In this document: positions 1-64,000 of the stretch, one piece after another
Layout: each line of letters opens with the position of its first letter
Position numbering within the stretch: the first letter of the stretch is position 1
Origin: Amoebophrya sp. A120
Lineage: Eukaryota > Protista > Dinoflagellata
Assembly: GCA_905178155.1 (NCBI GenBank)
Contig: CAJINV010000003.1
Coordinates: 1,191,560-1,255,559, forward strand
Reading direction: 5' to 3'
Length of the DNA stretch: 64,000 bases
Notes under the pieces: model-generated
Database searches by the model: none
What the model was told of the DNA's origin: nothing
The model's input: only the letters and a program-made list of their open reading frames with translations
Made by a program: the position numbers and the translations under genes

Positions 1-1540
1 GGACCCTTCCCGGCCCGCCCCGAGGGCCTGCTGGACGTCGTGTAACCGCTCCAAAAACGCCTCGCGCGGACGTCGTGCGCATGACCCTTCCCCGCGCGCC
101 CCGGGGGCCTCCCGGACGTCGTGCGGCCGTTCCCGAAACGCCCCAGAGGGACGTCGTGCGCAGGGCCCCTCCCTGCCCGCCCCGAGGGCCTCCCGGACGT
201 CGTGCAACCGCTCCTGAAACGCCCCACGCGGGCGGCGTACGCTGGACCCCCCCGCAAGCCCCCCGGGGGCCCCCCGGACGTCGTTCAGCCGCTCCTGGAA
301 CGCCCCACGCGGACGTCGTGCGCAGGACCATTCCCCGCGCGCCCCGGGGGCCTCCCGGGCGTCGTGCGACCGCTCCTGAAACGCCCCGCGCGGACGTCGT
401 GCGCAGGACCCTTCCCCAACCGCCCCGAGGGTGGGCCGGCCTCCCGGACGTCGTGCAACCGCTCCTGAAACGCCCCACGCGGACGTCGTGCGCAGGACCG
501 TTTCCCGCCCGCCCTCGGGGCCTCCCGGACGTCGAGCAGCCGCTCCTGAAACGCCCCACGCGGACGTCGTGCGCGGGACCCTTCCCCACCCGCCCCGAGG
601 GCCTCCCGGACGTCGTGCAGCCGCTCCTGAAACGCCCCGCGCGGACGTCGTGCGCAGGACCCTTCCCCACCCGCCCCGGGGGCCGCCCGGACGTCGTGCA
701 ACCGCGCTGAAACGCCCCGCGCGGACGTCGTGCGCAGGACCCGTCCCCGCCCGCCCCAAAGGCCCCTCGGACGTCGTGCAACCCCCCCTGAAACGCCCCC
801 CGCGAACGTCGTGCGCGAGACCCTTCGCCGCCCGCCACGAGGACCTCTCCCGGACGTCGTGCAACCGCTCCTGAAACGCCCCGCGCGGACGTCGTGCGCC
901 GGACCCTTCGCCTCCCCGCGCCCCGGCCGGCGGCCTCCCGGACGTCGTGCAACCGCTCCTGAAACACCCCGCGCGGACGTCGTGCGCATGACCCTTCCCC
1001 GCGCGCCCCGGGGGCTTCCCGGACGTCGTGCAACCGCCCCTGAAGAAACGCCCCAAAGGGACGTCGTTTGCAGGACCCTTCCCCGCGCGCCTCGGGGGCC
1101 TCCCGGACGTCGTGCAACCGCCCCTGAAACGCCCCGTTCGGACGTCGAGAGCAGGACCCTTCCCCGCGCGCCCCGGGGGCCGCCGGGACGTCGCGCAACC
1201 GCTCCCGAAACGCCCCGAACGGACGTCGGTCGCAGGACCCATCCCGTTCCCCGCGCCCCGTCCGGGGGCCTACCGGGCGCCGTGCAGCCGCTCCCGAAAC
1301 GCCCCGCGCGGACATCGTGCGCCGGACCCTTTCCCACCCGCCCCGAGGGCCTCCCGGACGCCGTGCAACCGCTCCTGAAACGTTCCCGCGCGGACGCTGT
1401 GCGCAAAGCCTTCCCCGACCGCCCCGTGGGCCTTCCGGAGTTCGTGCAACCGCCCCCGAAATGCTGCGCAGACATCGCGCGCAAGACCCTTCCCCCCCCC
1501 AACCCGCGGCCCTTCCGGGCGTCGCGCAGTCGCCCCAATG
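1..1540. repeat. GC-rich tandem satellite A, 81-bp unit (open at left window edge)
   Basis: Consensus ~GGACCCTTCCCCGCGCGCCCCGGGGGCCTCCCGGACGTCGTGCAACCGCTCCTGAAACGCCCCGCGCGGACGTCGTGCGCA. First two copies start at 1 and 82. Each unit has two GGACGTCGTGC cores. Copies degenerate toward ~1500. Confidence 0.95.
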
Positions 1541-1559
1541 ACCTTACTCGGCAAGAGCT

Positions 1560-4500
1560 GCCCGATTCGGCGTCTGGGTTTCCCGACTCGGCGGCGCCGC
1601 GGCACGCGCGGGCGGGCCAACGTGAAAGCTTCCCGATTCGGCGACGCCGCAGCAAGCCGGGGCGGGCCAAAGTTGTCCGGCTCGGCGCCTCCCTAAGTTT
1701 CCCGATTCGGCGACGCCGCAGCAAGCCGCGGCGGGCCAAAGTTTCCCGATTCGGCGATGCCGCAACAGGCCGGGGCGGGCCAAAGTTGTCCGGCTCGGCG
1801 CCCCAGTTTCCCGATTCGGCGACGCCGCAGCACGCCGGGGCGGGTCAAAGTTGTCCGGCTCGTTGCCAAAGTTCCCCGGTTCGGCGATGCCGCACCAAGC
1901 CGCGGCGGGCCACAGTTTCCCGCTTCGGCGATGCCGCAGCAGGCCGGGGCGGGCCAAAGTTGCCCGGCTCGGCGCCCCAGTTCCCCGATTCGGCGACGCC
2001 GCAGCAAGCCGGGGCGGGCCAAAGTAGTTCGGCCTGGCGCCAAAGTTCCCCGATTCGGCGATGCCGCAGCAAGCCGCGGCGGGCCAAAGTTTCCCGGCTC
2101 GGCGATGCCGCAGCCGGCACGGGCGGGCCAAACAAAGTTGTCCGGTTCGGCGCTACAGTTTCCCGATTCGGCGATGCCGCAGCACGCCGGGGCGGGCCAA
2201 AGTTGTCCGGCTCGGCGCCAAAGTTCCCCGATTCAGCGATGCCGGAGCAAGCCGGGGCGGGCCAAAGTTTCCCAATTCGGCGACGCCGCAGCAAGCCGGG
2301 GCGGGCCAAAGTTGCCCGGCTCGGCGCCTATCTAAGTTCTTCGATTCGGCGACGCCGTAGCAAGCTGCGGCGGGCCAAAGTTTCCCGGTTCGGCGATGCC
2401 GCAGCAGGCCGGGGCGGGACAAAGTTGTCCGGCTCGGCGCCACAGTTTCCCGATTCGGCGACGCCGCAACGCGCCGAGCCGGACAACGCCGGGCCGGGCC
2501 AAAGTTGTTCGGCGCGGCGCCAAAGCTCCCCGATTCGGCGACGCCGCAGGCAGCAAGCCGCGGCGGGCCAAACAAAGTTTCCCGATTCGGCTATGCCGCA
2601 GCAGGGCGGGGCGGGCCAAAGTTGTCCGGCTCGGCGCCACAATTTCCCGATTCGGCGATGCCGCAGCAAGCCGGGGCGGGCCAAAGTTGTCCGGCTTGGC
2701 GCCAAAGTTCCCCGATTCGGCGAAGCCCCAGCAAGCCGCGGCGGGCCAAAATTCCCCGACTCGGCGACGCCACAACAGGCCGGGGCGGGCCAAAGTTGTC
2801 TGGTTCGGCGCCAGAGTTTCCCGATCCGGCGATGCCGCAGCACGCCGGGGCGGGCCAAAGTTGTCCGGCTTGGCGCCAAAGTTCCCCGATTCGGCGATGC
2901 CGGAGCAAGCCGGGGCGAGCCAAAGTTTCCCGATTCGGCGAGGCCGCAGCAAGCCGGGGCGGGCCAAAGTTGTCCGGCTCGGCGCCTAAGTTCCCCGATT
3001 CGGCGACGCCGCAGCAAGCCGCGGCGGGCCAAAGTTTCCCGATTCGGCGATGCCGCAACAGGCCGGGGCGGGCCAAAGTTGTCCGGTTCGGCGCCGCAGT
3101 TTCCCGATTCGGCGACGCCGCAACACGCCGGGGCGGGCCAAAGCTGCCCGGCTCGGCGCCAAAGTTCCCCGATTCGGCGACGCCACAGCAGGCCGCGGCG
3201 GGCCAAAGTTTCCCGATTCGGCGACGCCGCAGCAGGCCGGGGCGGGCCAAAGTTGTCCGGCTCGGCGCTACAGTTTCCCGATTCGGCGATGCCGCAGCAC
3301 GCCGGGGCGGGCCAAAGTTGTCCGGCTCGGCGCCAAAGTTCCCCGATTCAGCGAAGCCGGAGCAAGCCGGGGCGGGCCAAAGTTTCCCAATTCGGCGACG
3401 CCGCAGCAAGCCGGGGCGGGCCAAAGTTGCCCGGCTCGGCGCCTATCTAAGTTCTTCGATTCGGCGACGCCGTAGCAAGCTGCGGCGGGCCAAAGTTTCC
3501 CGGTTCGGCGATGCCGCAGCAGGCCGGGGCGGGACAAAGTTGTCCGGCTCGGCGCCACAGTTTCCCGATTCGGCGACGCCGCAACGCGCCGAGCCGGACA
3601 ACGCCGGGCCGGGCCAAAGTTGTTCGGCGCGGCGCCAAAGCTCCCCGATTCGGCGACGCCGCAGGCAGCAAGCCGCGGCGGGCCAAACAAAGTTTCCCGA
3701 TTCGGCTATGCCGCAGCAGGGCGGGGCGGGCCAAAGTTGTCCGGCTCGGCGCCACAATTTCCCGATTCGGCGATGCCGCAGCAAGCCGGGGCGGGCCAAA
3801 GTTGTCCGGCTTGGCGCCAAAGTTCCCCGATTCGGCGAAGCCCCAGCAAGCCGCGGCGGGCCAAAATTCCCCGACTCGGCGACGCCACAACAGGCCGGGG
3901 CGGGCCAAAGTTGTCTGGTTCGGCGCCAGAGTTTCCCGATCCGGCGATGCCGCAGCACGCCGGGGCGGGCCAAAGTTGTCCGGCTTGGCGCCAAAGTTCC
4001 CCGATTCGGCGATGCCGGAGCAAGCCGGGGCGAGCCAAAGTTTCCCGATTCGGCGAGGCCGCAGCAAGCCGGGGCGGGCCAAAGTTGTCCGGCTCGGCGC
4101 CTCCCTAAGTTTCCCGATTCGGCGACGCCGCAGCAAGCCGCGGCGGGCCAAAGTTTCCCGATTCGGCGATGCCGCAACAGGCCGGGGCGGGCCAAAGTTG
4201 TCCGGCTCGGCGCCCCAGTTTCCCGATTCGGCGACGCCGCAGCACGCCGGGGCGGGTCAAAGTTGTCCGGCTCGTTGCCAAAGTTCCCCGGTTCGGCGAT
4301 GCCGCACCAAGCCGCGGCGGGCCACAGTTTCCCGCTTCGGCGATGCCGCAGCAGGCCGGGGCGGGCCAAAGTTGCCCGGCTCGGCGCCCCAGTTCCCCGA
4401 TTCGGCGACGCCGCAGCAAGCCGGGGCGGGCCAAAGTAGTTCGGCCTGGCGCCAAAGTTCCCCGATTCGGCGATGCCGCAGCAAGCCGCGGCGGGCCAAA

Positions 4501-7500
4501 GTTTCCCGGCTCGGCGATGCCGCAGCCGGCACGGGCGGGCCAAACAAAGTTGTCCGGTTCGGCGCTACAGTTTCCCGATTCGGCGATGCCGCAGCACGCC
4601 GGGGCGGGCCAAAGTTGTCCGGCTCGGCGCCAAAGTTCCCCGATTCAGCGATGCCGGAGCAAGCCGGGGCGGGCCAAAGTTTCCCAATTCGGCGACGCCG
4701 CAGCAAGCCGGGGCGGGCCAAAGTTGCCCGGCTCGGCGCCTATCTAAGTTCTTCGATTCGGCGACGCCGTAGCAAGCTGCGGCGGGCCAAAGTTTCCCGG
4801 TTCGGCGATGCCGCAGCAGGCCGGGGCGGGACAAAGTTGTCCGGCTCGGCGCCACAGTTTCCCGATTCGGCGACGCCGCAACGCGCCGAGCCGGACAACG
4901 CCGGGCCGGGCCAAAGTTGTTCGGCGCGGCGCCAAAGCTCCCCGATTCGGCGACGCCGCAGGCAGCAAGCCGCGGCGGGCCAAACAAAGTTTCCCGATTC
5001 GGCTATGCCGCAGCAGGGCGGGGCGGGCCAAAGTTGTCCGGCTCGGCGCCACAATTTCCCGATTCGGCGATGCCGCAGCAAGCCGGGGCGGGCCAAAGTT
5101 GTCCGGCTTGGCGCCAAAGTTCCCCGATTCGGCGAAGCCCCAGCAAGCCGCGGCGGGCCAAAATTCCCCGACTCGGCGACGCCACAACAGGCCGGGGCGG
5201 GCCAAAGTTGTCTGGTTCGGCGCCAGAGTTTCCCGATCCGGCGATGCCGCAGCACGCCGGGGCGGGCCAAAGTTGTCCGGCTTGGCGCCAAAGTTCCCCG
5301 ATTCGGCGATGCCGGAGCAAGCCGGGGCGAGCCAAAGTTTCCCGATTCGGCGAGGCCGCAGCAAGCCGGGGCGGGCCAAAGTTGTCCGGCTCGGCGCCTA
5401 AGTTCCCCGATTCGGCGACGCCGCAGCAAGCCGCGGCGGGCCAAAGTTTCCCGATTCGGCGATGCCGCAACAGGCCGGGGCGGGCCAAAGTTGTCCGGTT
5501 CGGCGCCGCAGTTTCCCGATTCGGCGACGCCGCAACACGCCGGGGCGGGCCAAAGCTGCCCGGCTCGGCGCCAAAGTTCCCCGATTCGGCGACGCCACAG
5601 CAGGCCGCGGCGGGCCAAAGTTTCCCGATTCGGCGACGCCGCAGCAGGCCGGGGCGGGCCAAAGTTGTCCGGCTCGGCGCTACAGTTTCCCGATTCGGCG
5701 ATGCCGCAGCAAGCCGGGGCGGGCCAAAGTCGTCCGGCTTGGCGCCAAAGTTCCCCGATTCGGCGATGCCGCAGCATGCCGCGGCGGGCCACAGTTTCCC
5801 GATTCGATCGGCGACGCCGCAGCAGGCCGGGGCGGGCCAAAATTGTCCGGCTTGGCGCCACAGTTTCCCGATTCGGCGACGCCGCAACACGCCGGGGCGG
5901 GCCAAAGTTGTCCGGCTCGGCGCCAAAGTTCCCCGATTCGGCGATGCCGGAGCAAGCCGGGGCGCGCGGGCCAAAGTTTCCCGATTCGGCAACGCCACAG
6001 CACGCCGGGGCGGGCCAAAATTGTCCGGCTCGGCGCCTAAGTTCCCCGATTCGGCGACGCCGCAGCAAGCCGCGGCGGGCCAAAGTTTCCCGATTCGGCG
6101 ACGCCACAGCAGGCCGGGGCGGGCCAAAGTTGTCCGGCTCGGCGCCAAACAAAGCTCCCCGATTCGGCGACGCCGCAACAGGCCGCGGCGGGCCAAAGTT
6201 TCCCGATTCGGCGACGCCGCAACAGGCCGGGGCGGGCCAAGCAAAGTTGTCCGGTTCGGCGCCGCACGCAGTTGCCCGATTCGGCGACGCCGCAGCACGC
6301 CGGGGCGGCCGGGCCAAATTTTTCCGGCTTGGCGCCAAAGTTCCCCGATTCGGCGACGCCGCAGCAAGCCGCGGCGGGCCAAAGTTCCCCGATTCGGCGA
6401 TGCCGCAGCAGGCCGGGGCGGATCAAAGTTGTCCGGTTCGGCGCCAAAGTTTCCCGCTTCGGCGATGCCGCAGCACGCCAGGGCGGGCCAAAGTTGTCCG
6501 GCTCGGCGCCAAAGTTCCCCGATTCGGCGATGCCGGAGCAAGCCGGGACGGGCCAAAGTTCCTCGATTCGGGCGATGCCGGAGCAAGCCGGGGCGGGCCA
6601 AAGTTTCCCGATTCGGCGACGCCGCAACAAGCGGGCGGGCCAAAGTTGTCCGGCTCGGCGCCTAAATTCCCCGACTCGGCGACGCCGCAGCAAGCCGCGG
6701 CGGGCCAAAGCTTCCCGATTCGGCGATGCCGCAGCAGGCCGGGGCGGGCCAAAGTTGTCCGGTTCGGCGCAATAGTTTCCCGATTCGGCGATGCCGCAGC
6801 ACGCCGGGGCGGGCCAAAATTGTCCGGCTCGGCGCCAAAGTTCCCCGATTCGGCGATGCCGCAGCAGGCCGGGGCGGGCCAAAGTTGTTCGGTTTGGCGC
6901 CTCAGTTTCCCGGTTCGGCGATGCCGCAGCAGGCCGGGGCGGGCCAAAGTTGTCCGGCTTGCCGCCAAAGTTCCCCGATTCGGCGACGCCGCAGCAAGCC
7001 GCGGCGGGCCAAAGTTTCCCGATTCGGCGATGCCGCAGCAGGCCGGGGCGGGCCAAAGTTGTCCGGTTCGGCGCCAGAGTTTCCCGATCCGGCGATGCCG
7101 CAGCACGCCGGGGCGGGCCAAAGTTGTCCGGCTTGGCGCCAAAGTTCCCCGATTCGGCGATGCCGGAGCAAGCCGGGGCGAGCCAAAGTTTCCCGATTCG
7201 GCGAGGCCGCAGCAAGCCGGGGCGGGCCAAAGTTGTCCGGCTCGGCGCCTAAGTTCCCCGATTCGGCGACGCCGCAGCAAGCCGCGGCGGGCCAAAGTTT
7301 CCCGATTCGGCGATGCCGCAACAGGCCGGGGCGGGCCAAAGTTGTCCGGTTCGGCGCCGCAGTTTCCCGATTCGGCGACGCCGCAACACGCCGGGGCGGG
7401 CCAAAGCTGCCCGGCTCGGCGCCAAAGTTCCCCGATTCGGCGACGCCACAGCAGGCCGCGGCGGGCCAAAGTTTCCCGATTCGGCGACGCCGCAGCAGGC

Positions 7501-10500
7501 CGGGGCGGGCCAAAGTTGTCCGGCTCGGCGCTACAGTTTCCCGATTCGGCGATGCCGCAGCAAGCCGGGGCGGGCCAAAGCCGTCCGGCTTGGCGCCAAA
7601 GTTCCCCGATTCGGCGATGCCGCAGCATGCCGCGGCGGGCCACAGTTTCCCGATTCGATCGGCGACGCCGCAGCAGGCCGGGGCGGGCCAAAATTGTCCG
7701 GCTTGGCGCCACAGTTTCCCGATTCGGCGACGCCGCAACACGCCGGGGCGGGCCAAAGTTGTCCGGCTCGGCGCCAAAGTTCCCCGATTCGGCGATGCCG
7801 GAGCAAGCCGGGGCGCGCGGGCCAAAGTTTCCCGATTCGGCAACGCCACAGCACGCCGGGGCGGGCCAAAATTGTCCGGCTCGGCGCCTAAGTTCCCCGA
7901 TTCGGCGACGCCGCAGCAAGCCGCGGCGGGCCAAAGTTTCCCGATTCGGCGACGCCACAGCAGGCCGGGGCGGGCCAAAGTTGTCCGGCTCGGCGCCAAA
8001 CAAAGCTCCCCGATTCGGCGACGCCGCAACAGGCCGCGGCGGGCCAAAGTTTCCCGATTCGGCGACGCCGCAACAGGCCGGGGCGGGCCAAGCAAAGTTG
8101 TCCGGTTCGGCGCCGCACGCAGTTGCCCGATTCGGCGACGCCGCAGCACGCCGGGGCGGCCGGGCCAAATTTTTCCGGCTTGGCGCCAAAGTTCCCCGAT
8201 TCGGCGACGCCGCAGCAAGCCGCGGCGGGCCAAAGTTCCCCGATTCGGCGATGCCGCAGCAGGCCGGGGCGGATCAAAGTTGTCCGGTTCGGCGCCAAAG
8301 TTTCCCGCTTCGGCGATGCCGCAGCACGCCAGGGCGGGCCAAAGTTGTCCGGCTCGGCGCCAAAGTTCCCCGATTCGGCGATGCCGGAGCAAGCCGGGAC
8401 GGGCCAAAGTTCCTCGATTCGGGCGATGCCGGAGCAAGCCGGGGCGGGCCAAAGTTTCCCGATTCGGCGACGCCGCAACAAGCGGGCGGGCCAAAGTTGT
8501 CCGGCTCGGCGCCTAAATTCCCCGACTCGGCGACGCCGCAGCAAGCCGCGGCGGGCCAAAGCTTCCCGATTCGGCGATGCCGCAGCAGGCCGGGGCGGGC
8601 CAAAGTTGTCCGGTTCGGCGCAATAGTTTCCCGATTCGGCGATGCCGCAGCACGCCGGGGCGGGCCAAAATTGTCCGGCTCGGCGCCAAAGTTCCCCGAT
8701 TCGGCGATGCCGCAGCAGGCCGGGGCGGGCCAAAGTTGTTCGGTTTGGCGCCTCAGTTTCCCGGTTCGGCGATGCCGCAGCAGGCCGGGGCGGGCCAAAG
8801 TTGTCCGGCTTGCCGCCAAAGTTCCCCGATTCGGCGACGCCGCAGCAAGCCGCGGCGGGCCAAAGTTTCCCGATTCGGCGATGCCGCAGCAGGCCGGGGC
8901 GGGCCAAAGTTGTCCGGCTCGGCGCCAAAGTTCCCCGATTCGGCGATGCCGGAACAAGCCGGGGCGGGCCAAAGTTCCCCGATTCGGCGACGCCGCAGCA
9001 AGCCGGGGCGGGCCAAAGTTGTCCGGCTCGACGCCTGAGCTTCCCGATTCGGCGACGCCGCAGCAAGCCGCGGCGGGCCAAAGTTTCCCGATTCGGCGAC
9101 GCCGCAGCAGGCCAGGGCGGGCCAAAGTTGTCCGGTTCGGCGCCACAGTTTCCCGATTCGGCGACGCCGCAGCACGCCGGGGCGGGCCAAAGGTGTCCGG
9201 CTCGGCGCCAAAGTTCCCCGATTCATTCGACGACGCCGCAGCATGCCGCGGCGGGCCAAAGTTTCCCGATTCGGCGACGCCGCAGCAGGCCGGGGCGGGC
9301 CAAAGTTGTCCGGCGCGGCGCAACAGTTTCCCGCTTCGGCGACGCCGCAGCACGCCGGGGCGGGCCAAAGTTGTCCGGCTTGGCGCCAAAGTAAGTTCCC
9401 CGATTCGGCGATGCTTGCCGCAGCAAGCCGCGGCGGGCCAAAGTTCCCCGGTTCGGCGATGCCACAACGGGCCGGGGCGGGCCAAAGTTGTCCGGTTCGG
9501 CGCCACGCACAGTTCCCCGACTCGGCGACGCCGCAACACGCCGGGGCGGGCCAAAGTTGTCCGGCCCGGCGCCAAAGTTCCCCGCTTCGGCGATGCCGGA
9601 GCAAGCCGGGGCGGGCCAAATTTCCCCGATTCGGCGATGCCGCAGCAAGCCGGGGCGGGCCAAGCAAAGTTGTCCGGCTCGGCGCCTAAGTTTCCCGATT
9701 CGGCGACGCCGCAGCAAGCCGCGGCGGGCCAAAGTTCCTCGCTTCGGCGATGCCGCAACAGGCCGGGGCGGGCCAAAGTTGTCCGGTTCGGCGCTAAAGT
9801 TTCCCGATTCGGCGATGCCGCAGCACGCCGGGGCGGGCCAAAGTTGTCCGGCCCGGCGCCAAAGTTCCCCGATTCGGCGATGCCGCAGCACGCCGCGGCG
9901 GGCCAAAGTTTCCCGATTCGGCGATGCCGCAGCAGGCCGGGGCGGGCCAAAGTTGTCCGGCGCCGCGCTACAGCTTCCCGATTCGGCGATGCCGCAGCAG
10001 GCCGGGGCGGGCCAAAGTTGTCCGGCTTGGCGCCAAAGTTTCCCGATTCGGCGACGCCGCAACAAGCCGCGGCGGGCCAAAGTTTCCCGATTCGGCGACG
10101 CCGCAGCAGGCCGGGGCGGGCCAAGCAAAGTTGTCCGGTTCGGCGCCACAGTTTCCCGATTCGGCGATGCCGCAGGCAGCACGCCGGGGCGGGCCAAAGT
10201 TGTCCGGCTCGGCGCCAAAGTTCCCCGCTTCGGCGACGCCAGAGCAAGCCGGGGCGGGCCAAAGTTTCTCGATTCGGCGATGCCGCAGCAAGCCGGGGCG
10301 GGCCAAAGTTCTCCGGCTCGGCGCCGAAGTGCCCCGCTTCGGGGATGCCACAGCAAGCCGGAGCGGGCCACAGTTGTCCGGCTCGGCGCCAAGGTTTCCC
10401 GGCTCGGCGATGCCGCAGCATGCCGGAGCGGGCCGAGCAATGCTGCCCGGCAGGGCGCCAAAGGTTCCCGAGTCGGCGACGCCGCAGCAAGCCGGAGCGG

Positions 10501-11400
10501 GCCAAAGCTGTCCGGCTCGGCGCAAGGGTTTCCCTATGTATTCGGCGACGCCGCTGGAAGCGCGGGCGGGCCAAAGCAGTCCGATTCGGCGCCGAGGTTC
10601 CCCGATATGGCGAAGCCACAACAAGCCGGCGCGGGCCAAAATTTTCCGGCACGGCGCCAGCCAAAGTTCCCCGATTCGGCGATGCCACAACACGCGCGGG
10701 CGAGCCAAAATTGTCCGCGCCGGCAATGCCGCTGGCGCCATCTGCGTACGGGAACAGCCCCGAAAGGCCTACCTCTCGACAACGCCCGCAAGTCAATAAA
10801 TGCGGGCGGGGGGTCCGTCTCCGATTCGGCGCCCGGCAAAGCGCTCCGATAATTAGGCGACGCCGCAACAAGCGCGGGCAGGCCAAAGCTGCCCGGCTCG
10901 GCGATGCCGCCGACGCCATCTGCGTACCGGCCGGGGAAGCCCCCGCCGGCCTCTCTGGCGACAGCCCCCCTGCAAATACTCTGGCGCGGGCGGGGGGCCC
11001 CGATTCGGCGCCAAAGCAAGCTAGCTTCCCGGCTCGGCGGCGCCGCTGAAGCCTGCTGCGCAAGTACAAGACCAGCCCCGGCAGGACTTCGCCCCGGCAG
11101 CCTCCGCAAAACAGCAGGAGCGGGCGGGGCGGCCCCGATTCGGCCGGCGGCGCCGCCACAAGGCAAGCGCGGGCGGGCCGGCCGGCGTTTTCCGGTTCGG
11201 CGATGCCGCTGGCGCCATCTGCGTACAAGAACAACCCCGGCAAGCCCTTCGATGGCCCTCGCAAAGCAACACGCGCGGGCGGGGGGCCCCGATTCGGCGA
11301 CGCCGCCGCGAAAGTTTCCCGATTCGGCGACGCCACTGCAAGCGCGGGCGGGCCAAAGTTGTCCGATTCGGCGACGCCGCTGGCGCCGCCTACGTACTAG
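1560..11400. repeat. GC-rich tandem satellite B, mixed 44-bp and 65-bp units with higher-order duplications
   Basis: Short unit CCCGATTCGGCGACGCCGCAGCAAGCCGCGGCGGGCCAAAGTTT; the long unit adds a 21-nt GTTGTCCGGCTCGGCGCCAAA-type segment. Identical ORF translations recur at offsets 1115, 1297, 2412 and 1851 bp. The array diverges after ~10300. Confidence 0.95.
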
Positions 11401-12502
11401 AGCAGCCTCCGCAAGCCTTTCGACAGCCCCCGCGAAGCAGCAAGTGCGAGCGCGGGGGGGCTCCGAAGCGCGGGTGGGCCAAAGGGGACCAGGGGACGGC
11501 TCCAGCAGCGGCTCCAGGGGACCGACAGTCCTGTGATCAGCGGCAGGGAAGAACAAGGCTTCTGCCTCACCTCACAAAAGCACGACATGTAAGTCATGTT
11601 GAACGTCACCCGCAACACCGTCCCCCTGAGAAATCCTTTGTCACAACAATGCGCCAGCCCCGTTTACTTGTATGCACTCGGCACGAAGCAAATCAGACTT
11701 CGTCTGCTTACAAAGTATTTTTCTTTCTCGTTTGTATGGTTTCATTTGTATCCATTCGCCCCTGCGCGTTCATTCATTGACGCAGACAAGATTGTCGACT
11801 GCGGAATCTTTTTTATTTTTCATTCTTGTAGCAGCCATTTATCTTTATTAAGGAGGATTTTAATAGTAGTTGCCGGGCAGGAAACAATATTGGTTTTATC
11901 AAATTGAAATTGATAATTAGTTGTAGTTGTCAATGATGTCCTCGCAGCGTCTCCATTACGGGGAGCATCAGGTTCACGATGGGCGTGTGCCTAGTGCATT
12001 TGCTGCGAAGGTCGAAGCAACTTTGAAATGCAATGTCTTTTGAGTGGGCCGCAGGCAGCTGGTGGTAATTAGGAAACACTCTCAAGCAACATCCTCTCCT
12101 TCCAATCAGAGACGACAAAGCTTCTTTTTCGTAAACAGTTTTCTTGGAAACAAGGAAACAAATTCTAGGCACTGTCGGTCCATAGCTAGAAACTATAGAA
12201 GCGGCTAGCACCAAAATCACATTTATATATTCAAGCTCAGCAACATTATCCTACAGCAACGATTTGATTTACTCATATCTTTGAGCAGCAAAGAAACGTA
12301 CACTGGCACACGTTTTGAAATGTTGAGTTCTCTTAGGAGTACAGACTCGAAGGTAACCGCTGTGCGACACCTTGTGCTATTCTTCTATAGGTGTAGTAAA
12401 GGTTGTAGGTAGTACGCTCGTCCTTGAGGCAGTACATTGCACAACTCCCGACTTTCCGTTCTTCATGTAGATGAATATCTTGAAGATATTGATTGTAGGC
12501 AA

Positions 12503-13689
12503 TTACAATCTTTGCAACTTCATCGGGGCCGGGGGTGGTTCTATGCAGCCGGCCTCCTCGTCCCGCTTGGATCCACGGTTGCGCTGCTGCTTCAACGGGG
12601 AATTCGTCCGCTGCATCCGCATGGAGTACGTTTTACCCGACGCGGGCGCAATTGCACGGCTTCTCATCCGCGGTCGCATGACGTACAGTGCATCCTCGGA
12701 GATCTCGACGATTTCGTCGCGCAGCTTCTGGCCAACGTGCAGCACGGAGTACTCTTTTTTGTTGTTTCCCTTCCCCCTCTTCACGACGGCAGGTGTAATG
12801 ATGTGGTCCTTCAAGCCGAATTCCGCATTGGTTTCTTCGGTCTCGACCTCCGTTTCCTGGGAACTGCGCTGCCTTCGCACGGTCAGCTGCTCACTGCTCT
12901 TACGCTGCAATAGCCAGGCTTCTTTGTCGTCCGCGCGCTTGGCTTGCTTGTGGACGAACTCGAAAACTGTTTGCTGCGGTAGTCGTCGGTCTATTACACT
13001 TCCTATTTGCTCCATTAGCGTACCACTCACCGCATTGCTGGAAAGCGGAAGCGCGTCCTGGTTTGCGAAGGGGTAATCAATGTACACAGTCGAACAATGA
13101 TATGGTCGACTAGTTTCAATTTGTACTTCAATACGATGTTGGGCTGACGGAAAACATAGAGAGAATGCAGCACAGGTGATAGCGATAGGCTCAAGTAAAG
13201 ACGGTACCGCATGACTCCCGACGCCATCCGGTGATCCCTGGTTCATTGATGGTGAAAACGCCAAGGAATTGTTGCTGATGCTTACGTCGTCTCTGCCCAT
13301 GGAAATGCGATCTTTCCTCGCCTTCTTCGTGGTCTCGCCGTCACCTTGGAGCTGCACCTTGTATAGTGATATAGAAGAAGCGAGTGAAGATGGGTCATCG
13401 ATTACAGGACATAAACAGAAAAAGTCGGTAAATTTCATCCGATCCAAACAGTGCGAGCAGAATTCGTACCGATTCGATTTTTCTCGTATCGACAAATTTT
13501 TTCATGCTTTTCTGTAACTGCGCGCCTGATGATAGCGAATCCCAGCGGTCCAAATCCTTGCCCACTATCTCCGGTTGAATCGGATACTCGTGGTTCCCCT
13601 TGGCGACCTAAGAGTTTGTGCAGTTCTTTAGTGAGTTCTGCCGAGAAGATCAGGTAATTTTCTGCCAATATTTTTTTATCGAGTACCAT
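12503..13689 (-). CDS. Hypothetical protein, probably spliced (tentative exons 13689-13519, 13357-13208, 13057-12503; 3' end uncertain)
   Basis: ATG at 13689 (MVLDKK...). GT..AG introns 13518-13358 and 13207-13058 keep the frame and join into the long charged ORF. No recognisable domain. Confidence 0.45.
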
Positions 13690-13759
13690 TCCAAGAACTC
13701 ACAGAGCTGCATGCCCGTGCTGCAGGAATATCCTCCGACATCAAAATCAGTTTCCCACA

Positions 13760-15356
13760 TTAAGTGCCCTGGTATCTAGAAGGTGAGCAGCCATTTCCAA
13801 AGAAAACAGAACGAAAAAGCTGTACCATATCCTTGCTCTCGAAGAACTTCAGGTTGCTCGTCTTTTGCACGTCACGCTCTTGCAGTCCTAACCAAGCTTC
13901 GCGATCGCTGGACTTATGTTCCTCCGTTACCTGGAACATGTCCCCCGTCGTCTGGACGAACATTGCCGCATCTGCTGAAAGCAGCTCCCCGGCCGCAAAC
14001 TGCTTCCAGTTCGATGCCATTTCTTTGCAGACCGTCGCCATGGTGGTGTCCGCGTCCTGGAACTCCCTACGAAAGTCGAGTGGCCGCAGCGACATGGACC
14101 ACTTTACCAGCTGCAGAAAGAAGCCCCGGTTTGGTGCGACCTGCAACCGGCAGATTCGCATGGCACGAATAACGAACGCAACGCTTCGGGTGGCCTCCGG
14201 CTTGAAGGGACTGCAGAGACCGAGCAACGCGATCAAGTAAGCGGCAAAGAGCGTTGCACTGCGGGAACAGCCCTGCTGGCAGTGCAAAAAGAGAACCTCG
14301 GTCTGCGGCAATGGTCGCGGGTCGCCCGCCGATTTTGCGTCTTCGAAGTGAAAGGTGGACTCGACTAATGGAATGAGTTCCTGCAGCGGTAGTTTCTTCG
14401 GCTGAGACAAAACGTAGTTTTCCAACGCAGTGTCGAATTCCGGCCCTGGTAGCGACCCGGGATTTTGGAGCACGTCGCGGACCATCCGATGTAGGTCGGG
14501 TAGTAGTTCCTCAATTGACGGCATAATGTCGACCGAATCGTCGTCGTCGACAGCACGGGATCGTCTCACAAAATCGGGCGCCAGGTGGGAGGCTGTTACA
14601 CCTTCTTCGGGCAAGATCGACACGCATCTAGTGATGTAATCCAGCAGATTCTTGGTCACCGTGCTGTGGACAAAGATCTTCTCGCCCCCCAGATAAATGC
14701 CTGGCAGAATGCGGGAGCCGCCGAAGTCACCACTCAGCATATATCGTTTCTGTTGTCCGTGTTGTAGATGGACGAATTTACTAACGACTTAGCCTTTGCC
14801 TTTCAATAGCGAACATACCTCCATGAAAAAAAAAACGCGAAAAAGTAAAAGTTAACACCATTCATTGATCTACCTTCTTCTTCATAAGTTCCAGCATCTT
14901 CGTCTTCTCCCGTTTGCCCATTGCCGGGTTTTTGAAATCCTCGAGCCCGATGTCGCCCAGTACATTACTCGCTTCTCCCCCGCCAACGCCCTTTTTGTTT
15001 TTGATGAGTACGCATCAACATTAAGGCCGCGTAGTAAGTAGAAAAGTAAAGCGCAACTCAATTCATTGTTCATGCGGTGTGTGCTTCATACGATTACGAA
15101 TACGAAGATGCGTTTGCGTGAGCTGAACAGAATAACGAATTCGCACCTTCGCAGATCCCGTCTCGACATTCTTGTGCTTGTCAGTAGTAGCGCTTGTCGC
15201 ACGGATGAGCTCCTCGATTGCATCACCAATTTTCGACTGCGTCAACCCCAATTCCTCCTGCAAGTGAAGCAAGTACTTGTTCAACATTTCCAATCGCTCG
15301 ACCGGATCGGGTGGGAGATCCATTTGTGCGATGCCGACCATCCCGGGTACCGCCAT
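13760..15356 (-). CDS. Dual-specificity protein phosphatase family protein, 3 exons (15356-15147, 14990-14874, 14749-13760), ~438 aa
   Basis: Catalytic CX5R loop FLHCQQGCSRSATLFAAYLI, N-terminal SRILPGIYLGG and C-terminal RLQVAPNRGFFLQL typical of DUSPs. Two phase-0 GT-AG introns give a continuous frame. Exon 1 looks like a coiled coil. Confidence 0.85.
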
Positions 15357-15709
15357 TCCTTACGATCTAAATGTCGCGGCAAGAGTTGTAGATGTTGAAA
15401 CTTCAAGTTGTAAATACCAAAGCTAATGCGTGCAGGGCTCTCGAGTGCCCCTCCGGTCCTCACCCTTGCGCTTACTAGTTCTAGACGTTACGGTCAGATT
15501 CCAGCCACTCTGGGTCTGTGGCAGCCGAACAGCTTTTCATCAATGGCGTTCAACGCGGAAAACCAAAACGAAAACTACTCTTTCAAAATAAATGGAGGCC
15601 GAGGTAGTAGACACTCTGACTTCCACGATCACGGCGACTCTGCAACAAGATGCATGACGAAACTCTCGCTAGCGTTTGTTATCTCGCTGTTATAGCAATC
15701 AGGCAGAAA

Positions 15710-16640
15710 CCTCATTGCTCCCAAGGTCGCGCTCTAGCTGCCCACTCGCAAGGAAGAGCGGGGCACGCTGAGTGACGAAGCAACACCACAACGCATTTGA
15801 CGATTGCCGGGGCCACAGGGCTGTATTTCTTACAAGCCCTTTCGCTTCTCAAGCGCGTCTCCCCTTCAGAACAACTCAACGCTTGGCCAGGAGAACACAC
15901 GCTGCCGAGATCAGAGCGCCAGATTTAGGCCGCGTCATTGCTCGGGTGCTGCGCCGCCGGGCGGCTGCGCGATACGCGCGCCCCCCTTGCGCCCAAGAAT
16001 AAACGCCAGCGGGCCCCAAGTGGTACTGGGCGCCGCGCGTCCTGTGGCAGAGTCACTTTCCGCCGAGCCCGCCGCGCGCCCTGCCGGCCGCGCTTTGAGT
16101 AGCCGCCCGGGCTGCACGCTGCTTGTGCCCAAGAGTGGCGGTCGGCGAGGGTAGGCGGGCTGGCACGTAGGGCCAGGGCGCAAGGGCGCGCTCGCTCAGG
16201 TGGGTCGAACAATTGACCGGCGCGCCCCGTGGCGTCTGCGGAATGGAACGCGCCGGAAAACCATGGCGGCGCCGCTCCGTGGCGCCTGGGCATGAGCCCG
16301 CGCGCCACCCCGGCGCGCGGGCCCTTGGGCTGCATCCGCCTCCCCGCGCCCGCCGCGGCCGGCTTCTCGTCTCGTGCCCGTATGCCAGCAGCCTTCGCAG
16401 TTTGCGGCGTCAACCGGCTGGGTCAAGGTATCCATTATCTCCGTGGCAGTTTGCGCAGAAACGACCGGACCGCTCACGAACGCGTCTAGATCCTGCGCCA
16501 GCTGTGCCTCTTGTGCGCGTCATGTAGTGACAACCTCCAACAGATGCAAAGTTGCTCCCGCAATACCCGCGCCCCTGCATTCCCTCTGAGGTCACGCACG
16601 TTCGCAAACTTGCCCGCTTCATTCCTTTTATTCTTATGCT
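15710..16640 (-). pseudogene. Decayed gene relic, copy 1 of a diverged tandem pair (possibly CPW-WPC-domain derived)
   Basis: Shares anchors with 16925-17803 (TGACGAAGCAACACCA, CGCCCAAGAATAAACGC, GCCCGCTTCATTCCTTT). The minus frame reads GRAAPSTTWGPLAF...LAL*SRQRVFSWPSVE with stops, resembling CxAPxxYxGPC...WxxxCxxxWPC. Confidence 0.4.
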
Positions 16641-16924
16641 TCTGGACGATCTCCCCAGAACTTGTGGCCGCAGCGACATCGTCCACTTCATCAACCCCGG
16701 CTTAGTGCGAATCGAGTTTGTTTGCGACGAATACGCGCTCTCTCAATGGTTGGCCCCCTTCTACGCGGAACGCCTATTCTTTCAGAAAGAATGAAGGCCC
16801 AGGTAGACACTTTGGTTTTCACGACGTGGCAACAGGATGCATGGCGAATCTCTCGCTTCAATTTGTATACGTCGCTCCTGTACACACATCAAAAATGCAA
16901 CTCTAACAATTTGTTACGCGGGTA

Positions 16925-17803
16925 GTTGCCCTGCTCGAAGTCGCGCCCTAGTTAGTATAGGAGCTCTCTCGCAAGGAAGGGCGTGGCACTCTGACGAAGC
17001 AACACCAAGCAACATCACGACGCATTCGACGTTTGCCGCTGTGGTAGGACCGTCCTGAAACACTTTTCCACACGTCAAACGCATGATCTCCTTTCGGCAA
17101 CAATTCAACGTGAGGCCAGGAGCGCAAAAGCTGCTGAGATCAAATCACGACGGGCCGCGCCGTTTCTCGGGTGCTGTGCCGGGCGACTGCGCGATTGTTC
17201 GCTTGCCTCGCTCGCCCAAGAATAAACGCAAGCGGGCCTCAAGCGGTACCGGGCGCCGCGCGCGCCCTGTCGACCCAGATTTGGGCAACGGCCCGGGCTA
17301 GTCGCTGCCTACCCTAACTATCTATAATGGCGAGGCAGCGCGGGCGCGTAGGACCAGGGCGCCCAGGCGCTGAGTCTGGTCAAACAATCGGCACGGCCGG
17401 CGCGCTCCGTGATGTCTACGGAATGGGGGGCGTGGGTAGTTGCGAGCGCGCGCGCATTATCTTCCGAGCCGAAACAAAAAGCGCAGGCGGTCGGACGGAG
17501 AAATGATAAAGATGCGGCCTGCTCGCCCGCAAGCTGCTGCAGCGCTCGCACATTCGCGCAGAATTCTCGCGCGCGCGCATACAAGTGGCCCCCAGGGCCG
17601 CCAAGGAATTTCGCCCGTTGGCATCGATTTGACCGCGGCAAAAGTCTCCGAGGCGGAAGGCGAACGCTGGGACTATTTTGTCCATCGCGGCCCAATCGAT
17701 GACGCCCGTGGCAAACTGCTCCCGCATTGCACTTGCTCCTGCACTCCCACCGAAGTTACGCACTTCCGTAGGTTCGCCCGCTTCATTCCTTTCATTCTTA
17801 TGG
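16925..17803 (-). pseudogene. Decayed gene relic, copy 2 of the tandem pair
   Basis: Same anchors at 16992, 17213 and 17776 (offsets ~1.16-1.22 kb from copy 1). The minus frame reads AAPGTA*GPLAFILG...VI*SQQLLRSWPHVE, with stops and frameshifts. Confidence 0.4.
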
Positions 17804-18063
17804 GCGATCTTCACAGAACTTGTTTATTTTGCCGAGCTGCCTCGAATTTTGCACTGATCGCAAGTTTTGACCTCACTCGTCGCTCAACATGGGTAGTTGC
17901 GAATGCAAACACGTGTACTTCCAAGCCTCAAGAAAAAGAGCAGACGTTTTTTCTCCTCTTGCTCCCGGATCCCCCGGGCAAACTCTTGAAGCTGCTGGCC
18001 GCGCCTATATTATCCCGGCGAAATGGAAATTCTGAGTCGAGTACTCATATAAAATTGAACTAG

Positions 18064-18096
18064 AAACCCTAAAACCCTAGAACCCATTAAACCCTG
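18064..18096 (+). repeat. Short degenerate telomere-like (AAACCCT)n tract
   Basis: AAACCCT-AAAACCCT-AGAACCCATT-AAACCCTG: about four imperfect copies of the complement of TTTAGGG. Confidence 0.5.
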
Positions 18097-18878
18097 AGAA
18101 GCCCGGCCTCGACGGACGCCCATCTTGTCTTTCATAATCCCTACATGCATATTTTTCGAAAACAAAAAGGAAAAAAAGGAAGGATGAAGAGAAAAATCGA
18201 GCGAGGCGAACGAATCTCACGGCGGCCTATGATGAGCATTCCAGTGGCCAGCCGGAAGCTCAACACAGTAGGGCTTCAGCTGCGCTGGCTCTAAACCTGT
18301 ACAAACTCATATAAAAAACGTGCGCACTTCGATTGCCTGCGCCTGCGCCTACACACGTCGGAACTTCGCCTCGATTTCTTTGACGAGGCTGCGCGTTACG
18401 CGGCCGCGCGCCGCACTGACTGGAAGGCAAGAAAGAGCAGGCGGGCCCCTCGCGTCATCCTCTCATGGAGCAAACCCATGAAAAAGAGAAAGGTATACAT
18501 TCATCGTAGTACATGCACACGTGTCGACCTCAGGAATTTCCTTTTCTCGTTCGGAAATCTGCGTCTGCAGCTACTACTCTTAAAGAAAACTTGACTACTC
18601 TCAGGCTTTCAGCTCGGGGCTCTCTGGAATGCTGGAACAGAACGCTCAATATCGAACAAAACTCGTCTCCGCTGTCGGACACGAGTGCTGCAACTGCATC
18701 AAATAAATGTATTATGTTGTTTGCACTTCGTGATGATGAGATGAAGGTGAAGCTGAACAAGTTGCCACTCAACATAATCGCGCTGTCCATGGATACAGTT
18801 TGATGTGGTTGTGGTTTTTAATATTTTGCTTCCCATTAGAACGAAACTGCCCTAAGTACACAGAGTTTGGCCAAGCGG

Positions 18879-19286
18879 TCACATCAGGATCGCTTCCAAC
18901 TCTTCAATGCCGATGTTAAACGCTCTAACAAAAGCCTCCTTGTCATCCGCATCGTCAGCGGCCTTCATGAAAACGGCAAAGAGATCGTCAACCACCTCGA
19001 CCGCCGCCGCGTGCCCGTCCCGGCCCATTACCCAGTTCGCGATGTGTGCGATCCCCTTGTAAAACTTCAGTGCGGCCGTCTTGAGTTTCTCGTTCTCTTC
19101 GCCGAAAGCGGCTAAGAATCTCGACTCCTCCGGGCCGACTTCGTGACAGGCCTTCAGAAAGTTGTCGCAGCAGGCCTTTGCTTTGTCCGGGTCCGCGCCG
19201 AAAACTTCGCCAATCGCCACGTAAAAGTCCAATGCGCCGGACAGGTTGGGACCGCGGCTGCTCATGCCGCGCAAAGGGTTGCTCAT
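18879..19286 (-). CDS. Small predicted alpha-helical hypothetical protein, 135 aa, intronless
   Basis: ATG preceded by an A-rich context (AAAAGAATG), GC3-rich codons and natural amino-acid composition. No domain recognised. Confidence 0.7.
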   Translation of the reverse strand: MSNPLRGMSSRGPNLSGALDFYVAIGEVFGADPDKAKACCDNFLKACHEVGPEESRFLAAFGEENEKLKTAALKFYKGIAHIANWVMGRDGHAAAVEVVDDLFAVFMKAADDADDKEAFVRAFNIGIEELEAILM

Positions 19287-19974
19287 TCTTTTTCTTGTTC
19301 AGGAGCCTGAACAAGAAAGACAAGATGAATAAAGACACGAAGAAGCCGGGAGAGCCACAAGAACCGAACACGCACGATGGATTGCTACTGAAGAGAGAAG
19401 CACAACCACTTGACACTTAAATGATTTGATTCCAGTTCCGGTAAAGCATTTTTTATCACGAAGGCGACAACAGCACGAGAATCGATTCCGCAAACGGGAG
19501 CGAGAAGATGACGCGATGACACCTAATAGTATCAGTTCGCCGATAATTCCCCATTCCCAATACGTGATCCCCTAAGTAACAGGATGTTTGTTTTCCCAAA
19601 CAAGCCAGCAGTGAAATAACTTGAGAGTCGAACACGCAAGAACGTCTTTTGCTTTTAGATAGAAAGGAGGCGCAGCTGTAAGCATCTTCCAAGGCCGCAG
19701 AGCCTTGTGCGCAATCGAAAAAATTTCGCACACGAACGGGGTACGGTACGATCCATCTTGGTGATTGAATGAGTTAGAGTTCTGGAGAGCTTCATTTAGA
19801 TGTAATACTAGACGAACACACGTAGATGAGAGTCGATCGCTGCACCCCCTGCCAACTGCGACGGGAAAAATTATCCAGGAAACTACGACTTGTTGCATCG
19901 AAACGCGACGAGAAACGTAGTCATAGCCTCTCGGCTGGAAAGATGGCGCGAAAGACGAAACGTAAAATTTCAAT

Positions 19975-22900
19975 TTACATCTCTGTAATTTTGCTATACT
20001 CATGCTTCCAAATGGCGCGCAGATCAAAAACTGACCCAAAAGTTTGGTATTTCTGAGCAGGCGGGTTCGTTCCCGCACGATCACAGAATGAAGTGGGGTT
20101 CCCCGCATTCGCATGCACGTATCGCAGCGACAGTACCTCCGCAAGCACCGAAAGTGACCCCGGAACGACCCGAGAAAAAAGCCGCTCCGCTGCGCATACC
20201 AGCCAGAGCGCGTGGCTGCTTTGGTTTTCCTCAAACAGGTGCCAGGCCCGGAGATGGTAGTGGCGCGCAAGCCTCAGCACGTCGTCATTGGTGCAGTCCA
20301 GCAGCGCATGCCCCAAGGCAGGACTGGTGTAAACTTCGGGTGGGCGGTCCAGCAGTTCCGCGCCCTGGGTAAGATTGCAGCCCAGCAGTGCTGAAGGCAA
20401 ATGGAAATACCTCTCCATAGCAAACGGCGGAAGCCCAAGTGAGGCCGCAGAAGTGACGAAAAGAGAACCGAAAGACGACGCCTCACTTTTCGACGCTTTT
20501 GTGTCAACCATTGTCACTGCGCCGGTCACGCTCCATCCATGCAAAGAAGCGTGCCGCGCACGAAATTCGTCGCCCCAGGAACGAATATTAGCACGGGACC
20601 CAATACGCAGAAGAGTGGCGAGCGCTGTACTGGGTGCCTCCGCTGCGGCCTGTTTTGCGACGGTTTCCGGTAGAACGGTGGTCCGCAGCCAGTTCGCGAT
20701 TTTGCGTGAGGAAGAAAGTGACTCCTGCGGTTGTGTCCTCGTGTGCTGCTGCTGCAGTAGCGGGTCGCTGGTGTACAGATCTTGCACCCGTTGCAGCCCC
20801 TGCAAGTCGTGCGAACACAAGATATTGTAAGAGCGCGTGTCTTCCCCAATGACTTCCTCGACGCTGATTCGCCCCTCGACGTGGTCTGCACCGGTTGCCA
20901 ACCAGTATCCAGTGCAAATATGTCTGGGTCTGGAAGAATGCAAGATTTGTCGTGCACCTGCTCGCGGACCACGCGCATGGTGAGGTCCGCAATGCACACA
21001 GGAGCAGGACAGGTCATTTTGCAAGAACTTCCTCGTGCCTTTGCCGCATGAGAAATCCGCCTTCTGCCTGCCAAGAAGTTGGGAGCTTTTAATTTTTGGC
21101 GTTTATTTTGCAGTACTCGAAATTTCAATTTGGCATGACAACTATACAGCCTTCCAGACCTAGACGTATTTTTTCCAGCTGATAACCAGAGGTGCGCGGC
21201 AATGTCTTCCCCGTAGCGCTCCCACATATCAAATGCAGCAAATGTGTCTGGGTCTGGAGGAATACAGATGTCTGTCATGCTCTTCGTGCTCGAGCAAGCT
21301 AGCAGGTCTCGTCTGGCACGCCAGCCCTAGCATGACAGGCTTTGAGGAGGTTTCGTTATCGTTTCTTAATGCCTCAATCCGCGTAAGCAAACCCCCGCCT
21401 TCGGTGATAAGAAGTGGGCAACTTCTGCTGTCAACATGCATGCCAGAGGTTTGTGTCATTTGAAATGCGCATCAGAAGTTCGCGCTCTTCCAGACGCAGA
21501 TGACATATTTGCAATGCATACTCCACTTCGAGGTACGAAAGTCGCTTGGCTCTCACTGGATTTGTTGCATCGTCGTTGCTGGGCGAGTTTGTGGATAAAC
21601 TTGCTTTTGAGCGCTCCGGACCAGCACTAATTACTGTATGCGACGGGCTTGATCTTGCTCTTTCAGCAGCATCCGCGGCGAATGGCCCAGATAGAAACAG
21701 CAGCGCTGAGTGCAAGATCCGGGCACATAAGTAGCCGTGTTCTTCAAACAGCCATTGCACGACACCGTCGGCGTTCAGCTCTATAACCTGCTCAGGTGTT
21801 ACAATCTCAAATCGGCTACCATATAATAAATATGGAAATCAGTGATGCAGGAGCGCATGATCTAGCCAATTCTTTTTCTTTCTCACAGGATTGCGCATGA
21901 CAAGCTCGGGAGCTGGAGTTCCAAACCCCACTACAATCAGGCGAAATTTGTATTGCAGCAAGTGTAACGCTCTGCGAGTCTGTCATGCTCGTCATGCAAC
22001 ACAAAGGTCAGACTCCATTGGAACGTTTGAGATTGTAAAAACACCTGAGCGGGTTATAAGATCGCTCCCATACTTTTCGAACGCCAGGAATTGTATCTGC
22101 TTGGCCCGCAGCATCTCGCTTGCTCCGCGCAAAACTGCGAAGTCGTTCCGCTCGGCGTCTACTTTCAGGAACGCGACGGTATTCTTCATTTTTCCAGAGA
22201 ACGACCGCGGAGCCGCAGCTCCACGAGGATCCACCGGGTTCGAAGATTCTGTAGTTTTTTTCCGGCTCTTCATCACAAAGCTCTCCTGCAGCGTTTCTTC
22301 ATCCTCACGGGATATTTCCTGCTCACCACTCTTGTTACATCCTCGGAAGAACACCGAATCAAGCGTCACGATGTCCACTTCCTCGTTTCCGACGCCGGTC
22401 CCGTGGCACAGACCATGAGCGACCAGGCTTCCTACCTCCATGCCATCGCAATACAGGGTTTGGCCCAGTTCCTGCAGCTCACCGACGCCCTTGCGAAACA
22501 CGGTCAACCGGTCTAGGGACGCCGGGAGTTCGCGCCTCCGGAAGCCGCTCATGAGGTTGTTGTAGAAGGCCTGGTCCATAATTTTTTGCGTCCAGGGGGA
22601 GCGACCGGCGGAGGACTGCGACTTCTGGTGAGCATTTGCCATAGCTCGGGCTCTCGCGAGTGTTGCGGTCGCGTTTGTCTGCTGCTCGACGCGGTTGTGA
22701 TAAAATTGTGCGAGTAAGCCCTTCCCACGAACCACCGACGGCTCAAAACAAGACACCCGCAGCTTTGGTACTCTGTTGTACTTGTTCATGGGGATGATCT
22801 CCTCCTGGCCTAGTCTTTCACGACCGGATTGTTTCGCTAGTACCTCGTCCTCTGCCCGGTCCGACGTTCCACCATCCTCAACGGGGGGTCCACTTGCTGC

Positions 22901-23746
22901 AGCACGTGTCAACGTCACGACGGTTGTGTCTTTATCCACCTCTTGCAGAACGGGAAGGAAGTTTATTTCTTGTCCTACTTCTCCCGTTTCAGTCACCTCC
23001 GAAATCTTCTTTCCGCCCTCGAAAAAGCTGTTCGCAAGGTAGTCAAAGAGCTGCATGAACAAACTGGATACATCACCTTGAAAAACCCCCACGTCAATCA
23101 TTTCGATCACTACAGGGACTACAGGTGGTGGATTCTTTGTCCGCCTAGCCGGTCCAATAGAACTTTCTTCGCTGTCTTCCCGTGATGTCGTTGCTTCCCG
23201 AGTCGGGGGATCATTTGCCAAGAGAGTGCTATTGAGCCCCTCCAGTACCGTCCAGATAATCGCGGGAAGAAGGGGCTCGATGTCCTTGAACTCTTTACTC
23301 GGCTTGCCGAGGGTCTGGCGCCATAAACGTTCCTGCACGATGGGGATGTCACTTTCACTTCGTTGTCGCGCAAGTAGATCTTCATCGCTGTTGGTGCTTC
23401 CAGCAGCGCTGCCATGATGCAGATTTTTTGCTTCTTCTGCTCCGGTCGTATGATCATGTGCGGAGGTACCTACAACCCCATTCACGTGTCGTAGTCCTGG
23501 CGCCTCGTAATCGTTTACCGGACTTTCCACCGTCGTTGAGCAGCAATTTTCGGGGTCACAACTCGGGATTGCCAGACCCCGGACGCAGCACGTATCCCAA
23601 TTCTGAAATACAGGGCTTGTCCAACTCGCACAGATTTCTCCCGCAGGCACAGTAGGCAACGAAGAAAAGAGCACGGCGAAAAGCAAAGACGACCGGAAAG
23701 AACAGATGGACGATATGCAGCCGCAGCGAGACGATAAATCTTCCAT
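19975..23746 (-). CDS. FkbM-family (Methyltransf_21-like) SAM-dependent methyltransferase with N-terminal hydrophobic segment; exons 23746-22060, 21777-21522, 21222-21186, 20901-19975 (~968 aa; 3' end uncertain)
   Basis: Motifs MIDVGVFQG, VSCFEP, VDIVTLDSV, FLKVDAERNDFAVLRGA, QFLAFE. After removing three non-canonical introns the frame continues as ...VVQWLFEEHGYLC...SYNILC. Exon lengths 1687+256+37+927 give consistent phases. Confidence 0.75.
20902..21185 (-). mobile_element. Introner/MITE-like non-canonical intron, 284 nt including one direct-repeat copy
   Basis: Minus strand CTGG|TTATC...GGATA-CTGG has an exact 4-nt direct repeat. Inverted arms are AAATATGTCTGGGTCTGGAAG (20916-20936) and the reverse complement of 21151-21171. 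Removal joins ...AAHLW|LATGAD... in frame. Confidence 0.8.
21223..21521 (-). mobile_element. Introner/MITE-like non-canonical intron, ~299 nt, same TIR family as 20902-21185
   Basis: Arms GCAAATGTGTCTGGGTCTGGAGG (~21238-21260) and the reverse complement of CTTCCAGACGCAGATGACATATTTGC (~21487-21512). A length of 3n+2 exactly repairs the frame offset between the flanking ORFs. Boundaries are uncertain by a few nt. Confidence 0.65.
21778..22059 (-). mobile_element. Introner/MITE-like non-canonical intron, 282 nt including one direct-repeat copy, ~30-bp TIR
   Basis: TATAACCTGCTCAGGTGTTACAATCTCAAA (21782-21811) is inverted at 22026-22058 with one mismatch and a 3-nt indel. Flanks are GATC/GAGC on the minus strand. 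It contains the in-frame stop that truncates the ORF, and removal gives EKYGSDLNADGVVQW. Confidence 0.85.
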
Positions 23747-24772
23747 TTCTTTTGTTCAACACCAAGTTCAAGTTGCCAGTACGAATATAAGGATAAAAAG
23801 CCTCAAAAAGACTATTGACAAGAAATCGTATCCAAAGTAAGAGTTGAACACACTGCTAAGTAGTTCTTCCTAAGAGCTGCAATTCCAACTCGTTGAGGGC
23901 TTTCAACATCAAAAACTCACCTCTCGTCCATCTTCATCTTCAACTCTTACTTTGGATCGCTCTTTTTGCTGGAGATCCAGATGCAAGCACGATGTGTTGT
24001 CGTGGCACAAAAAACTACCTGTATTTCTCGTACGTGCACCAAAAAAAAGACATGAGGATGAGCTGAAGCTTATCGGTGCGTTGCAAGAACAGTCAAGAAA
24101 ATATTCTTTGTTCATCCGGTTTCGCAAACCAAAAAATAGCATTTCCTGTTCCTTCATGTTCGGAACCTTTCTTGACTTCGATTTGCCGAGCGTAAGGACG
24201 CATGCCATTCATTTTATAAAAAATACATCTTTAACAAGTTTGTCATGCTGAGCACAATGAGCACAGGAGTTGCAAAATGTAAGGTTGTCAAATCTCTAAT
24301 ACTCACCCTGAATGCAGTGGAATGGACAACGATAAAATTTGTTCAATACTAGACCCAGAGTGTTCTACACCGCATGCAAAAATAAAGTTAGCTGAAAACA
24401 GCACGGCATGGAGGACTACATCTGAGAGATAGAGCGAGACTTTATGAGACCAGAAGCACAATACCGACTTGTTGAGGTCGACCGAGCAGTTCGAACATAG
24501 TCGAATATCCTGATGTAAATTGATTCTATAGAGAGGCCTTTTGCAAAACGGTTTGAAAAAGCGAAACGCGGTCGATTGAAAAAGTGAAAAATGCGAAACA
24601 AGTAAAAGTATGACAATGAACGAAGCAAGAATGTAGGTGAAGTCCTTGAGGCGGCATCGAAAGAAAGAGCGATGTGCATTGTTTGTTGTTGGCTTCATTT
24701 GATGATCCTCATCTTAGTGTCAGAGACAATCCATCCCCACCCACACTTCCCGGCATTGAAGATTGACTGCAA

Positions 24773-25834
24773 CTACAAGCCAAAGGGGGGAATCATGGCG
24801 AGCTCCTCCATGTTCACTCCACAGCACCCCTTGTTGTTTACCTTCTCTCCGGTGATGTGGTCTTCTCGTCGCAGCTTGAGCACTTCCGCGGGGGTAACGG
24901 CAAACGCGATCCGTCGCGTGAGCTCCACCTCATCGCTTTCGTTGTGGTGGATCACGTAGCAGTGCGATCGGGTCTTCACGCCCAAGCCGTACGGCTCCAG
25001 TTGCTTGTTGAATTCCTCCTGCCACTGCCGCACCGACGCGTCGTACTTGTGGACGCGTTTTTTACTGATCATGTGCAGTAACGGGATAAACACCAGCGGA
25101 AACACCGCGAGGAACGCGCAAGTCATCCCGGGACACAGGTGGCAGAGGCCGAAAGGAACGTTTCGCTTGTGCACGTCCTTGTACAACCGCCCATGCGGCA
25201 CACCCACAAACTCGTGCCACAAATCCTGCGAGTGAAAAACAGAATCGCGTCTTGGCAACTTGTTTTACGAGCAATCCCACATCTTTTGTACTACTTGTTC
25301 GATTTTTTTCTTCACCTCATCATATCAATCCTTTGGGGAGAGTAGAGGTGGACTTGGGAACTGCATGATCGGGTCAGATCAATAAAAAAGTGACTGTTGT
25401 ATCTACTTTACGATGTATTGATGGAAGAAGATCTAACAAGTACAAGAATGAAAGCCAAAAGTAAAAAATACATACAGTTTTTGAACGTCACGCTCTTCGT
25501 CCCAGTCGAAAGTTGGTAGCTTTATTGCGGACGATTTGTCGACTTTCTGTTCTTCTTCATCTGTGGAGACCTCGGCCTCATCCACCACCCAGGGATTCTT
25601 TCCTTCTTTGATGGCTTGGTGGAAATTGCGGGCGGCATCGATCATTTCGACCGGCATCCCTTTCGCGATCACGTCCTTCGCCAGCCCGGGCGCTGTGCTG
25701 AAGTATTCCCGAGTGTGGTAGGGGAGGTTCAGCCGCACTAACTCGCCGTATTTTCCACGGACCTCTTCAGGGAGGTACTCTTCCCCCTTTATGTTCCGAG
25801 GACTCACCATTCCATCGGTGGCGAGAAGCACCAT
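24773..25834 (-). CDS. Hypothetical membrane-associated protein with Cys-containing hydrophobic segment; tentative exons 25834-25472 and 25225-24773 (~271 aa)
   Basis: Two coding-like ORFs joined in frame by a GT..AG intron 25471-25226. Hydrophobic stretch CHLCPGMTCAFLAVFPLVFIPLL. The donor choice is uncertain. Confidence 0.6.
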
Positions 25835-26305
25835 CGTGTTAGTTTTTCGAAGTGGCTAGGGCTTGTTCTTTTACCTCAGGTCGCAGAAATCAACATAGTG
25901 CTACTGATATTTTTTGAATTAGAAGAATTATTCCAGGGTCTACAACTTATATAGATTTGTGTGAACATGCCAATCGTTTTGAAAACGAGATCAAGGTCCT
26001 TGTCTTGTTACCGTTTTGCGAAGAATGCTCGTGCTGCGCAGCACGGCTTCGCTCGTCTATCTCTCACTCTCCCCGCACTACATGCTTTTGCAGTAGCCAC
26101 CAATACATAATCAACAAGGAGGCAACAAAAGCTCGCTGTCAGTGCGCTCTTCCGCACAAGCAGTGGTGGTCTGACCCTGTTTTCTTTTTACAGCGGATTT
26201 TGCCGTGGTTGCGAGTACTACCTTTTGCACGCGTAATTCGACATCAATTTTTGTCGGGGCCTCCTTTTTTACGTGAAGAAGGTGGATCTGCTCCTGTTAA
26301 AGCTG

Positions 26306-29300
26306 CTACCCTTCATGTTCGTTAGTGCGTGCGACGTTGAAATCTGTCCATGCGTTGTCCCAGGAAATCTGCAAATCTATTTTCGGAAAGCGATGTTGAA
26401 ATTGACACAGGGCTCCTACGCACGAGATACAGGGATAGTGTGATACGTGCAGCCTGACGCGCCCACTTGGGACGGTGGTAATCGCGGGTAGAGCGCCATC
26501 TTCTGAAGTTGCAGGGGACGCATCTTTCCTTCCTGCTGCTTCCTCATGAGATTCCAACTCTTGCAGCAGTCGACGAATTGCCGTTATTTCGGCGTGGCTT
26601 GCGTTGGCGTCACGACTGCGGTAACCTCGAATCGTGTGCGGCCACGATGTGCGGCACGAATGCCCAGTTGCATGGTCGGCGTCGCACCCGACGCGACAAC
26701 TTCCCGAAAGACGCCTCTCTTCCGGTTCTATTTCGCCCTCCTCGGCAGTGCCTGCCTGCTTCTTCACTGTCAATTCCCACGAAAGCTCAGCTGTGATGTC
26801 AGCTGCGCGTGGAGGGCGGTAGAAAAACGGACCCTCGGAATAGTTCTGGTTTTCGGCCTTTCTGTCGAACACTGCCTTTTCTCTGTCGACGGCAAGAAGC
26901 ATTCCCATCTTTCTCAGCACGAATTCCGTGCCGTAGGCACCGAGTGACTGAAAGGACTGCTTGGCGGCCAACTTTCCGAGAAGAGTCGCATCCCCCGTAT
27001 TGAGAACGTGTTCAACAGCACGGACTACTGGATCGAAGATCCGGTGCGCATCTTTGTCAAGGGTGTGCCAATGTTCGGACCGCGCACTGGCGGAGGTCAA
27101 GGAGTCGAAAATCCTTATCCAGTCACCAATCGTTGTTGTAGCATGCTGACGCTCTTCGGTATTCTTCTCGCTAGACTTCCACGCCGCATGAAGACCCACC
27201 CGTCTCCAAATTCTGTAGACGCCGTCTTGGAGGCGGTCAAGCGACCACTCACCGGCAGGACTGTTTTCAGACTCTCGCCGCATAATGCCACTGTTTTTCT
27301 CGCTCTCATGCGCAGCTCTGAGTCGCAACAGGTGCACTCCCCAGCAGAAATTTGAGAAAATGAGCGGTGACCCCTGATCCCACGCCTTTTGGTCTTTCGT
27401 TTCGTCGTCGATCAACTTGCAGGACTGCGCTACAATCTCAGGCGCGTGTATTCGAAAGCGGCCGAGCAGTGGAACGACATGTAAGGTGTTGATAAAATCC
27501 CGCTCCAGAGATAAATCGCCCCCAAACCTGCCCATCAACGCTTTTGCTTGGCTGAGTAGGCGTGCGACTTGCTTGAGTTCCCCGAAGCGCTCGAAGGCGT
27601 TCGCGGCTTCGCGATAGGTTGCCACGTCTGGCTGCACGTCGCTCGACGCCCAGAATTTCAGCACCCTTTGCCACACCGCGCGCGTTGCTTCCGGCGCTGC
27701 CCGGGCGGCGCAGGCACGAAGCGCCGCGTTCAGAACGCGAATGTTCGGCTTTTCGAGTCGTTCCAGCAGTCCGACCACCGAGTCGCAGAGTCCACCGGAT
27801 TCGCACGCACGAAGCGCTGCAGCCACGCAAGCGTCGTCAATCATCTCTCCTTCCTCGGGCAGAAGGTTCAGCGCTTTCTGCCACTGCCCCGCTTTCGCGC
27901 AAGCCTCGATCGCCGATGCAGTGGCGATCAACAGAGACCGAGCCGCGCTAGTTGTACCGGTTTTATTTGAGCACCTTCTTGAAGATGTCCGCGCACGTTT
28001 CATCTGGTCCAGCAGGTCCACGGCCTCTCGCCATGCTCCGACGCGCTGACAAGACCCCACCGCCGAAGCGTAGGCCATTGGATCTGGCGCACCGCGCGTT
28101 TTCAAGCGGCGAAAAACGTCCAGAGCGTCGCGCCACCGCCCTGCTCGTTCACAGGTGTTCATACAAGCTGTGTAGCACACCAGGAGTGTCTTCCACAAAT
28201 CGTCTTCTTGTTCTTGACCAGCATCAACATCTCGAACGCTGGTCACGATGTAGGGGTCCTGTTGAAACGTCGTGACACTACCCTCTGCCTGTGTCACACC
28301 AAACTGGCCGGCACTGCTCTCCTTCAGCTCGTCATACACTTTCTCAGCTTGGTCCAGCAGTCTTAATGCTTCGTCCCATTTTCCTGCTCGCCTACAAGCG
28401 CTGATGCATCCTCCGTAGAGCCTGCACAGATTTGTCGTCCACGTCACGACACTAAGGCCACCGGACTGGTGTTCGCTTTTCTTGTAGTCTTCCAAAATAC
28501 GAACCGCTTCCTCCCATCTCCCCATCTGCGCGCAAACTGAGATCGTTGCAGCGAACGCGTGCACATCTTCCCCTGCGAGAAGTCCCGATCGATCGAAGAT
28601 TCGCACTGCGGTTCGCCAGTCGCGGAACTGACCACAGGTTGTGATTGCGGCCGTAATGGACCGCGGATTTTCTTGCAGATGCGGTAACTTGTCGAGAAGC
28701 TGCAAAATCCTCTCCACTGTCGGACAACACGACAAGGCGACGGTGCACGCCACGACGGAAGGTGTCTCAAATTGCAAACTCGTCTTTTCGAACAAATCAT
28801 ACGCATCAGCCGTGCGTCCGGAATTCCGGTAAATCTGCATCATGTCGACTGTGTGAAATTCATCCAGTTTCAACCCGAGTTCGTCCAGAGTCGCGTTCCC
28901 CTCACTGCTGAGGAGCCAGTCCGCAAACGCAGCACCGGTTGTGGAGTTTTTACGCCGAAAACGCATCAGAATTCCGGAAAGCGCACGACTGCGCGCCGTG
29001 GAAGAAGTATGGTATTTTTCGCCGCCGTCGCAAGAGTCGGATTTGAAGATCCGGCGGAAAAGCGGCTCGAAGCTCGGGATTCCCTCGCCGTCGCTCCGAA
29101 GTGCGTGAAAAAACCGGTCCTCTCGGTCGTGCGAAGTTCGTGAGCTGCGGTAGGACGTCGTGGAGGGGGCGTCGGTCTCTTCTTTCTGTCTCTGCAATAT
29201 CGTCTCATCATTTGAGGGCGCCGCGTCTTTTGTATTCCGGGACGTTGCGACAGACGTAATCGAACGCCAGGAGGAGGTGGGCTTTCCAAAAGGCGGGCCA

Positions 29301-29353
29301 CGACCGCTGCGTCCGAACCTCTTGCAAACATCATGTTGCCGCACATATCGCAT
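26306..29353 (-). CDS. Pentatricopeptide-repeat (PPR) protein with C-terminal zinc-dependent deaminase-fold domain, ~1015 aa, intronless
   Basis: About 10-11 PPR-like motifs (e.g. DVHAFAATISVCAQMGRWEEAVRILEDY, PDPMAYASAVGSCQRVGAWREAVDLLDQMK). C-terminal SHAEITAI (HAE 26596-26588) and VRLHVSHYPCISCVGALCQF (PCISC 26434-26420). The first ATG is at 29353 and opens an Arg/Ser-rich N-terminus. Confidence 0.85.
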   Translation of the reverse strand: MRYVRQHDVCKRFGRSGRGPPFGKPTSSWRSITSVATSRNTKDAAPSNDETILQRQKEETDAPSTTSYRSSRTSHDREDRFFHALRSDGEGIPSFEPLFRRIFKSDSCDGGEKYHTSSTARSRALSGILMRFRRKNSTTGAAFADWLLSSEGNATLDELGLKLDEFHTVDMMQIYRNSGRTADAYDLFEKTSLQFETPSVVACTVALSCCPTVERILQLLDKLPHLQENPRSITAAITTCGQFRDWRTAVRIFDRSGLLAGEDVHAFAATISVCAQMGRWEEAVRILEDYKKSEHQSGGLSVVTWTTNLCRLYGGCISACRRAGKWDEALRLLDQAEKVYDELKESSAGQFGVTQAEGSVTTFQQDPYIVTSVRDVDAGQEQEDDLWKTLLVCYTACMNTCERAGRWRDALDVFRRLKTRGAPDPMAYASAVGSCQRVGAWREAVDLLDQMKRARTSSRRCSNKTGTTSAARSLLIATASAIEACAKAGQWQKALNLLPEEGEMIDDACVAAALRACESGGLCDSVVGLLERLEKPNIRVLNAALRACAARAAPEATRAVWQRVLKFWASSDVQPDVATYREAANAFERFGELKQVARLLSQAKALMGRFGGDLSLERDFINTLHVVPLLGRFRIHAPEIVAQSCKLIDDETKDQKAWDQGSPLIFSNFCWGVHLLRLRAAHESEKNSGIMRRESENSPAGEWSLDRLQDGVYRIWRRVGLHAAWKSSEKNTEERQHATTTIGDWIRIFDSLTSASARSEHWHTLDKDAHRIFDPVVRAVEHVLNTGDATLLGKLAAKQSFQSLGAYGTEFVLRKMGMLLAVDREKAVFDRKAENQNYSEGPFFYRPPRAADITAELSWELTVKKQAGTAEEGEIEPEERRLSGSCRVGCDADHATGHSCRTSWPHTIRGYRSRDANASHAEITAIRRLLQELESHEEAAGRKDASPATSEDGALPAITTVPSGRVRLHVSHYPCISCVGALCQFQHRFPKIDLQISWDNAWTDFNVARTNEHEG

Positions 29354-29845
29354 TCTGTTTTTGTTGACTCCAGTATCATCTACAAAAGCGCCTGGCGCTG
29401 CACGGTGATTCACTTATCGTTGCTACGATGAGGACGAGCCGTAGCCTAGCGTATCTTCAAAATTCAAATTACAGGATCCAAAAATCGACCGAGTCGCGGC
29501 TCTAGTGTGTGTGATCAAAGTGCTTCCAGATCAAAAAACGCTTTCGGACGACGATCCTCGATGTGACGGCTTCTTTGCGAACAACAGATTCAATTCACCA
29601 AAAGCCGCTTGCACGATGATACGTTCATATGTGGAGGTGAAGTTTGAGGCATTTCTGCGAGGCGCAGAGAAAATTCGTGCTGGTGTGCACTCACTGTTTT
29701 TTTTTGTCTTTCACCTTTGACGTCATCGAAATCAAGATCCGCTCGAATGTCTGGAATTAACAGCAGTAATCTCAAGTTCCTAGGTGGCGGGCCACCAGTA
29801 TTTCTTGGAATTTAGTACTCTCACCCGCTGTTACAGCAGTCGAAA

Positions 29846-30892
29846 TCAATCAGAATCGTCGCCGCTATCGTAGCCGTCACTGCCTCCACTATCGTCATCA
29901 TAGCCGCCGCTGTCGGAATCATCGCCGTCGCTGTTGCAATCAGCGTCGCCACTGTCGTAATCATCGCCACCGCTATCGTCCCCGGAGCTGCTTCCCCCTC
30001 CATCATCGTTACCACCTCCGTTATTGTCGCTACCGTCCTCCACATCACTGTTGCCACTTGCGTGGCTGCTGCCCACAGCATTCTCGTAGTCACTACTGCC
30101 AGCGGACTCATCTGCATGCGGGTTCTCGTCCACCTCACTGTCTTCGTTATCGTTGTGGCGTTCGTCATCAGTATCCGAGTTCGAGTTGTCACTGCAAGTG
30201 TTTTCATTGAAGTACTCGCGGTTCCCGTCTGCATCCTCGACCCAGCCCGAGGTCCCATCTGCATTTTCGAAGATTCGGTCTCCGTCCGCATTTTCCTGGT
30301 AGTGCGTGCCATCTTGGTTCGCGTACTCGTAAGCCCCATCTGGATACGCGGCATAATCGTTACCCAATTCGTTCCTTCCGTACCGGGCATCGGCGTCGGA
30401 GTCCTCTTCTTCGACGCGACAGTGGTACACCGATACACACTCAGCGGATGAGGCAGAATCGGCACTGTTCGGGTGGTCGTTGCCGCCATCCGACGAGCGT
30501 CGACACCAGTCGTCATCATCGCTGTCGGTGTCATTTTTCCCGCGGTGTGCGGCATTGCTCCGCGGCTCCGCTGCGCTCCGTGTTCCGCTATACCGCTGAG
30601 CCTGTTCGTTTCGACGCAGCGTGGAGGCCGGCTTTACCGCCTCGCTCCAGTATACCTTGCCACTGCGCTGACGGCGGGGATCCCACTTCCAGGCCCATCT
30701 CTGTTCAAATTGAACACCTCCGCTCCACCAGCGATTGCAACAATCATCGACATAGTCACCGTAGTACCAATCTGAATCGTACTTGTACCAGCCGGACTCC
30801 CGCGGTTCCTTGTCCTTCTTGGGAAGCGTGCCATCAGGCCTGCCGGTCGGACCGCCGCGATGCGCTTCTTTGGCGTGACGAGTAGATGGCAT
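29846..30892 (-). CDS. Hypothetical protein with Trp/Tyr-rich N-terminal part, repeated (N/D)xDG motifs and Asp/Gly/Ser low-complexity tail, 348 aa
   Basis: ATG-initiated ORF on the same strand as its neighbours. Segment YPDGAYEYANQDGTHYQENADGDRIFENADGTSGWVEDADGNREY, then an acidic tail. Confidence 0.7.
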   Translation of the reverse strand: MPSTRHAKEAHRGGPTGRPDGTLPKKDKEPRESGWYKYDSDWYYGDYVDDCCNRWWSGGVQFEQRWAWKWDPRRQRSGKVYWSEAVKPASTLRRNEQAQRYSGTRSAAEPRSNAAHRGKNDTDSDDDDWCRRSSDGGNDHPNSADSASSAECVSVYHCRVEEEDSDADARYGRNELGNDYAAYPDGAYEYANQDGTHYQENADGDRIFENADGTSGWVEDADGNREYFNENTCSDNSNSDTDDERHNDNEDSEVDENPHADESAGSSDYENAVGSSHASGNSDVEDGSDNNGGGNDDGGGSSSGDDSGGDDYDSGDADCNSDGDDSDSGGYDDDSGGSDGYDSGDDSD

Positions 30893-31355
30893 CGTGATAA
30901 TTGGCTGTTTCTGATTACAGTGAGTTCTTCAAACGCGCGTGATCACAAGAACACGAAAGCTGCTGTTGCGTGGTTGCTTCGAAAAAGTAAATGTGGCTGC
31001 TAGTCGCGGGGGTGAGCGTTTTTGGGACAAAAAGAAATAACGCCTTCGACCTCTCAGTGAGAAGCGACTTGACCATAAATCCTCTCTCTGCTATTCTCGT
31101 ACGAAGTGCGGCTATCACTCTCACTTTGTTCTGGTACTGCTCTCATGACGATGACATGCGAATGGTTTTGAAAAATAGAACTCCTGGCACTGATCTCACG
31201 GAGGCCGTTTCATCAGCCGCGCGAGCCGCTCAGCCTTTTTGCTGATCTTCGTGTTAATCTTCTTACTGATGTTCGTTGATTGCGCTCTGCATACGATCAC
31301 GATCAGGAAGCAACAGTCAGGCGGTAACTTGGCTCAGCACGCGCACATCATCAGT

Positions 31356-33632
31356 TCAAGTTTTCTCTGCATAAATCAGAACTGAGGCACACATTTCATC
31401 TACGTCCATGTTTTCTAAATGCTGATATTCTGGCCGCACAGCTCCCCCATGGATCTTAAAGCGCGCGGCCTGATCCGGGGTGAGTGTGTCGTCTGTCAGC
31501 GCGTCGAGGCCCTCTTCGCCAAAAATCTCGACTTCGTTGATGACGATGTTCGAGAAGCCGATTTTTCGCAGCATGGGTTCCAGCTCTGGGAGCCGGGCAA
31601 ACATCCGCATGCAGATCGGGAATTCTACAGGGCTGCCTTCTACTTTGCTGTCGTTTTCTGCAGGAGCGCCTGCGCCAGAAACCGGACATCTTTCCTTTGC
31701 TTGATTTGCAGCGCTTGATGTCCCGGGGAGCGCTTCCCGCATCGTTGTTGTGCAAATGGCCATGCGTCCGCCCTTCTTCAGCGCACGATACACCTGCGAA
31801 AACGCGCGCACCTTGTTCGGAATCAAGCAAAAAGCGCCATTCGAGATACAGACGTCGAATGCCGACTCGGCCATCCCATTCTCCGGCTTGTTGTTCGCCT
31901 CCTCAACAAAGGGTAAGCGCTCAATATCGGCACAAACGAAGCCTATGTTGCCCCTGCCTTCCCGTTCCGCGCGCTGCTTGGCGTGGTCGAGCTCCTTGCG
32001 CGAGAAGTCGACGGCAAGGACTGTCCCGTCTTCCCCCGTTTTCGACGCCGCGAGGAACGCGTCAACGCCGAGACCGCACCCGAGTTCCAGGACTTTTTCC
32101 CCGGCGCAGATCTTTGCCCCAAGAAACGGATTGCCCACGCCCTGGAAGTTGTAGAGGTTCTGCTTCCCGATCGCTTCCTGCTCTTCCAAAGTGTACCCCA
32201 GCGCGGTGAGCCACTTTTGTGCGCGCAAGAGATTCCCCTCGTGGTGCGCCGTGGCGCCGACCCGCTCGTACGCCGTGCGAGTCTCCTCCTTCTCGGGCAC
32301 GACAGTCTCGTCCTCTTGCTCTTCGTTGATCTGAATATTGCTTTCGTCGTCCTCGTCGTAAACGTACAGCACGTCGGCGTACGGGCTCTTAAATGGGAAG
32401 AACCTTTTCTCGTTATTTGCAGCTTCATCTGTTTCCAGAAGCATGCAATCCCTGCACGTTTCCAAAATTTTTGCCTTCGTGACCGCATAGCTGGCCTTGT
32501 CCTCCGGCTCGTCCAGATCGCATTCATAGGTCATTTGTGACAGAATTAACAACTCCTGCGACGAGCGTTCTTCCAGAAGATGCTGTTGATCGTCTTGTTC
32601 AGTCGCCTTCTGTGCATTCGCTCTTTCCAGAAGTCGATGGCAGTGCGGAACACCCAAGTAGTGATGCAGATGCGCCTTGCCCGCTACAACCAATGTTGTG
32701 GTTATCGATGAATCTGTATCTGGGGCTTGTTCTGTAGTTTTGCCATTATCTTTCGTCTGTTGGAACACCCGCCACGCCATGCTCCAGTCTTTCAAGCACT
32801 GCGCACCGAACATCCGCAACAAAGCCGGATTGCACATGGAGAAAAGCTCGCCAGGTTCGTGTCTCGACTCCGCCGAGTACACATCCCGTCCGCTCATCAA
32901 GGACTCGAATAAGCGGAAATAACCAACGCTGCTGAAGGGAAAACCGGTTTTCTCGAGGAGACTTTCGCCGTCAGCGGCGGACTCGGTTGGCGGGAGAAAG
33001 GCCCGGAAATCCTCGTCCGGTGGCCCAAGATACTTTTCAACTTCTAGCAAACTTTCCCAGGGCGGTAAATACCCCTTGTCACACAATTCCTGTACGTGTG
33101 CTTTTCTATCTGCCGCTGCTTCCAGGGGGCAAAAAGCGGCGGCAAGCGGGCGAGGTATGAAGCCGCCGACGATTTTTACCCGATCTGCATTTCGGCGCCA
33201 CGACTCAAACAGTTTCTCATAGGGGTCCAGGTCGTGCCCCTCGGTGCCAATCTCCTTGTAGGCCGCCTTGAAGTCGGCGAAGTCGGTGAATTTTCCGTCT
33301 CGAAAATACGCGTCCACAACGGGCCCTTGCATGTCATGGCTGAAGTGCTCCAGGACGACTTGCAGTTTCGCAGACGCAGAAGTTGTACTCGTTGTGCTCT
33401 GTAGTTGCAAGGCAGCATCGGATATTTTCTCCAGCAGCGCACAGATCCGGTTTTCCGAGTGGTACTCACCAAACCAAATCACGCACTGCCGACTGTCCCC
33501 GGTCGCGCAAGCCAGCTCGGTGAGCTCTTTGCCGCCTCGTCGAAGGAATCTCTGGGCATTTTGGTTCTTTTCCAGGGAACGATAGAGAAAGGCGTGTGGG
33601 AAGCGCATGGGTTCGGTCTCGTTGGCAGTCAT
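31356..33632 (-). CDS. Fusion of a ChaN-like (haem-uptake/Tiki superfamily) domain and an arsenite-methyltransferase-like class I SAM methyltransferase
   Basis: N part: VIWFGEYHS, VVLEHF, AQCLKDWSMA, LVVAGKAHLHHYLGVP. C part: FQGVGNP, VLELGCGLGVDAFLAASKTGEDGTVLAVDFS, FDVCISNGAFCLIPNKVRAFSQVYRALKKGGRMAI. The first ATG is at 33632. Confidence 0.75.
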   Translation of the reverse strand: MTANETEPMRFPHAFLYRSLEKNQNAQRFLRRGGKELTELACATGDSRQCVIWFGEYHSENRICALLEKISDAALQLQSTTSTTSASAKLQVVLEHFSHDMQGPVVDAYFRDGKFTDFADFKAAYKEIGTEGHDLDPYEKLFESWRRNADRVKIVGGFIPRPLAAAFCPLEAAADRKAHVQELCDKGYLPPWESLLEVEKYLGPPDEDFRAFLPPTESAADGESLLEKTGFPFSSVGYFRLFESLMSGRDVYSAESRHEPGELFSMCNPALLRMFGAQCLKDWSMAWRVFQQTKDNGKTTEQAPDTDSSITTTLVVAGKAHLHHYLGVPHCHRLLERANAQKATEQDDQQHLLEERSSQELLILSQMTYECDLDEPEDKASYAVTKAKILETCRDCMLLETDEAANNEKRFFPFKSPYADVLYVYDEDDESNIQINEEQEDETVVPEKEETRTAYERVGATAHHEGNLLRAQKWLTALGYTLEEQEAIGKQNLYNFQGVGNPFLGAKICAGEKVLELGCGLGVDAFLAASKTGEDGTVLAVDFSRKELDHAKQRAEREGRGNIGFVCADIERLPFVEEANNKPENGMAESAFDVCISNGAFCLIPNKVRAFSQVYRALKKGGRMAICTTTMREALPGTSSAANQAKERCPVSGAGAPAENDSKVEGSPVEFPICMRMFARLPELEPMLRKIGFSNIVINEVEIFGEEGLDALTDDTLTPDQAARFKIHGGAVRPEYQHLENMDVDEMCASVLIYAEKT

Positions 33633-34236
33633 GATTCTGAGTAAGGTGGTAAGTGGCAAATGTCTGCTCAATATCAGGTTCAGGCGGGTTCGGGAAACGG
33701 AAGTACACAATGCGGTTGAAAGAGTGACAAGATCTGATGCTGGCGGGACAGACAGAACGGGTTCTCGACAACAGGGGTTAGGAACCTGGGTCTTTATTTG
33801 GAACTGCGTGTATAGACTCGCTGATCGTACTGCTTTAGTCACCTAGTACGCTCAGAAACTCTCCTGATGAGCAGCTCATTTCGTCGCTCAAGTACCAAGA
33901 GCCTCATAGTTCTCTCCTGAGGATGAATGCCTTTTTCTGAAACTGTCACCAAAAAGATTTGCGATCCATTACTCGCACCAGCACTACAACTGCAGGTGAT
34001 GATCCTCGTGCTCGAAGCGAACACATAAACGACCTGGACCGATTCCGTTAGAAAATCGCTTCAGACTTCTGTTTCCATTTGGCACCACTCACAACGACTA
34101 GAATCAGCGATGCGAGCAGGGTTGTAGGCATCCGGTGCGCTGCCAAGTACACTATAGTGGTGATAATTTCCTCGTTGTGCGACTACATCCTGTTTAACAT
34201 AGAAGCGCAACGCATAGTTGTGCAACTCCACTGCAC

Positions 34237-36933
34237 TCACGGCGGCAGCCGAAACCGCAGCACTTTTCCGACGACGTTCACGAAGGGATAGAGCAAGTCC
34301 TTGACGTCGCGCAGGGGTTGTCCGACCTTCTTCCCGTTTACGAGGAACTGCACCTCCTCCGTCTCCGAGTAGATCACTCCCACGGTGTCGCCCTCGCACG
34401 CCGACAGCTTGTCGTGGAGCTTTTCCACCAGAACGCCCTCCCGCCAAATCTCGCCCGCAGCGAGGTTGAGGTACAGTGCGCTGTCCAGGAGACACGCCAT
34501 GGAGCGCACCGGGGTGATCCCAAACCAGCCCGAGTCCGGTAGGAAGAGGTTCAATTCGTCCAACACCACTTCCATCTGCTGACCGGGCTCCAACAGCGTA
34601 TCCATGATGGCGATTGCCGAGGGGGCGTGGACAATCTGTTTGATTTTTGTGAATAGCAAAAAAGCATGAATGTCAACTTCTTCCCCATTTTCTCGTTCAC
34701 GGTGTAAGTATGATCATGCTGCTTCTTGGACCCAAAACCTACACAAACACTCAAACTGTGCATGTGCAAAAACAGCTTTTATGAAAAAGCAAAAACCTTT
34801 CGCTGCGCCTCGCGGAAGTTGTTGCGAAGTAACACGACGCTACCGTCACAGAAGTTAGGGTCGAAGCGGAATTCTTTCGTCGCTTTCGGCGGCGCTACCG
34901 AGGGTTCCGCAAAACCCGAGCCTCCGAAACCCGCACCGGAGGAGGACGCCGGAAATCTTCCCAGACTCGGCGCGGTTCCGTACGGGTGTGACGGTGCGGA
35001 GGGAGCAGACAGTGCGTTTTTATCGCCGCTACTTCCACCAACGGCGGCACTGGATGACGCGGGATTGAAACTGAATTCGGAGGAGAAGGAGTCATAGGAC
35101 CCCCCTCTCCTGTAGGAAGATGCACCTGCTGCTGCTGCTGCACTGGGCTGGCTAGTGCCTGCTCCGGGCAGCTCTGCTGGGTTGTCGCTCGCCTTCTTCG
35201 ACGGTCCACCAAAGGACCACAAAGAGGACTGCTGCTCTGCAACCGACTCACCAGGACCACGCAAAGAAGATGATCCCGCCCCGGCTGCACTCCAGGACGG
35301 CGTCGGGCCGTAGGTGAATGAGGACGACGTGGCGCCAAACCCGGCTCCACCTCCCGCTCCCGCGTCGTCGCTCCCGGTCGTGCCACCTCCCCCAAAAGGG
35401 TTCCGGTTTTCCACCTCCGACTGCTGCAAGAAGCTCGGTGTCGCGTGCCCGAGCAAGTTGTCCACCATGTCCCAGCACCGGTCCAGCTCCGGATTTTTCT
35501 CCTCCAGGTTCAAGCGCAGACACTGCTTCAGGTACAAGTCGAAGTTGTCGTCCTTGCTGATAAGTAAACTCCGTTTCCGCAGCTCCTTCACCTCGCCAGA
35601 AAACAGGTCGTGACCGCCGAGCTGGAGCCGCGATTCCACCGAATTCAGCCACAGGTCCAGTTCCTTTCGGCGAAAGAGGAACTCGAGCTCGCTGCTGGAT
35701 TCCAGCACCACCGCCTCCTGCACACGGTCGATCGCCTCGGAGGAAACACTAATCACCGTGGGAAGGCGGTCGCTCTGTAGTTTGTTAGTTTTGGCAGCGG
35801 TTTTCTTTTGATTGATGACATCTCTTGTTCTCTAGTAGCTAACTATTTTTTGACATCTATTTTGCGTAGTAGAACCCATGAAGCGCAAAAAATGCTGTCA
35901 TCGTACCAGCGTTTTCAGTGCTTCCAGTCGTTTTCCGACGACGACGTGCAGGTCGTCCAGCACCGCCTCTTTGGCTTTCTCCAGTTTTGCGGCAAAGGCC
36001 TGGAAATACTCCTCGACCTCTGCCTTTCGGTCGTTCGCTTCCTGCGTGAGGGTGAAGATCAACTTGTCCACGTGCCCACCCGCGACGCGCGCGTTACTCA
36101 TCTGGTCTTTCAAAGCCGATAAGCGCGCTCGCATGTCCTGTCGCATCCGCTTCGCCGCCTCCTCCAGCGAACAGCAGTTATGATCCTTCGACTTCCCCAC
36201 CAGCTTCGCAACCGTCGGAATTGGTTCCTGAGAAAGAAAGAATTGGCATATGATTTCGACCAGAGGTGCGCAAAGGCAAGGTTTTTGCAGTAAAATAGGT
36301 AATCGTTATCGTAAGTTGTACATGCAATCATGCATGCAGTTGGAGGCCGACGAACCTGGATAAAAATGCTAATACGATAGACTGTTTCGACATCTCATTC
36401 ACCACCAATAGTCATTTGTTTACCTGTAGATCCAAATCGTAGAGGGCGTAAGGCTCGCCCGTCTCTGGATCCTTTCGGCGCTTCTGCAGGCTCTCGTGTA
36501 GCGGAATCAGGCGGATGTGCGAAAACGCCGGCATCCGTCGGAGGGCTTCGAAACTGGAAGCGCAGAGCAGTAGTTCTAGCTCCGGACAGAACCCGGTCGC
36601 CACCTGGGTGGGATCGTTGGCGCACATCTGACGCTCCCGCGAAGTGGAGCTCGACGACTTGGAAGACGACCCAAGGCGGGAAGCGGACGACGGCTGCTGC
36701 CGGGCACCGCCCGCGAAACCTCCGCCCGCACTGGACGAAGCCGAGGCAGGTTGAGTCCCATCGTTCGGGGGATTACCGAAAGTTGTCTTGCTGAACTCAT
36801 TGTCGCGATCGCCCGCGGTTATGACCGGATTTGCGATGATCTCGTCGCCAGCAGCGGGTAACACCCCAGGAAACGCACCGCCCTGTCCAAAGGAAGTGGA
36901 CTCGAATCCCAACGGGTCTTCGTTTGTTGACAT
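34237..36933 (-). CDS. TRIM-like protein: degenerate B-box pair, coiled coil, low-complexity linker, C-terminal neuralized(NHR)/SPRY-like domain; exons 36933-36424, 36227-35907, 35774-34797, 34635-34237 (735 aa)
   Basis: Three phase-0 GT-AG introns, one with ACTAAC upstream of the acceptor. Motifs CANDPTQVATGFCPELELLLC, KDHNCCSLEEAA, FRFDPNFCDGSVVLLRNNFREAQR and GDTVGVIYSETEEVQFLVNG...LYPFVNVVG. Confidence 0.7.
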
Positions 36934-38960
36934 CTTGTAGTTGTTCCTGCAACGGCGCGATTTCAACTTTTTTCGTTATACTTTCTGGGAAGGGGTGCAA
37001 GGAGCTGTTACGCTACTTGTTATCTAGGCTAAAGACCATGCTGCCGTCGTGAGCAGTGTGTGAATCGATGACTCGAGCCTAGTCAGGAAGTTATTTGCAG
37101 GTGTTTCTTTCTCTCAGACTTTCGACCCAACTACCGAACTCCTGAACGAAATAGTGGCTGTCCCTCTCATGGGTTGAGAGCTCGAAATAACGCCGACGAC
37201 GCACACGACTTTCTAGGGAAGTTTGGTTTGTCTTCGAAGGAATACGAACGGATTCAGGTGGGCGCAAGACGAGAACAATCCTCCTTCTCAGCTCCTGAAG
37301 CGAAGGAAACATCACCGCCGTGAAAGAACGGGGGTTCAACGACAACCCACGAGGAGCTGCGCGGACACTGAACTTCTGAAATTTCGATCGTGCTTTCTTA
37401 TTTCTTTTTGAGTTTGTTGAGGGGTGACACAATTTTTTGATTTTTGAAAAGCAGAGCTTGAAATTCTCTGTTCAACAAGAACTGCCAGACTAGGACATTG
37501 AATATCTTCAAATGCTATAGAGAAACCAAAAGATATTATCGAATGAAGGGAATTTAATTTCGACGAGGGCAACTTAACGTCCCAGCAACTTTGCTGAGAA
37601 GTAAGCTTTTCTCGACTTATTCCTCTTCATTTTTGTTGAAAGTAATGCAATTAACCACAAAAGAAACGCATGCATAGAAAGTGTTCAGATAAGATTCATT
37701 AGAGCAAGAAAGAGCAAGACATCAAGAAATTTATTGAGCGTGTTTCGAGCAATTGTCTGTAACGTAAAAGTGAATAAAATCTATCAGTACCAGAAATTTG
37801 GACTTCAGTGCAATGACATAGTTAATCAATTTACAGCAGGTTCTGTTTCCTTCTGAAAGAGAGGTTGGAAAGAACTCCTTCTCTCGATTCTGTCCAACTT
37901 GAACCTCTTCTTGTCTGATGAAATGTTCTGATCTAACAAGAAACTACCGGGTCGACAGCAGCGAGAAAAAGCTGCGTGCCGCCTGGCCTGAATTTCAGTC
38001 TGAATAATTGCGTAATAAGTCAAATATCCTGTAATTTCCGAACGATTTTGTTGCTGATACCATTGGTAAACTTCAAATTGCTTTTGCGAAAGTAGTATTA
38101 AACAAGTACAGATACTTATCCATATCAAGAAATCATTCAGCCATTGGACCCACCGCCTAGCACAAGCGAAACAATTGTAGTCGTTTTACAAGAGTTTATT
38201 CACGCGCGACAATAGTGGCAGCTATCGTCCGCTGTTGGAGTGTTCCTACCAAAACTGAAGAAAGAAAAAACCACCATCCCTGTGGCAGCAGGGGAGCGGT
38301 GGCTCTTCTATTCTACGACAGTGATTGTTTGTTATTCATCACACTGGAAATTAAGGAAATCTATCTCCAGTTTTTCTTACTTACTCGTGTTGCACTTCGC
38401 TAAAGCGCTAGGATACTTTGTTGCGGTTTCGAATCTTTGGGTCGGCGACTGCTCGAACTTCGTAAAATCTTGATTAGTCTTGTGGTATTTTTCTGTCAAG
38501 ATGTGTTCTGATTCTGCAGTTGTGTGGACAGAAAAAAGTTTTGTCTGATAGTAGAAACTTATCCTGATAGAAGATTTTAAAGTGTAGCAATATAGAAAAA
38601 TTTGGTGTTTTGACTCTCTGGGGACTCGTTGGTACCTTTGTAGTGAAGAGTGTAGACTAAAATTTGAGAAGTAAATTCAGGTGAAGTGCTTTTTATTGAA
38701 GTTTTTATTTGGGTAGACTGTTTATTTCATATTGACGACAATTCACCTAACTTGTGATAGTAGCGTTTTGGTAGGTCTGATTTGGTAAGCCTGATAGGTG
38801 TGAAACTGTTAAAGACTTTTTTCTCGGATTACTATCGATCAAGATAGTCCGAGCATGCCGAGTATCAAACTCGCATGTTTTTAATGATTTTCCTATTTCT
38901 TCTGTGCATTTATTTCTTTTCAGAATTTGTTCGTTCTTTTCGTTTTTCTACTCTGTTTTT

Positions 38961-41900
38961 TCACTGATAGATCGAGTTGTCGTGGTCGTGCTGCTTTTGC
39001 GCATCACCTTGCCTTTCCCGCTTCAGCAGCGGCAGGTGATCGACGACGGTCGTGGAATTCTTTCCAGCCCCAATCGTGAACTCATCCAGCAGCCCATCCT
39101 CTATCCAACGGGCCATGCGCTCATCGTGACCTGCGTTGAAGATTGAGAAATTATCCATTTTGCTTGTTGAGATGAACATGATGATCCGAGAGTTTTTTAC
39201 AACGACGTCATTGGGGTGCTTGTTGACAGGGCATCAAGCAGAAATCACGATAGTGTACTATCAACAGCATTCATAAAACGTCTTCTCAGACTCCGTCACA
39301 AAGAAACAAAAAAATACTCTTTTTGAGCCTAAGCAGCTCCTCCTCGAGCAATTTGATCTTGTCTCCGGACTCTTCCAACACTTCCGCGTGTTCTTCCGCC
39401 ACGGATTCGACCACCGCAACGCGGGACTCGACCAGGTCGAGCCGCTCCATTTCTTGCTGCACGGTCAGCGTGACGATCGCGATGATGTCCTGGTAGTTCA
39501 CGGCCTTGTAGTCGGCCCGGTTAGACTCCACGACGAGCGACGGGTACAGTTGCTCGAGCTCTTGCGCAATGAAACCGAAATAGAGTTGCTTCGACTCCCC
39601 GGACTGCTTCAGTTGGAAGCTTACCGGGTTCAATTTTCGGAACAGGCTGGAAACGATATCCTTACCGGTTTGCTGCTGTCCTGCCGCGACATGATCCGTG
39701 GTCACAAGCGCAGTGCTGTTGCTCGAAGCTTTCAGCCTGTTGTATAGCGATATGGAACGTGGATTTGATATTACTCTTGCGCTGTTGGTTTCAGAAGAAA
39801 TGAAGAAACCAAGATGTTTGGAAAAAAAACGTAATACTGCTAGACCATCCGGAGTAAAAAAACCAAGAAAAATTTCAAGTACCCTGCATGTTGTGCCGCG
39901 GAGCTCTGGTCGAGCAGGCTTTCGTACAGCGGACGAATGTTCTTCTTCAGTCGGACATCGGACGTTGCCGGGATACTTGAGTCGGAAGCCCAGCTACCGT
40001 GCAAGATATTGTTGGTGCCACTGGAAGCGGCGCTGTTTTGAGGTAAGGTGATGAATATTTGATTAGATTGGGATGAATCAAACTCGCATACAAAAGCTGG
40101 TGGTGAAAAAGAAAAACTGATTTTAACGAACAAAACAAATCCAAAGTTTCAGTACTGCAACGTCATGCGCCTGGTCGAAGCCCACGAGCCTACTACTGCG
40201 CTGGTCTGAGCGTAGAACGCGTATGCGGTGTTGACAGCATTGTCCGTGCCGCCCACGTACTTGATGTAGTTGCCCTTGTTCACGATGTACGTGTACTGTC
40301 CCAGGACGGTGGACCCAGCAACAGAGAGACCTATCGTTTTGAGAATTGATTTATTTTTTTCTCATGCGGATGATCTTTTTTTTCTGTAGTTTTGCATCCA
40401 ACTAAGAAAGGCGCTTATAGGATTGTCTTGACTGTCGTGAAGAATCTGAACGCTTAGGTAGTTAAAACAAGAATTCTTCATTTGTACTGCTTCCAAGGCG
40501 CTTGAAGGAGCGGACGGAGCACGCTGACCCCACGCCGACGAAGTCCAGGACGGACACGGCCTTTCCAATGCGACTGAAGGACCGCAGCGACATGCTGCTA
40601 CCTAGCGACATTGCTGTCATCACGCTGACGGAGCTGCCAGTAGCCTGGATGGAGCCCAAGCAGGAAAGTGTAGATCCCAGGCGCAGCATCGCTCGGGTAG
40701 AAACGGCACTACCCAAGTGGAGGAAGTTCAGCACCTGTTTTGTTTTATTTGGGAAAAAGGATTTTTGGTCGTTATTCATCGATTTGTTGCCCATAATAGC
40801 ACACATGTCAGCAAGGATGATTTTTCGGAAAGCGGCGTAATGTCTGCACCATTCAACAAAATCCTAAAATTCAGCAGGATATTTTTACCGATAGCCTGCT
40901 GCCGCAGCGAGTTAGTCCACGGACGGACAAAGCACTTCCCAACTGGGTGCTATCCAGGATCGAAGTAGTTCCTCCAAACCTGTGTATTGTGAATTTTGAA
41001 AAAGTAATTCAGAAAAAGAGCAACATCACCACACACGCTACAAAAAAGCCCTTTACTTTTGGTTTAGTACTGCAGCTAATGTTCTTGCACAAATAGCCGA
41101 AAAAAATACCTTGCGAAGGATCGGAGCGAAAGCGCGGATCCGACTTGCAGCGAGCCAACAAGGGACAGCCCGCCGTTAGCAGCGTTGGTGGTGCAGATGC
41201 CCTTCACACTCAGTCCGGATCCTAGTCGCAAGAAGCTTCTCATGGACACGGACGAGCCCGCGGTGATGAAGTTCAAAACCGAGAAGTTGCTTCCAAATTT
41301 CGCCGTCCCGCGCAGACTGATCGTGGAACCCAGGCACGTGGCCTCCAACACGCTCAGCTTTCCGCAGGTGCTCTTACCCATCACGCTGGCCCCGCTTCCG
41401 AGGCGAGCGAACTGCCGAATGGACAATCCCGAACCGAGGTTCACGAAGTCCAGCACGCTGCAGCGCGAGCCCATGCGAGCGAACGAACGGATCGACAAGC
41501 TGGACGCCAGGGTCATGGTTGCGGTCACCGAAATCTTCAGGCCCGAGATGGTCTGTCGTGGCATTTTTTGGGAATGGGAGATAGGAGCTTGAGTAGTAGA
41601 TCAGCTTCACTTTGGACATCTACTTCTTGGGTATAACTTATGCAGCACATGACACTGGTTGAAAACTTGCCCTTTATCAGCAAGCAGGAAAACCAAACAC
41701 AAAAACTTATGCGAAAAATACCGATCCGATATTCAGATTTCCGGCAGTCGACAGGGACGAGCCCAGCCGTGCGAATCCGCGGATGCTAATCGCACTGCCC
41801 AGGCTTGCGTAGTCCAGGACAGAGACGTTCTGCGCGAGGCGTGTCATGGTGCGCATACTGAGCGTCGAACCCAGTGTCAGGCAATCCAGAACGGAATGTT

Positions 41901-44900
41901 TACCACCGAAGCGTGCGAAACTTCGCAGGGAGAGGTTTGAACCTGTCAGTTTGGAGCAATAATGTGGTTTTTATCCAGTACCTCCATAGCTAGGTAGAAA
42001 CAAGCCAGAATCTATTAAGCAAGGAATGAATAGCATCATCGTCATGAAGTTGAAGAGTGAAAATCGAAAACAAATCCCAAGAAAGCAATACCCAGATTAG
42101 CGAAGCTGCAGATCGATGCGTGCCCGGTCATCTGCACCGCTCTTCGGAGAGACAGGTTGCTGCCCAAAGACAGGAAGTCTAACACGCTGGCACGAGAGCC
42201 GACCTTGGCGACCGCACGGACGGAAACCGAGCTGCCCAAGTTCACGAACTGGAGCACGCTCATTTTGCAAGCGGCCCGCATGCCGTGTCGCAGCGACAAT
42301 GTCGAGCCTGTGATGAGTAGAGTTTTATGACAGTGAAAAATCTTCGTTGTGTCACCACTTGTTCTCCTTTCGACTCATGCAAAGAAAAGTCATAGATCGA
42401 GATCCGAAAAAGAAACTGTCAAACAGCACTATCATGAAAAACAGAAACATCATCATCAAATCAAACACTTACCTAACACGACCGAGCCGAGAACGCTCAG
42501 TTTCGAGCACGATCCGACGGCTGCCAGACCATGCACACTGACAGAGCTGCCGCAGCGGGTGAAGCTGCGCACGGAAAGCGACGAGGACATGTGCACGAAG
42601 TCCAGAACGGAGAGCGTCTTGCCCAGACGAGCGTAGCTGCGCAGACTGCAACTGGATCCGATATTCACGTAGTCAAGCACACTGCACTTACCACCTGACA
42701 CCATGCCAGTACCACGGAGGGAAACACTGCTACCGAGCGCCAAGAAGTCAACGACCTGTGTTGAAAAGTTTTGGTATTTGGATGAATCCATGTGATGCCG
42801 ATAGACGTATTCTTGCGAACTTCTTGAAGCGAGTTCAAGACTTCATCGTCGTTTGGCTTATTGTTATTTACGGAGTAAATCAATTATACCGATGCTCTGC
42901 CGCCGACTCTAGCAAAGCCTCGGACGGAGAGGGACGATCCGATGTTGGTTCGGTTTGCGATAGACAGAGCCCGCATCACCCGCGCCTTGTACAGTGTACC
43001 TGTATTTGGTTTTAGGATTGGCTTGTTTTTCTGGGTTTTCATCATTTTGCAATTGAAATCTGAATTCATCAGGAGACATTATTTGCGAAGCCGAAAACTG
43101 ATAGCGTATCACAGACAAAAATCAGCAGTTTCTGTAGACACGTACCTGTGGAGTGCACCGAGAAGGCAGAGCCCAGGCGCAGGTAAGTGCGCAAGGACAT
43201 TGAGGAGCCCAGCGTCATCATGTCGAGGACGCTGCATCTGGATCCGCATTTAAACGCGCCGCGAATCTGTGGGTTTATTTTTGGAAGTGGTTTCGTTTTT
43301 TTGCCCATGCAGTGTCCTACTGATTGCTGCTAGCATGTTGCTTAAGGATGGTTGAGGAAAGTTGAAGTTCGGTCGAGGCACGGAAGATGAAGATAAACTG
43401 AATCAAAAAAAAAGTAGCGAGTACCGATAGTGACGATCCGAGGCAAGCCTGCTGCAGCACCGATGCGGAACCAAGGCCAACAAAGTTGCCGAGTGCAGAG
43501 ACGCCAGAGCCGAATCTCGCGCAAGCGCGAACGCTGAGAGCGGATCCGCAGTGGACGAAGTCTAGCACGGACGCGACGGCACCTGTTTGGTTTTTTTGGT
43601 TGAATAATTCGCTTTTACATTTACCAGAGAGCGGAGCATCTTCACTCACCATTTTTTCGAATCGGAAGAACCTGAATCAAAGTGCAAGCACATAGATTTA
43701 ATATGCCGCGAACAACCAGAAGCTACATCACAAGAAAAACAAACAAAGTAATACCCATTCTGCCCATGGAGCGGAGCGAGAGGGCAGAGCCGACGTTCAA
43801 CTGCGTGAGCACACTGACCTTCGACACGGAGCCGAGGTTCACCAAGCCCCGCACCGAAACGCTGGATCCGAGGCGGCTGTAGCTTCGCAAAGACATGGCC
43901 GAACCAATGTTGACCAGGTCGATGACCGACAGTGCTCCGCCAAACCGTGCGTGCGTCCGGATGGACATCGAGCTGCCCAGCATCAGCATGTTGAAGATAC
44001 TGGCGCGGCTTCCGATGCGTCCAGTGTTGCGCACACTCAACGTGCTGCCGATGGTCAAGAAGTCGACGATCGAACAGCGCGAGGAAAGCCTCGCGGTGCT
44101 GCGTAAAGACAGGCTGCTGCCGAGCGAGACGCTATCAGTCACCGAGAGTTGTTTCGACGACCGAATGGCCCGGCGCACGCTCAGCGAGCTGCCCAGGTTG
44201 ACGAAGCTCAGAATCGAGCACGACTCGCCGAGGTAACCGAAGTTGCGCAGCGAGATGGAGGATCCGAGGTGCGTGAACTGGATGATGGACACCTGGGTAA
44301 CGGACGATACGCGCGTCAAGCCGACCGCGCTGATCGAGGAGCCGAACCGCGCGAAGTTACGCAAAGACAGCGAACTGCCAATCTCCATAAACTTCAGGAT
44401 CGAGATGTTGCTACCTAAACGGCCGGCACTCCGCAGGGAGAGGGCGGACCCGAGGTAAGCGCCGTCCAGGATGGAGATGTTCGAAGCCACGCGCCCGAAG
44501 GAACGGAGGCTGAGCGAGGAGCCCATGGAGAGCATGTCCAATACCGACATCCGTGATCCCGCCTTGGCGTAGCTGCGCAGGGACAATGAAGAGCCGCAGT
44601 GAACCGCGTCGAGCACCGACATCGCGCCGAATAAGGTCGTCTTCGAGAACACGGACGTCGCGGAACCCACACGGCACATGGACCGCAGGGAGACGGACGA
44701 ACCGCATTGGCTGAACTGCAGAATCGACAAGTTGCCGGCCACGCGGCACGACCTGCGTACGCTGAGCGAACTTCCCAAATGCACCTGCTCCAGCACAGAA
44801 AGTTGGCCGGACATGCGGCCCTGGGACAGCACCGAGAGACTGGACCCGAAGCGGCCGACCGCACGGACGGACACGCACGATGCCATGCACACGAAGTTCA

Positions 44901-47900
44901 GCACCGACATGCGTTCCGCGAACCGTGCCTGCGATCGCAACGACATGGAGGACCCGAGGTGGACGAAGTTCATCACGCTCGTCCGCTGCAGCGATCCGGC
45001 CTGCTGGACGCCGTGGACGCTGAGACTGCTTCCGAACCGCATGTAGGACCGGATACTCAAAGCGCTGCCCAAGTTGGCGAAGCACAGCACCGAAACCGCA
45101 CTGCCGAACCGCGCCGTGCTGCGGATCGAGAGGGAGCTGCCCAGGTTGACGGAGTCCAGGACGGAAGTGGTACCGCCTAAACGCGCCATGCTGCGCAGCG
45201 ACATGGACGAACCGAGCGTCGCGAACGACAGGACGGAGGCGTAGGAGCCGACACGAGCGAGTCCGCGTAGGGACGTCGAGCTACCGAGCGCCAAAAAGTC
45301 TAGCACCGAGATTCTCGAGCCAACCCTCGCCATGGAGCGGACAGAGACCGCAGAGCCGAGGTGCGCAAAGGTCAGCACGCTGACGAATTTGCTGACCTTG
45401 ACTGCGGACCGCACGGACAGGCTGGATCCCAGGTGCGCGTAGCCGATCACCGACGTCTTCAGGCAGCTGCCGACAAAGCCTAAGCCGTGTGCGGACAAGC
45501 CGGAGCCGACCCGCGCAAATTGCCGCACGGAGACGGAACTTCCGAGAGTCAGGCAATCTAAGATCGACGCGCGCGAGCCGAACCGGCATACACTTCTGAT
45601 GCTGCAGCTGGAGCCGAGCATCGCGAAGTCCAGAACCGACGCGTTGCCGCCACACTTGACGAAGTTGCGCATGGACAGCTGGGAGCCGAGATTCAGGAAG
45701 TCCAGCACACTCACCCGGTCGCCGAGGCGCTGCTTGTTGCGCACGGAGAGAGAGGAGGATAAAGTCGTGAAGTTCAGCACCGAACACCGATTTCCGACCT
45801 GGAGTTTTCCGACCACGGAGGCACTGCTACCGACACGCAAATACTGGCGCACGGACATGGAGGAACCCAACGCGAAGTGGTTGAGCACCGAGCAACGGCT
45901 GCTGAGCTGCACGGCGGCGCGGATACTCATCGAGCTGCCCAAATTCAAGAAGTCGAGCACCGACGCGCGGCCACCGACCCGGCCGTGTGACAGGACGGAC
46001 GCGGAGCTGCCAATGCGCACGTACGCGCGGAGACTCAAGGTGCTGCCGCAGTTGAACATGTTCAGCGCCGAGATGGCCGAGCCGAACCGCCCGCAGCTGC
46101 GGATGGACAAAGTGCTGCCGCACGAAACGCAGTCCAAGACGGACAGCATTCCTCGGGATTGCACCAGGCCGCGCAACGATACGCTGCTGCCCAAATCCAG
46201 GAAGTCCAGGACGGACATGCGGGATCCGAAGCGGCTCGCCGTGCGCACGGACAAACCGCTACCCAATGCGACGAATTGCAGTACACTTGCCGTGCCAGAG
46301 CACCGCGCGAGCCCGCGGAGCGAGAGCGCCGAGCCCATGGTAACTGAGTCGAGCACGGAGAGGTCCTTTCCAAGCTTCGCGAAGGACCGGAGAGACAGCG
46401 AACTTCCAATTGTCACGGACCCAATCACCGAGGTCTGGAAGATGGAGCCGCACGCGACGAAGCCGTTGACGGACAGACCAGAGCCGAACCGCGAGAACGT
46501 GCGGCAACTCAAGGCGCTACCCAGACAGGCGAAGTTCAGCACCGACATGTTGGCTCCTGTTCTTGCGGTGTTGCGCAGGGACAGAGACGACCCGAAGTAC
46601 ACATAGGACAACACCGAGGCCGCCCCACACACCTTCGCGAAGTTTCGCATGCTCACGGAGGAACCCAAGTGGGCGAAGGACAGCAGCGACATGTGGCCGG
46701 CGACCTTCACCTTGCTGCGCACGGAGAAGGAGGACCCCAAGTTGGCGTAGCTGAGAACGCTGCAGTGCTGGCCGACCTGCGCATCCCCGAGCACGGACAT
46801 TCCGCTAGAGATTCTGGCGAAGGCGCGGAGACTCACCGACGAACCGAGGTTCAGGCAGTCCAGGATCGACACGCGGGAACCGCACCTTAGTGTGTTCCTG
46901 ACGGAGAGTGTGGAACCTAGATGCACTTGTTCTAGAACTGACGCGTTCTTTCCGACCGGCAGTTTTCCCATCACCGACATGCTCGACGAGCACCGGGCGA
47001 AATTCCGCAGCGACATGCTGGAGCCGAAGATGACCGCGTCCAGGATACTGCACTTGCTGCTCAAGCGGGCGAACGACCGCAGGGAGAGGGAGGAGCCGAC
47101 CTCCAGTTGCTGTGCGATCGAGAGCCTTTGCAATGAGCCGAACGCGGAGAACCCGTGCACGGACAAACCGCTGCCCACCCGCAGGAAGGACCGGACGGAC
47201 ACGGAACTTCCGAGACAGACCGAGTCGAGCACCGACATGGTGGCGCCGAAGCGAGCCAATGACCGCAGCGACAGCGACGAGCCGACTTGCAGTTGCCCGA
47301 CGAGACTCATGTTGCCGCACACCTTCATGCTTCCGGACACGCTGATGCCGGAGCTCAACCGAGCGAACTGGCGCAGCGACAGAGCAGAACCCAGGTTCAC
47401 GTAGTCTAAAACGGACGCGTAGGAACCGATGCGGACGTAGCTGCGGACGGACAATGAGCTTCCCAACGACGCGCACTGAATCACGGAGCACTTGAACGCC
47501 GAGCCGACACGCGCCAGACCCATCAGCGAGCAACTGGACCCTGCACGCACGTAGTTGCGGATCGATAGACTGCTGCCGAGGTTCAGGAAGTCCAGCACGG
47601 ACACACGTTCCCCGAAACGGCCATACTTCCCACGGACAGACAGGGAGCTTCCCAACACCGCGAAGCCGAGGATGCTGCACTGGCCACCGAACTTACCCGG
47701 GCCGAACGTGGATAGGCTGCTGCCGAATCGCGCGACCGCACGGATGGACACGGCGGAGCCGAATAATGCGAAGTCCATCACGGACAGTGCCGAACCGCAC
47801 CGAGCGAAGCTGCGGAGAGAAACGGAGCTGGAAACGTGCACGTAGTTGATCACCGAGCAGTTGCATAACGAGCCCAGGCGCGAGATGCCCATCACGGAGA

Positions 47901-50900
47901 GCCCGCTTCCCAGCCGCACGGCCGTACGGACGGATAAAGAGGACCCGACGCTGACAAAGTTCAGCACTGAGAGACAGCTGCCGATCTGGGATTTTCGCCG
48001 TAGTGAGAGAGAAGAGCCCAAATTGACGAACTGCACCACCGACATCATGCCGCCCAAGGCGCTGGTGGCCCGCAGCGAGACGGAGCTACCAATATGCAGG
48101 TAGTCGAGAACACTGCAGTGTTCGGACACGCGCAGCCGGCCCTTGACGGACAGGGAGCTGCCCAGTCGGGACACGGAGCGCACGGACAGCGAGCTGCCGA
48201 GCGTCAAGTAATCCAGCGCCGACATGCGTGAACCCATGGCGGTGAAGCTGCGGAGCGAGCAGGACGAAGCCAGGTTCAGGAAGTCCAGGACGGACAACCG
48301 GTTGCCACAGCTAGTCTGCAGGTTTCCAAACAACGACACTCCACTGCCCACGCGGCTGAAGCCGCGGAGCGACAACGCGCTGCCGCAACTGGCGAAGTCG
48401 AGTACGGAGACCTGTCCGCCGAGACGTGCGAAGCTGCGCAGGGAGAGTGTGGAGCCGACGTTGAGCTGCGAGTACACGGAGAGGCGTTGTCCCAGCTCCG
48501 TGTTGGCCCCGATGCTGCACCGGTTTTCGCCGCCAATTCCGAGCGCAACTTTCCCCCCTGCAACCGACAAACCGCTTCCGAACCGCACGAAGCTGCGGAC
48601 CGAGAGCGCGCTGCCGAGACCCACCGCGTCCAGAATGGACATGCAGCTGCCGCTGCGGGTGAAGCCGCGGAGCGACATAGTGCTGCCGAGGTGCGCGAAC
48701 TGCATCACGGACATGCTGGTGCCCAGTCGGACCGCACTGCGGACGCTCAACGAGCTTCCGACCATGGTGAAGTTGATGATACTGCAGCTCTTGACGGAGC
48801 CCACAACCGTGCTGCCGAAGACGCTCATGGTGCTACCGAGCCGGACAAAGGCGCGCACGCTCATGGCCGAACCCAGTTGGACGTAGTCCATCACCGACAA
48901 CGCGTTCCCGGACCGCGCCATGCTGCGCAGGGAAAGCGAGCTTCCGAACGAGATCGAGTCGAGGATGGACACGTGCGATCCGAACTGCGCGAACGAGCGG
49001 AGCGACATCGAACTGCCGATGTGCACGAATTCCATCACGGACACGTTTGCCGCCGCGCGGACAAAAGACCCCCGCACGGACAAACTAGATCCTAACGTGA
49101 GGCAATCCAGTATTGACGCGCGGCAACCGAGACGTACGTTCGGGCCGCAGACACTCATAGAACTTCCCAGTCGCGTGAAGGCCCGGAGGGAGACACTGCT
49201 GCCCAAAGTGATGCTGTCCAGCACCGACATCTTGGAGCCGAGACGCATCACGGCCCGGATCGAGATGGACGAGCCGAGCGAGACCGCGTCCAAGGCGGAG
49301 AAGGAGCCCTGCACGGTGAGCTTGTCAAAGACGGAGCACGAGGACCCGAGCCGGACGAACTGCCGCAGCGAAATTGCCGATCCGACCGCGACGTAGTCGA
49401 GGACGCTGGCGTTCGATCCCATGCGCGTGAAGGACCGCATGCTGACGGAGCTGCCCATGGTCTGCCAGTTGATGATCGACAACTTCATGCAGCTACCGAC
49501 GCCAAGCCGCCCGTACACGCTGAAGCCGCTGCCGCAGCGAGCGGTCGCGCGCAGGGACAGCGCGGAGCCGAGATTGGCGAAGTTCAGCACGGAGACGTTG
49601 CTGCTCAGCCGCGAGACGCCGCGAAGGGAGACAGAAGAGCCGAGGTGGCAGCACGCGAGCACGGACAAGCTTTGCCCCAGTCGCGCCTCTCCCTTGACAC
49701 TCACGCTGCTGCCGATGCGGACGAATTGCCGCACGGAGAGGGACGAGGAGAGCAGCGTGAAATCGAGGATCGAAAAATCCTTACCCGCCCGGACGAAGGA
49801 CCGCACGGACAAGGAACTTCCCAGCGTGACGAGGTCCATGACGGACATCTTCAGCATGGAACCGGCAACGCCCAAGCCATGGACGCTGCAGGCGCTACCA
49901 ACTCTGACGAACTGGCGGACCGAGACGGTGCTGCCCAGGTTGACGCAGTTCAGGATGCTCAAGGTCGTGCCGAGTTTTGCGGACCGGCGCAGCGAGAGGC
50001 TGGAGCCCAGGTTGACGAAAGCTAAAACGGACATGTTGTCACCCACGCGGGCGCGACCCGTGACGGACAGCGAGGAGCCCACGCGCGAGAACCCGCGGAC
50101 GGACAAGCAAGAGCCCACGGCAATCATGTCGAGCGTCGACAGCGCGGAACCCATGCGAGCGAAGCTGCGCAACGAGACGGAACTTGCCATGTTGACAAAG
50201 TCGATGACGCTGGACCGCAAGACCGAGCCCGTATTGACCAGGCCGTGCACGGAGACGGAACTGCCAAAGCGCGAGAACTGACGGATACTCAACGCGGATC
50301 CCAGCTGCGTGTACGACAACGCGCTGATCGCGCTCCCGCATCGGGCGTAACCGCGCATGCTCACACTGGATCCGAGGTGCAGAAAGCTCAACACCGACAT
50401 CTTGCTGCCAAACTGCGCGGCCTTGACGACGGACGCGGACGAGCCCAGGCGCACGTAGGTACGGGCGGACAGGGACGACCCGAGGTGCACGAAGGACAAG
50501 ATGGACATGCTGCTGCCGAAGCGAGCGATCGACCGCATCGAGTAGCTGCTACCGATCTGCATCGCACCCAGAATGGAGAACGACGCACCGACGTCCATGC
50601 GCTGCGTGGACTGGCCGAAGATGCTGCATCCGGAGCCGAGGCGCGTGAACTGCCGCAGCGACAGGCTGCTGCCGAGGCTGGCCGCGTCGAGGACCGAAAG
50701 CGACGAGCCGAGGCGGGCAAAGCTTCGCAGCGACAGCGAGCTGCCCAGGTGGCACTGCTGGATGACGCTCAGCCGCAAGCAGCTGCCGGTGGCCGCCATG
50801 CCCAGCGCAGATAGGTTCGACCCGACGCGGACGAAGCTGCGGACGGAGAACGAGGAGCCAATCTGCGACATCATCAGGATCGACACGGCGGAGCCCAAAC

Positions 50901-53900
50901 GCGCGGTGCAGCGGCACGACATAGAGCTTCCGAGGTTGCAGAAGTCCAGCACCGAAGCACCCAAGCCGGCCCGAATGCGACCGAGGATCGAGACCGAGCT
51001 GCCGACGCGGGCCATCGCCCGGATGGACACGCTGCTACCCAAGTTCAAGAAGTCGAAGATCGACATGCGCGATCCCAAGCGCACCTGCGTGCGCACCGAA
51101 ATCGCACTTCCGATGTGCGCACACCAGGCCACGGAGATGGAACCCGCCAGACGCGCGAGTTGTCCCACGGAAACCGAGCTACCCAACCGCGCGACCGCAC
51201 GCATGGACAGCGAACTGCCGACGGTGGTGAAGTCCAGCACGGACAACGTCTTTCCGAAGCGAGCCGTGGACCGAACAGATAACGAACTGCCCATGATGGC
51301 CCACTGGATGACGGATTGCTTCATGCAGGAGCCGCAGTTGAACTGGCCCTTCACGCTCATGCCGCTGCCGATGCGCACGAAGTTGCGGACGGACAGGGCG
51401 GAGCCGAGTGTGACGAAGTCCAAAACCGACATCGAACTCGACATGCGCGAGTAGCTGCGCAACGACACCGTGGAACCCACGTTCAGGAAGTGGAACATCG
51501 ACACCGACTCGCCGAACCGACCGAAGCAGCGGATCGACATCGAGGATCCTAAACTGAGGAAGTCGAGCGTCGACATCTTCGAGCCGAGTTGCGCGATGGA
51601 TCGGACCGACAAAGAGCTTCCAATCGCGATTTCTTGCATGATGGACGTCTTGCCGGCAATGCGGACGCGGTCCCCGCGAACGGACAGACTGCTGCCGCAC
51701 CGCATGTACGACCGCATACTGATCGAGCTGCCCAGGTTCACCAGGTTGAAGACGCTCAGCATGGATCCCGACCGCGACATGGCGCGAATCGACATGGAGG
51801 AGCCCAAGTGCAGGAAGCCCAGCACCGAGCACTTGTCACCACCGATCATCCGGCCGGTTAAACTGCAGGCGGAGCCCAATCTGGCGTAGTTGCGGACCGA
51901 CAAGGCCGAACCGACCGTCATGCCGTCCAGGACGGAGAGCATGCTCCCGATGCGCGCGAACGAACGCAGGGACAAGCTGCTCGCCACGTGCAAGAAGCCT
52001 TCCACCGACAAGCGGAAGCACGACGAGCACTGCAGCGTGCCGGACACGCTGACACAGCTACCCACCCGCAGGAACGAGCGGATGGAGACTGCGGAGCCGA
52101 AGCTGGCGAAGTTCAGCTGCGACAAGTGCCCGCCCATGCGCGACACCTGGCGGACGCTCAGCGAGCTGCCCAAGTTCGTGAAGCACAGCACCGAGGTGCC
52201 GCCGTACATCTTGGTCATCGCACGGATGGACAAGGAAGACCCGAGGGTGGTGTGCATCATCACGGACAGTGCGTCGCTGATGCGCGTCTTGCCGCACACG
52301 GAGAGACCGCTTCCGACCCGGGCGGCAGATCTCAGGGAGAGTGAAGAAGCGACGCTGACGAAGTCCATCACGCTGGCGTTCTGGCCGAGCCGCGCGTGCG
52401 TGCGCAGCGAGAGGCTCGAGCCCAAAGTGGTTTGCGCAACGACGGACAACGCGTAGAGCGAACCCGTGCGCGCCAAGCCCATGAAGCTGCATCCGGACCC
52501 TAACCGAACGTAGGACCGCACGGACAGCGAGGAGCCCAGGTTGGCGAAGCCGAGCATGCTGGCCGAAGTTCCAAAGCGCACTTGGTTCCGGATCGACAGC
52601 GAGCTGCCGAGACTGACGTAGTCCAACACGGAAAGCTTGCCCTGCAGCACGTTTTTGTTGGCCAGGTTGTCAGCGCACGACACGCTGAAGCCGGAGCCAA
52701 TGCGGAGGACCGTGCGCAAGCTCAGGGAGGAACCCAAAGCAAAGTGGTCGATGATGCTCATGCGCGATCCGCACCGCACCATGCTGCGCGTCGACAGGGT
52801 GGAGCCTAGCGTCACGAAGTCCAGGACGGACAGGTTCGAGGACAGACGGGCGAACGACCGCAGGCTGACCGAGGATCCAATGCCGACGTAGCTGAGAACG
52901 GACAGGCTGTCCCCGCACGAGCCGCGGCTGCGGAGCGACAAGGAGCTACCAATGGCGAGGAAGTCCATGACGCTCATGCGGGACACCGACCCGACGCACT
53001 GCAAACCGTGGACGGAGACGCTGGAGCCAATGCGCATGTAGCTGCGCATCGACAATCCGCTGCCCAAGGCACACATGTCCAGCACGCTGATGTCACCCGC
53101 AATGCGGCTGTACTGGCGAATCGAGACGGAGGACCCGACGTGGCACCATTGCAGCACGCTGGCCTTCATGCAACTGCCCATGTTGAGCAGGCCGCTGACG
53201 ACCAGAGCCGAGCCGCACCGCGAGTACGATCGCATCGAGAGACTCGAGCCCAGGGTCACGCAGTTCAAAACCGACATGGCCGAGGCAAATCGGGCGGTGC
53301 TGCGGAGCGACAAACTGCTGCCGGCGTGCGAGAAGCCCAAGACGGACAGGTCCATGCCCATTCGACTGGTGCCGCAGATGCTGCACGCGGAGGAGGAGCG
53401 GAGGAACGACCGAATGGAGAGTGAAGAGCCGATCGCCAGGTAGTCCAGTAGCGAAGCGCGGCTGCCCAATCTGGAGACGCTGCGTGTGGACATGCTAGAC
53501 CCGCACTGCATGAAGTCAATCACGCTCGCCCGCAAGCAGGACCCGACGGCGGTGAGACCGAACACGGACAAAGCTGATCCGACACGGCAGTAGTTGCGCA
53601 TCGAGAAGGAGCTTCCCATGCTCATGAAGTCCAGCGTCGACAACCGACTTCCGAATCGCGCCGACGCACGAATCGAGAGCGAGCTGCCGAACTGTGCGTA
53701 GTCAAGGAGGGAGACGTTGGCGTTGGCCCGCACCTTGCACCGCACGCTGAGGGCAGAACCTAAATGGATCTGCGAAAGGATCGACAATGAGTCGCCCATC
53801 TTGATACTCCCGAGCACGGACATGGAGGAGCCAACCCGGATGGCGGCCCGTACGGACAGCGTGCTACCGACGGAGGACATATCCAGCAGCGAAAATTTCC

Positions 53901-56900
53901 CGCCGACATTGACCGGGGCGTTGAAGATGGACAAGGCCGAGCCGCAACGTGCGTAGGCCCGCAGGGACAAGGAGGACCCAACCGTGATGAAGCTGAAGAC
54001 GCTGATGGCCGAACCGAAGCGTCCGAAGCTGCGCACGCTCATGGACGATCCCAGGGACATTTCCTGGATCACGGACATCTGGTACGCGGAACCGACACGC
54101 GCCAATCCCATGCAGGACAGGGACGAGCCGCAGCGAGCAGCGGCCCGAATGCTCAGCGAGCTACCGCACTGGCCGAAGTTCAGCACGGAGAAGCTCTTCC
54201 CCACCCGCACTTGCCGTCGCACGCTGAAGGACGAGCCGACCGCGGCGAAGTCCAGGAGAGACATCGCGCTGCCGAAGCGAGCCGTTGCGCGCAGGGATAA
54301 CGCGGATCCCATCGCCACGTTGTCGAGCACCGACAGGCCGCCACCGAGACGGGCAACCCCGCGGAGCGACAAGGCGGAGCCGAGCGACACATTCCCGAGG
54401 ATCGAGAAGCGATCGCCGGCACGCAGCGTGCTCCACACGCTTGCAGCGCTGCCGAGACGCGCGTACGCACGCAGCGACAGAGCGGAACCGCAGTGCGCAA
54501 ACTCCAAGTGTGACAGGGAGCTGCCGCACCGGACGACGGACCGCACACTGAAGCTAGAGCCGAACAGCGCCCAATCCAGCACGGAGCAGCCACCCATCGT
54601 TCGCGACGCACCCATCACGGACAGCGAACTGCCGATGCGGGCCACACTGCGGATGCTGAACGTGCTACCCATCTGCATGAAGTCCAACACGCTACAGTTG
54701 GAACCGAACCGAGCGGACGATCGCACAGAGATGGTGGAGCCCATGGAAACGAAGGACAAAACGCTGACGTTGTCGGAGACCCTGGCGGAGGCGCGCAGGG
54801 AGATGGACGAGCCCAGATGGAAGCAGTCCAGCACGGATACCTGGCTTCCGAACTTGGCGAACGACCGGACGGACAAACTGCTTCCGAAGTTGCTCAACCC
54901 GATCACGGAGAGGCGGCACACGGAGCCCACGTTGAACATACCCGCGACGGAGAAGCCGGAGCCTACGCGCGAGTACTGGCGGAGACTGAGCGACGAGCCC
55001 AGAATCAGCGTGTCCAACACGGAGCACCTGGATCCGAACTCAGCCATGGCGCGAATTGAAACACTGCTGCCGAGCGACATCATGTCCAACACGGACAATC
55101 GGACTCCGAAGGACGCGACAGCCTCCTTGCTCACGCGGTTGACGCTGAAGCCGGAGCCTAAGCGCGCCACGGCCCGCACAGACAATGCGGATCCCATGTA
55201 CACGGCGTCCAGAACGGACAAGGTCTTGCCCATCTTGGTGAACATGCGCAGCGACATGGAGCTGCCGAGGGTGGTTTGCGCCAGGACCGAGCAACCGCCG
55301 CCGACCCGCGCGCTCTGCAACAGGGAAAGCCCAGATCCGATGCGAGCGAAAGCGCGGACCGAGAGGGAGGATCCCATCATCAGGTGGTCAAACACGGAGC
55401 TGACGCTGCTCATTCGCGCGAACCCGCGAACGGAGCAAGTCGATGCGAGGTTCGTCATCTCGATCACCGACAGTCGGTAGACGGAGCCCATGGCACACCG
55501 TCCTGCAACGCTGAAGCCGGAGCCCGCACGGACGTACGAGCGCAGGGACAGACTGCTACCACAGTCGGAGAAGTTCAGGATGCTCAGGCTGCCGCCGAAC
55601 CGGGCGGTCGCACGGACCGACACGTTGCTGCCAAGATGGACCGCGTCGAGCACGGATAAACCGCCTCTACCGCCAATCACGTTGCTCTTTCCGGTGCAGC
55701 TGGCGATCGAAAGCGCGCTGCCGAATCGGGCGTAGTTGCGCAGCGACAACGAGGACCCAAAGGCCGTGTAGTTGAGGATACTGCACTGCGAGCCGAAACG
55801 CGTTGTGGAACGGATCGACAGACTAGAGCCGATGTGCGTCGCACCCACGATAGATAGCTTCTTCATGGAACCAACCTGCGTCAGACCCATCACGGAGAAA
55901 GAACTGCCCAGGCGCGTGAAGGTCCGCATGGACACGGACGATCCCGCAAGGGCGAATCCGAGAACGCTGAGGGCGCTTCCGAACCGGGAACCGCCTCGGA
56001 GGGAGATGGCGGAACCGCAGGACATGCTGTCCAGCACACTCAGCATGGAACCGATTCTGCTCAAAGATCGCAGAGATAAGCTGCTTCCGCAAGCGATCTG
56101 CGCCAGCACCGACACGTCATTTCCGAACCGCGACTGCTGGTTCACCGAGAACGAGGACCCGAGACGCACGTATTGGCGAACGGAAAGGGCGGAACCGAGC
56201 GAAACCATGTCCAGGATCGAGAACTTGCTGCCGAAGCTGACAGTCGACCGCACACTCATGCTGCTGCCGAGCGTGACGTAGTCCAGGACGGAGACCTGCG
56301 CACCCAATCGCGTGAAGGTGCGGATCGACATGGACGACCCGACGGCCACCGAGCCCAGCACGGAGAGCTGCGCACCCGCTCGCATATCGGCGAGAACGGA
56401 CATAGTGGACCCGACGCGGGCGTAACCGCGCAGGGACAAGCTCGATCCCAGGTTCACGAAGTTGAGCGTAGATAACGAGCTTCCAAGGCGCACCGTGGAC
56501 CGCAAGCTGACGGAACTGCCGATGTTCACGTATTCCAGCACAGACAAACAGTTGCCGGCCTTGAACGCCAACCGCAGGGACAAGGAGCTTCCGAGTTCCA
56601 CGTGGGAGAGGACGGAGAGTGCCGCTCCCATCCGGGTACTGTCCTTGACGGATAAAGACGAGCCGATGCGTGCCACGCACCGCAAGGACAACGAGCTGCC
56701 CAGGGTGAACATGTCCAGCAGGGTGGTGCCGCTGGCGAACCGCGCAAAGGACCGGACGGAAAGCGAGCTCCCGAGGCACAGGCGATCCAGCAACGAGGTC
56801 TTGCAGACGGAGCCGAAGGCGGCCAATCCGTGGACCGAGACCCCGCTGCCCAGTCGAGTCATCGCACGCACGCTGAGCGCGCTGCCCATGTTCATGAAGT

Positions 56901-59900
56901 CGAAGACTGAGGTCTTCCCGCCGAACCGCGTGAACGAGCGGCAGGACAGGCTGCTTCCCATCTGGACAAACTGGATCACGGACACACCTAAAACGGACCC
57001 GACCTTCGAGGCCCCGAGCACGCTCAGCGAAGAACCGACACGCACGACGCTGCGAACGGAAAGCGAAGATCCCAAGTTGAAGAAGTCCAAAACCGAGACC
57101 TTGCTGCCCGCGCGGGCGTAGGAGCGCACGGACAAACTGCTTCCGAGGCCGGCGAAGTTGAGGATGGACATCTCGGACCCAAGACGAGACGCGCTGCGGA
57201 GGGATAAAGCGCTACCGAGCGCGACCGACTGAATCACGGACATGGTCATGGTGGAGCCGCACGCAAAGAGTCCGAACAGGGACACGCTGGACCCCAGGCG
57301 AGCCACTGCGCGAAGACTTAAGCTTGACCCGGTGTTCGTGAAGTCCAGAAGCGACAACGCCGATCCCATCTTGACGGAAGCGCGCACCGAAAGAGAGCTG
57401 CCCAGGTGGAGGAAGCTCAGGACGCTTGTGCGTCCGCCCATGCGGAGGTCTTTGCCAAACACGCTCATCGACGATCCGAGGCGGATGTAGTTGCGGAGAC
57501 TGAGCGACGACCCGAGCACCACCGCGTCCAAAACGGACAACTGGCTGCCGAAGCTGCCGCAACTGCGCATGGACAGCGAACTTCCCAAGTGCAGCCACTT
57601 CAGCACGGACACGGACTCCGAAATCTTGCAGGCGCCCTGCAGGCTCAAGCCGCTGCCAACTCTGGCGAACTGGCGGACGGACATGCTGCTTCCCATGTTC
57701 AGGAAGTCCAGGATCGAAACCCGACTGCCGACTTCCGCGAACGCGCGGACACTCAGGGACGAGCCGAGCGTGGCGAAGCCGAGCAGACTGGCGGCGTACA
57801 CGGACCCCGTGCGCAACAGGCCGTGGATGCTCATGCCGCTTCCACAACGGGCGCAGGCACGGACGCTCATCCCACTTCCGATCTGCGCGAAGTTGAGAAT
57901 CGAGATCTTGCTGCCGAGACGGACAAACTGCCGGACGGACACCGAGCTGCCGATCTCGCACTGGTCGATGACGGAGAGGTTCAAGCAGCTGCCCACCTTC
58001 GTCAAGCCGAGCACCGAGCAAGCGGACCCGACGCGCACGAAGTTTCGCAGGGAAATCGAGCTGCCTAAAGTCACCATGTCCGACAAGCTCATCCTGCTTC
58101 CCAACCGCACGTGGCTGCGCACCGAGAAGCTGGACCCGAGGTTCACGCTGTCAAGCGCAGAGAGCTCCTTACCAATCCGAGCGTAGCTGCCCGCAACTGA
58201 AAGGGAAGATCCGCAACGGGCAACCCCCCGGAGCGACAGCGAGGACCCGAGGTGCACGAACGCTAGCACCGAGGTGGCGGACCCGACCCGCGTTGCGGAA
58301 CGCAACGATAAAGTCGAACCCAGACTGAGGTAGTCCATAATCGACAGTGCACCCGCCATACTGTTCAACAAGGCGCCCGCGATGCTGCACGTGGAGCCGA
58401 TTCGCGTGGCCGCCCGAAGAGATAACGAGCTGCCCATGTTCAGGAAATCGAAGATGGACATCCGACTGCCGACGCGCGCGTACGAGCGGACGGAGATGGT
58501 CGAGCCCAAGTGCAGGTAGTCCACCATGGAGACCGCGAACGCGGAACCAATCTTGGCGATGCCGTGCACGGAGACGCCGGAGCCGCACCGCATGTAGGAG
58601 CGGATCGACAAGGCGGACCCGATGGTCATGAAGTCCAGCACGGACTGGCGCTCGCCGATGCGCGTGAAACTTCTGACAGACACCGCGCTACCGAAGACCG
58701 CGAAGTTTGTCACGGAGAGTCGCCCGCCCAGCGCACCGCTCATGCGCACCGAGATCGAGGATCCGAGGTTCAAGAAATCGAACACCGACATCGCAGACCC
58801 GAAGTTGGCGAAGGACCGGACGCTCAGCGAGCTGCCCAGCATCAGGTACTCCAGCACGGAGCAGCGGCCGCCCACCCGGGCCTGCCCGAAGGCAGACATC
58901 GCCGAGCCCGCACGAATCCAGTTGCGCACAGAGAGGCCCGAGGCGAGCGTCGTGAAGTCCAGCACCGAGATCGACTTGGAAAACCGCGTGAACCCGCGGA
59001 GGGAAACTGTGCTACCGCAGTGAATCTGCCCGAGAACACTCGCGTCCGCGCCGACACGCATTTTGTTGAACAGCGACATGCCGCTGCCCAGCCGGACGCA
59101 GGCGCGTGTGGACAGCGAGCTGCCGAGATTCAAGAAGTCCAACACGCTCGCAGACTCGCCCATGCGCGTGAAGGAACGCACACTCATGGTGCTCGCCGCG
59201 AGCGTGGCGCCGATGATCGACAGCCGGTACACGGAGCCGACCGCCGTACGGCCGTGCACGCTGAGACCGGACCCGACTCTTGCGAATTGCCGGATCGACA
59301 CACTGGACGCGACGTTCACGAAGTCCAGCACCGATAATCTTTCGCCAAATCTCGTAGTGGAGCGCACGGAGAGCGAGCTTCCGCAAGACACGGCATCCAG
59401 GACGGAGACCATGCTACTAATCCTGGCCGAGCACGCGACGCTCATCGCGCTACCGATGCGGACGAAGTTCCGGACCGACACGGCGGACCCGAAGGTGGCA
59501 AAGTCCAGCGAGGACATCGCGCTGCCGCAACGAGCGAAGGAACGCAAGGAAACGGCGCTACCGAGAGTGACTAAATCCAGGATGCTCAAGCTCTTTCCGA
59601 ACTTGGCGAACGAACGCAGCGAGAAGCTGCTGCCGAGGTGCATCTGGCCGATCACCGACATGCGGTTCACGGAACCGAGGTAGGTCTTACCCATCACGGA
59701 GAGCGAGCTACCTAACCGTGCCTGGTTGCGGATGGAGATGGAACTGCCGCACTGCAGGTAGTCAAAGACGGACATCTGCGTTCCGAACCTGGCGCGCGGG
59801 TAGATGCTGAGACCCGCACTGGTACCGAACATGTCCACGTCGCCGTGCACCGACAGGTAGCTTCCGAGCCGGGCCATGCTGCGCAGACTGATGCTGGAGC

Positions 59901-62900
59901 CGAGGTTCAAGAAATCGAGCACGGAAAGGGAAGACCCTAGCCGGCCCAGACCGCGAACCGATAGTGAACTGCCAAGCAGCATGAAGTCCATCACGGAGGC
60001 GCTCATGCCCACTCGTAAGCCGGCGGTCAGCGACAGGGAGGACCCGAGTCGCCCGTATGCTCTCAGCGACAGCGCGGACCCCATGTTGGTGTAGTCCAAC
60101 ACGGACACCGCGGACCCGACGCGAGCGAAGGACCGCATGGATAAAGCGGATCCTAAATGTACTTGGCTCATCACGGAGAACAAGCCGGTAAGTCTTGCGT
60201 GCGCTCCCTGGACGGAGAACGACGAGCCGAACCGAATAAACGCGCGGACCGACACCGCCGAGCCAAGGGAGGCCATGTCGAGGACGCTGCAAGAAGAGCC
60301 GAGGTTCGAGTACGAGCGCAAGCTGACCGAGCTTCCGCAGTGCGCAAAGTCGATCACGGAAATCGCAAGCGCGCTGCCGACCTTGAACAGGCCGTGCACG
60401 CTCAACCCGCTTCCGATACGCGCGTACGTGCGAAGGGAGAGCGCGCTGCCCAGGTTCAGGAAGTCCACCACGGACATCGAGCTGCCGCAGCGAGACATTC
60501 CGCGCACGGAAAGCGCCGAACCGAAGGAAACTTGACTCAAAACCGACAGGCTGGCCGCAATCCGCGCGCTGCCGAAGGAGGACACGGCGGACCCGATGCG
60601 AGCGACTGAACGGAGAGAGCACGTGGAGCCCAGGTGCACGTAGCTGAGGATGGAGACCATGGACCCGATCCGCGCGCACTGCCGGAGCGAGCACGAGCTT
60701 CCCAGCATTGCCGTACCGATCACCGAGAGCTTCAGACAGCTGCCGAGCGCGAACTTGCCGTGCACGCTGAAGGCGCTGCCGAAGCGAGCGCACTGGCGAA
60801 TTGAGAGACTGGAGCCAAACATGGCGAAGTCCAGCACGGACGCCATGGAGCCGCAGGTGGCGCGGGCGCGGAGGCTCATTCCGGAGCCGAAGGACGCGAA
60901 GTCCAGGACCGAAAGGTTGGACCCGCAGCGACCCGTGCTGCGCACGGACAACGCTCCGCCGATGTTGGAGAACTCGAGCACGCTCATCTGGCTACCCATG
61001 CGCACGTGAGCGCGCACAGACAGCGAGCTGGCCAGGTGCGTTTGGTCGAGCAGCGAGAAGCGGCAACCGGACAACGCCATGACGGAAATCGCCGAGCCAA
61101 ACCGCGTGTACTGCCGGACGGACAGCGCCGAACCCATGCTGACGAAGCCGAGAATGGACAGGGCGGAGCCGCACCGACCAGACGCGCGCAGCGAACAGCT
61201 GGACCCCAAGGAGAAGTAGTCCGCGACGGAGACGCTGCATCCGATACGCGCGAAGCCGCCACCGAAGGCGCTCAACGAGCTGCCCAGTCTTGCCGCCCCA
61301 CGCAAGGAGAGAGCGGAGCCCATGGTCACGTAGTCCAAAACCGACATCGAGCCGCCGAACCGCGCGAAGCTGCGCAAACTCAAGGTGCTCCCGATGGACA
61401 TGGCGTCCAATACAGAGATGCTGTGCGTGCTTCCGAGGAACGCCAAACCGGCCACACTGCACCCAGAGCCGACACGGGCGTAGTTGCGGAGAGAAAGCGC
61501 GGAACCCAGGTTGATAGCATCCAGCACGGAGAACTTCGAGCCGAACCGAACAAACCCTCGAACCGACAGGCTGCTTCCGAGCGACACCTGTTGCAGAATC
61601 GAGAGCGGACTCTGCAGCACCGCCATCGCACCGGCAAGAGATAAACTGCTGCCCATGCGCGCGAACGCCCGCATCGAGAACGACGAACCGTAGCTGACGT
61701 AGTCAAGCACACTCAACGCGCCGGACAGTTTTCCGTATTGCCGCATGGAGATGGAGGATCCGAGAGATAAGTGGTCGAACACGGAGAGACGCTGTCCGAG
61801 TCTGGCGTAGTTGGCCACGGTTAGGTACTGCGACACGGTCACGTCGTGCAAGTTCGCCTTGGACCCGACGCTGATCGTGGAGCCCATACGGACGAACCCA
61901 CGCACGGACAACGCGGAGCCGAGGGACAAAACGTCGAACACGGAGGTCGTGGACCCGAACCGGGACATGCCGCGAATCGACAACGCGGAGCCCATGGCTG
62001 CCATGCCCACGACGGACATGAACTGCACCGAGCCCAACATCACACTTCCCGTAACGGACAGAGCCGATCCAATGCGCGTGAAGCTGCGCACGGAGATGCT
62101 GGAGCCGAGCGAGGCAAAGTTCAACGCCGACATGCACGAACCGAGGCGTAGACTCGAGAACGCGGAGAGCCCGGAACCCAGGCGGGAGACAGCGCGCACG
62201 GACAAAGTGCTCCCGGCATTCAAAAAGTCGAACATCGAGCACTGCGAACCGAATCTGGAAAGCGTGCGGATCGACAATCCCGATCCGACCTGACCCGCGT
62301 CGAGGAGAGAAATGCTGCAACCGCACCGCGAGTGTCCGAAGAAGCTCATCGAGCTGCCGACCCGGCAGTACGCACGGATAGAGAGCGAGCTCCCGAGCGC
62401 CACGTGGGCTAGGACAGACAGCGAACTGCCGAACCGACCGCACGAGAAGGTCGACAACGAGCTTCCCATCCGCATGAACCCGCGAAGACTCAAGGCGCTG
62501 CTCAGGTTGAAGAACTCTTTCAGTGAGAACTCGTCGCCAAACCGGATCTGGCCCTTGACGGACAACGCGGATCCCAGTCGAGCGAGCCCGCGGACCGAGA
62601 TGGCTGAACCCAAGACCATGAAGTCCATCATCGACAGCCCGCCCAAGCCGGAGCGCACCCGCGACTTGATGGAGAAGGAGCTGCCGATGCGCGCGTAGCT
62701 GCGCAGCGACATTGAGCTTCCGACCGTCACCGCCGCGAGGGCGGACATCTGGTTCGACAGCCGGCACCATCCGAAGAAGGAGACGGTCGAGCCAAATCGG
62801 GCGAAGGAACGCAGCGACAAACTGGAACCGATCGCCGTGGCCTCCAGCGCAGACAGCGAGCCGCCGAGTTGCGAGTTGGAGAACAGGGACAGTCCGGATC

Positions 62901-64000
62901 CGAGACGTGTGTACGCACGCAGCGACATGGAGCTGCCAAACTGTGCGCAGTTCAGAATGGACAAAGCGCCGCCTCCGTCCATGTGGGAGAACACGGAGAG
63001 GCAGCTGCCCATACGGGCATACCCTCGGAGAGAGAGGGAGCTGGCCATGCTAGCCAAGCCCAATGCGCTCAAACTGCTTCCCATCCTGACGCGGCCAAAC
63101 AGCGACATCGAGGAGCCGAACGACGCGATGGCGCGACAAGAGAAGGTGGAACCCAGTTGGAAGAAGTCCAGGACGCTCATTTCCGCTCCTGCACGCAGGC
63201 GCTGCGCGATCGAGCAGGCACTGCCGGCACGCAGGAAGGTGCGCAGCGAGATGCCGGATCCGAGGCTGATAGAGTCCAAAACGGACATTTCCGTTCCGAA
63301 CCGCGAGAATGCGCGAATAGATAACGCGGAACTCATGCCGACGAAGCTGAGCAGGGACAGCGAGCCGCCCGCACGCACGCTGCTCAGGCAGGAGACGGAG
63401 GACCCAACGCGCAAGAAGTTCCGGATGCTGTAACTGCTGCCGACCTGCGCGGTGTGCAACAAACTGCAACCGGACCCGCACCGCATGGCACCGTACATCG
63501 AGATGCTGGAGCCGATGCGGATGAACTGCCTCAGCGAGACACTGGACGCCATGGTGCAGAAGTCCAGTACACTGCAGCGAGAACCCATGCGAGACAACGC
63601 CCGGATGCTGAGCGACGACCCGACGTCCAGTTCCCCAAACACGCTGGCTTGCGTGCCGAGGCGCGCCGACGCATCGGGGCCCAAGGAGATCGAGCTGCCT
63701 AACCGCGCGAAGCTGCGGATGGACAAGCTGGAGCCCATGAATCCGAAGGACAGCACGGAGATCTCCGCACCTAGCCGCGAGTAGGCACGCAGCGAGCAGG
63801 AGCTCGCGAGCGCGCAGTAGTCCATGACACTGCAGGAAATGCCGACTTTGGCGTCGCCCAGGATGCTGAAAGAGCTGCTGACGCGCAGGTACGACCGCAA
63901 GGATAGCGAGGATCCGACGTTCAGGTAATCCAGCACGGACAGTTGGCTGCCGAACCGGGCGGTGGTGCGCAGCGAGCAGGAGGAACCGAGGTTCAAGTAA
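38961..64000 (-). CDS. Giant Ser-rich 12-aa-repeat protein with C-terminal Peptidase S74 (intramolecular chaperone autoprocessing) domain and coiled coil; 5'-partial, >=7,680 aa in window
   Basis: Exons >64000-43755, 43582-43425, 43266-43146, 42999-42890, 42755-42473, 42307-42092, 41942-41722, 41552-41110, 40979-40889, 40734-40488, 40330-40156, 40032-39883, 39736-39318, 39130-38961. All 13 introns are GT-AG and all phases match. Repeat GSSLSVLDFLNL/GSSLSLRSFARL. S74 motifs TSDVRLKKNI, LNPVSF, FGFIAQELEQLYPSLV, VNYQDII. Confidence 0.9.
39318..39962 (-). other. Peptidase S74/ICA domain plus coiled coil of the giant protein; predicted autocleavage Ser at codon 39962-39960
   Basis: S-D-x-R-x-K (SDVRLK, 39962-39945) matches the Ser/Lys dyad motif of endosialidase/MYRF-type chaperones. 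It is followed by GFIAQE and a heptad-rich helix VQQEMERLDLVESRV...LEEELLRLKK. Confidence 0.88.

Follow-up and report, generated by a model that had tools for sequence, protein, structure and literature searches.

Three transposon-like inserts without GT-AG ends are spliced from an FkbM-domain gene of Amoebophrya sp. A120

In Amoebophrya sp. A120, more than 60% of introns are non-canonical according to Farhat et al. (2021, PMC7789003), who describe 29,850 repeated introners; the inverted repeats of these begin with TAT, and their direct repeats measure 3-5 nt. According to that report, nearly all spliceosomal proteins are present, U1 snRNA was undetected, minor snRNAs are absent, and the mechanism of removal is given as unknown. 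Most A120 introner families were assigned to DNA elements with terminal inverted repeats (TIRs) of unassigned superfamily, as judged from 22 of the 58 rows of Dataset file 8 of Gozashti et al. (2025, PMC12130899); since single genes with tens of introners are recorded in that paper, three within 1.2 kb are unremarkable. The nonconventional introns of Euglena (PMC12501133, PMC11282704) likewise have non-GT-AG ends that pair with each other, a 3' spacer longer than the 5' spacer and GT-AG introns as neighbours. In Fritillaria borealis, introns derived from elements with TIRs and target-site duplications are described as being cut by an altered spliceosome (PMC11282704; bioRxiv 10.1101/2025.08.15.670264). 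The literature search yielded no study of the splicing mechanism or of a fixed register for A120 introners; figures S19-S25 of PMC7789003, in which the register may be visible, were judged by their legends, and subscription papers lay outside its scope.

The window analysed here is a stretch of 64,000 nt of the A120 genome. One of its minus-strand genes contains three inserts of 282, 299 and 284 nt (Table 1), as the initial annotation had proposed. To follow their removal, contigs of four runs (X1-X4) from one sample were used; these runs were taken as RNA by guess, and rare forms are invisible in contigs. The runs shared 0.66-0.77 of the words of a 3-kb stretch, which is approximately the fraction left once 865 nt are removed. 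The junction letters that had been predicted were found in the RNA-type contigs, which jumped exactly 284 nt in 4/4 runs, 299 nt in 4/4 and 282 nt in 2/4. At junction 1, the contigs of X4 were broken at the joint and had loose ends matching it, and X3 had no row for this joint. The ambiguous letters at joints 1, 2 and 3 numbered 2, 1 and 6. In run X5, positions 20922-21807 (insert 2 and most of insert 3) lay in a single contig at genome depth; therefore, the inserts are present in DNA. All three inserts are removed from the RNA to the base despite their non-GT-AG ends. The outcomes named beforehand as contrary to splicing, namely retention of the inserts, use of GT-AG sites or lack of expression, were not encountered, and the spliced form was the main contig.

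Table 1. Exons, introns and target-site duplications of the FkbM-domain gene (positions in the window)
Feature	Position	Strand	Evidence
Coding exon 1, ATG at 23746, bulk of divergent FkbM (PF05050) domain	22060..23746	-	RNA-type contigs X1/X2 covering 22059-23777/23748; Pfam; spliced ORF
Intron 1, 282 nt = 277-nt TAT...ATA element (21782-22058) + 5 nt; own family	21778..22059	-	Joint 21776->22059, 2/4 runs; fold z -5.7
Exon 2, 256 nt, FkbM domain completed here	21522..21777	-	Contig pieces 21521-21776 in X1, X2; Pfam
Intron 2, 299 nt = 294-nt element (21227-21520) + 5 nt	21223..21521	-	Joint 21221->21521, 1 ambiguous letter, 4/4 runs
Micro-exon, 37 nt, between two same-family elements	21186..21222	-	Retained in 4/4 runs
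Intron 3, 284 nt = 279-nt element (20906-21184) + 5 nt	20902..21185	-	Joint 20899->21184, 6 ambiguous letters, 4/4 runs
Last coding exon through stop codon	19975..20901	-	Contigs X1, X2, X4; spliced product = public A120 protein
Element 1 duplication, GATCT (upstream) / GAGCT (downstream)	22059..22063 / 21777-21781	-	RNA retains upstream letter at position 3
Element 2 duplication, TGGAG / TGTGG	21521-21525 / 21222-21226	-	
Element 3 duplication, exact, CTGGT / CTGGT	21185-21189 / 20901-20905	-	

Template switching typically happens where hairpins lie between direct repeats, and the RNA nature of X1-X4 was guessed; it was therefore considered whether the joints arose by reverse-transcriptase template switching across the hairpins or by disappearance of the elements from the DNA. 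Such an origin is hardly credible, given the few ambiguous letters at joints 1 and 2, the predominance of the spliced contig and the presence of the inserts in X5. Moreover, the same runs spliced six GT-AG introns in neighbouring genes, and X1 and X2 had zero depth in the intergenic bin 15484-16147, as RNA should show. A full open reading frame and a complete domain were also obtained from the spliced form alone. The spliced frame encoded 968 aa, whereas retention of any insert gave an ORF of 584-879 aa and skipping of the micro-exon one of 772 aa. The Pfam match to FkbM, which in the unspliced sequence covered profile positions 73-149 with 19.9 bits, extended after splicing to 74-172 of 173 with 26.5 bits and passed the cut-off. 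The initial annotation had stated that removal of the inserts restores an FkbM frame with a 37-nt micro-exon. The continuous frame and the micro-exon were borne out, but the FkbM domain spans junction 1 alone; junctions 2 and 3 lie beyond it, in the unannotated C-terminal part.

The 968-aa product was identical to a public unnamed Amoebophrya sp. A120 protein (P0001), so the introns of the locus are already in the public A120 gene model; the RNA contigs are not necessarily independent of that model. The protein search gave the A120 protein itself and one distant FkbM-like protein, and these included no orthologue in which an empty insertion site could be looked for. The distant homologue could be aligned through junction 1, with one 6-residue gap just upstream of the junction. 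The observation is therefore real, the intron class is already known and the locus is already annotated; introns of this kind have been reported in the tens of thousands, and the three described here are among them.

All three elements (277, 294 and 279 nt) begin with TAT and finish with ATA. The many X5 contigs that end exactly at 20906 (19) and 21520 (12) with mixed flanks confirmed TAT and ATA as the element ends and showed elements 2 and 3 to be repeated. A 4-nt direct repeat followed by a spacer of one arbitrary nucleotide had been proposed initially; this description was replaced by a 5-bp target-site duplication abutting TAT...ATA. The repeats of elements 1, 2 and 3 agreed at 4/5, 3/5 and 5/5 positions, and by offset the flanks matched at 12/15 positions for 5, compared with 0/9 for 3 and 3/12 for 4. 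In 3/3 inserts, the removed length was that of the element plus 5 nt. A scan of 11-44 kb for TAT...ATA inverted repeats gave 5 matches with a score of at least 10, every one of them at this locus, whereas none of 10 shuffles gave any; no other such element was found in this part of the window. Insert 2 alone scored only 9, its inverted repeat being the weakest of the three. Elements 2 and 3 point the same way and were homologous from end to end (global alignment z 11.6), whereas element 1 was unrelated to them (z below 1). No transposase can be encoded, since 277-294 nt is too short and stops were present in 8/9 sense frames. The inserts are likely non-autonomous, MITE-like TIR DNA transposons: they are short and non-coding, with a target-site duplication of constant length in the family of elements 2 and 3. 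Transib, some hAT elements and retroviral-type integrases generate duplications of 5 bp.

Copies of the family of elements 2 and 3 were sought in metagenomes with a 21-nt arm motif, which gave 149 loci. All except one came from a single assembly (148/149, accession prefix JACKZZ01). The remaining locus was in another metagenome record (L146), and its arm motif there indicates that the family is present in environmental DNA. One JACKZZ01 exon was 81% identical to an A120 protein; therefore, the source of this assembly is a close relative with a genome different from that of A120. From it, 118 unique elements of 244-324 nt were called; as an exact match to one motif and an arm score of at least 10 were required, well-kept copies are favoured, and 37/149 loci gave no unique element because of a short flank, an altered TAT or a low arm score. 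TAT was where expected in 155/173 motif matches. The duplication was exactly 5 nt in 89/118 copies and agreed at 4 or more of the 5 positions in 113/118; exact duplications at offsets 2-4 and 6-10 were found in just 0-8 of 118, and no target-site consensus was seen among the 118 copies. Viral contigs gave 0 matches to the family. Element 1 had partial matches in X5, in X3 and at two of the loci (L052, L118).

Flanks sufficient for a frame test were available for 73 copies, the other 45/118 lacking them. Under a coding model alone, used without RNA and with a strand accuracy of 91% (n 66), coding continuity was best after removal of the element plus 5 nt (mod 3) in 49/73 copies (p 4e-9), and of the confidently oriented copies, 12 had the orientation of elements 2 and 3 and 13 the reverse one. 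By this model, copies of the family seem to be inserted into genes in either orientation. Three other loci (L003, L020, L049) carried a repeat arm with no partner within ~500 nt and are candidates for longer or interrupted elements; no recognisable transposase frame was seen in them by eye.

With respect to intron class, the inserts are almost certainly A120-class introner elements. They are RNA-supported non-GT-AG introns with an inverted repeat of at least 8-20 nt, a direct repeat of 3-5 nt and genomic repetition in the A120 host, so the initial assignment to Amoebophrya-type elements bounded by inverted and direct repeats held. The GT/GC-AG ends of U2-type introns were absent, as were the AT-AC or GT-AG ends with a donor consensus of U12-type introns. 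Non-GT-AG ends, TAT inverted repeats, boundary direct repeats, a size of ~250-300 nt, repetition and non-coding content are shared with the introners of Farhat et al. (2021, PMC7789003), and the legend of Fig. S19 there gives an example with a 5-bp direct repeat, as here. In that account, the direct repeats vary between 3 and 5 nt and the splice positions vary as well; here, the duplication was strictly 5 bp in the family of elements 2 and 3, and one register was shared at this locus. The A120 motif of TAT, 7 nt and at least three A was found in both arms of element 3 and in the 5' arm of element 2; it was missing from the 3' arm of element 2 and from element 1, which in this respect differs from the introners as described. 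The TIR families of PMC12130899 are similar in length (250-305 bp) and have mixed, largely non-canonical splice sites; a 5-bp duplication was given for fam19 by manual inspection, automated calls ranging from 2 to 5, and among the 22 of 58 A120 rows no numbered family matched these elements.

The Euglena signature 5'-N3CDG...CH'GN5-6|R, in the form given in PMC12501133, was not found here, CDG and CH'G being absent; the spacers were 0-1 and 4-5 nt instead of 3 and 5-6 nt, and a purine started the next exon in 1/3 only. In Fritillaria, certain end dinucleotides are preferred (AG-AC, AG-AT), whereas here the terminal bases follow the target site; that system nonetheless provides a precedent for the mechanism preferred below.

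The value of the locus lies in the handle that it offers on the question of removal, since imperfect duplications constrain the cut register. Two of the duplications are imperfect, and RNA therefore tells which copy stays; it was the upstream one. The number of upstream letters retained in RNA was 3-5 for insert 1, 4-5 for insert 2 and 0-6 for insert 3. The common register was thus 4 or 5, with the 5' cut 0-1 nt before TAT and the 3' cut 4-5 nt past the last ATA. Retention of the upstream duplicate, in a register that all three inserts can share, is a new detail from this locus. In register 4, the intron ends are TT..GC, GT..TG and TT..GG, and in register 5, TA..CT, TA..GG and TA..GT; for insert 1 alone, CT..AG is also compatible. 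GT..AG was absent from every allowed register of all three inserts, in agreement with what had been claimed of their ends. An AT..AG register for insert 1 was ruled out by the RNA joint. Because the element is symmetric, its asymmetric cutting would have to stem from the machinery.

Between the two registers, 4 is favoured indirectly by a lysine at one family locus (L004) and by NT starts in a published table. At this locus of a related organism, a single and indirect case, the two duplicates disagree in their fourth and fifth letters, and the lysine that stands in the A120 homologue is obtained only if at most 4 letters are kept. In Table S4 of PMC7789003, all nine commonest non-canonical splice types of A120 start with NT; the table may have been shaped by sliding of the aligner in repeats, and its 3' ends are mostly AN, which was seen in 0/3 inserts here. 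The upstream duplicate of the L004 copy (244-537) differs at positions 4-5 in such a way that the intron would begin with GTAT, like a normal donor, which hints at drift of the first intron bases towards G. The canonical donors of the window had A at +3 in 5/6 cases and a GTAT start in 2/6.

Most likely, a spliceosome with a relaxed GT-AG rule reads the inverted repeats as landmarks. Removal of the element plus 5 nt restores the pre-insertion length for any target sequence. The 5' cut may fall 1 nt before TAT, so that the intron would start N-U-A-U-(G/C), agreeing with a normal donor at +2 to +4 and leaving the first base free. The 3' cut would require no sequence signal and would be placed by how far it lies from the 3' repeat. 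As a point against this mechanism, neither a branch nor a pyrimidine signal could be identified. The element could function in either orientation, since the same repeat stands at both ends. Partners would be matched by transcription order, element 2 being complete and paired before element 3, and not by equilibrium stability. The mechanism as a whole, in which TIR transposons with 5 nt are excised by a GT-AG-relaxed spliceosome using the inverted repeats as landmarks, is considered on balance probable.

The initial annotation had proposed structure-guided splicing beside ordinary GT-AG introns. Coexistence was verified, all 6 other clean joints in these runs being GT-AG; structural guidance did not gain support, in view of the cross-pairing of inserts 2 and 3, the lack of covariation and the mismatched hairpin base. 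In its pure form, as proposed for euglenid nonconventional introns, this explanation holds that the arms form a long stem, whose base would set the distances at which the RNA is cut by an activity that is non-spliceosomal or independent of snRNAs. It is consistent with arm pairing of -31 to -46 kcal/mol compared with ~ -14 in shuffles, with the folding of inserts 1 and 3 (z -5.7 and -2.9), with one geometry in two unrelated families (element 1 and elements 2/3), with function in both orientations and with a 3' spacer that, as in Euglena (PMC12501133), is longer than the 5' one. The sense strand of the copies also showed a weak preference for G-U over A-C (47 to 30, p 0.07). However, no folding advantage over shuffles was seen for insert 2 (z 0.33). 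For the 5' arm of element 2, pairing was better with the 3' arm of element 3 (-43.5) than with the 3' arm of its own element (-31.2). In the 635-nt region, the equilibrium fold was cross-paired, with -221.5 compared with -193.1 kcal/mol for separate folds. Such a fold predicts skipping of the micro-exon, yet the micro-exon was retained in 4/4 runs and a joint skipping it was absent from all four (0/4), as far as contigs, which drop rare forms, can indicate.

Across the 118 copies, neither the covariation test nor the G-U/A-C comparison spoke for selection on RNA pairing: no covariation of the arms was found, own arms beating those of other copies in just 49/118, and stem-base positions 4, 5 and 7 were paired in 36, 43 and 29% of copies. 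Therefore, equilibrium structure alone is a poor explanation, and purely structure-guided removal appears unlikely. When prefixes of the transcript were folded, element 2 was self-paired when first complete, before element 3 was made, so a role for structure could be saved if ends are matched in order during transcription. At equilibrium, the element-2 hairpin was lost once the 5' arm of element 3 was made; ordered matching would hence require kinetic trapping. Six further loci carry two family copies 47-242 nt apart, which means that the cross-pairing conflict is not unique to this gene.

Alternatively, a dedicated repeat-binding protein, for example one derived from a transposase, might mark the ends on DNA or nascent RNA and bring the splicing machinery, pairing being incidental. 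The match of the repeats to the family consensus without covariation, the presence of TAT at most expected places and the independence of splicing from the equilibrium fold agree with this possibility. It is nevertheless quite improbable: the candidate is hypothetical, a single reader would have to serve the 1,954 families reported in Table S7 of PMC7789003 via very short shared ends, and recent transposition explains the conservation of the repeats equally well.

Returning to the preferred relaxed spliceosome, a single positional splicing code for A120 TIR introners is put forward tentatively. In this code, the donor would be N|UAU, one base outside the 5' repeat, and the acceptor would lie at a constant 4 nt beyond the 3' repeat, whatever the sequence there; any element that duplicates 5 bp would thus be removed without a scar in either orientation, and ends would be matched by order of synthesis. 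If this is true, the chaos of splice dinucleotides would reflect random target sites read through one ruler. If one ruler holds, the spliceosome could render a whole transposon class harmless, and genes could be predicted from DNA alone. The 37-nt exon between same-family elements constitutes a natural test between equilibrium structure, folding during transcription and the reading of motifs; under the proposed code, the retention of micro-exons that lie between neighbours of one family would be counted as showing synthesis-order matching.

Other features of the window were also recorded. All RNA-confirmed introns and Pfam-matched frames in 11716-39600 lie on the minus strand and form a co-oriented gene block. 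On the same strand, a 1,035-codon frame at 26306-29413 combines PPR repeats with a weak cytidine-deaminase-like match at the C terminus, an arrangement reminiscent of PPR-DYW RNA editing factors, and an 828-codon frame at 31356-33842 carries a ChaN/Tiki haem-uptake domain and a SAM methyltransferase domain. A repetitive open frame with 6,758 codons, in which Ser, Leu, Gly and Val abound, occupies 43723-64000 (minus strand) and runs past the window edge; it had no convincing Pfam match, and RNA-type contigs reaching 9 kb in length span its 3' end. Similar repeats were found in short frames downstream of it (exons at ~40100-43700 and 39289-39993), ending near a match to the Peptidase_S74 chaperone. 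Together, these frames possibly encode one giant fibre-like protein with a self-cleaving chaperone.

Positions 1-10717 consist of GC-rich satellite DNA, with an 81-nt unit at 1-1528 followed by a higher-order array of 21/44/65/109-nt units. A short degenerate telomere-like repeat was present inside the contig at 18060-18104 and 18261-18303. DNA contigs break at this site, where a 43-nt piece had ~9x genome depth, from which it may be concluded that a small repeat adjoins the telomere-like site.

Follow-up and report, generated by a model that had tools for sequence, protein, structure and literature searches.

A PPR array fused to a toxin-related deaminase in Amoebophrya sp. A120 as a candidate RNA editing enzyme

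The gene and its repeat array

The window analyzed is the whole stretch of 64,000 nucleotides of Amoebophrya sp. A120 DNA. Its minus strand carries, at 26306..29353, the gene for a 1015-amino-acid protein in a single frame, here called P0001, in which a PPR array is followed by a toxin-related zinc deaminase. The frame has no internal stops, and an identical protein is present in a public sequence collection as a called gene; the PPR array and the deaminase therefore lie in one reading frame. A hidden intron was considered and rejected, given that the frame is open throughout and that the sole sizeable inverted repeat (24 nt, 75%) spans the conserved strand 1. The neighboring genes encode methyltransferases and a phosphatase-like protein, with no evident functional link to P0001.

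The N-terminus (amino acids 1-40; 29234..29353, minus strand) is basic and acid-poor, a composition that suggests a possible mitochondrial presequence. Residues 1-30 have a net charge of +7 with a single acidic residue, which bears out the presequence-like composition of the original prediction. No hydrophobic signal is visible in the sequence of the N-terminus, and this part is disordered in the full-length model.

About 11 PPR-like helix pairs, three with long inserts, occupy amino acids 165-611 (27521..28861, minus strand), as judged by Pfam, a motif test, the model and Foldseek. The Pfam PPR domain (PF01535) matches P0001 with an E value of 1.3e-21. Eleven motifs were bounded by hand and scored in a leave-one-out test against 200 shuffles; seven score above every shuffle, three are outscored by 2, 4 and 7 shuffles, and motif 2 is outscored by 29. 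The full-length model has 11 helix pairs that match these motifs, and its best Foldseek matches are PPR proteins. A PPR solenoid is predicted for P0001, in keeping with the 10 or 11 motifs first proposed. Inserts of 11-46 residues are present in motifs 4, 5 and 7. When the code residues are read at position 5 and the last position, with canonical pairs taken from the plant code, four of the 11 motifs have canonical pairs (TN, TD, TD and ND), two have Ala-Asp and Ala-Asn, and the others are non-canonical. With four canonical repeats of 11, the earlier description of the enzyme as programmable is weakly based.

The helical linker proposed between the array and the deaminase is seen in the full-length model (amino acids 612-820; 26894..27520, minus strand, delimited by sequence comparison and the model). 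Its start is shared with P0011, a protein from a core dinoflagellate, and its end is conserved across the family (L780, G805, T809 and L813).

The deaminase domain and its relatives

The deaminase domain covers amino acids 821-1015 (26309..26893, minus strand). By roles taken from the superfamily, H920-A-E922 (26588..26596, minus strand) would provide the first zinc ligand and the catalytic glutamate, and P-C975-I-S-C978 (PCISC, amino acids 974-978; 26420..26434, minus strand) the zinc-binding cysteines. The putative catalytic Glu and all three putative zinc ligands were located as predicted, at H920, E922, C975 and C978, although the protein does not end in LQISW, as had been stated, but continues for 17 more residues. 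The modeled order is helix, two strands, insert, HAE helix, strand, CxxC helix, strand and final helix, and the model has neither a fifth strand nor a DYW tail. The model of the C-terminal domain (pLDDT 80, pTM 0.80) has a predicted deaminase fold, and its best 20 VIA-align matches are all deaminases (Z 4.8-6.7). Scores for DddB (6.7), ADAT3 (6.6), guanine deaminase (6.5) and PPR-DYW (6.1) are effectively tied, so that structure is unable to tell the deaminase clades apart. Foldseek with the domain model matched APOBECs, none reaching E<=0.001, and phmmer with the domain against PDB sequences found nothing under E 0.44. By its [HCD]xE helix, PCxxC helix and modeled alpha/beta fold, the domain belongs to the CDA/deaminase superfamily, and it probably acts by zinc catalysis.

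Sequence comparison points to a bacterial toxin clade. The nearest bacterial family by phmmer is BURPS668_1122 (Pfam PF14424; E 3.5e-11 for the Nocardia protein P0004), profile comparison with BURPS668_1122-type toxin deaminases gives a probability of 97.5, and toxin matches at 0.89 and 0.88 in the ESM Atlas serve as leads. P0001 scores 17.7-19.5 bits against PF14424, under the gathering score of 29.6; its relative P0019 scores 30.7 bits and a Nocardia domain 44.2. Among 63 family members scanned with Pfam at E<=0.01, 41 match Toxin-deaminase and none matches DYW; DYW_deaminase does not match P0001 at E<=1, and the 10 PDB matches of the family profile at E<=10 include no DYW chain. As predicted, PG, HSE and DYW motifs are absent throughout P0001, including any PG dipeptide, and patterns for a DYW-like C-terminal motif matched none of 100 relatives. 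In Table 1 of Iyer 2011 (PMC3239186), AID/APOBEC proteins are characterized by strand 5 plus two more helices, a Trp in strand 3 and SxS before PCxxC. The P0001 model has one helix after strand 4, and its sequence reads VSHYPC in place of SxS. The comparisons support a non-DYW deaminase nearest to the BURPS668_1122 toxins and not to APOBEC; of the toxin- or APOBEC-like, non-DYW kinship first suggested, the APOBEC part falls away.

P0001 is one member of a large family, a point absent from the earlier account, with at least 100 relatives at E<=0.001. Of 20 clusters looked up, the organism was named for eight, namely seven dinoflagellates and one Nocardia toxin, which agrees with the dinoflagellate setting that had been proposed. 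The closest organism-named relative is an Amoebophrya. The best match, the Amoebophrya protein P0002, is a 389-amino-acid gene model without repeats. The closest full relative, P0011, has the PPR, linker and deaminase regions in common with P0001 (25% over 653 columns, E 1e-22) and an Arg-rich, acid-poor start; a presequence-like start is absent from many long relatives, several of which are fragments. Scans of 42 relatives for repeat domains found PPR in three and FAST_1 in 19. An HPR-like pattern, made for this analysis, occurs at least twice in 23 of the 27 relatives of at least 500 amino acids and in none of 2700 shuffles. In most of the family, the usual repeat partner of the deaminase appears to be HPR/OPR-like and not PPR.

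Of 92 filled alignment rows, 91 retain the catalytic Glu; many matches were found via the CxxC stretch alone, so this conservation owes little to the search. The first zinc ligand in these rows is H (73), D (14) or C (5). An Arg three residues before the His is present in 90 of the 92 rows, but P0001 (N917; 26603..26605, minus strand) and P0002 have Asn, and in both of them Arg is found three and five positions upstream of it. These two divergent proteins also share a motif around HAE. Helix 2 of BURPS668_1122 reads RxxDxExK; D is the first ligand in 14 of 92 relatives and the Arg is nearly universal in the family, and P0001, which reads NxxHAE, does not itself show the motif. Compared with the broad DYW-like clade of Iyer 2011, HxE is followed by R (50) or F (29) and not by K, P0001 having HAEI, and the family's conserved alignment columns include no conserved Lys. 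An Asp after strand 4 occurs in 81 of 99 rows. A quick LG+G4 tree of 82 rows (22 short rows omitted), rooted on three Nocardia domains and so no test of origin, shows many subfamilies with different repeats, along with long branches and inserts.

Wider searches added little. Word-index homolog searches returned P0001 only, then two and two matches, each time among about 8000 crowded candidates, and do not map the family's range. Viral contigs gave no pattern matches, and in one metagenome scan a single locus was confirmed among 100 pattern matches (L001, which combines HPR-like repeats with the deaminase). An ESM Atlas search with one relative's domain returned nothing usable. The first Atlas match to P0001 lies in a eukaryotic cluster for which Ciliophora is the phylum most often recorded, which cautions against calling the family dinoflagellate-only, although four records are too thin to widen its range.

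Editing and alternative functions

PPR- and HPR-type helical repeats are typical of organellar proteins and organellar RNA metabolism. The preferred reading, with a probability of roughly 0.55, is that P0001 is a mitochondrion-imported, repeat-guided RNA editing enzyme. Its repeats would bind a short RNA sequence, the deaminase would alter a base near the bound RNA, and the PPR-deaminase fusion would have arisen independently of plant PPR-DYW proteins. Dinoflagellate organelles undergo heavy RNA editing, and the effectors are called poorly understood in the cited parts of PMC5888634 and PMC3268668. For Amoebophrya ex Karlodinium, the section cited from PMC6394959 gives 57 mitochondrial edits, of which 40 are A-to-G, 17 are U-to-C and none is C-to-U. 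The only mitochondrial DNA known from three other Amoebophrya strains is a short piece of cox1, and its editing is not reported in the cited part of PMC8136515. Given editing, A-to-I is the narrowly preferred change, though with less than even odds, A-to-G being the most frequent edit in dinoflagellates and, among those recorded for Amoebophrya, the sole one of the deamination type. C/U interconversion follows closely in likelihood, since cytidine is the substrate of the bacterial relatives and U-to-C edits are known from the genus; for PF14424 members, the portion cited describes cytidine deamination in single-stranded DNA (bioRxiv 2023.05.21.541555). The only recorded Amoebophrya edits, A-to-G and U-to-C, do not agree with a C-to-U reaction of the plant kind.

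Counted for the editing reading were the at least 100 relatives, the helical repeats, the Glu conservation, the deaminase fold, P0011, the cytidine deamination by PF14424 members and the heavy organellar editing, with the edits listed for Amoebophrya ex Karlodinium. Counted against it were the Asn of P0001 and P0002 in place of the family Arg; the four canonical code repeats of 11 and the three with long inserts; the lack of recorded C-to-U in Amoebophrya, set against bacterial relatives tested as acting on C in DNA; the repeat-free P0002 and the many long relatives without a presequence-like start; the short cox1 piece of the three strains and the Perkinsus proteins; and the ADAR-like and DYW-like candidates also known in dinoflagellates. 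In Perkinsus, editing is apparently absent in the account cited, yet BURPS668_1122-type proteins with predicted transit peptides are present, and such a protein therefore need not imply editing. In short, the sequence observation of the original prediction is confirmed, and its interpretation is supported in part, as regards the non-DYW toxin kinship, the dinoflagellate setting and the conserved Glu.

An organellar RNA binder is an unlikely but serious alternative. Such a protein would stabilize or process fragmented mitochondrial rRNA or mRNA, or modify a base of rRNA or imported tRNA, without recoding mRNA, and its deaminase would be a modifying or structural module. HPR proteins are described as mitoribosome components and RNA-handling factors in myzozoans, the relevant passage of Iyer 2011 proposed regulatory RNA binding for the Perkinsus proteins (PMC3239186), and this lineage may have very little mitochondrial coding sequence. 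However, the Glu is near-invariant, the first ligand is zinc-capable in all 92 filled rows, and the many subfamilies with differing repeats are more in keeping with many specific targets than with a single structural role. The family Arg lost from both Amoebophrya-type proteins, long branches and inserts, and the degenerate code positions would suit an editing-family remnant, weakened or dead, that this parasite retained for its RNA-binding repeats once its editing targets had shrunk. This is quite unlikely given that H, E, C and C are intact, that the motif around HAE is shared by two divergent proteins and that the upstream Arg residues could stand in for the missing one.

It is more doubtful still that P0001 is a nuclear or cytosolic deaminase that retains a toxin-like role in defense against viruses or mobile elements, edits nuclear transcripts or acts on the host. 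Its affinity to bacterial toxins would agree, nuclear editing is reported in Symbiodinium, and Krishnan 2018 offers, in the part cited, a conflict with viruses or transposons as another explanation of the dinoflagellate deaminase expansions (PMC5889660). The repeats are of a typically organellar kind, however, the basic N-terminus has no visible hydrophobic signal, and nuclear mRNA editing was not seen in Amoebophrya ex Karlodinium according to the section cited (PMC6394959). There is only a very slight chance that P0001 is a PPR-DYW editor of the plant type, strongly diverged and without the PG box and DYW tail that it once had, with no independent invention. The PPR-DYW structure is level with the top matches, and the family has three broad DYW-like traits from the cited part of Iyer 2011 (PMC3239186): a basic residue within the insert that precedes the HxE helix, in many cases a basic residue following HxE, and the Asp after strand 4. 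The Pfam counts, the PDB matches and the lack of DYW-like tails argue against this descent, as do the D-x-E forms with upstream Arg, which match the BURPS668_1122 signature RxxDxE.

Comparison with known systems

The P0001 family offers concrete candidates, with fitting anatomy and numbers, for the dinoflagellate mitochondrial and plastid RNA editing enzymes. A broader proposal, possible but doubtful, is that a bacterial BURPS668_1122 toxin deaminase was joined in dinoflagellates to RNA readers of the HPR/OPR and PPR kinds and expanded into an organellar editing system of their own, such that active-site subfamilies (HAER, HPER, HCEF, DAEF, CGEF and HAEI) make different edits, including repeat-guided A-to-I or U-to-C. 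If the editing reading is true, the family would be a second, independent case in which an RNA-reading solenoid is joined to a toxin-derived deaminase and, to our knowledge, the first in which HPR/OPR repeats are joined to an editing domain. If it acts on adenosine, it would be an adenosine editor found in nature, addressed by repeats and independent of ADAR, TadA and DYW. A compact deaminase of about 195 amino acids without a DYW gate could be a new component for RNA editing tools, above all if its target is A.

The BURPS668_1122 toxins (such as the Nocardia P0004 domains) resemble the P0001 family in their RxxD/HxE and CxSC motifs, though P0001 itself has NxxHAE. The family differs in being eukaryotic, in having RNA-reading repeats in place of a secretion scaffold and in using His as first ligand in most members, where the toxins use Asp. 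Perkinsus proteins of the same clade are likewise alveolate with predicted transit peptides; by the description in the cited part of Iyer 2011 (PMC3239186), on which this comparison rests, they are apparently inactive and have no stated tie to repeats or editing.

Plant PPR-DYW proteins (OTP86; the synthetic protein of PDB 9kfx) resemble P0001 in joining a repeat array, a helical linker and, at the C-terminus, an HxE/CxxC deaminase within a single protein, and the PPR-DYW fold aligns to the P0001 model with Z 6.1 over 102 residues (rmsd 3.5). The plant proteins carry, at the C-terminus, a DYW motif that has a second zinc site (PMC7611903), whereas P0001 lacks PG, HSE, the DYW tail and that site and has no Pfam DYW match; its family has mostly HPR/OPR-like repeats and a deaminase nearer to another toxin clade.

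The dinoflagellate "DYW clade" of Krishnan 2018 (PMC5889660, Fig. S25) has 1-39 paralogs per species, including Syndiniales, with organellar editing suggested. As compared by its text description, it is filed as DYW, and the part cited does not mention repeat fusion, unlike the P0001 family; the two may nevertheless be the same, at somewhat less than even odds. PPR-DYW-like and ADAR-like candidates in Symbiodinium (Liew 2017; review PMC12787238) are likewise proposed dinoflagellate editing enzymes, and a 2026 review calls DYW-type proteins rare in dinoflagellates and their role open. The Symbiodinium PPR-DYW-like genes number two per genome and align to plant DYW, whereas the family of P0001 is larger and, by Pfam, non-DYW.

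The PPR-deaminase gene and its surroundings

The PPR-deaminase feature at 26306-29353 on the minus strand is real. It is a single open frame of 1015 codons whose product is identical to a called gene in a public protein collection, so the PPR array and the deaminase lie in one reading frame, as originally predicted. The expected 10 to 11 PPR motifs were also recovered: Pfam detects PPR repeats with an E value of 1.3e-21, 11 PPR-like motifs were delimited by hand over residues 165-611, and the full-length AlphaFold model (mean pLDDT 69, pTM 0.48) contains 11 matching helix pairs. In a leave-one-out test, 7 of the 11 motifs outscore all 200 shuffles, and motif 2 is weak. The best Foldseek matches of the full-length model are PPR proteins, both designed and natural. 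The C-terminal end quoted in the original prediction was incorrect, as the protein runs 17 residues further.

The upstream neighbor of the gene is a 348-aa ORF (29846-30892, minus) whose start is rich in Trp and Tyr and whose tail is rich in Asp, Gly and Ser; a Pfam scan of it gave no match. The minus strand also encodes a ChaN/Tiki-like domain fused to a class I methyltransferase (31356-33632) and a 6700-aa single-frame repeat protein (43723-63825), rich in Ser, Leu, Gly and Val with a 12/24-residue periodicity. A 1000-aa slice of the latter has no Pfam match; our guess is that the protein is possibly a very long β-solenoid. Positions 1-10900 are GC-rich (about 70%), satellite-like DNA, with an 81-bp array at 1-1528 and, beyond it, roughly 9 kb in which 44- and 65-bp units are mixed, and yield long, spurious-looking ORFs on both strands.

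A predicted deaminase with sequence affinity to bacterial toxins

Both predicted zinc motifs, HAE (residues 920-922) and PCISC (974-978), are in place. The C-terminus gives weak Pfam matches to several deaminase families, DYW not among them. A model of residues 700-1015 (pLDDT 80, built on 63 sequences) is ordered as helix, two strands, insert, HAE helix, strand, CxxC helix, strand and one final helix. When this model was compared to 48,161 solved chains, the top 20 were deaminases throughout, such that the structural check proposed with the prediction returns a predicted deaminase fold. Scores are tied for DddB (Z 6.7, 95 aligned residues, rmsd 3.6), ADAT3 (6.6), guanine deaminase (6.5) and PPR-DYW (6.1), and therefore the fold indicates the superfamily rather than the clade; the Foldseek ranking is headed by APOBEC3 chains, none of which reaches E<=0.001. 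The protein falls outside the PPR-DYW class, because the defining features were searched for and no PG, HSE or DYW occurs anywhere in it, in agreement with the prediction.

A phmmer search of 1.84 billion representatives with residues 760-1015 found 100 relatives at E<=0.001. Of 20 looked up, eight clusters have a named organism and 12 have none. The best match is a cluster from Amoebophrya sp. A25, which has motifs in common with the query, and both points suggest an Amoebophrya-like syndinian as the source of the window; the others are from Gymnodinium smaydae, Abedinium folium, Yihiella yeosuensis, Effrenium voratum, Polykrikos kofoidii and Breviolum minutum, plus one Nocardia toxin. The E. 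voratum protein (P0040) has two copies of the linker and deaminase unit, which could be tandem genes merged in the model.

The bacterial-toxin-like, non-DYW character of the domain is supported at the level of the family. Pfam Toxin-deaminase (BURPS668_1122) matches 41 of 63 members at E<=0.01 and DYW matches none, and the family profile retrieves zero DYW chains from the PDB at E<=10. The Nocardia protein, the only named bacterial match, has three RxxDxE...PCDSC domains; the one scanned scores 44.2 bits, above the Pfam cut-off for the BURPS668_1122 family, and its alignment to the profile of the query's family has a probability of 97.5. In the ESM Atlas, BURPS668_1122 is second behind a eukaryotic cluster, with scores at the level of a lead. 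Descent of the deaminase from the BURPS668_1122 toxin clade would be the best-supported reading of these sequence comparisons.

The attached repeats vary. A scan of 42 relatives identified PPR in three and FAST_1 matches in 19. Among the 27 relatives of at least 500 aa, 23 contain two or more hits of an HPR/OPR-like pattern of our own construction, a result matched by none of 2700 shuffles, and the metagenome locus L001 has HPR/OPR-like repeats plus deaminase in a layout matching the relatives. These sequence patterns therefore point to HPR/OPR-like repeats plus deaminase as the usual form and PPR plus deaminase as a minority form. P0011, a core dinoflagellate protein, aligns to the query across PPR, linker and deaminase. 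In a quick tree the two pair (SH-aLRT 94, not starred) and sit among HPR forms, apart from the other two PPR forms, which weakly hints that the repeat module was swapped within the family. The HPR-type P0046, P0047, P0064, P0066 and L001 (residues 1-30) share an (S/T)FY(A/G)P-like start word with no basic presequence, and this start may be a different targeting signal.

Active site and the putative edit

The active-site alignment has 99 rows, two rows lacking the CxxC pattern having been dropped, and its cysteines are invariant by construction. The catalytic Glu is conserved in all but one of the 92 filled rows; at the first-ligand position, 73 rows have His, 14 Asp and 5 Cys. The quick tree clusters DAE and CAE/CGE subfamilies, which may differ in chemistry (P0014, P0017, P0039, P0057, P0059, P0067, P0068, P0091, P0093, P0094; P0023, P0054, P0077, P0090, P0099). 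An Arg three residues ahead of the first ligand is found in 90 of 92 rows, a count that includes the misaligned P0002, the best match. The query has Asn instead, as does P0002 once properly aligned, and this is the clearest oddity of the protein.

The first 30 residues of the query carry a net charge of +7, and the protein would be imported via this basic N-terminus. The PPR tract would bind about 11 bases and the linker would position the deaminase to attack a single base in a zinc-dependent reaction, Glu922 serving as the proton shuttle, a role for Glu that is established deaminase-superfamily chemistry. As a candidate editor, the protein probably works like a PPR-DYW protein. We put the probability that it acts in RNA editing at all at roughly 0.55. 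The code residues are non-canonical in most motifs, which counts against editing. Also to be weighed against it, the mitochondrial DNA known from some Amoebophrya strains is only a short cox1 piece (PMC8136515), and ADAR-like and DYW-like editing candidates for dinoflagellates are already in print (DYW-like: PMC12787238). Perkinsus has two BURPS668_1122-clade proteins, apparently inactive and with predicted transit peptides (Iyer 2011, PMC3239186), yet apparently does not edit (PMC3268668).

If the protein does edit, plain plant-like C-to-U conversion seems the poorest fit for Amoebophrya, because the 57 mitochondrial edits reported for Amoebophrya ex Karlodinium are solely A-to-G (40) and U-to-C (17) (PMC6394959), and A-to-G dominates in Hematodinium mitochondria (PMC3268668) and, at about 42%, in dinoflagellate plastids (PMC5888634). 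PF14424 members are reported to deaminate C in single-stranded DNA (bioRxiv 2023.05.21.541555). We slightly favor A-to-I over C/U interconversion as the putative edit.

Relation to known editing factors

The family makes the old question of which enzymes edit dinoflagellate RNA directly testable. In searches of the openly accessible literature, no description was found of a fusion of PPR or HPR repeats to a BURPS668_1122-like deaminase, and the PPR section of a 2026 review of dinoflagellate RNA-binding proteins (PMC12787238) contains none. It is quite possible that an earlier paper mentioned the family in passing under a DYW label. Krishnan 2018 (PMC5889660) noted a ‘DYW clade’ that has expanded to 1-39 paralogs in dinoflagellates, Syndiniales included, and suggested editing. 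Our family has some traits of that broad clade in common, and therefore may be the same set of proteins under another name.

Follow-up and report, generated by a model that had tools for sequence, protein, structure and literature searches.

The locus considered here, positions 38,961 to 64,000 of a 64,000-nt stretch of Amoebophrya sp. A120 DNA (the whole stretch being termed the window), poses a simple question: do a very long run of short serine-rich repeats and the S74/ICA chaperone domain that lies downstream of it belong to a single gene and, if so, what does such a gene build? A preliminary description, made from the letters of the sequence, had proposed a spliced nuclear gene whose product forms a homotrimeric fibre resembling those of phage tails.

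The first part of the question can be answered from the gene structure. An open reading frame scan of the window reveals, on the minus strand, a frame uninterrupted by stops between 63999 and 43726, and the spliced model for the same strand comprises 14 exons, running from 63999 to 38961, with 7,682 codons plus a stop and not one internal stop. Its 13 introns are without exception GT-AG, are 123-187 nt long and have a GC content of 33-42%, compared to 56-63% in the exons, so that the spliced nuclear gene originally proposed is upheld. Repeats occupy the first 7,383 aa of the 7,682-aa model, followed by a linker, the S74/ICA domain and a coiled coil; the reading frame is still open at the window edge on its 5' side. 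These figures bear out an earlier estimate of more than 7,300 aa of repeats in an open frame, and the location of SDVRLK in exon 12 agrees with the proposed placing of the S74 domain 11 introns past the big exon. The features are as follows.

43755..63999, minus strand: exon 1, in-window part, open at its 5' end; 6,748 aa of GSxxSx7 dodecapeptide repeats
40488..43582, minus strand: exons 2-10 overall; last ~630 aa of repeats; junctions present in run X4, five also in X5
43582-43425, 43266-43146, 42999-42890, 42755-42473 and 42307-42092, minus strand: exons 2-6; repeats
41942-41722, 41552-41110, 40979-40889 and 40734-40488, minus strand: exons 7-10; repeats
40156..40330, minus strand: exon 11; last of the repeats, then a short linker of non-repeat sequence
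39883..40032, minus strand: exon 12; LHGSW and SDVRLK (Ser7461-Lys7466 dyad), start of the S74/ICA domain
39318..39736, minus strand: exon 13; S74/ICA core (GFIAQE, VNYQD) and coiled coil
38961..39130, minus strand: exon 14; C-terminal tail and stop codon
37388..38960, minus strand: 3' UTR; ~1,573 nt, reaching as far as the X4 contig does, with the part below 38600 extrapolated from the size of that contig

A DNA-satellite artefact is ruled out, since the big exon contains no repeated 24-mer and GC3 is 0.83. A pseudogene is excluded by the 7,682 codons without a stop and by the scarcity of Pro, with 7 such residues in the 7,383-aa repeat region compared to 4-10% Pro in most degenerate homologues.

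Assembled sequencing runs confirm the splicing. In run X4, which like X1 was classed as RNA by guess, all 13 junctions of the model were found at their exact positions, in every case with a depth of one contig; this contig, 9,053 nt in length, also spans 44001-48430 of the big exon. The presence of all the junctions in a single contig places the repeat exon and the S74 exons on one transcript, as had been predicted; transcription of the S74 exons on their own was not borne out, and a separate S74 gene is ruled out by these spliced contigs. Five of the 13 junctions also appear among the joints listed for metatranscriptome X5. The DNA run X9 contains one contig with the stretch unbroken, and none of the model junctions is among the joints listed for it. 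An additional X4 joint of 2,142 nt, having just 20 letters on one side, looks like a repeat mismatch. Raw RNA runs bearing the same species label yielded 3 (X13) and 12 (X14) matching reads out of ~3 million each, almost no expression being visible in them, which means that expression is not general or that the strain differs. Runs X6-X8, having small word shares only, were left out of the analysis.

The repeat itself is highly regular. A profile parse assigns 97% of the 7,383-aa region to 597 twelve-residue units, with 530 of the 596 spacings being exactly 12, in good agreement with the roughly 600 Pro-poor copies first estimated. Gly is found at position 1 in 81% of these units, Ser at position 2 in 74% and Ser at position 5 in 99%, while Ser makes up 22% of exon 1 as a whole. 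The strict GSxxSx7 pattern matches 406 times; across 500 shuffles it averaged 37 matches and never exceeded 52. The division of each unit into two six-residue halves, however, has to be abandoned. Autocorrelation at lags 6, 12 and 24 is 0.10, 0.27 and 0.33, respectively, so the sequence has periods of 12 and 24, and the sequences offered as examples of halves are in fact two alternating kinds of 12-mer. The R-type units (GSSLSLRSFARL; n=250) have Ser2 in 100% of cases, and the non-R units (GSSLSVLDFVNL; n=347) in 55%. Two R-type units are adjacent on 3 occasions, compared to 104 in shuffles, and the same avoidance is seen in 16 chosen homologues, where a single R-R pair occurs among 166 adjacent pairs. 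The two kinds thus alternate near-strictly, forming a 24-aa super-repeat.

At the C-terminus, all the elements picked out previously by eye (LHGSW, SDVRLKKNI, GFIAQE, VNYQD and a coiled coil) are present, and the spliced sequence scores above the Pfam threshold for Peptidase_S74 (PF13884; exon 13, 30.7 bits vs a cut-off of 22, E 3.9e-7). SDVRLKKNI begins at Ser7461 and the dyad formed by this residue and Lys7466 (i, i+5) is intact. In the coiled coil that follows the ICA domain, 14 of 19 heptad a/d positions are hydrophobic. ICA domains are known to trimerise via a C-terminal coiled coil and to cut before the Ser using a Lys five residues on, with the same spacing seen in MYRF (S587/K592) and endoNF (S911/K916), according to the portions consulted of PMC8326128. 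Like MYRF and MrfA, the present protein exemplifies eukaryotic use of an ICA domain in which Lys lies five residues after Ser. It differs from them in having no transmembrane segment after the ICA domain (the highest 19-residue hydropathy in the C-terminal part is 0.94) and in that the upstream region is a micrometre-scale repeat rather than a DNA-binding domain.

A structural context for the repeat is provided by TLP-12, a fibre solved by cryo-EM at 3.0 Å and described in a CryoSeek preprint of 2025 (10.1101/2025.09.30.679562), the statements taken from which refer to the portions available to us. Three chains of GSxxSx7 dodecapeptide repeats are there woven into a triangular β shaft with a rise of 9.6 Å per repeat and O-glycans on residues 2 and 5. 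The preprint ties TLP-12 to Amoebophrya proteins of ~20,000 aa with a C-terminal ICA domain, among them A0A8J1ZHD7 from Amoebophrya sp. A120 (19,853 aa, 1,263 GSxxSx7 repeats, C-terminal ICA), and counts ~150 candidates in 6 alveolates, none of known function, the species being given in Fig. S5E of its supplement. TLP-12 itself was collected free in a freshwater pond, so that even the preprint connects it with these genes by way of motif and fold. Judged by sequence, the repeat-S74 gene is a member of the TLP-12 family and is perhaps among the candidates listed. It shares the GSxxSx7 repeat with G1, S2 and S5, the C-terminal ICA domain and the alveolate relatives, and probably the giant size. 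Strict motifs are present at a density of 0.055 per aa here compared to 0.064 in A0A8J1ZHD7, two figures for which counting rules may differ, and no difference in kind from the family was found. The idea of a triple-helix fibre with an ICA domain is therefore already in print, complete with a structure, and is not new. The sections of the preprint consulted do not describe splicing, the Ser-Lys dyad or two alternating repeat types, and those of its main text mention neither flagella nor a signal peptide. What the present locus adds is splice evidence, an intact dyad, the 24-aa super-repeat and a length prediction near that of myzozoan flagellar hairs.

The TLP-12 structure, sharing as it does the same GSxxSx7 repeat, strongly supports the proposal that the protein would form a homotrimeric triple β-helix fibre. 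We consider it very probable that three chains weave into an O-glycosylated fibre of the TLP-12 type. This mechanism is drawn from TLP-12 and known ICA domains; direct observation extends to the spliced gene, the repeat, the S74 domain with its Ser-Lys dyad and the coiled coil. The chain would enter the secretory path, its N-terminus lying beyond the window. The coiled coil and ICA domain would then trimerise, bringing the three chains into register starting at the C-terminus, and each 12-mer would contribute two short strands on two faces of the triangular shaft, advancing it by 9.6 Å. The dyad of Ser7461 and Lys7466 would release the C-terminal 222 aa, and the linker encoded by exon 11, which resembles those of homologues P0001-P0003, is likely to be the fibre tip remaining after cleavage. 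O-glycosylation on Ser2 and Ser5 is likely by analogy with TLP-12, and these glycans would coat a repeat core that is strongly basic, with a net charge of +493. Fibre length would be set by gene length.

The principal structural alternative is that each chain folds alone into a β-solenoid like the hexapeptide left-handed β-helix (LbH), with S74 merely bundling three solenoids or never being cut. Predicted monomers give it a degree of encouragement, since the model of 240 repeat residues is all β, albeit at a weak pLDDT of 55; the model of homologue P0003 is similarly weak (pLDDT 53) and Foldseek found no match to either in the PDB at E 0.001 or better. Weak matches to LpxD (E 0.0076) and a Pfam Hexapep score of 30.1 bits against a cut-off of 27 point the same way, although the latter is summed over 1,000 aa and no single stretch passes. 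For that reason, and because the period is 12 and 24 and not the six residues expected of it, a hexapeptide left-handed β-helix of the LpxA/LpxD kind was rejected. The intact dyad here, matched by SDxRxK in 99 of the best 150 of 1,459 S74 relatives, many of these 150 being fragments, argues against an uncut chaperone, and the solved TLP-12, to judge from those parts of the preprint seen, is interwoven despite having the very same motif. A single-chain solenoid is consequently very unlikely.

The predicted TLP-12-type fibre would be considerably longer than first thought. With a rise of 0.96 nm per unit the in-window part alone would account for ~0.57-0.59 µm. Exon 1 over 44001-64000 is found, without one difference, in a 40,626-nt X1 contig that overshoots the window by 16,003 nt. 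From 44001 in the 3' direction this contig has 4,623 nt, the same as the spliced X4 contig, and the word share is 0.66 in both, suggesting that the X1 contig is likely to be spliced too. If open throughout, it codes for ~13,017 aa. Repeat-like pieces on the same strand continue in an 82,302-nt X9 contig as far as 32,483 nt outside the window; if they belong to the repeat-S74 gene the protein would reach ~18,509 aa or more, in line with the ~20,000 aa reported for TLP-12-type proteins of Amoebophrya, but the far pieces could instead come from a tandem paralogue. Paralogues of the repeat gene do exist in Amoebophrya sp. A120, as loose ends and in other records. The whole protein is likely to comprise 13,000-19,000 aa or more, about twice or more the in-window part, and the full fibre, using the TLP-12 rise of 9.6 Å per 12 aa, is likely to measure 1.0-1.6 µm. 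The 0.3-0.6 µm suggested initially is probably too short.

The super-repeat may also have a structural counterpart. The methods of the preprint (10.1101/2025.09.30.679562), as far as consulted, report that the symmetry initially came out at 19.4 Å and -23.3 degrees and was halved afterwards. A rise of 19.4 Å would correspond to 24 aa and fits the alternation of R and non-R units, although refinement may also yield a doubled symmetry by chance.

A 1,000-aa repeat query produced 37 protein matches, of which 15 contain PF13884; among ten repeat relatives looked up, those with species named are from Vitrella brassicaformis, Symbiodinium and Cladocopium. The exon-13 query had 1,459 representative hits with E at or below 0.001. 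Among the 99 SDxRxK relatives in the best 150 of these, 45 have at least 100 aa upstream, and 34 of the 45 contain at least two repeat motifs. In a search for giant homologues of 3,711-11,809 aa, not one of the 801 candidates scored. The chaperone region encoded by exon 13 is matched by 14 PHROG tail families, and a homologue profile aligns there with two phage tail-fibre chains of solved structure, 6f45 (E 2.9e-9) and 8jov. In contrast, the repeat has just 3 PHROG matches, all of unknown function. The resemblance to phage tail fibres and tailspikes (endoNF, 6f45, 8jov) hence consists of a C-terminal S74 domain, the Ser-Lys dyad and a coiled coil after a triple β stalk, while the nuclear gene with its 13 spliceosomal introns and the far longer stalk set the present protein apart. 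The label phage-tail-fibre-like is therefore apt for the chaperone and the type of fold but not for the repeat sequence, since tail matches are limited to the chaperone region.

A viral gene with a stalk homologous to those of phage fibres was also considered, and was rejected because the gene is spliced and nuclear, tail PHROGs match the chaperone region only and no close relative of the repeat came up in the viral contigs scanned. A pattern scan with 500 aa of repeat, which reaches close relatives only, gave no confirmed case among 7 matches in viral and 138 in metagenome contigs. A tree of 57 S74 domains (131 columns), from which rows with fewer than 100 aa upstream were left out, placed no origin: long branches met and the threshold wrongly put three repeat fragments in the non-repeat class. 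In the Atlas, giant-virus clusters appear at 0.95-0.96 with a recognition of 818, below the 2,300 mark, and are a lead only. The portions consulted of PMC6176090 make no mention of S74, and those of PMC12956863 none of TLP-12.

What such a fibre might do is suggested by its length, its biogenesis and the taxa in which it occurs, the grounds on which we tentatively lean towards a flagellar hair or a comparable filament of the cell surface. The predicted 1.0-1.6 µm matches myzozoan flagellar hairs, and we count this for the hair role; tinsels of Perkinsus olseni are given as ~1.3 µm, printed with an implausible spread, in the parts consulted of PMC7398310. Alveolate hairs are described, in similarly partial readings of PMC3989336 and PMC3377698, as thin and non-tubular and as arising in the perinuclear space, the intracellular precursors in Myzozoa having been identified by shape only (PMC3377698). 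A glycofibre precedent is available in the Chlamydomonas mastigoneme (Mst1/Mstax; PMC11725842, seen in part), another giant repetitive glycoprotein fibre on a flagellum. This is an analogy of role, with no homology claimed: the hydroxyproline-rich PPII chemistry of the mastigoneme stands against the near-absence of Pro here. No link of TLP-12-type proteins to flagellar hairs was found in the literature searched, most subscription journals being outside the search.

The preliminary description had proposed an extrusome or host-attachment filament, and the same glycosylated triple β-helix could conceivably make up such structures as the twisted filaments found in the head of the trichocyst. From the parts of the sources consulted, the bipartite head is ~1 µm long (PMC3377698) and made of twisted filaments (PMC5609580), and Amoebophrya trichocysts are thought to serve in host attachment (PMC9478091). 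A Vitrella homologue that joins a TSP1-type domain (PF19028) to the repeats might be read in the same sense. Nevertheless, the family is present in non-parasites, to our knowledge trichocysts are absent from Symbiodiniaceae and Vitrella, and a dense glycan shell would suit a constantly exposed filament. We regard an extrusome role as unlikely, if plausible. A function specific to parasitic invasion, also envisaged at the outset, is not supported, given relatives in the symbiotic Symbiodinium and Cladocopium, in Vitrella and, according to the portions of the preprint available (10.1101/2025.09.30.679562), in the free-living Polarella.

The authors of the preprint propose, in the text consulted, extracellular carbon storage or host-parasite roles for TLP-12 (10.1101/2025.09.30.679562). 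A secreted glycofibril of the cell coat, mucus or cyst matrix, serving protection or carbon storage and tied to no fixed organelle, would accord with that suggestion, with the recovery of TLP-12 free in water and with the existence of the Amoebophrya paralogues. Yet a single frame of ~40-55 kb lacking DNA-level repeats, together with a register-setting chaperone, suggests a fibre of defined length and not bulk slime. We regard this option, too, as unlikely.

Returning to the hair, we would put forward, with still greater reserve, the possibility that the missing core of the thin flagellar hairs of dinoflagellates, perkinsids and their relatives consists of TLP-12-type proteins. A giant gene would act as ruler, and a phage-type chaperone would zip three chains into a glycan-coated triple β-helix of 1-1.6 µm before cutting itself off. 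The true repeat would then be 24 aa, an Arg-rich plus a Leu/Asp 12-mer, and a structural repeat of this size would explain the 19.4 Å rise first found for TLP-12. With architecture and fold type already reported for the family, the surprise is a modest one. Nevertheless, the locus provides a gene model backed by a transcript, together with predictions of the cleavage site and of the length, which make the flagellar-hair question testable, and the protein would be a plain example of a folding chaperone of phage type put to use in a eukaryotic fibre on the micrometre scale.

The repeat with the GSxxSx7 pattern of the main gene was found, but with proline at 9-10%, in the homologous proteins P0005, P0010, P0016, P0021 (from Symbiodinium) and P0025, and a motif check of each of these proteins did not find SDxRxK, the Ser-Lys dyad motif that starts the S74/ICA domain. 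To judge by their sequences, they look like decaying copies. The same check did not find SDxRxK in Vitrella brassicaformis CEL94087.1 (P0020), in which a TSP1-type domain (PF19028) precedes the repeats; the protein is an adhesive variant, or else two genes were fused in the gene model. The repeat query also matched, over 13-14% of its length, the VIT/vWA-domain proteins P0034, P0036 and P0040, the first of which has a short run of dodecapeptide repeats.

Several S74-like stretches are present in the 7,103-residue protein of the P0158 cluster (ENA assemblies), whose repeat is Thr/Gly/Asn-rich, unlike that of the main gene. For 43756-45255 (minus strand), within the large repeat exon, the closest feature look-alikes in the Atlas were unnamed clusters (score 0.95-0.96, at low recognition) with few recorded members, mostly giant viruses.

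Elsewhere in the window the following features were delineated.

1-11500: GC-rich (about 70%) minisatellite block, from repeat-unit listing and GC content
31359-33842, minus strand: uninterrupted 828-residue frame, from Pfam domain matches
34240-34713, minus strand: exon of a Neuralized/SPRY-domain gene, from a Pfam domain match

Among the matches listed, the minisatellite block comprises an 81-bp unit spanning 1-1453 and, from about 1625, nested units of 44, 65, 109 and 174 bp; the long ORFs within it seem to be incidental products of the repetition. The 828-residue frame, as predicted, is an unusual fusion, in which a ChaN/Tiki haem-uptake domain (PF04187, E 4.3e-12) lies ahead of a methyltransferase domain (PF13847, E 1.9e-24).

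Repeat-like pieces also occur on other records of sequencing runs X9 (DNA), X1 and X4 (both taken as RNA by guess), for example on an X9 contig of 24,292 nt, and on many loose ends in these runs, so that this Amoebophrya likely possesses further genes of the GSxxSx7 (TLP-12-type) repeat family.
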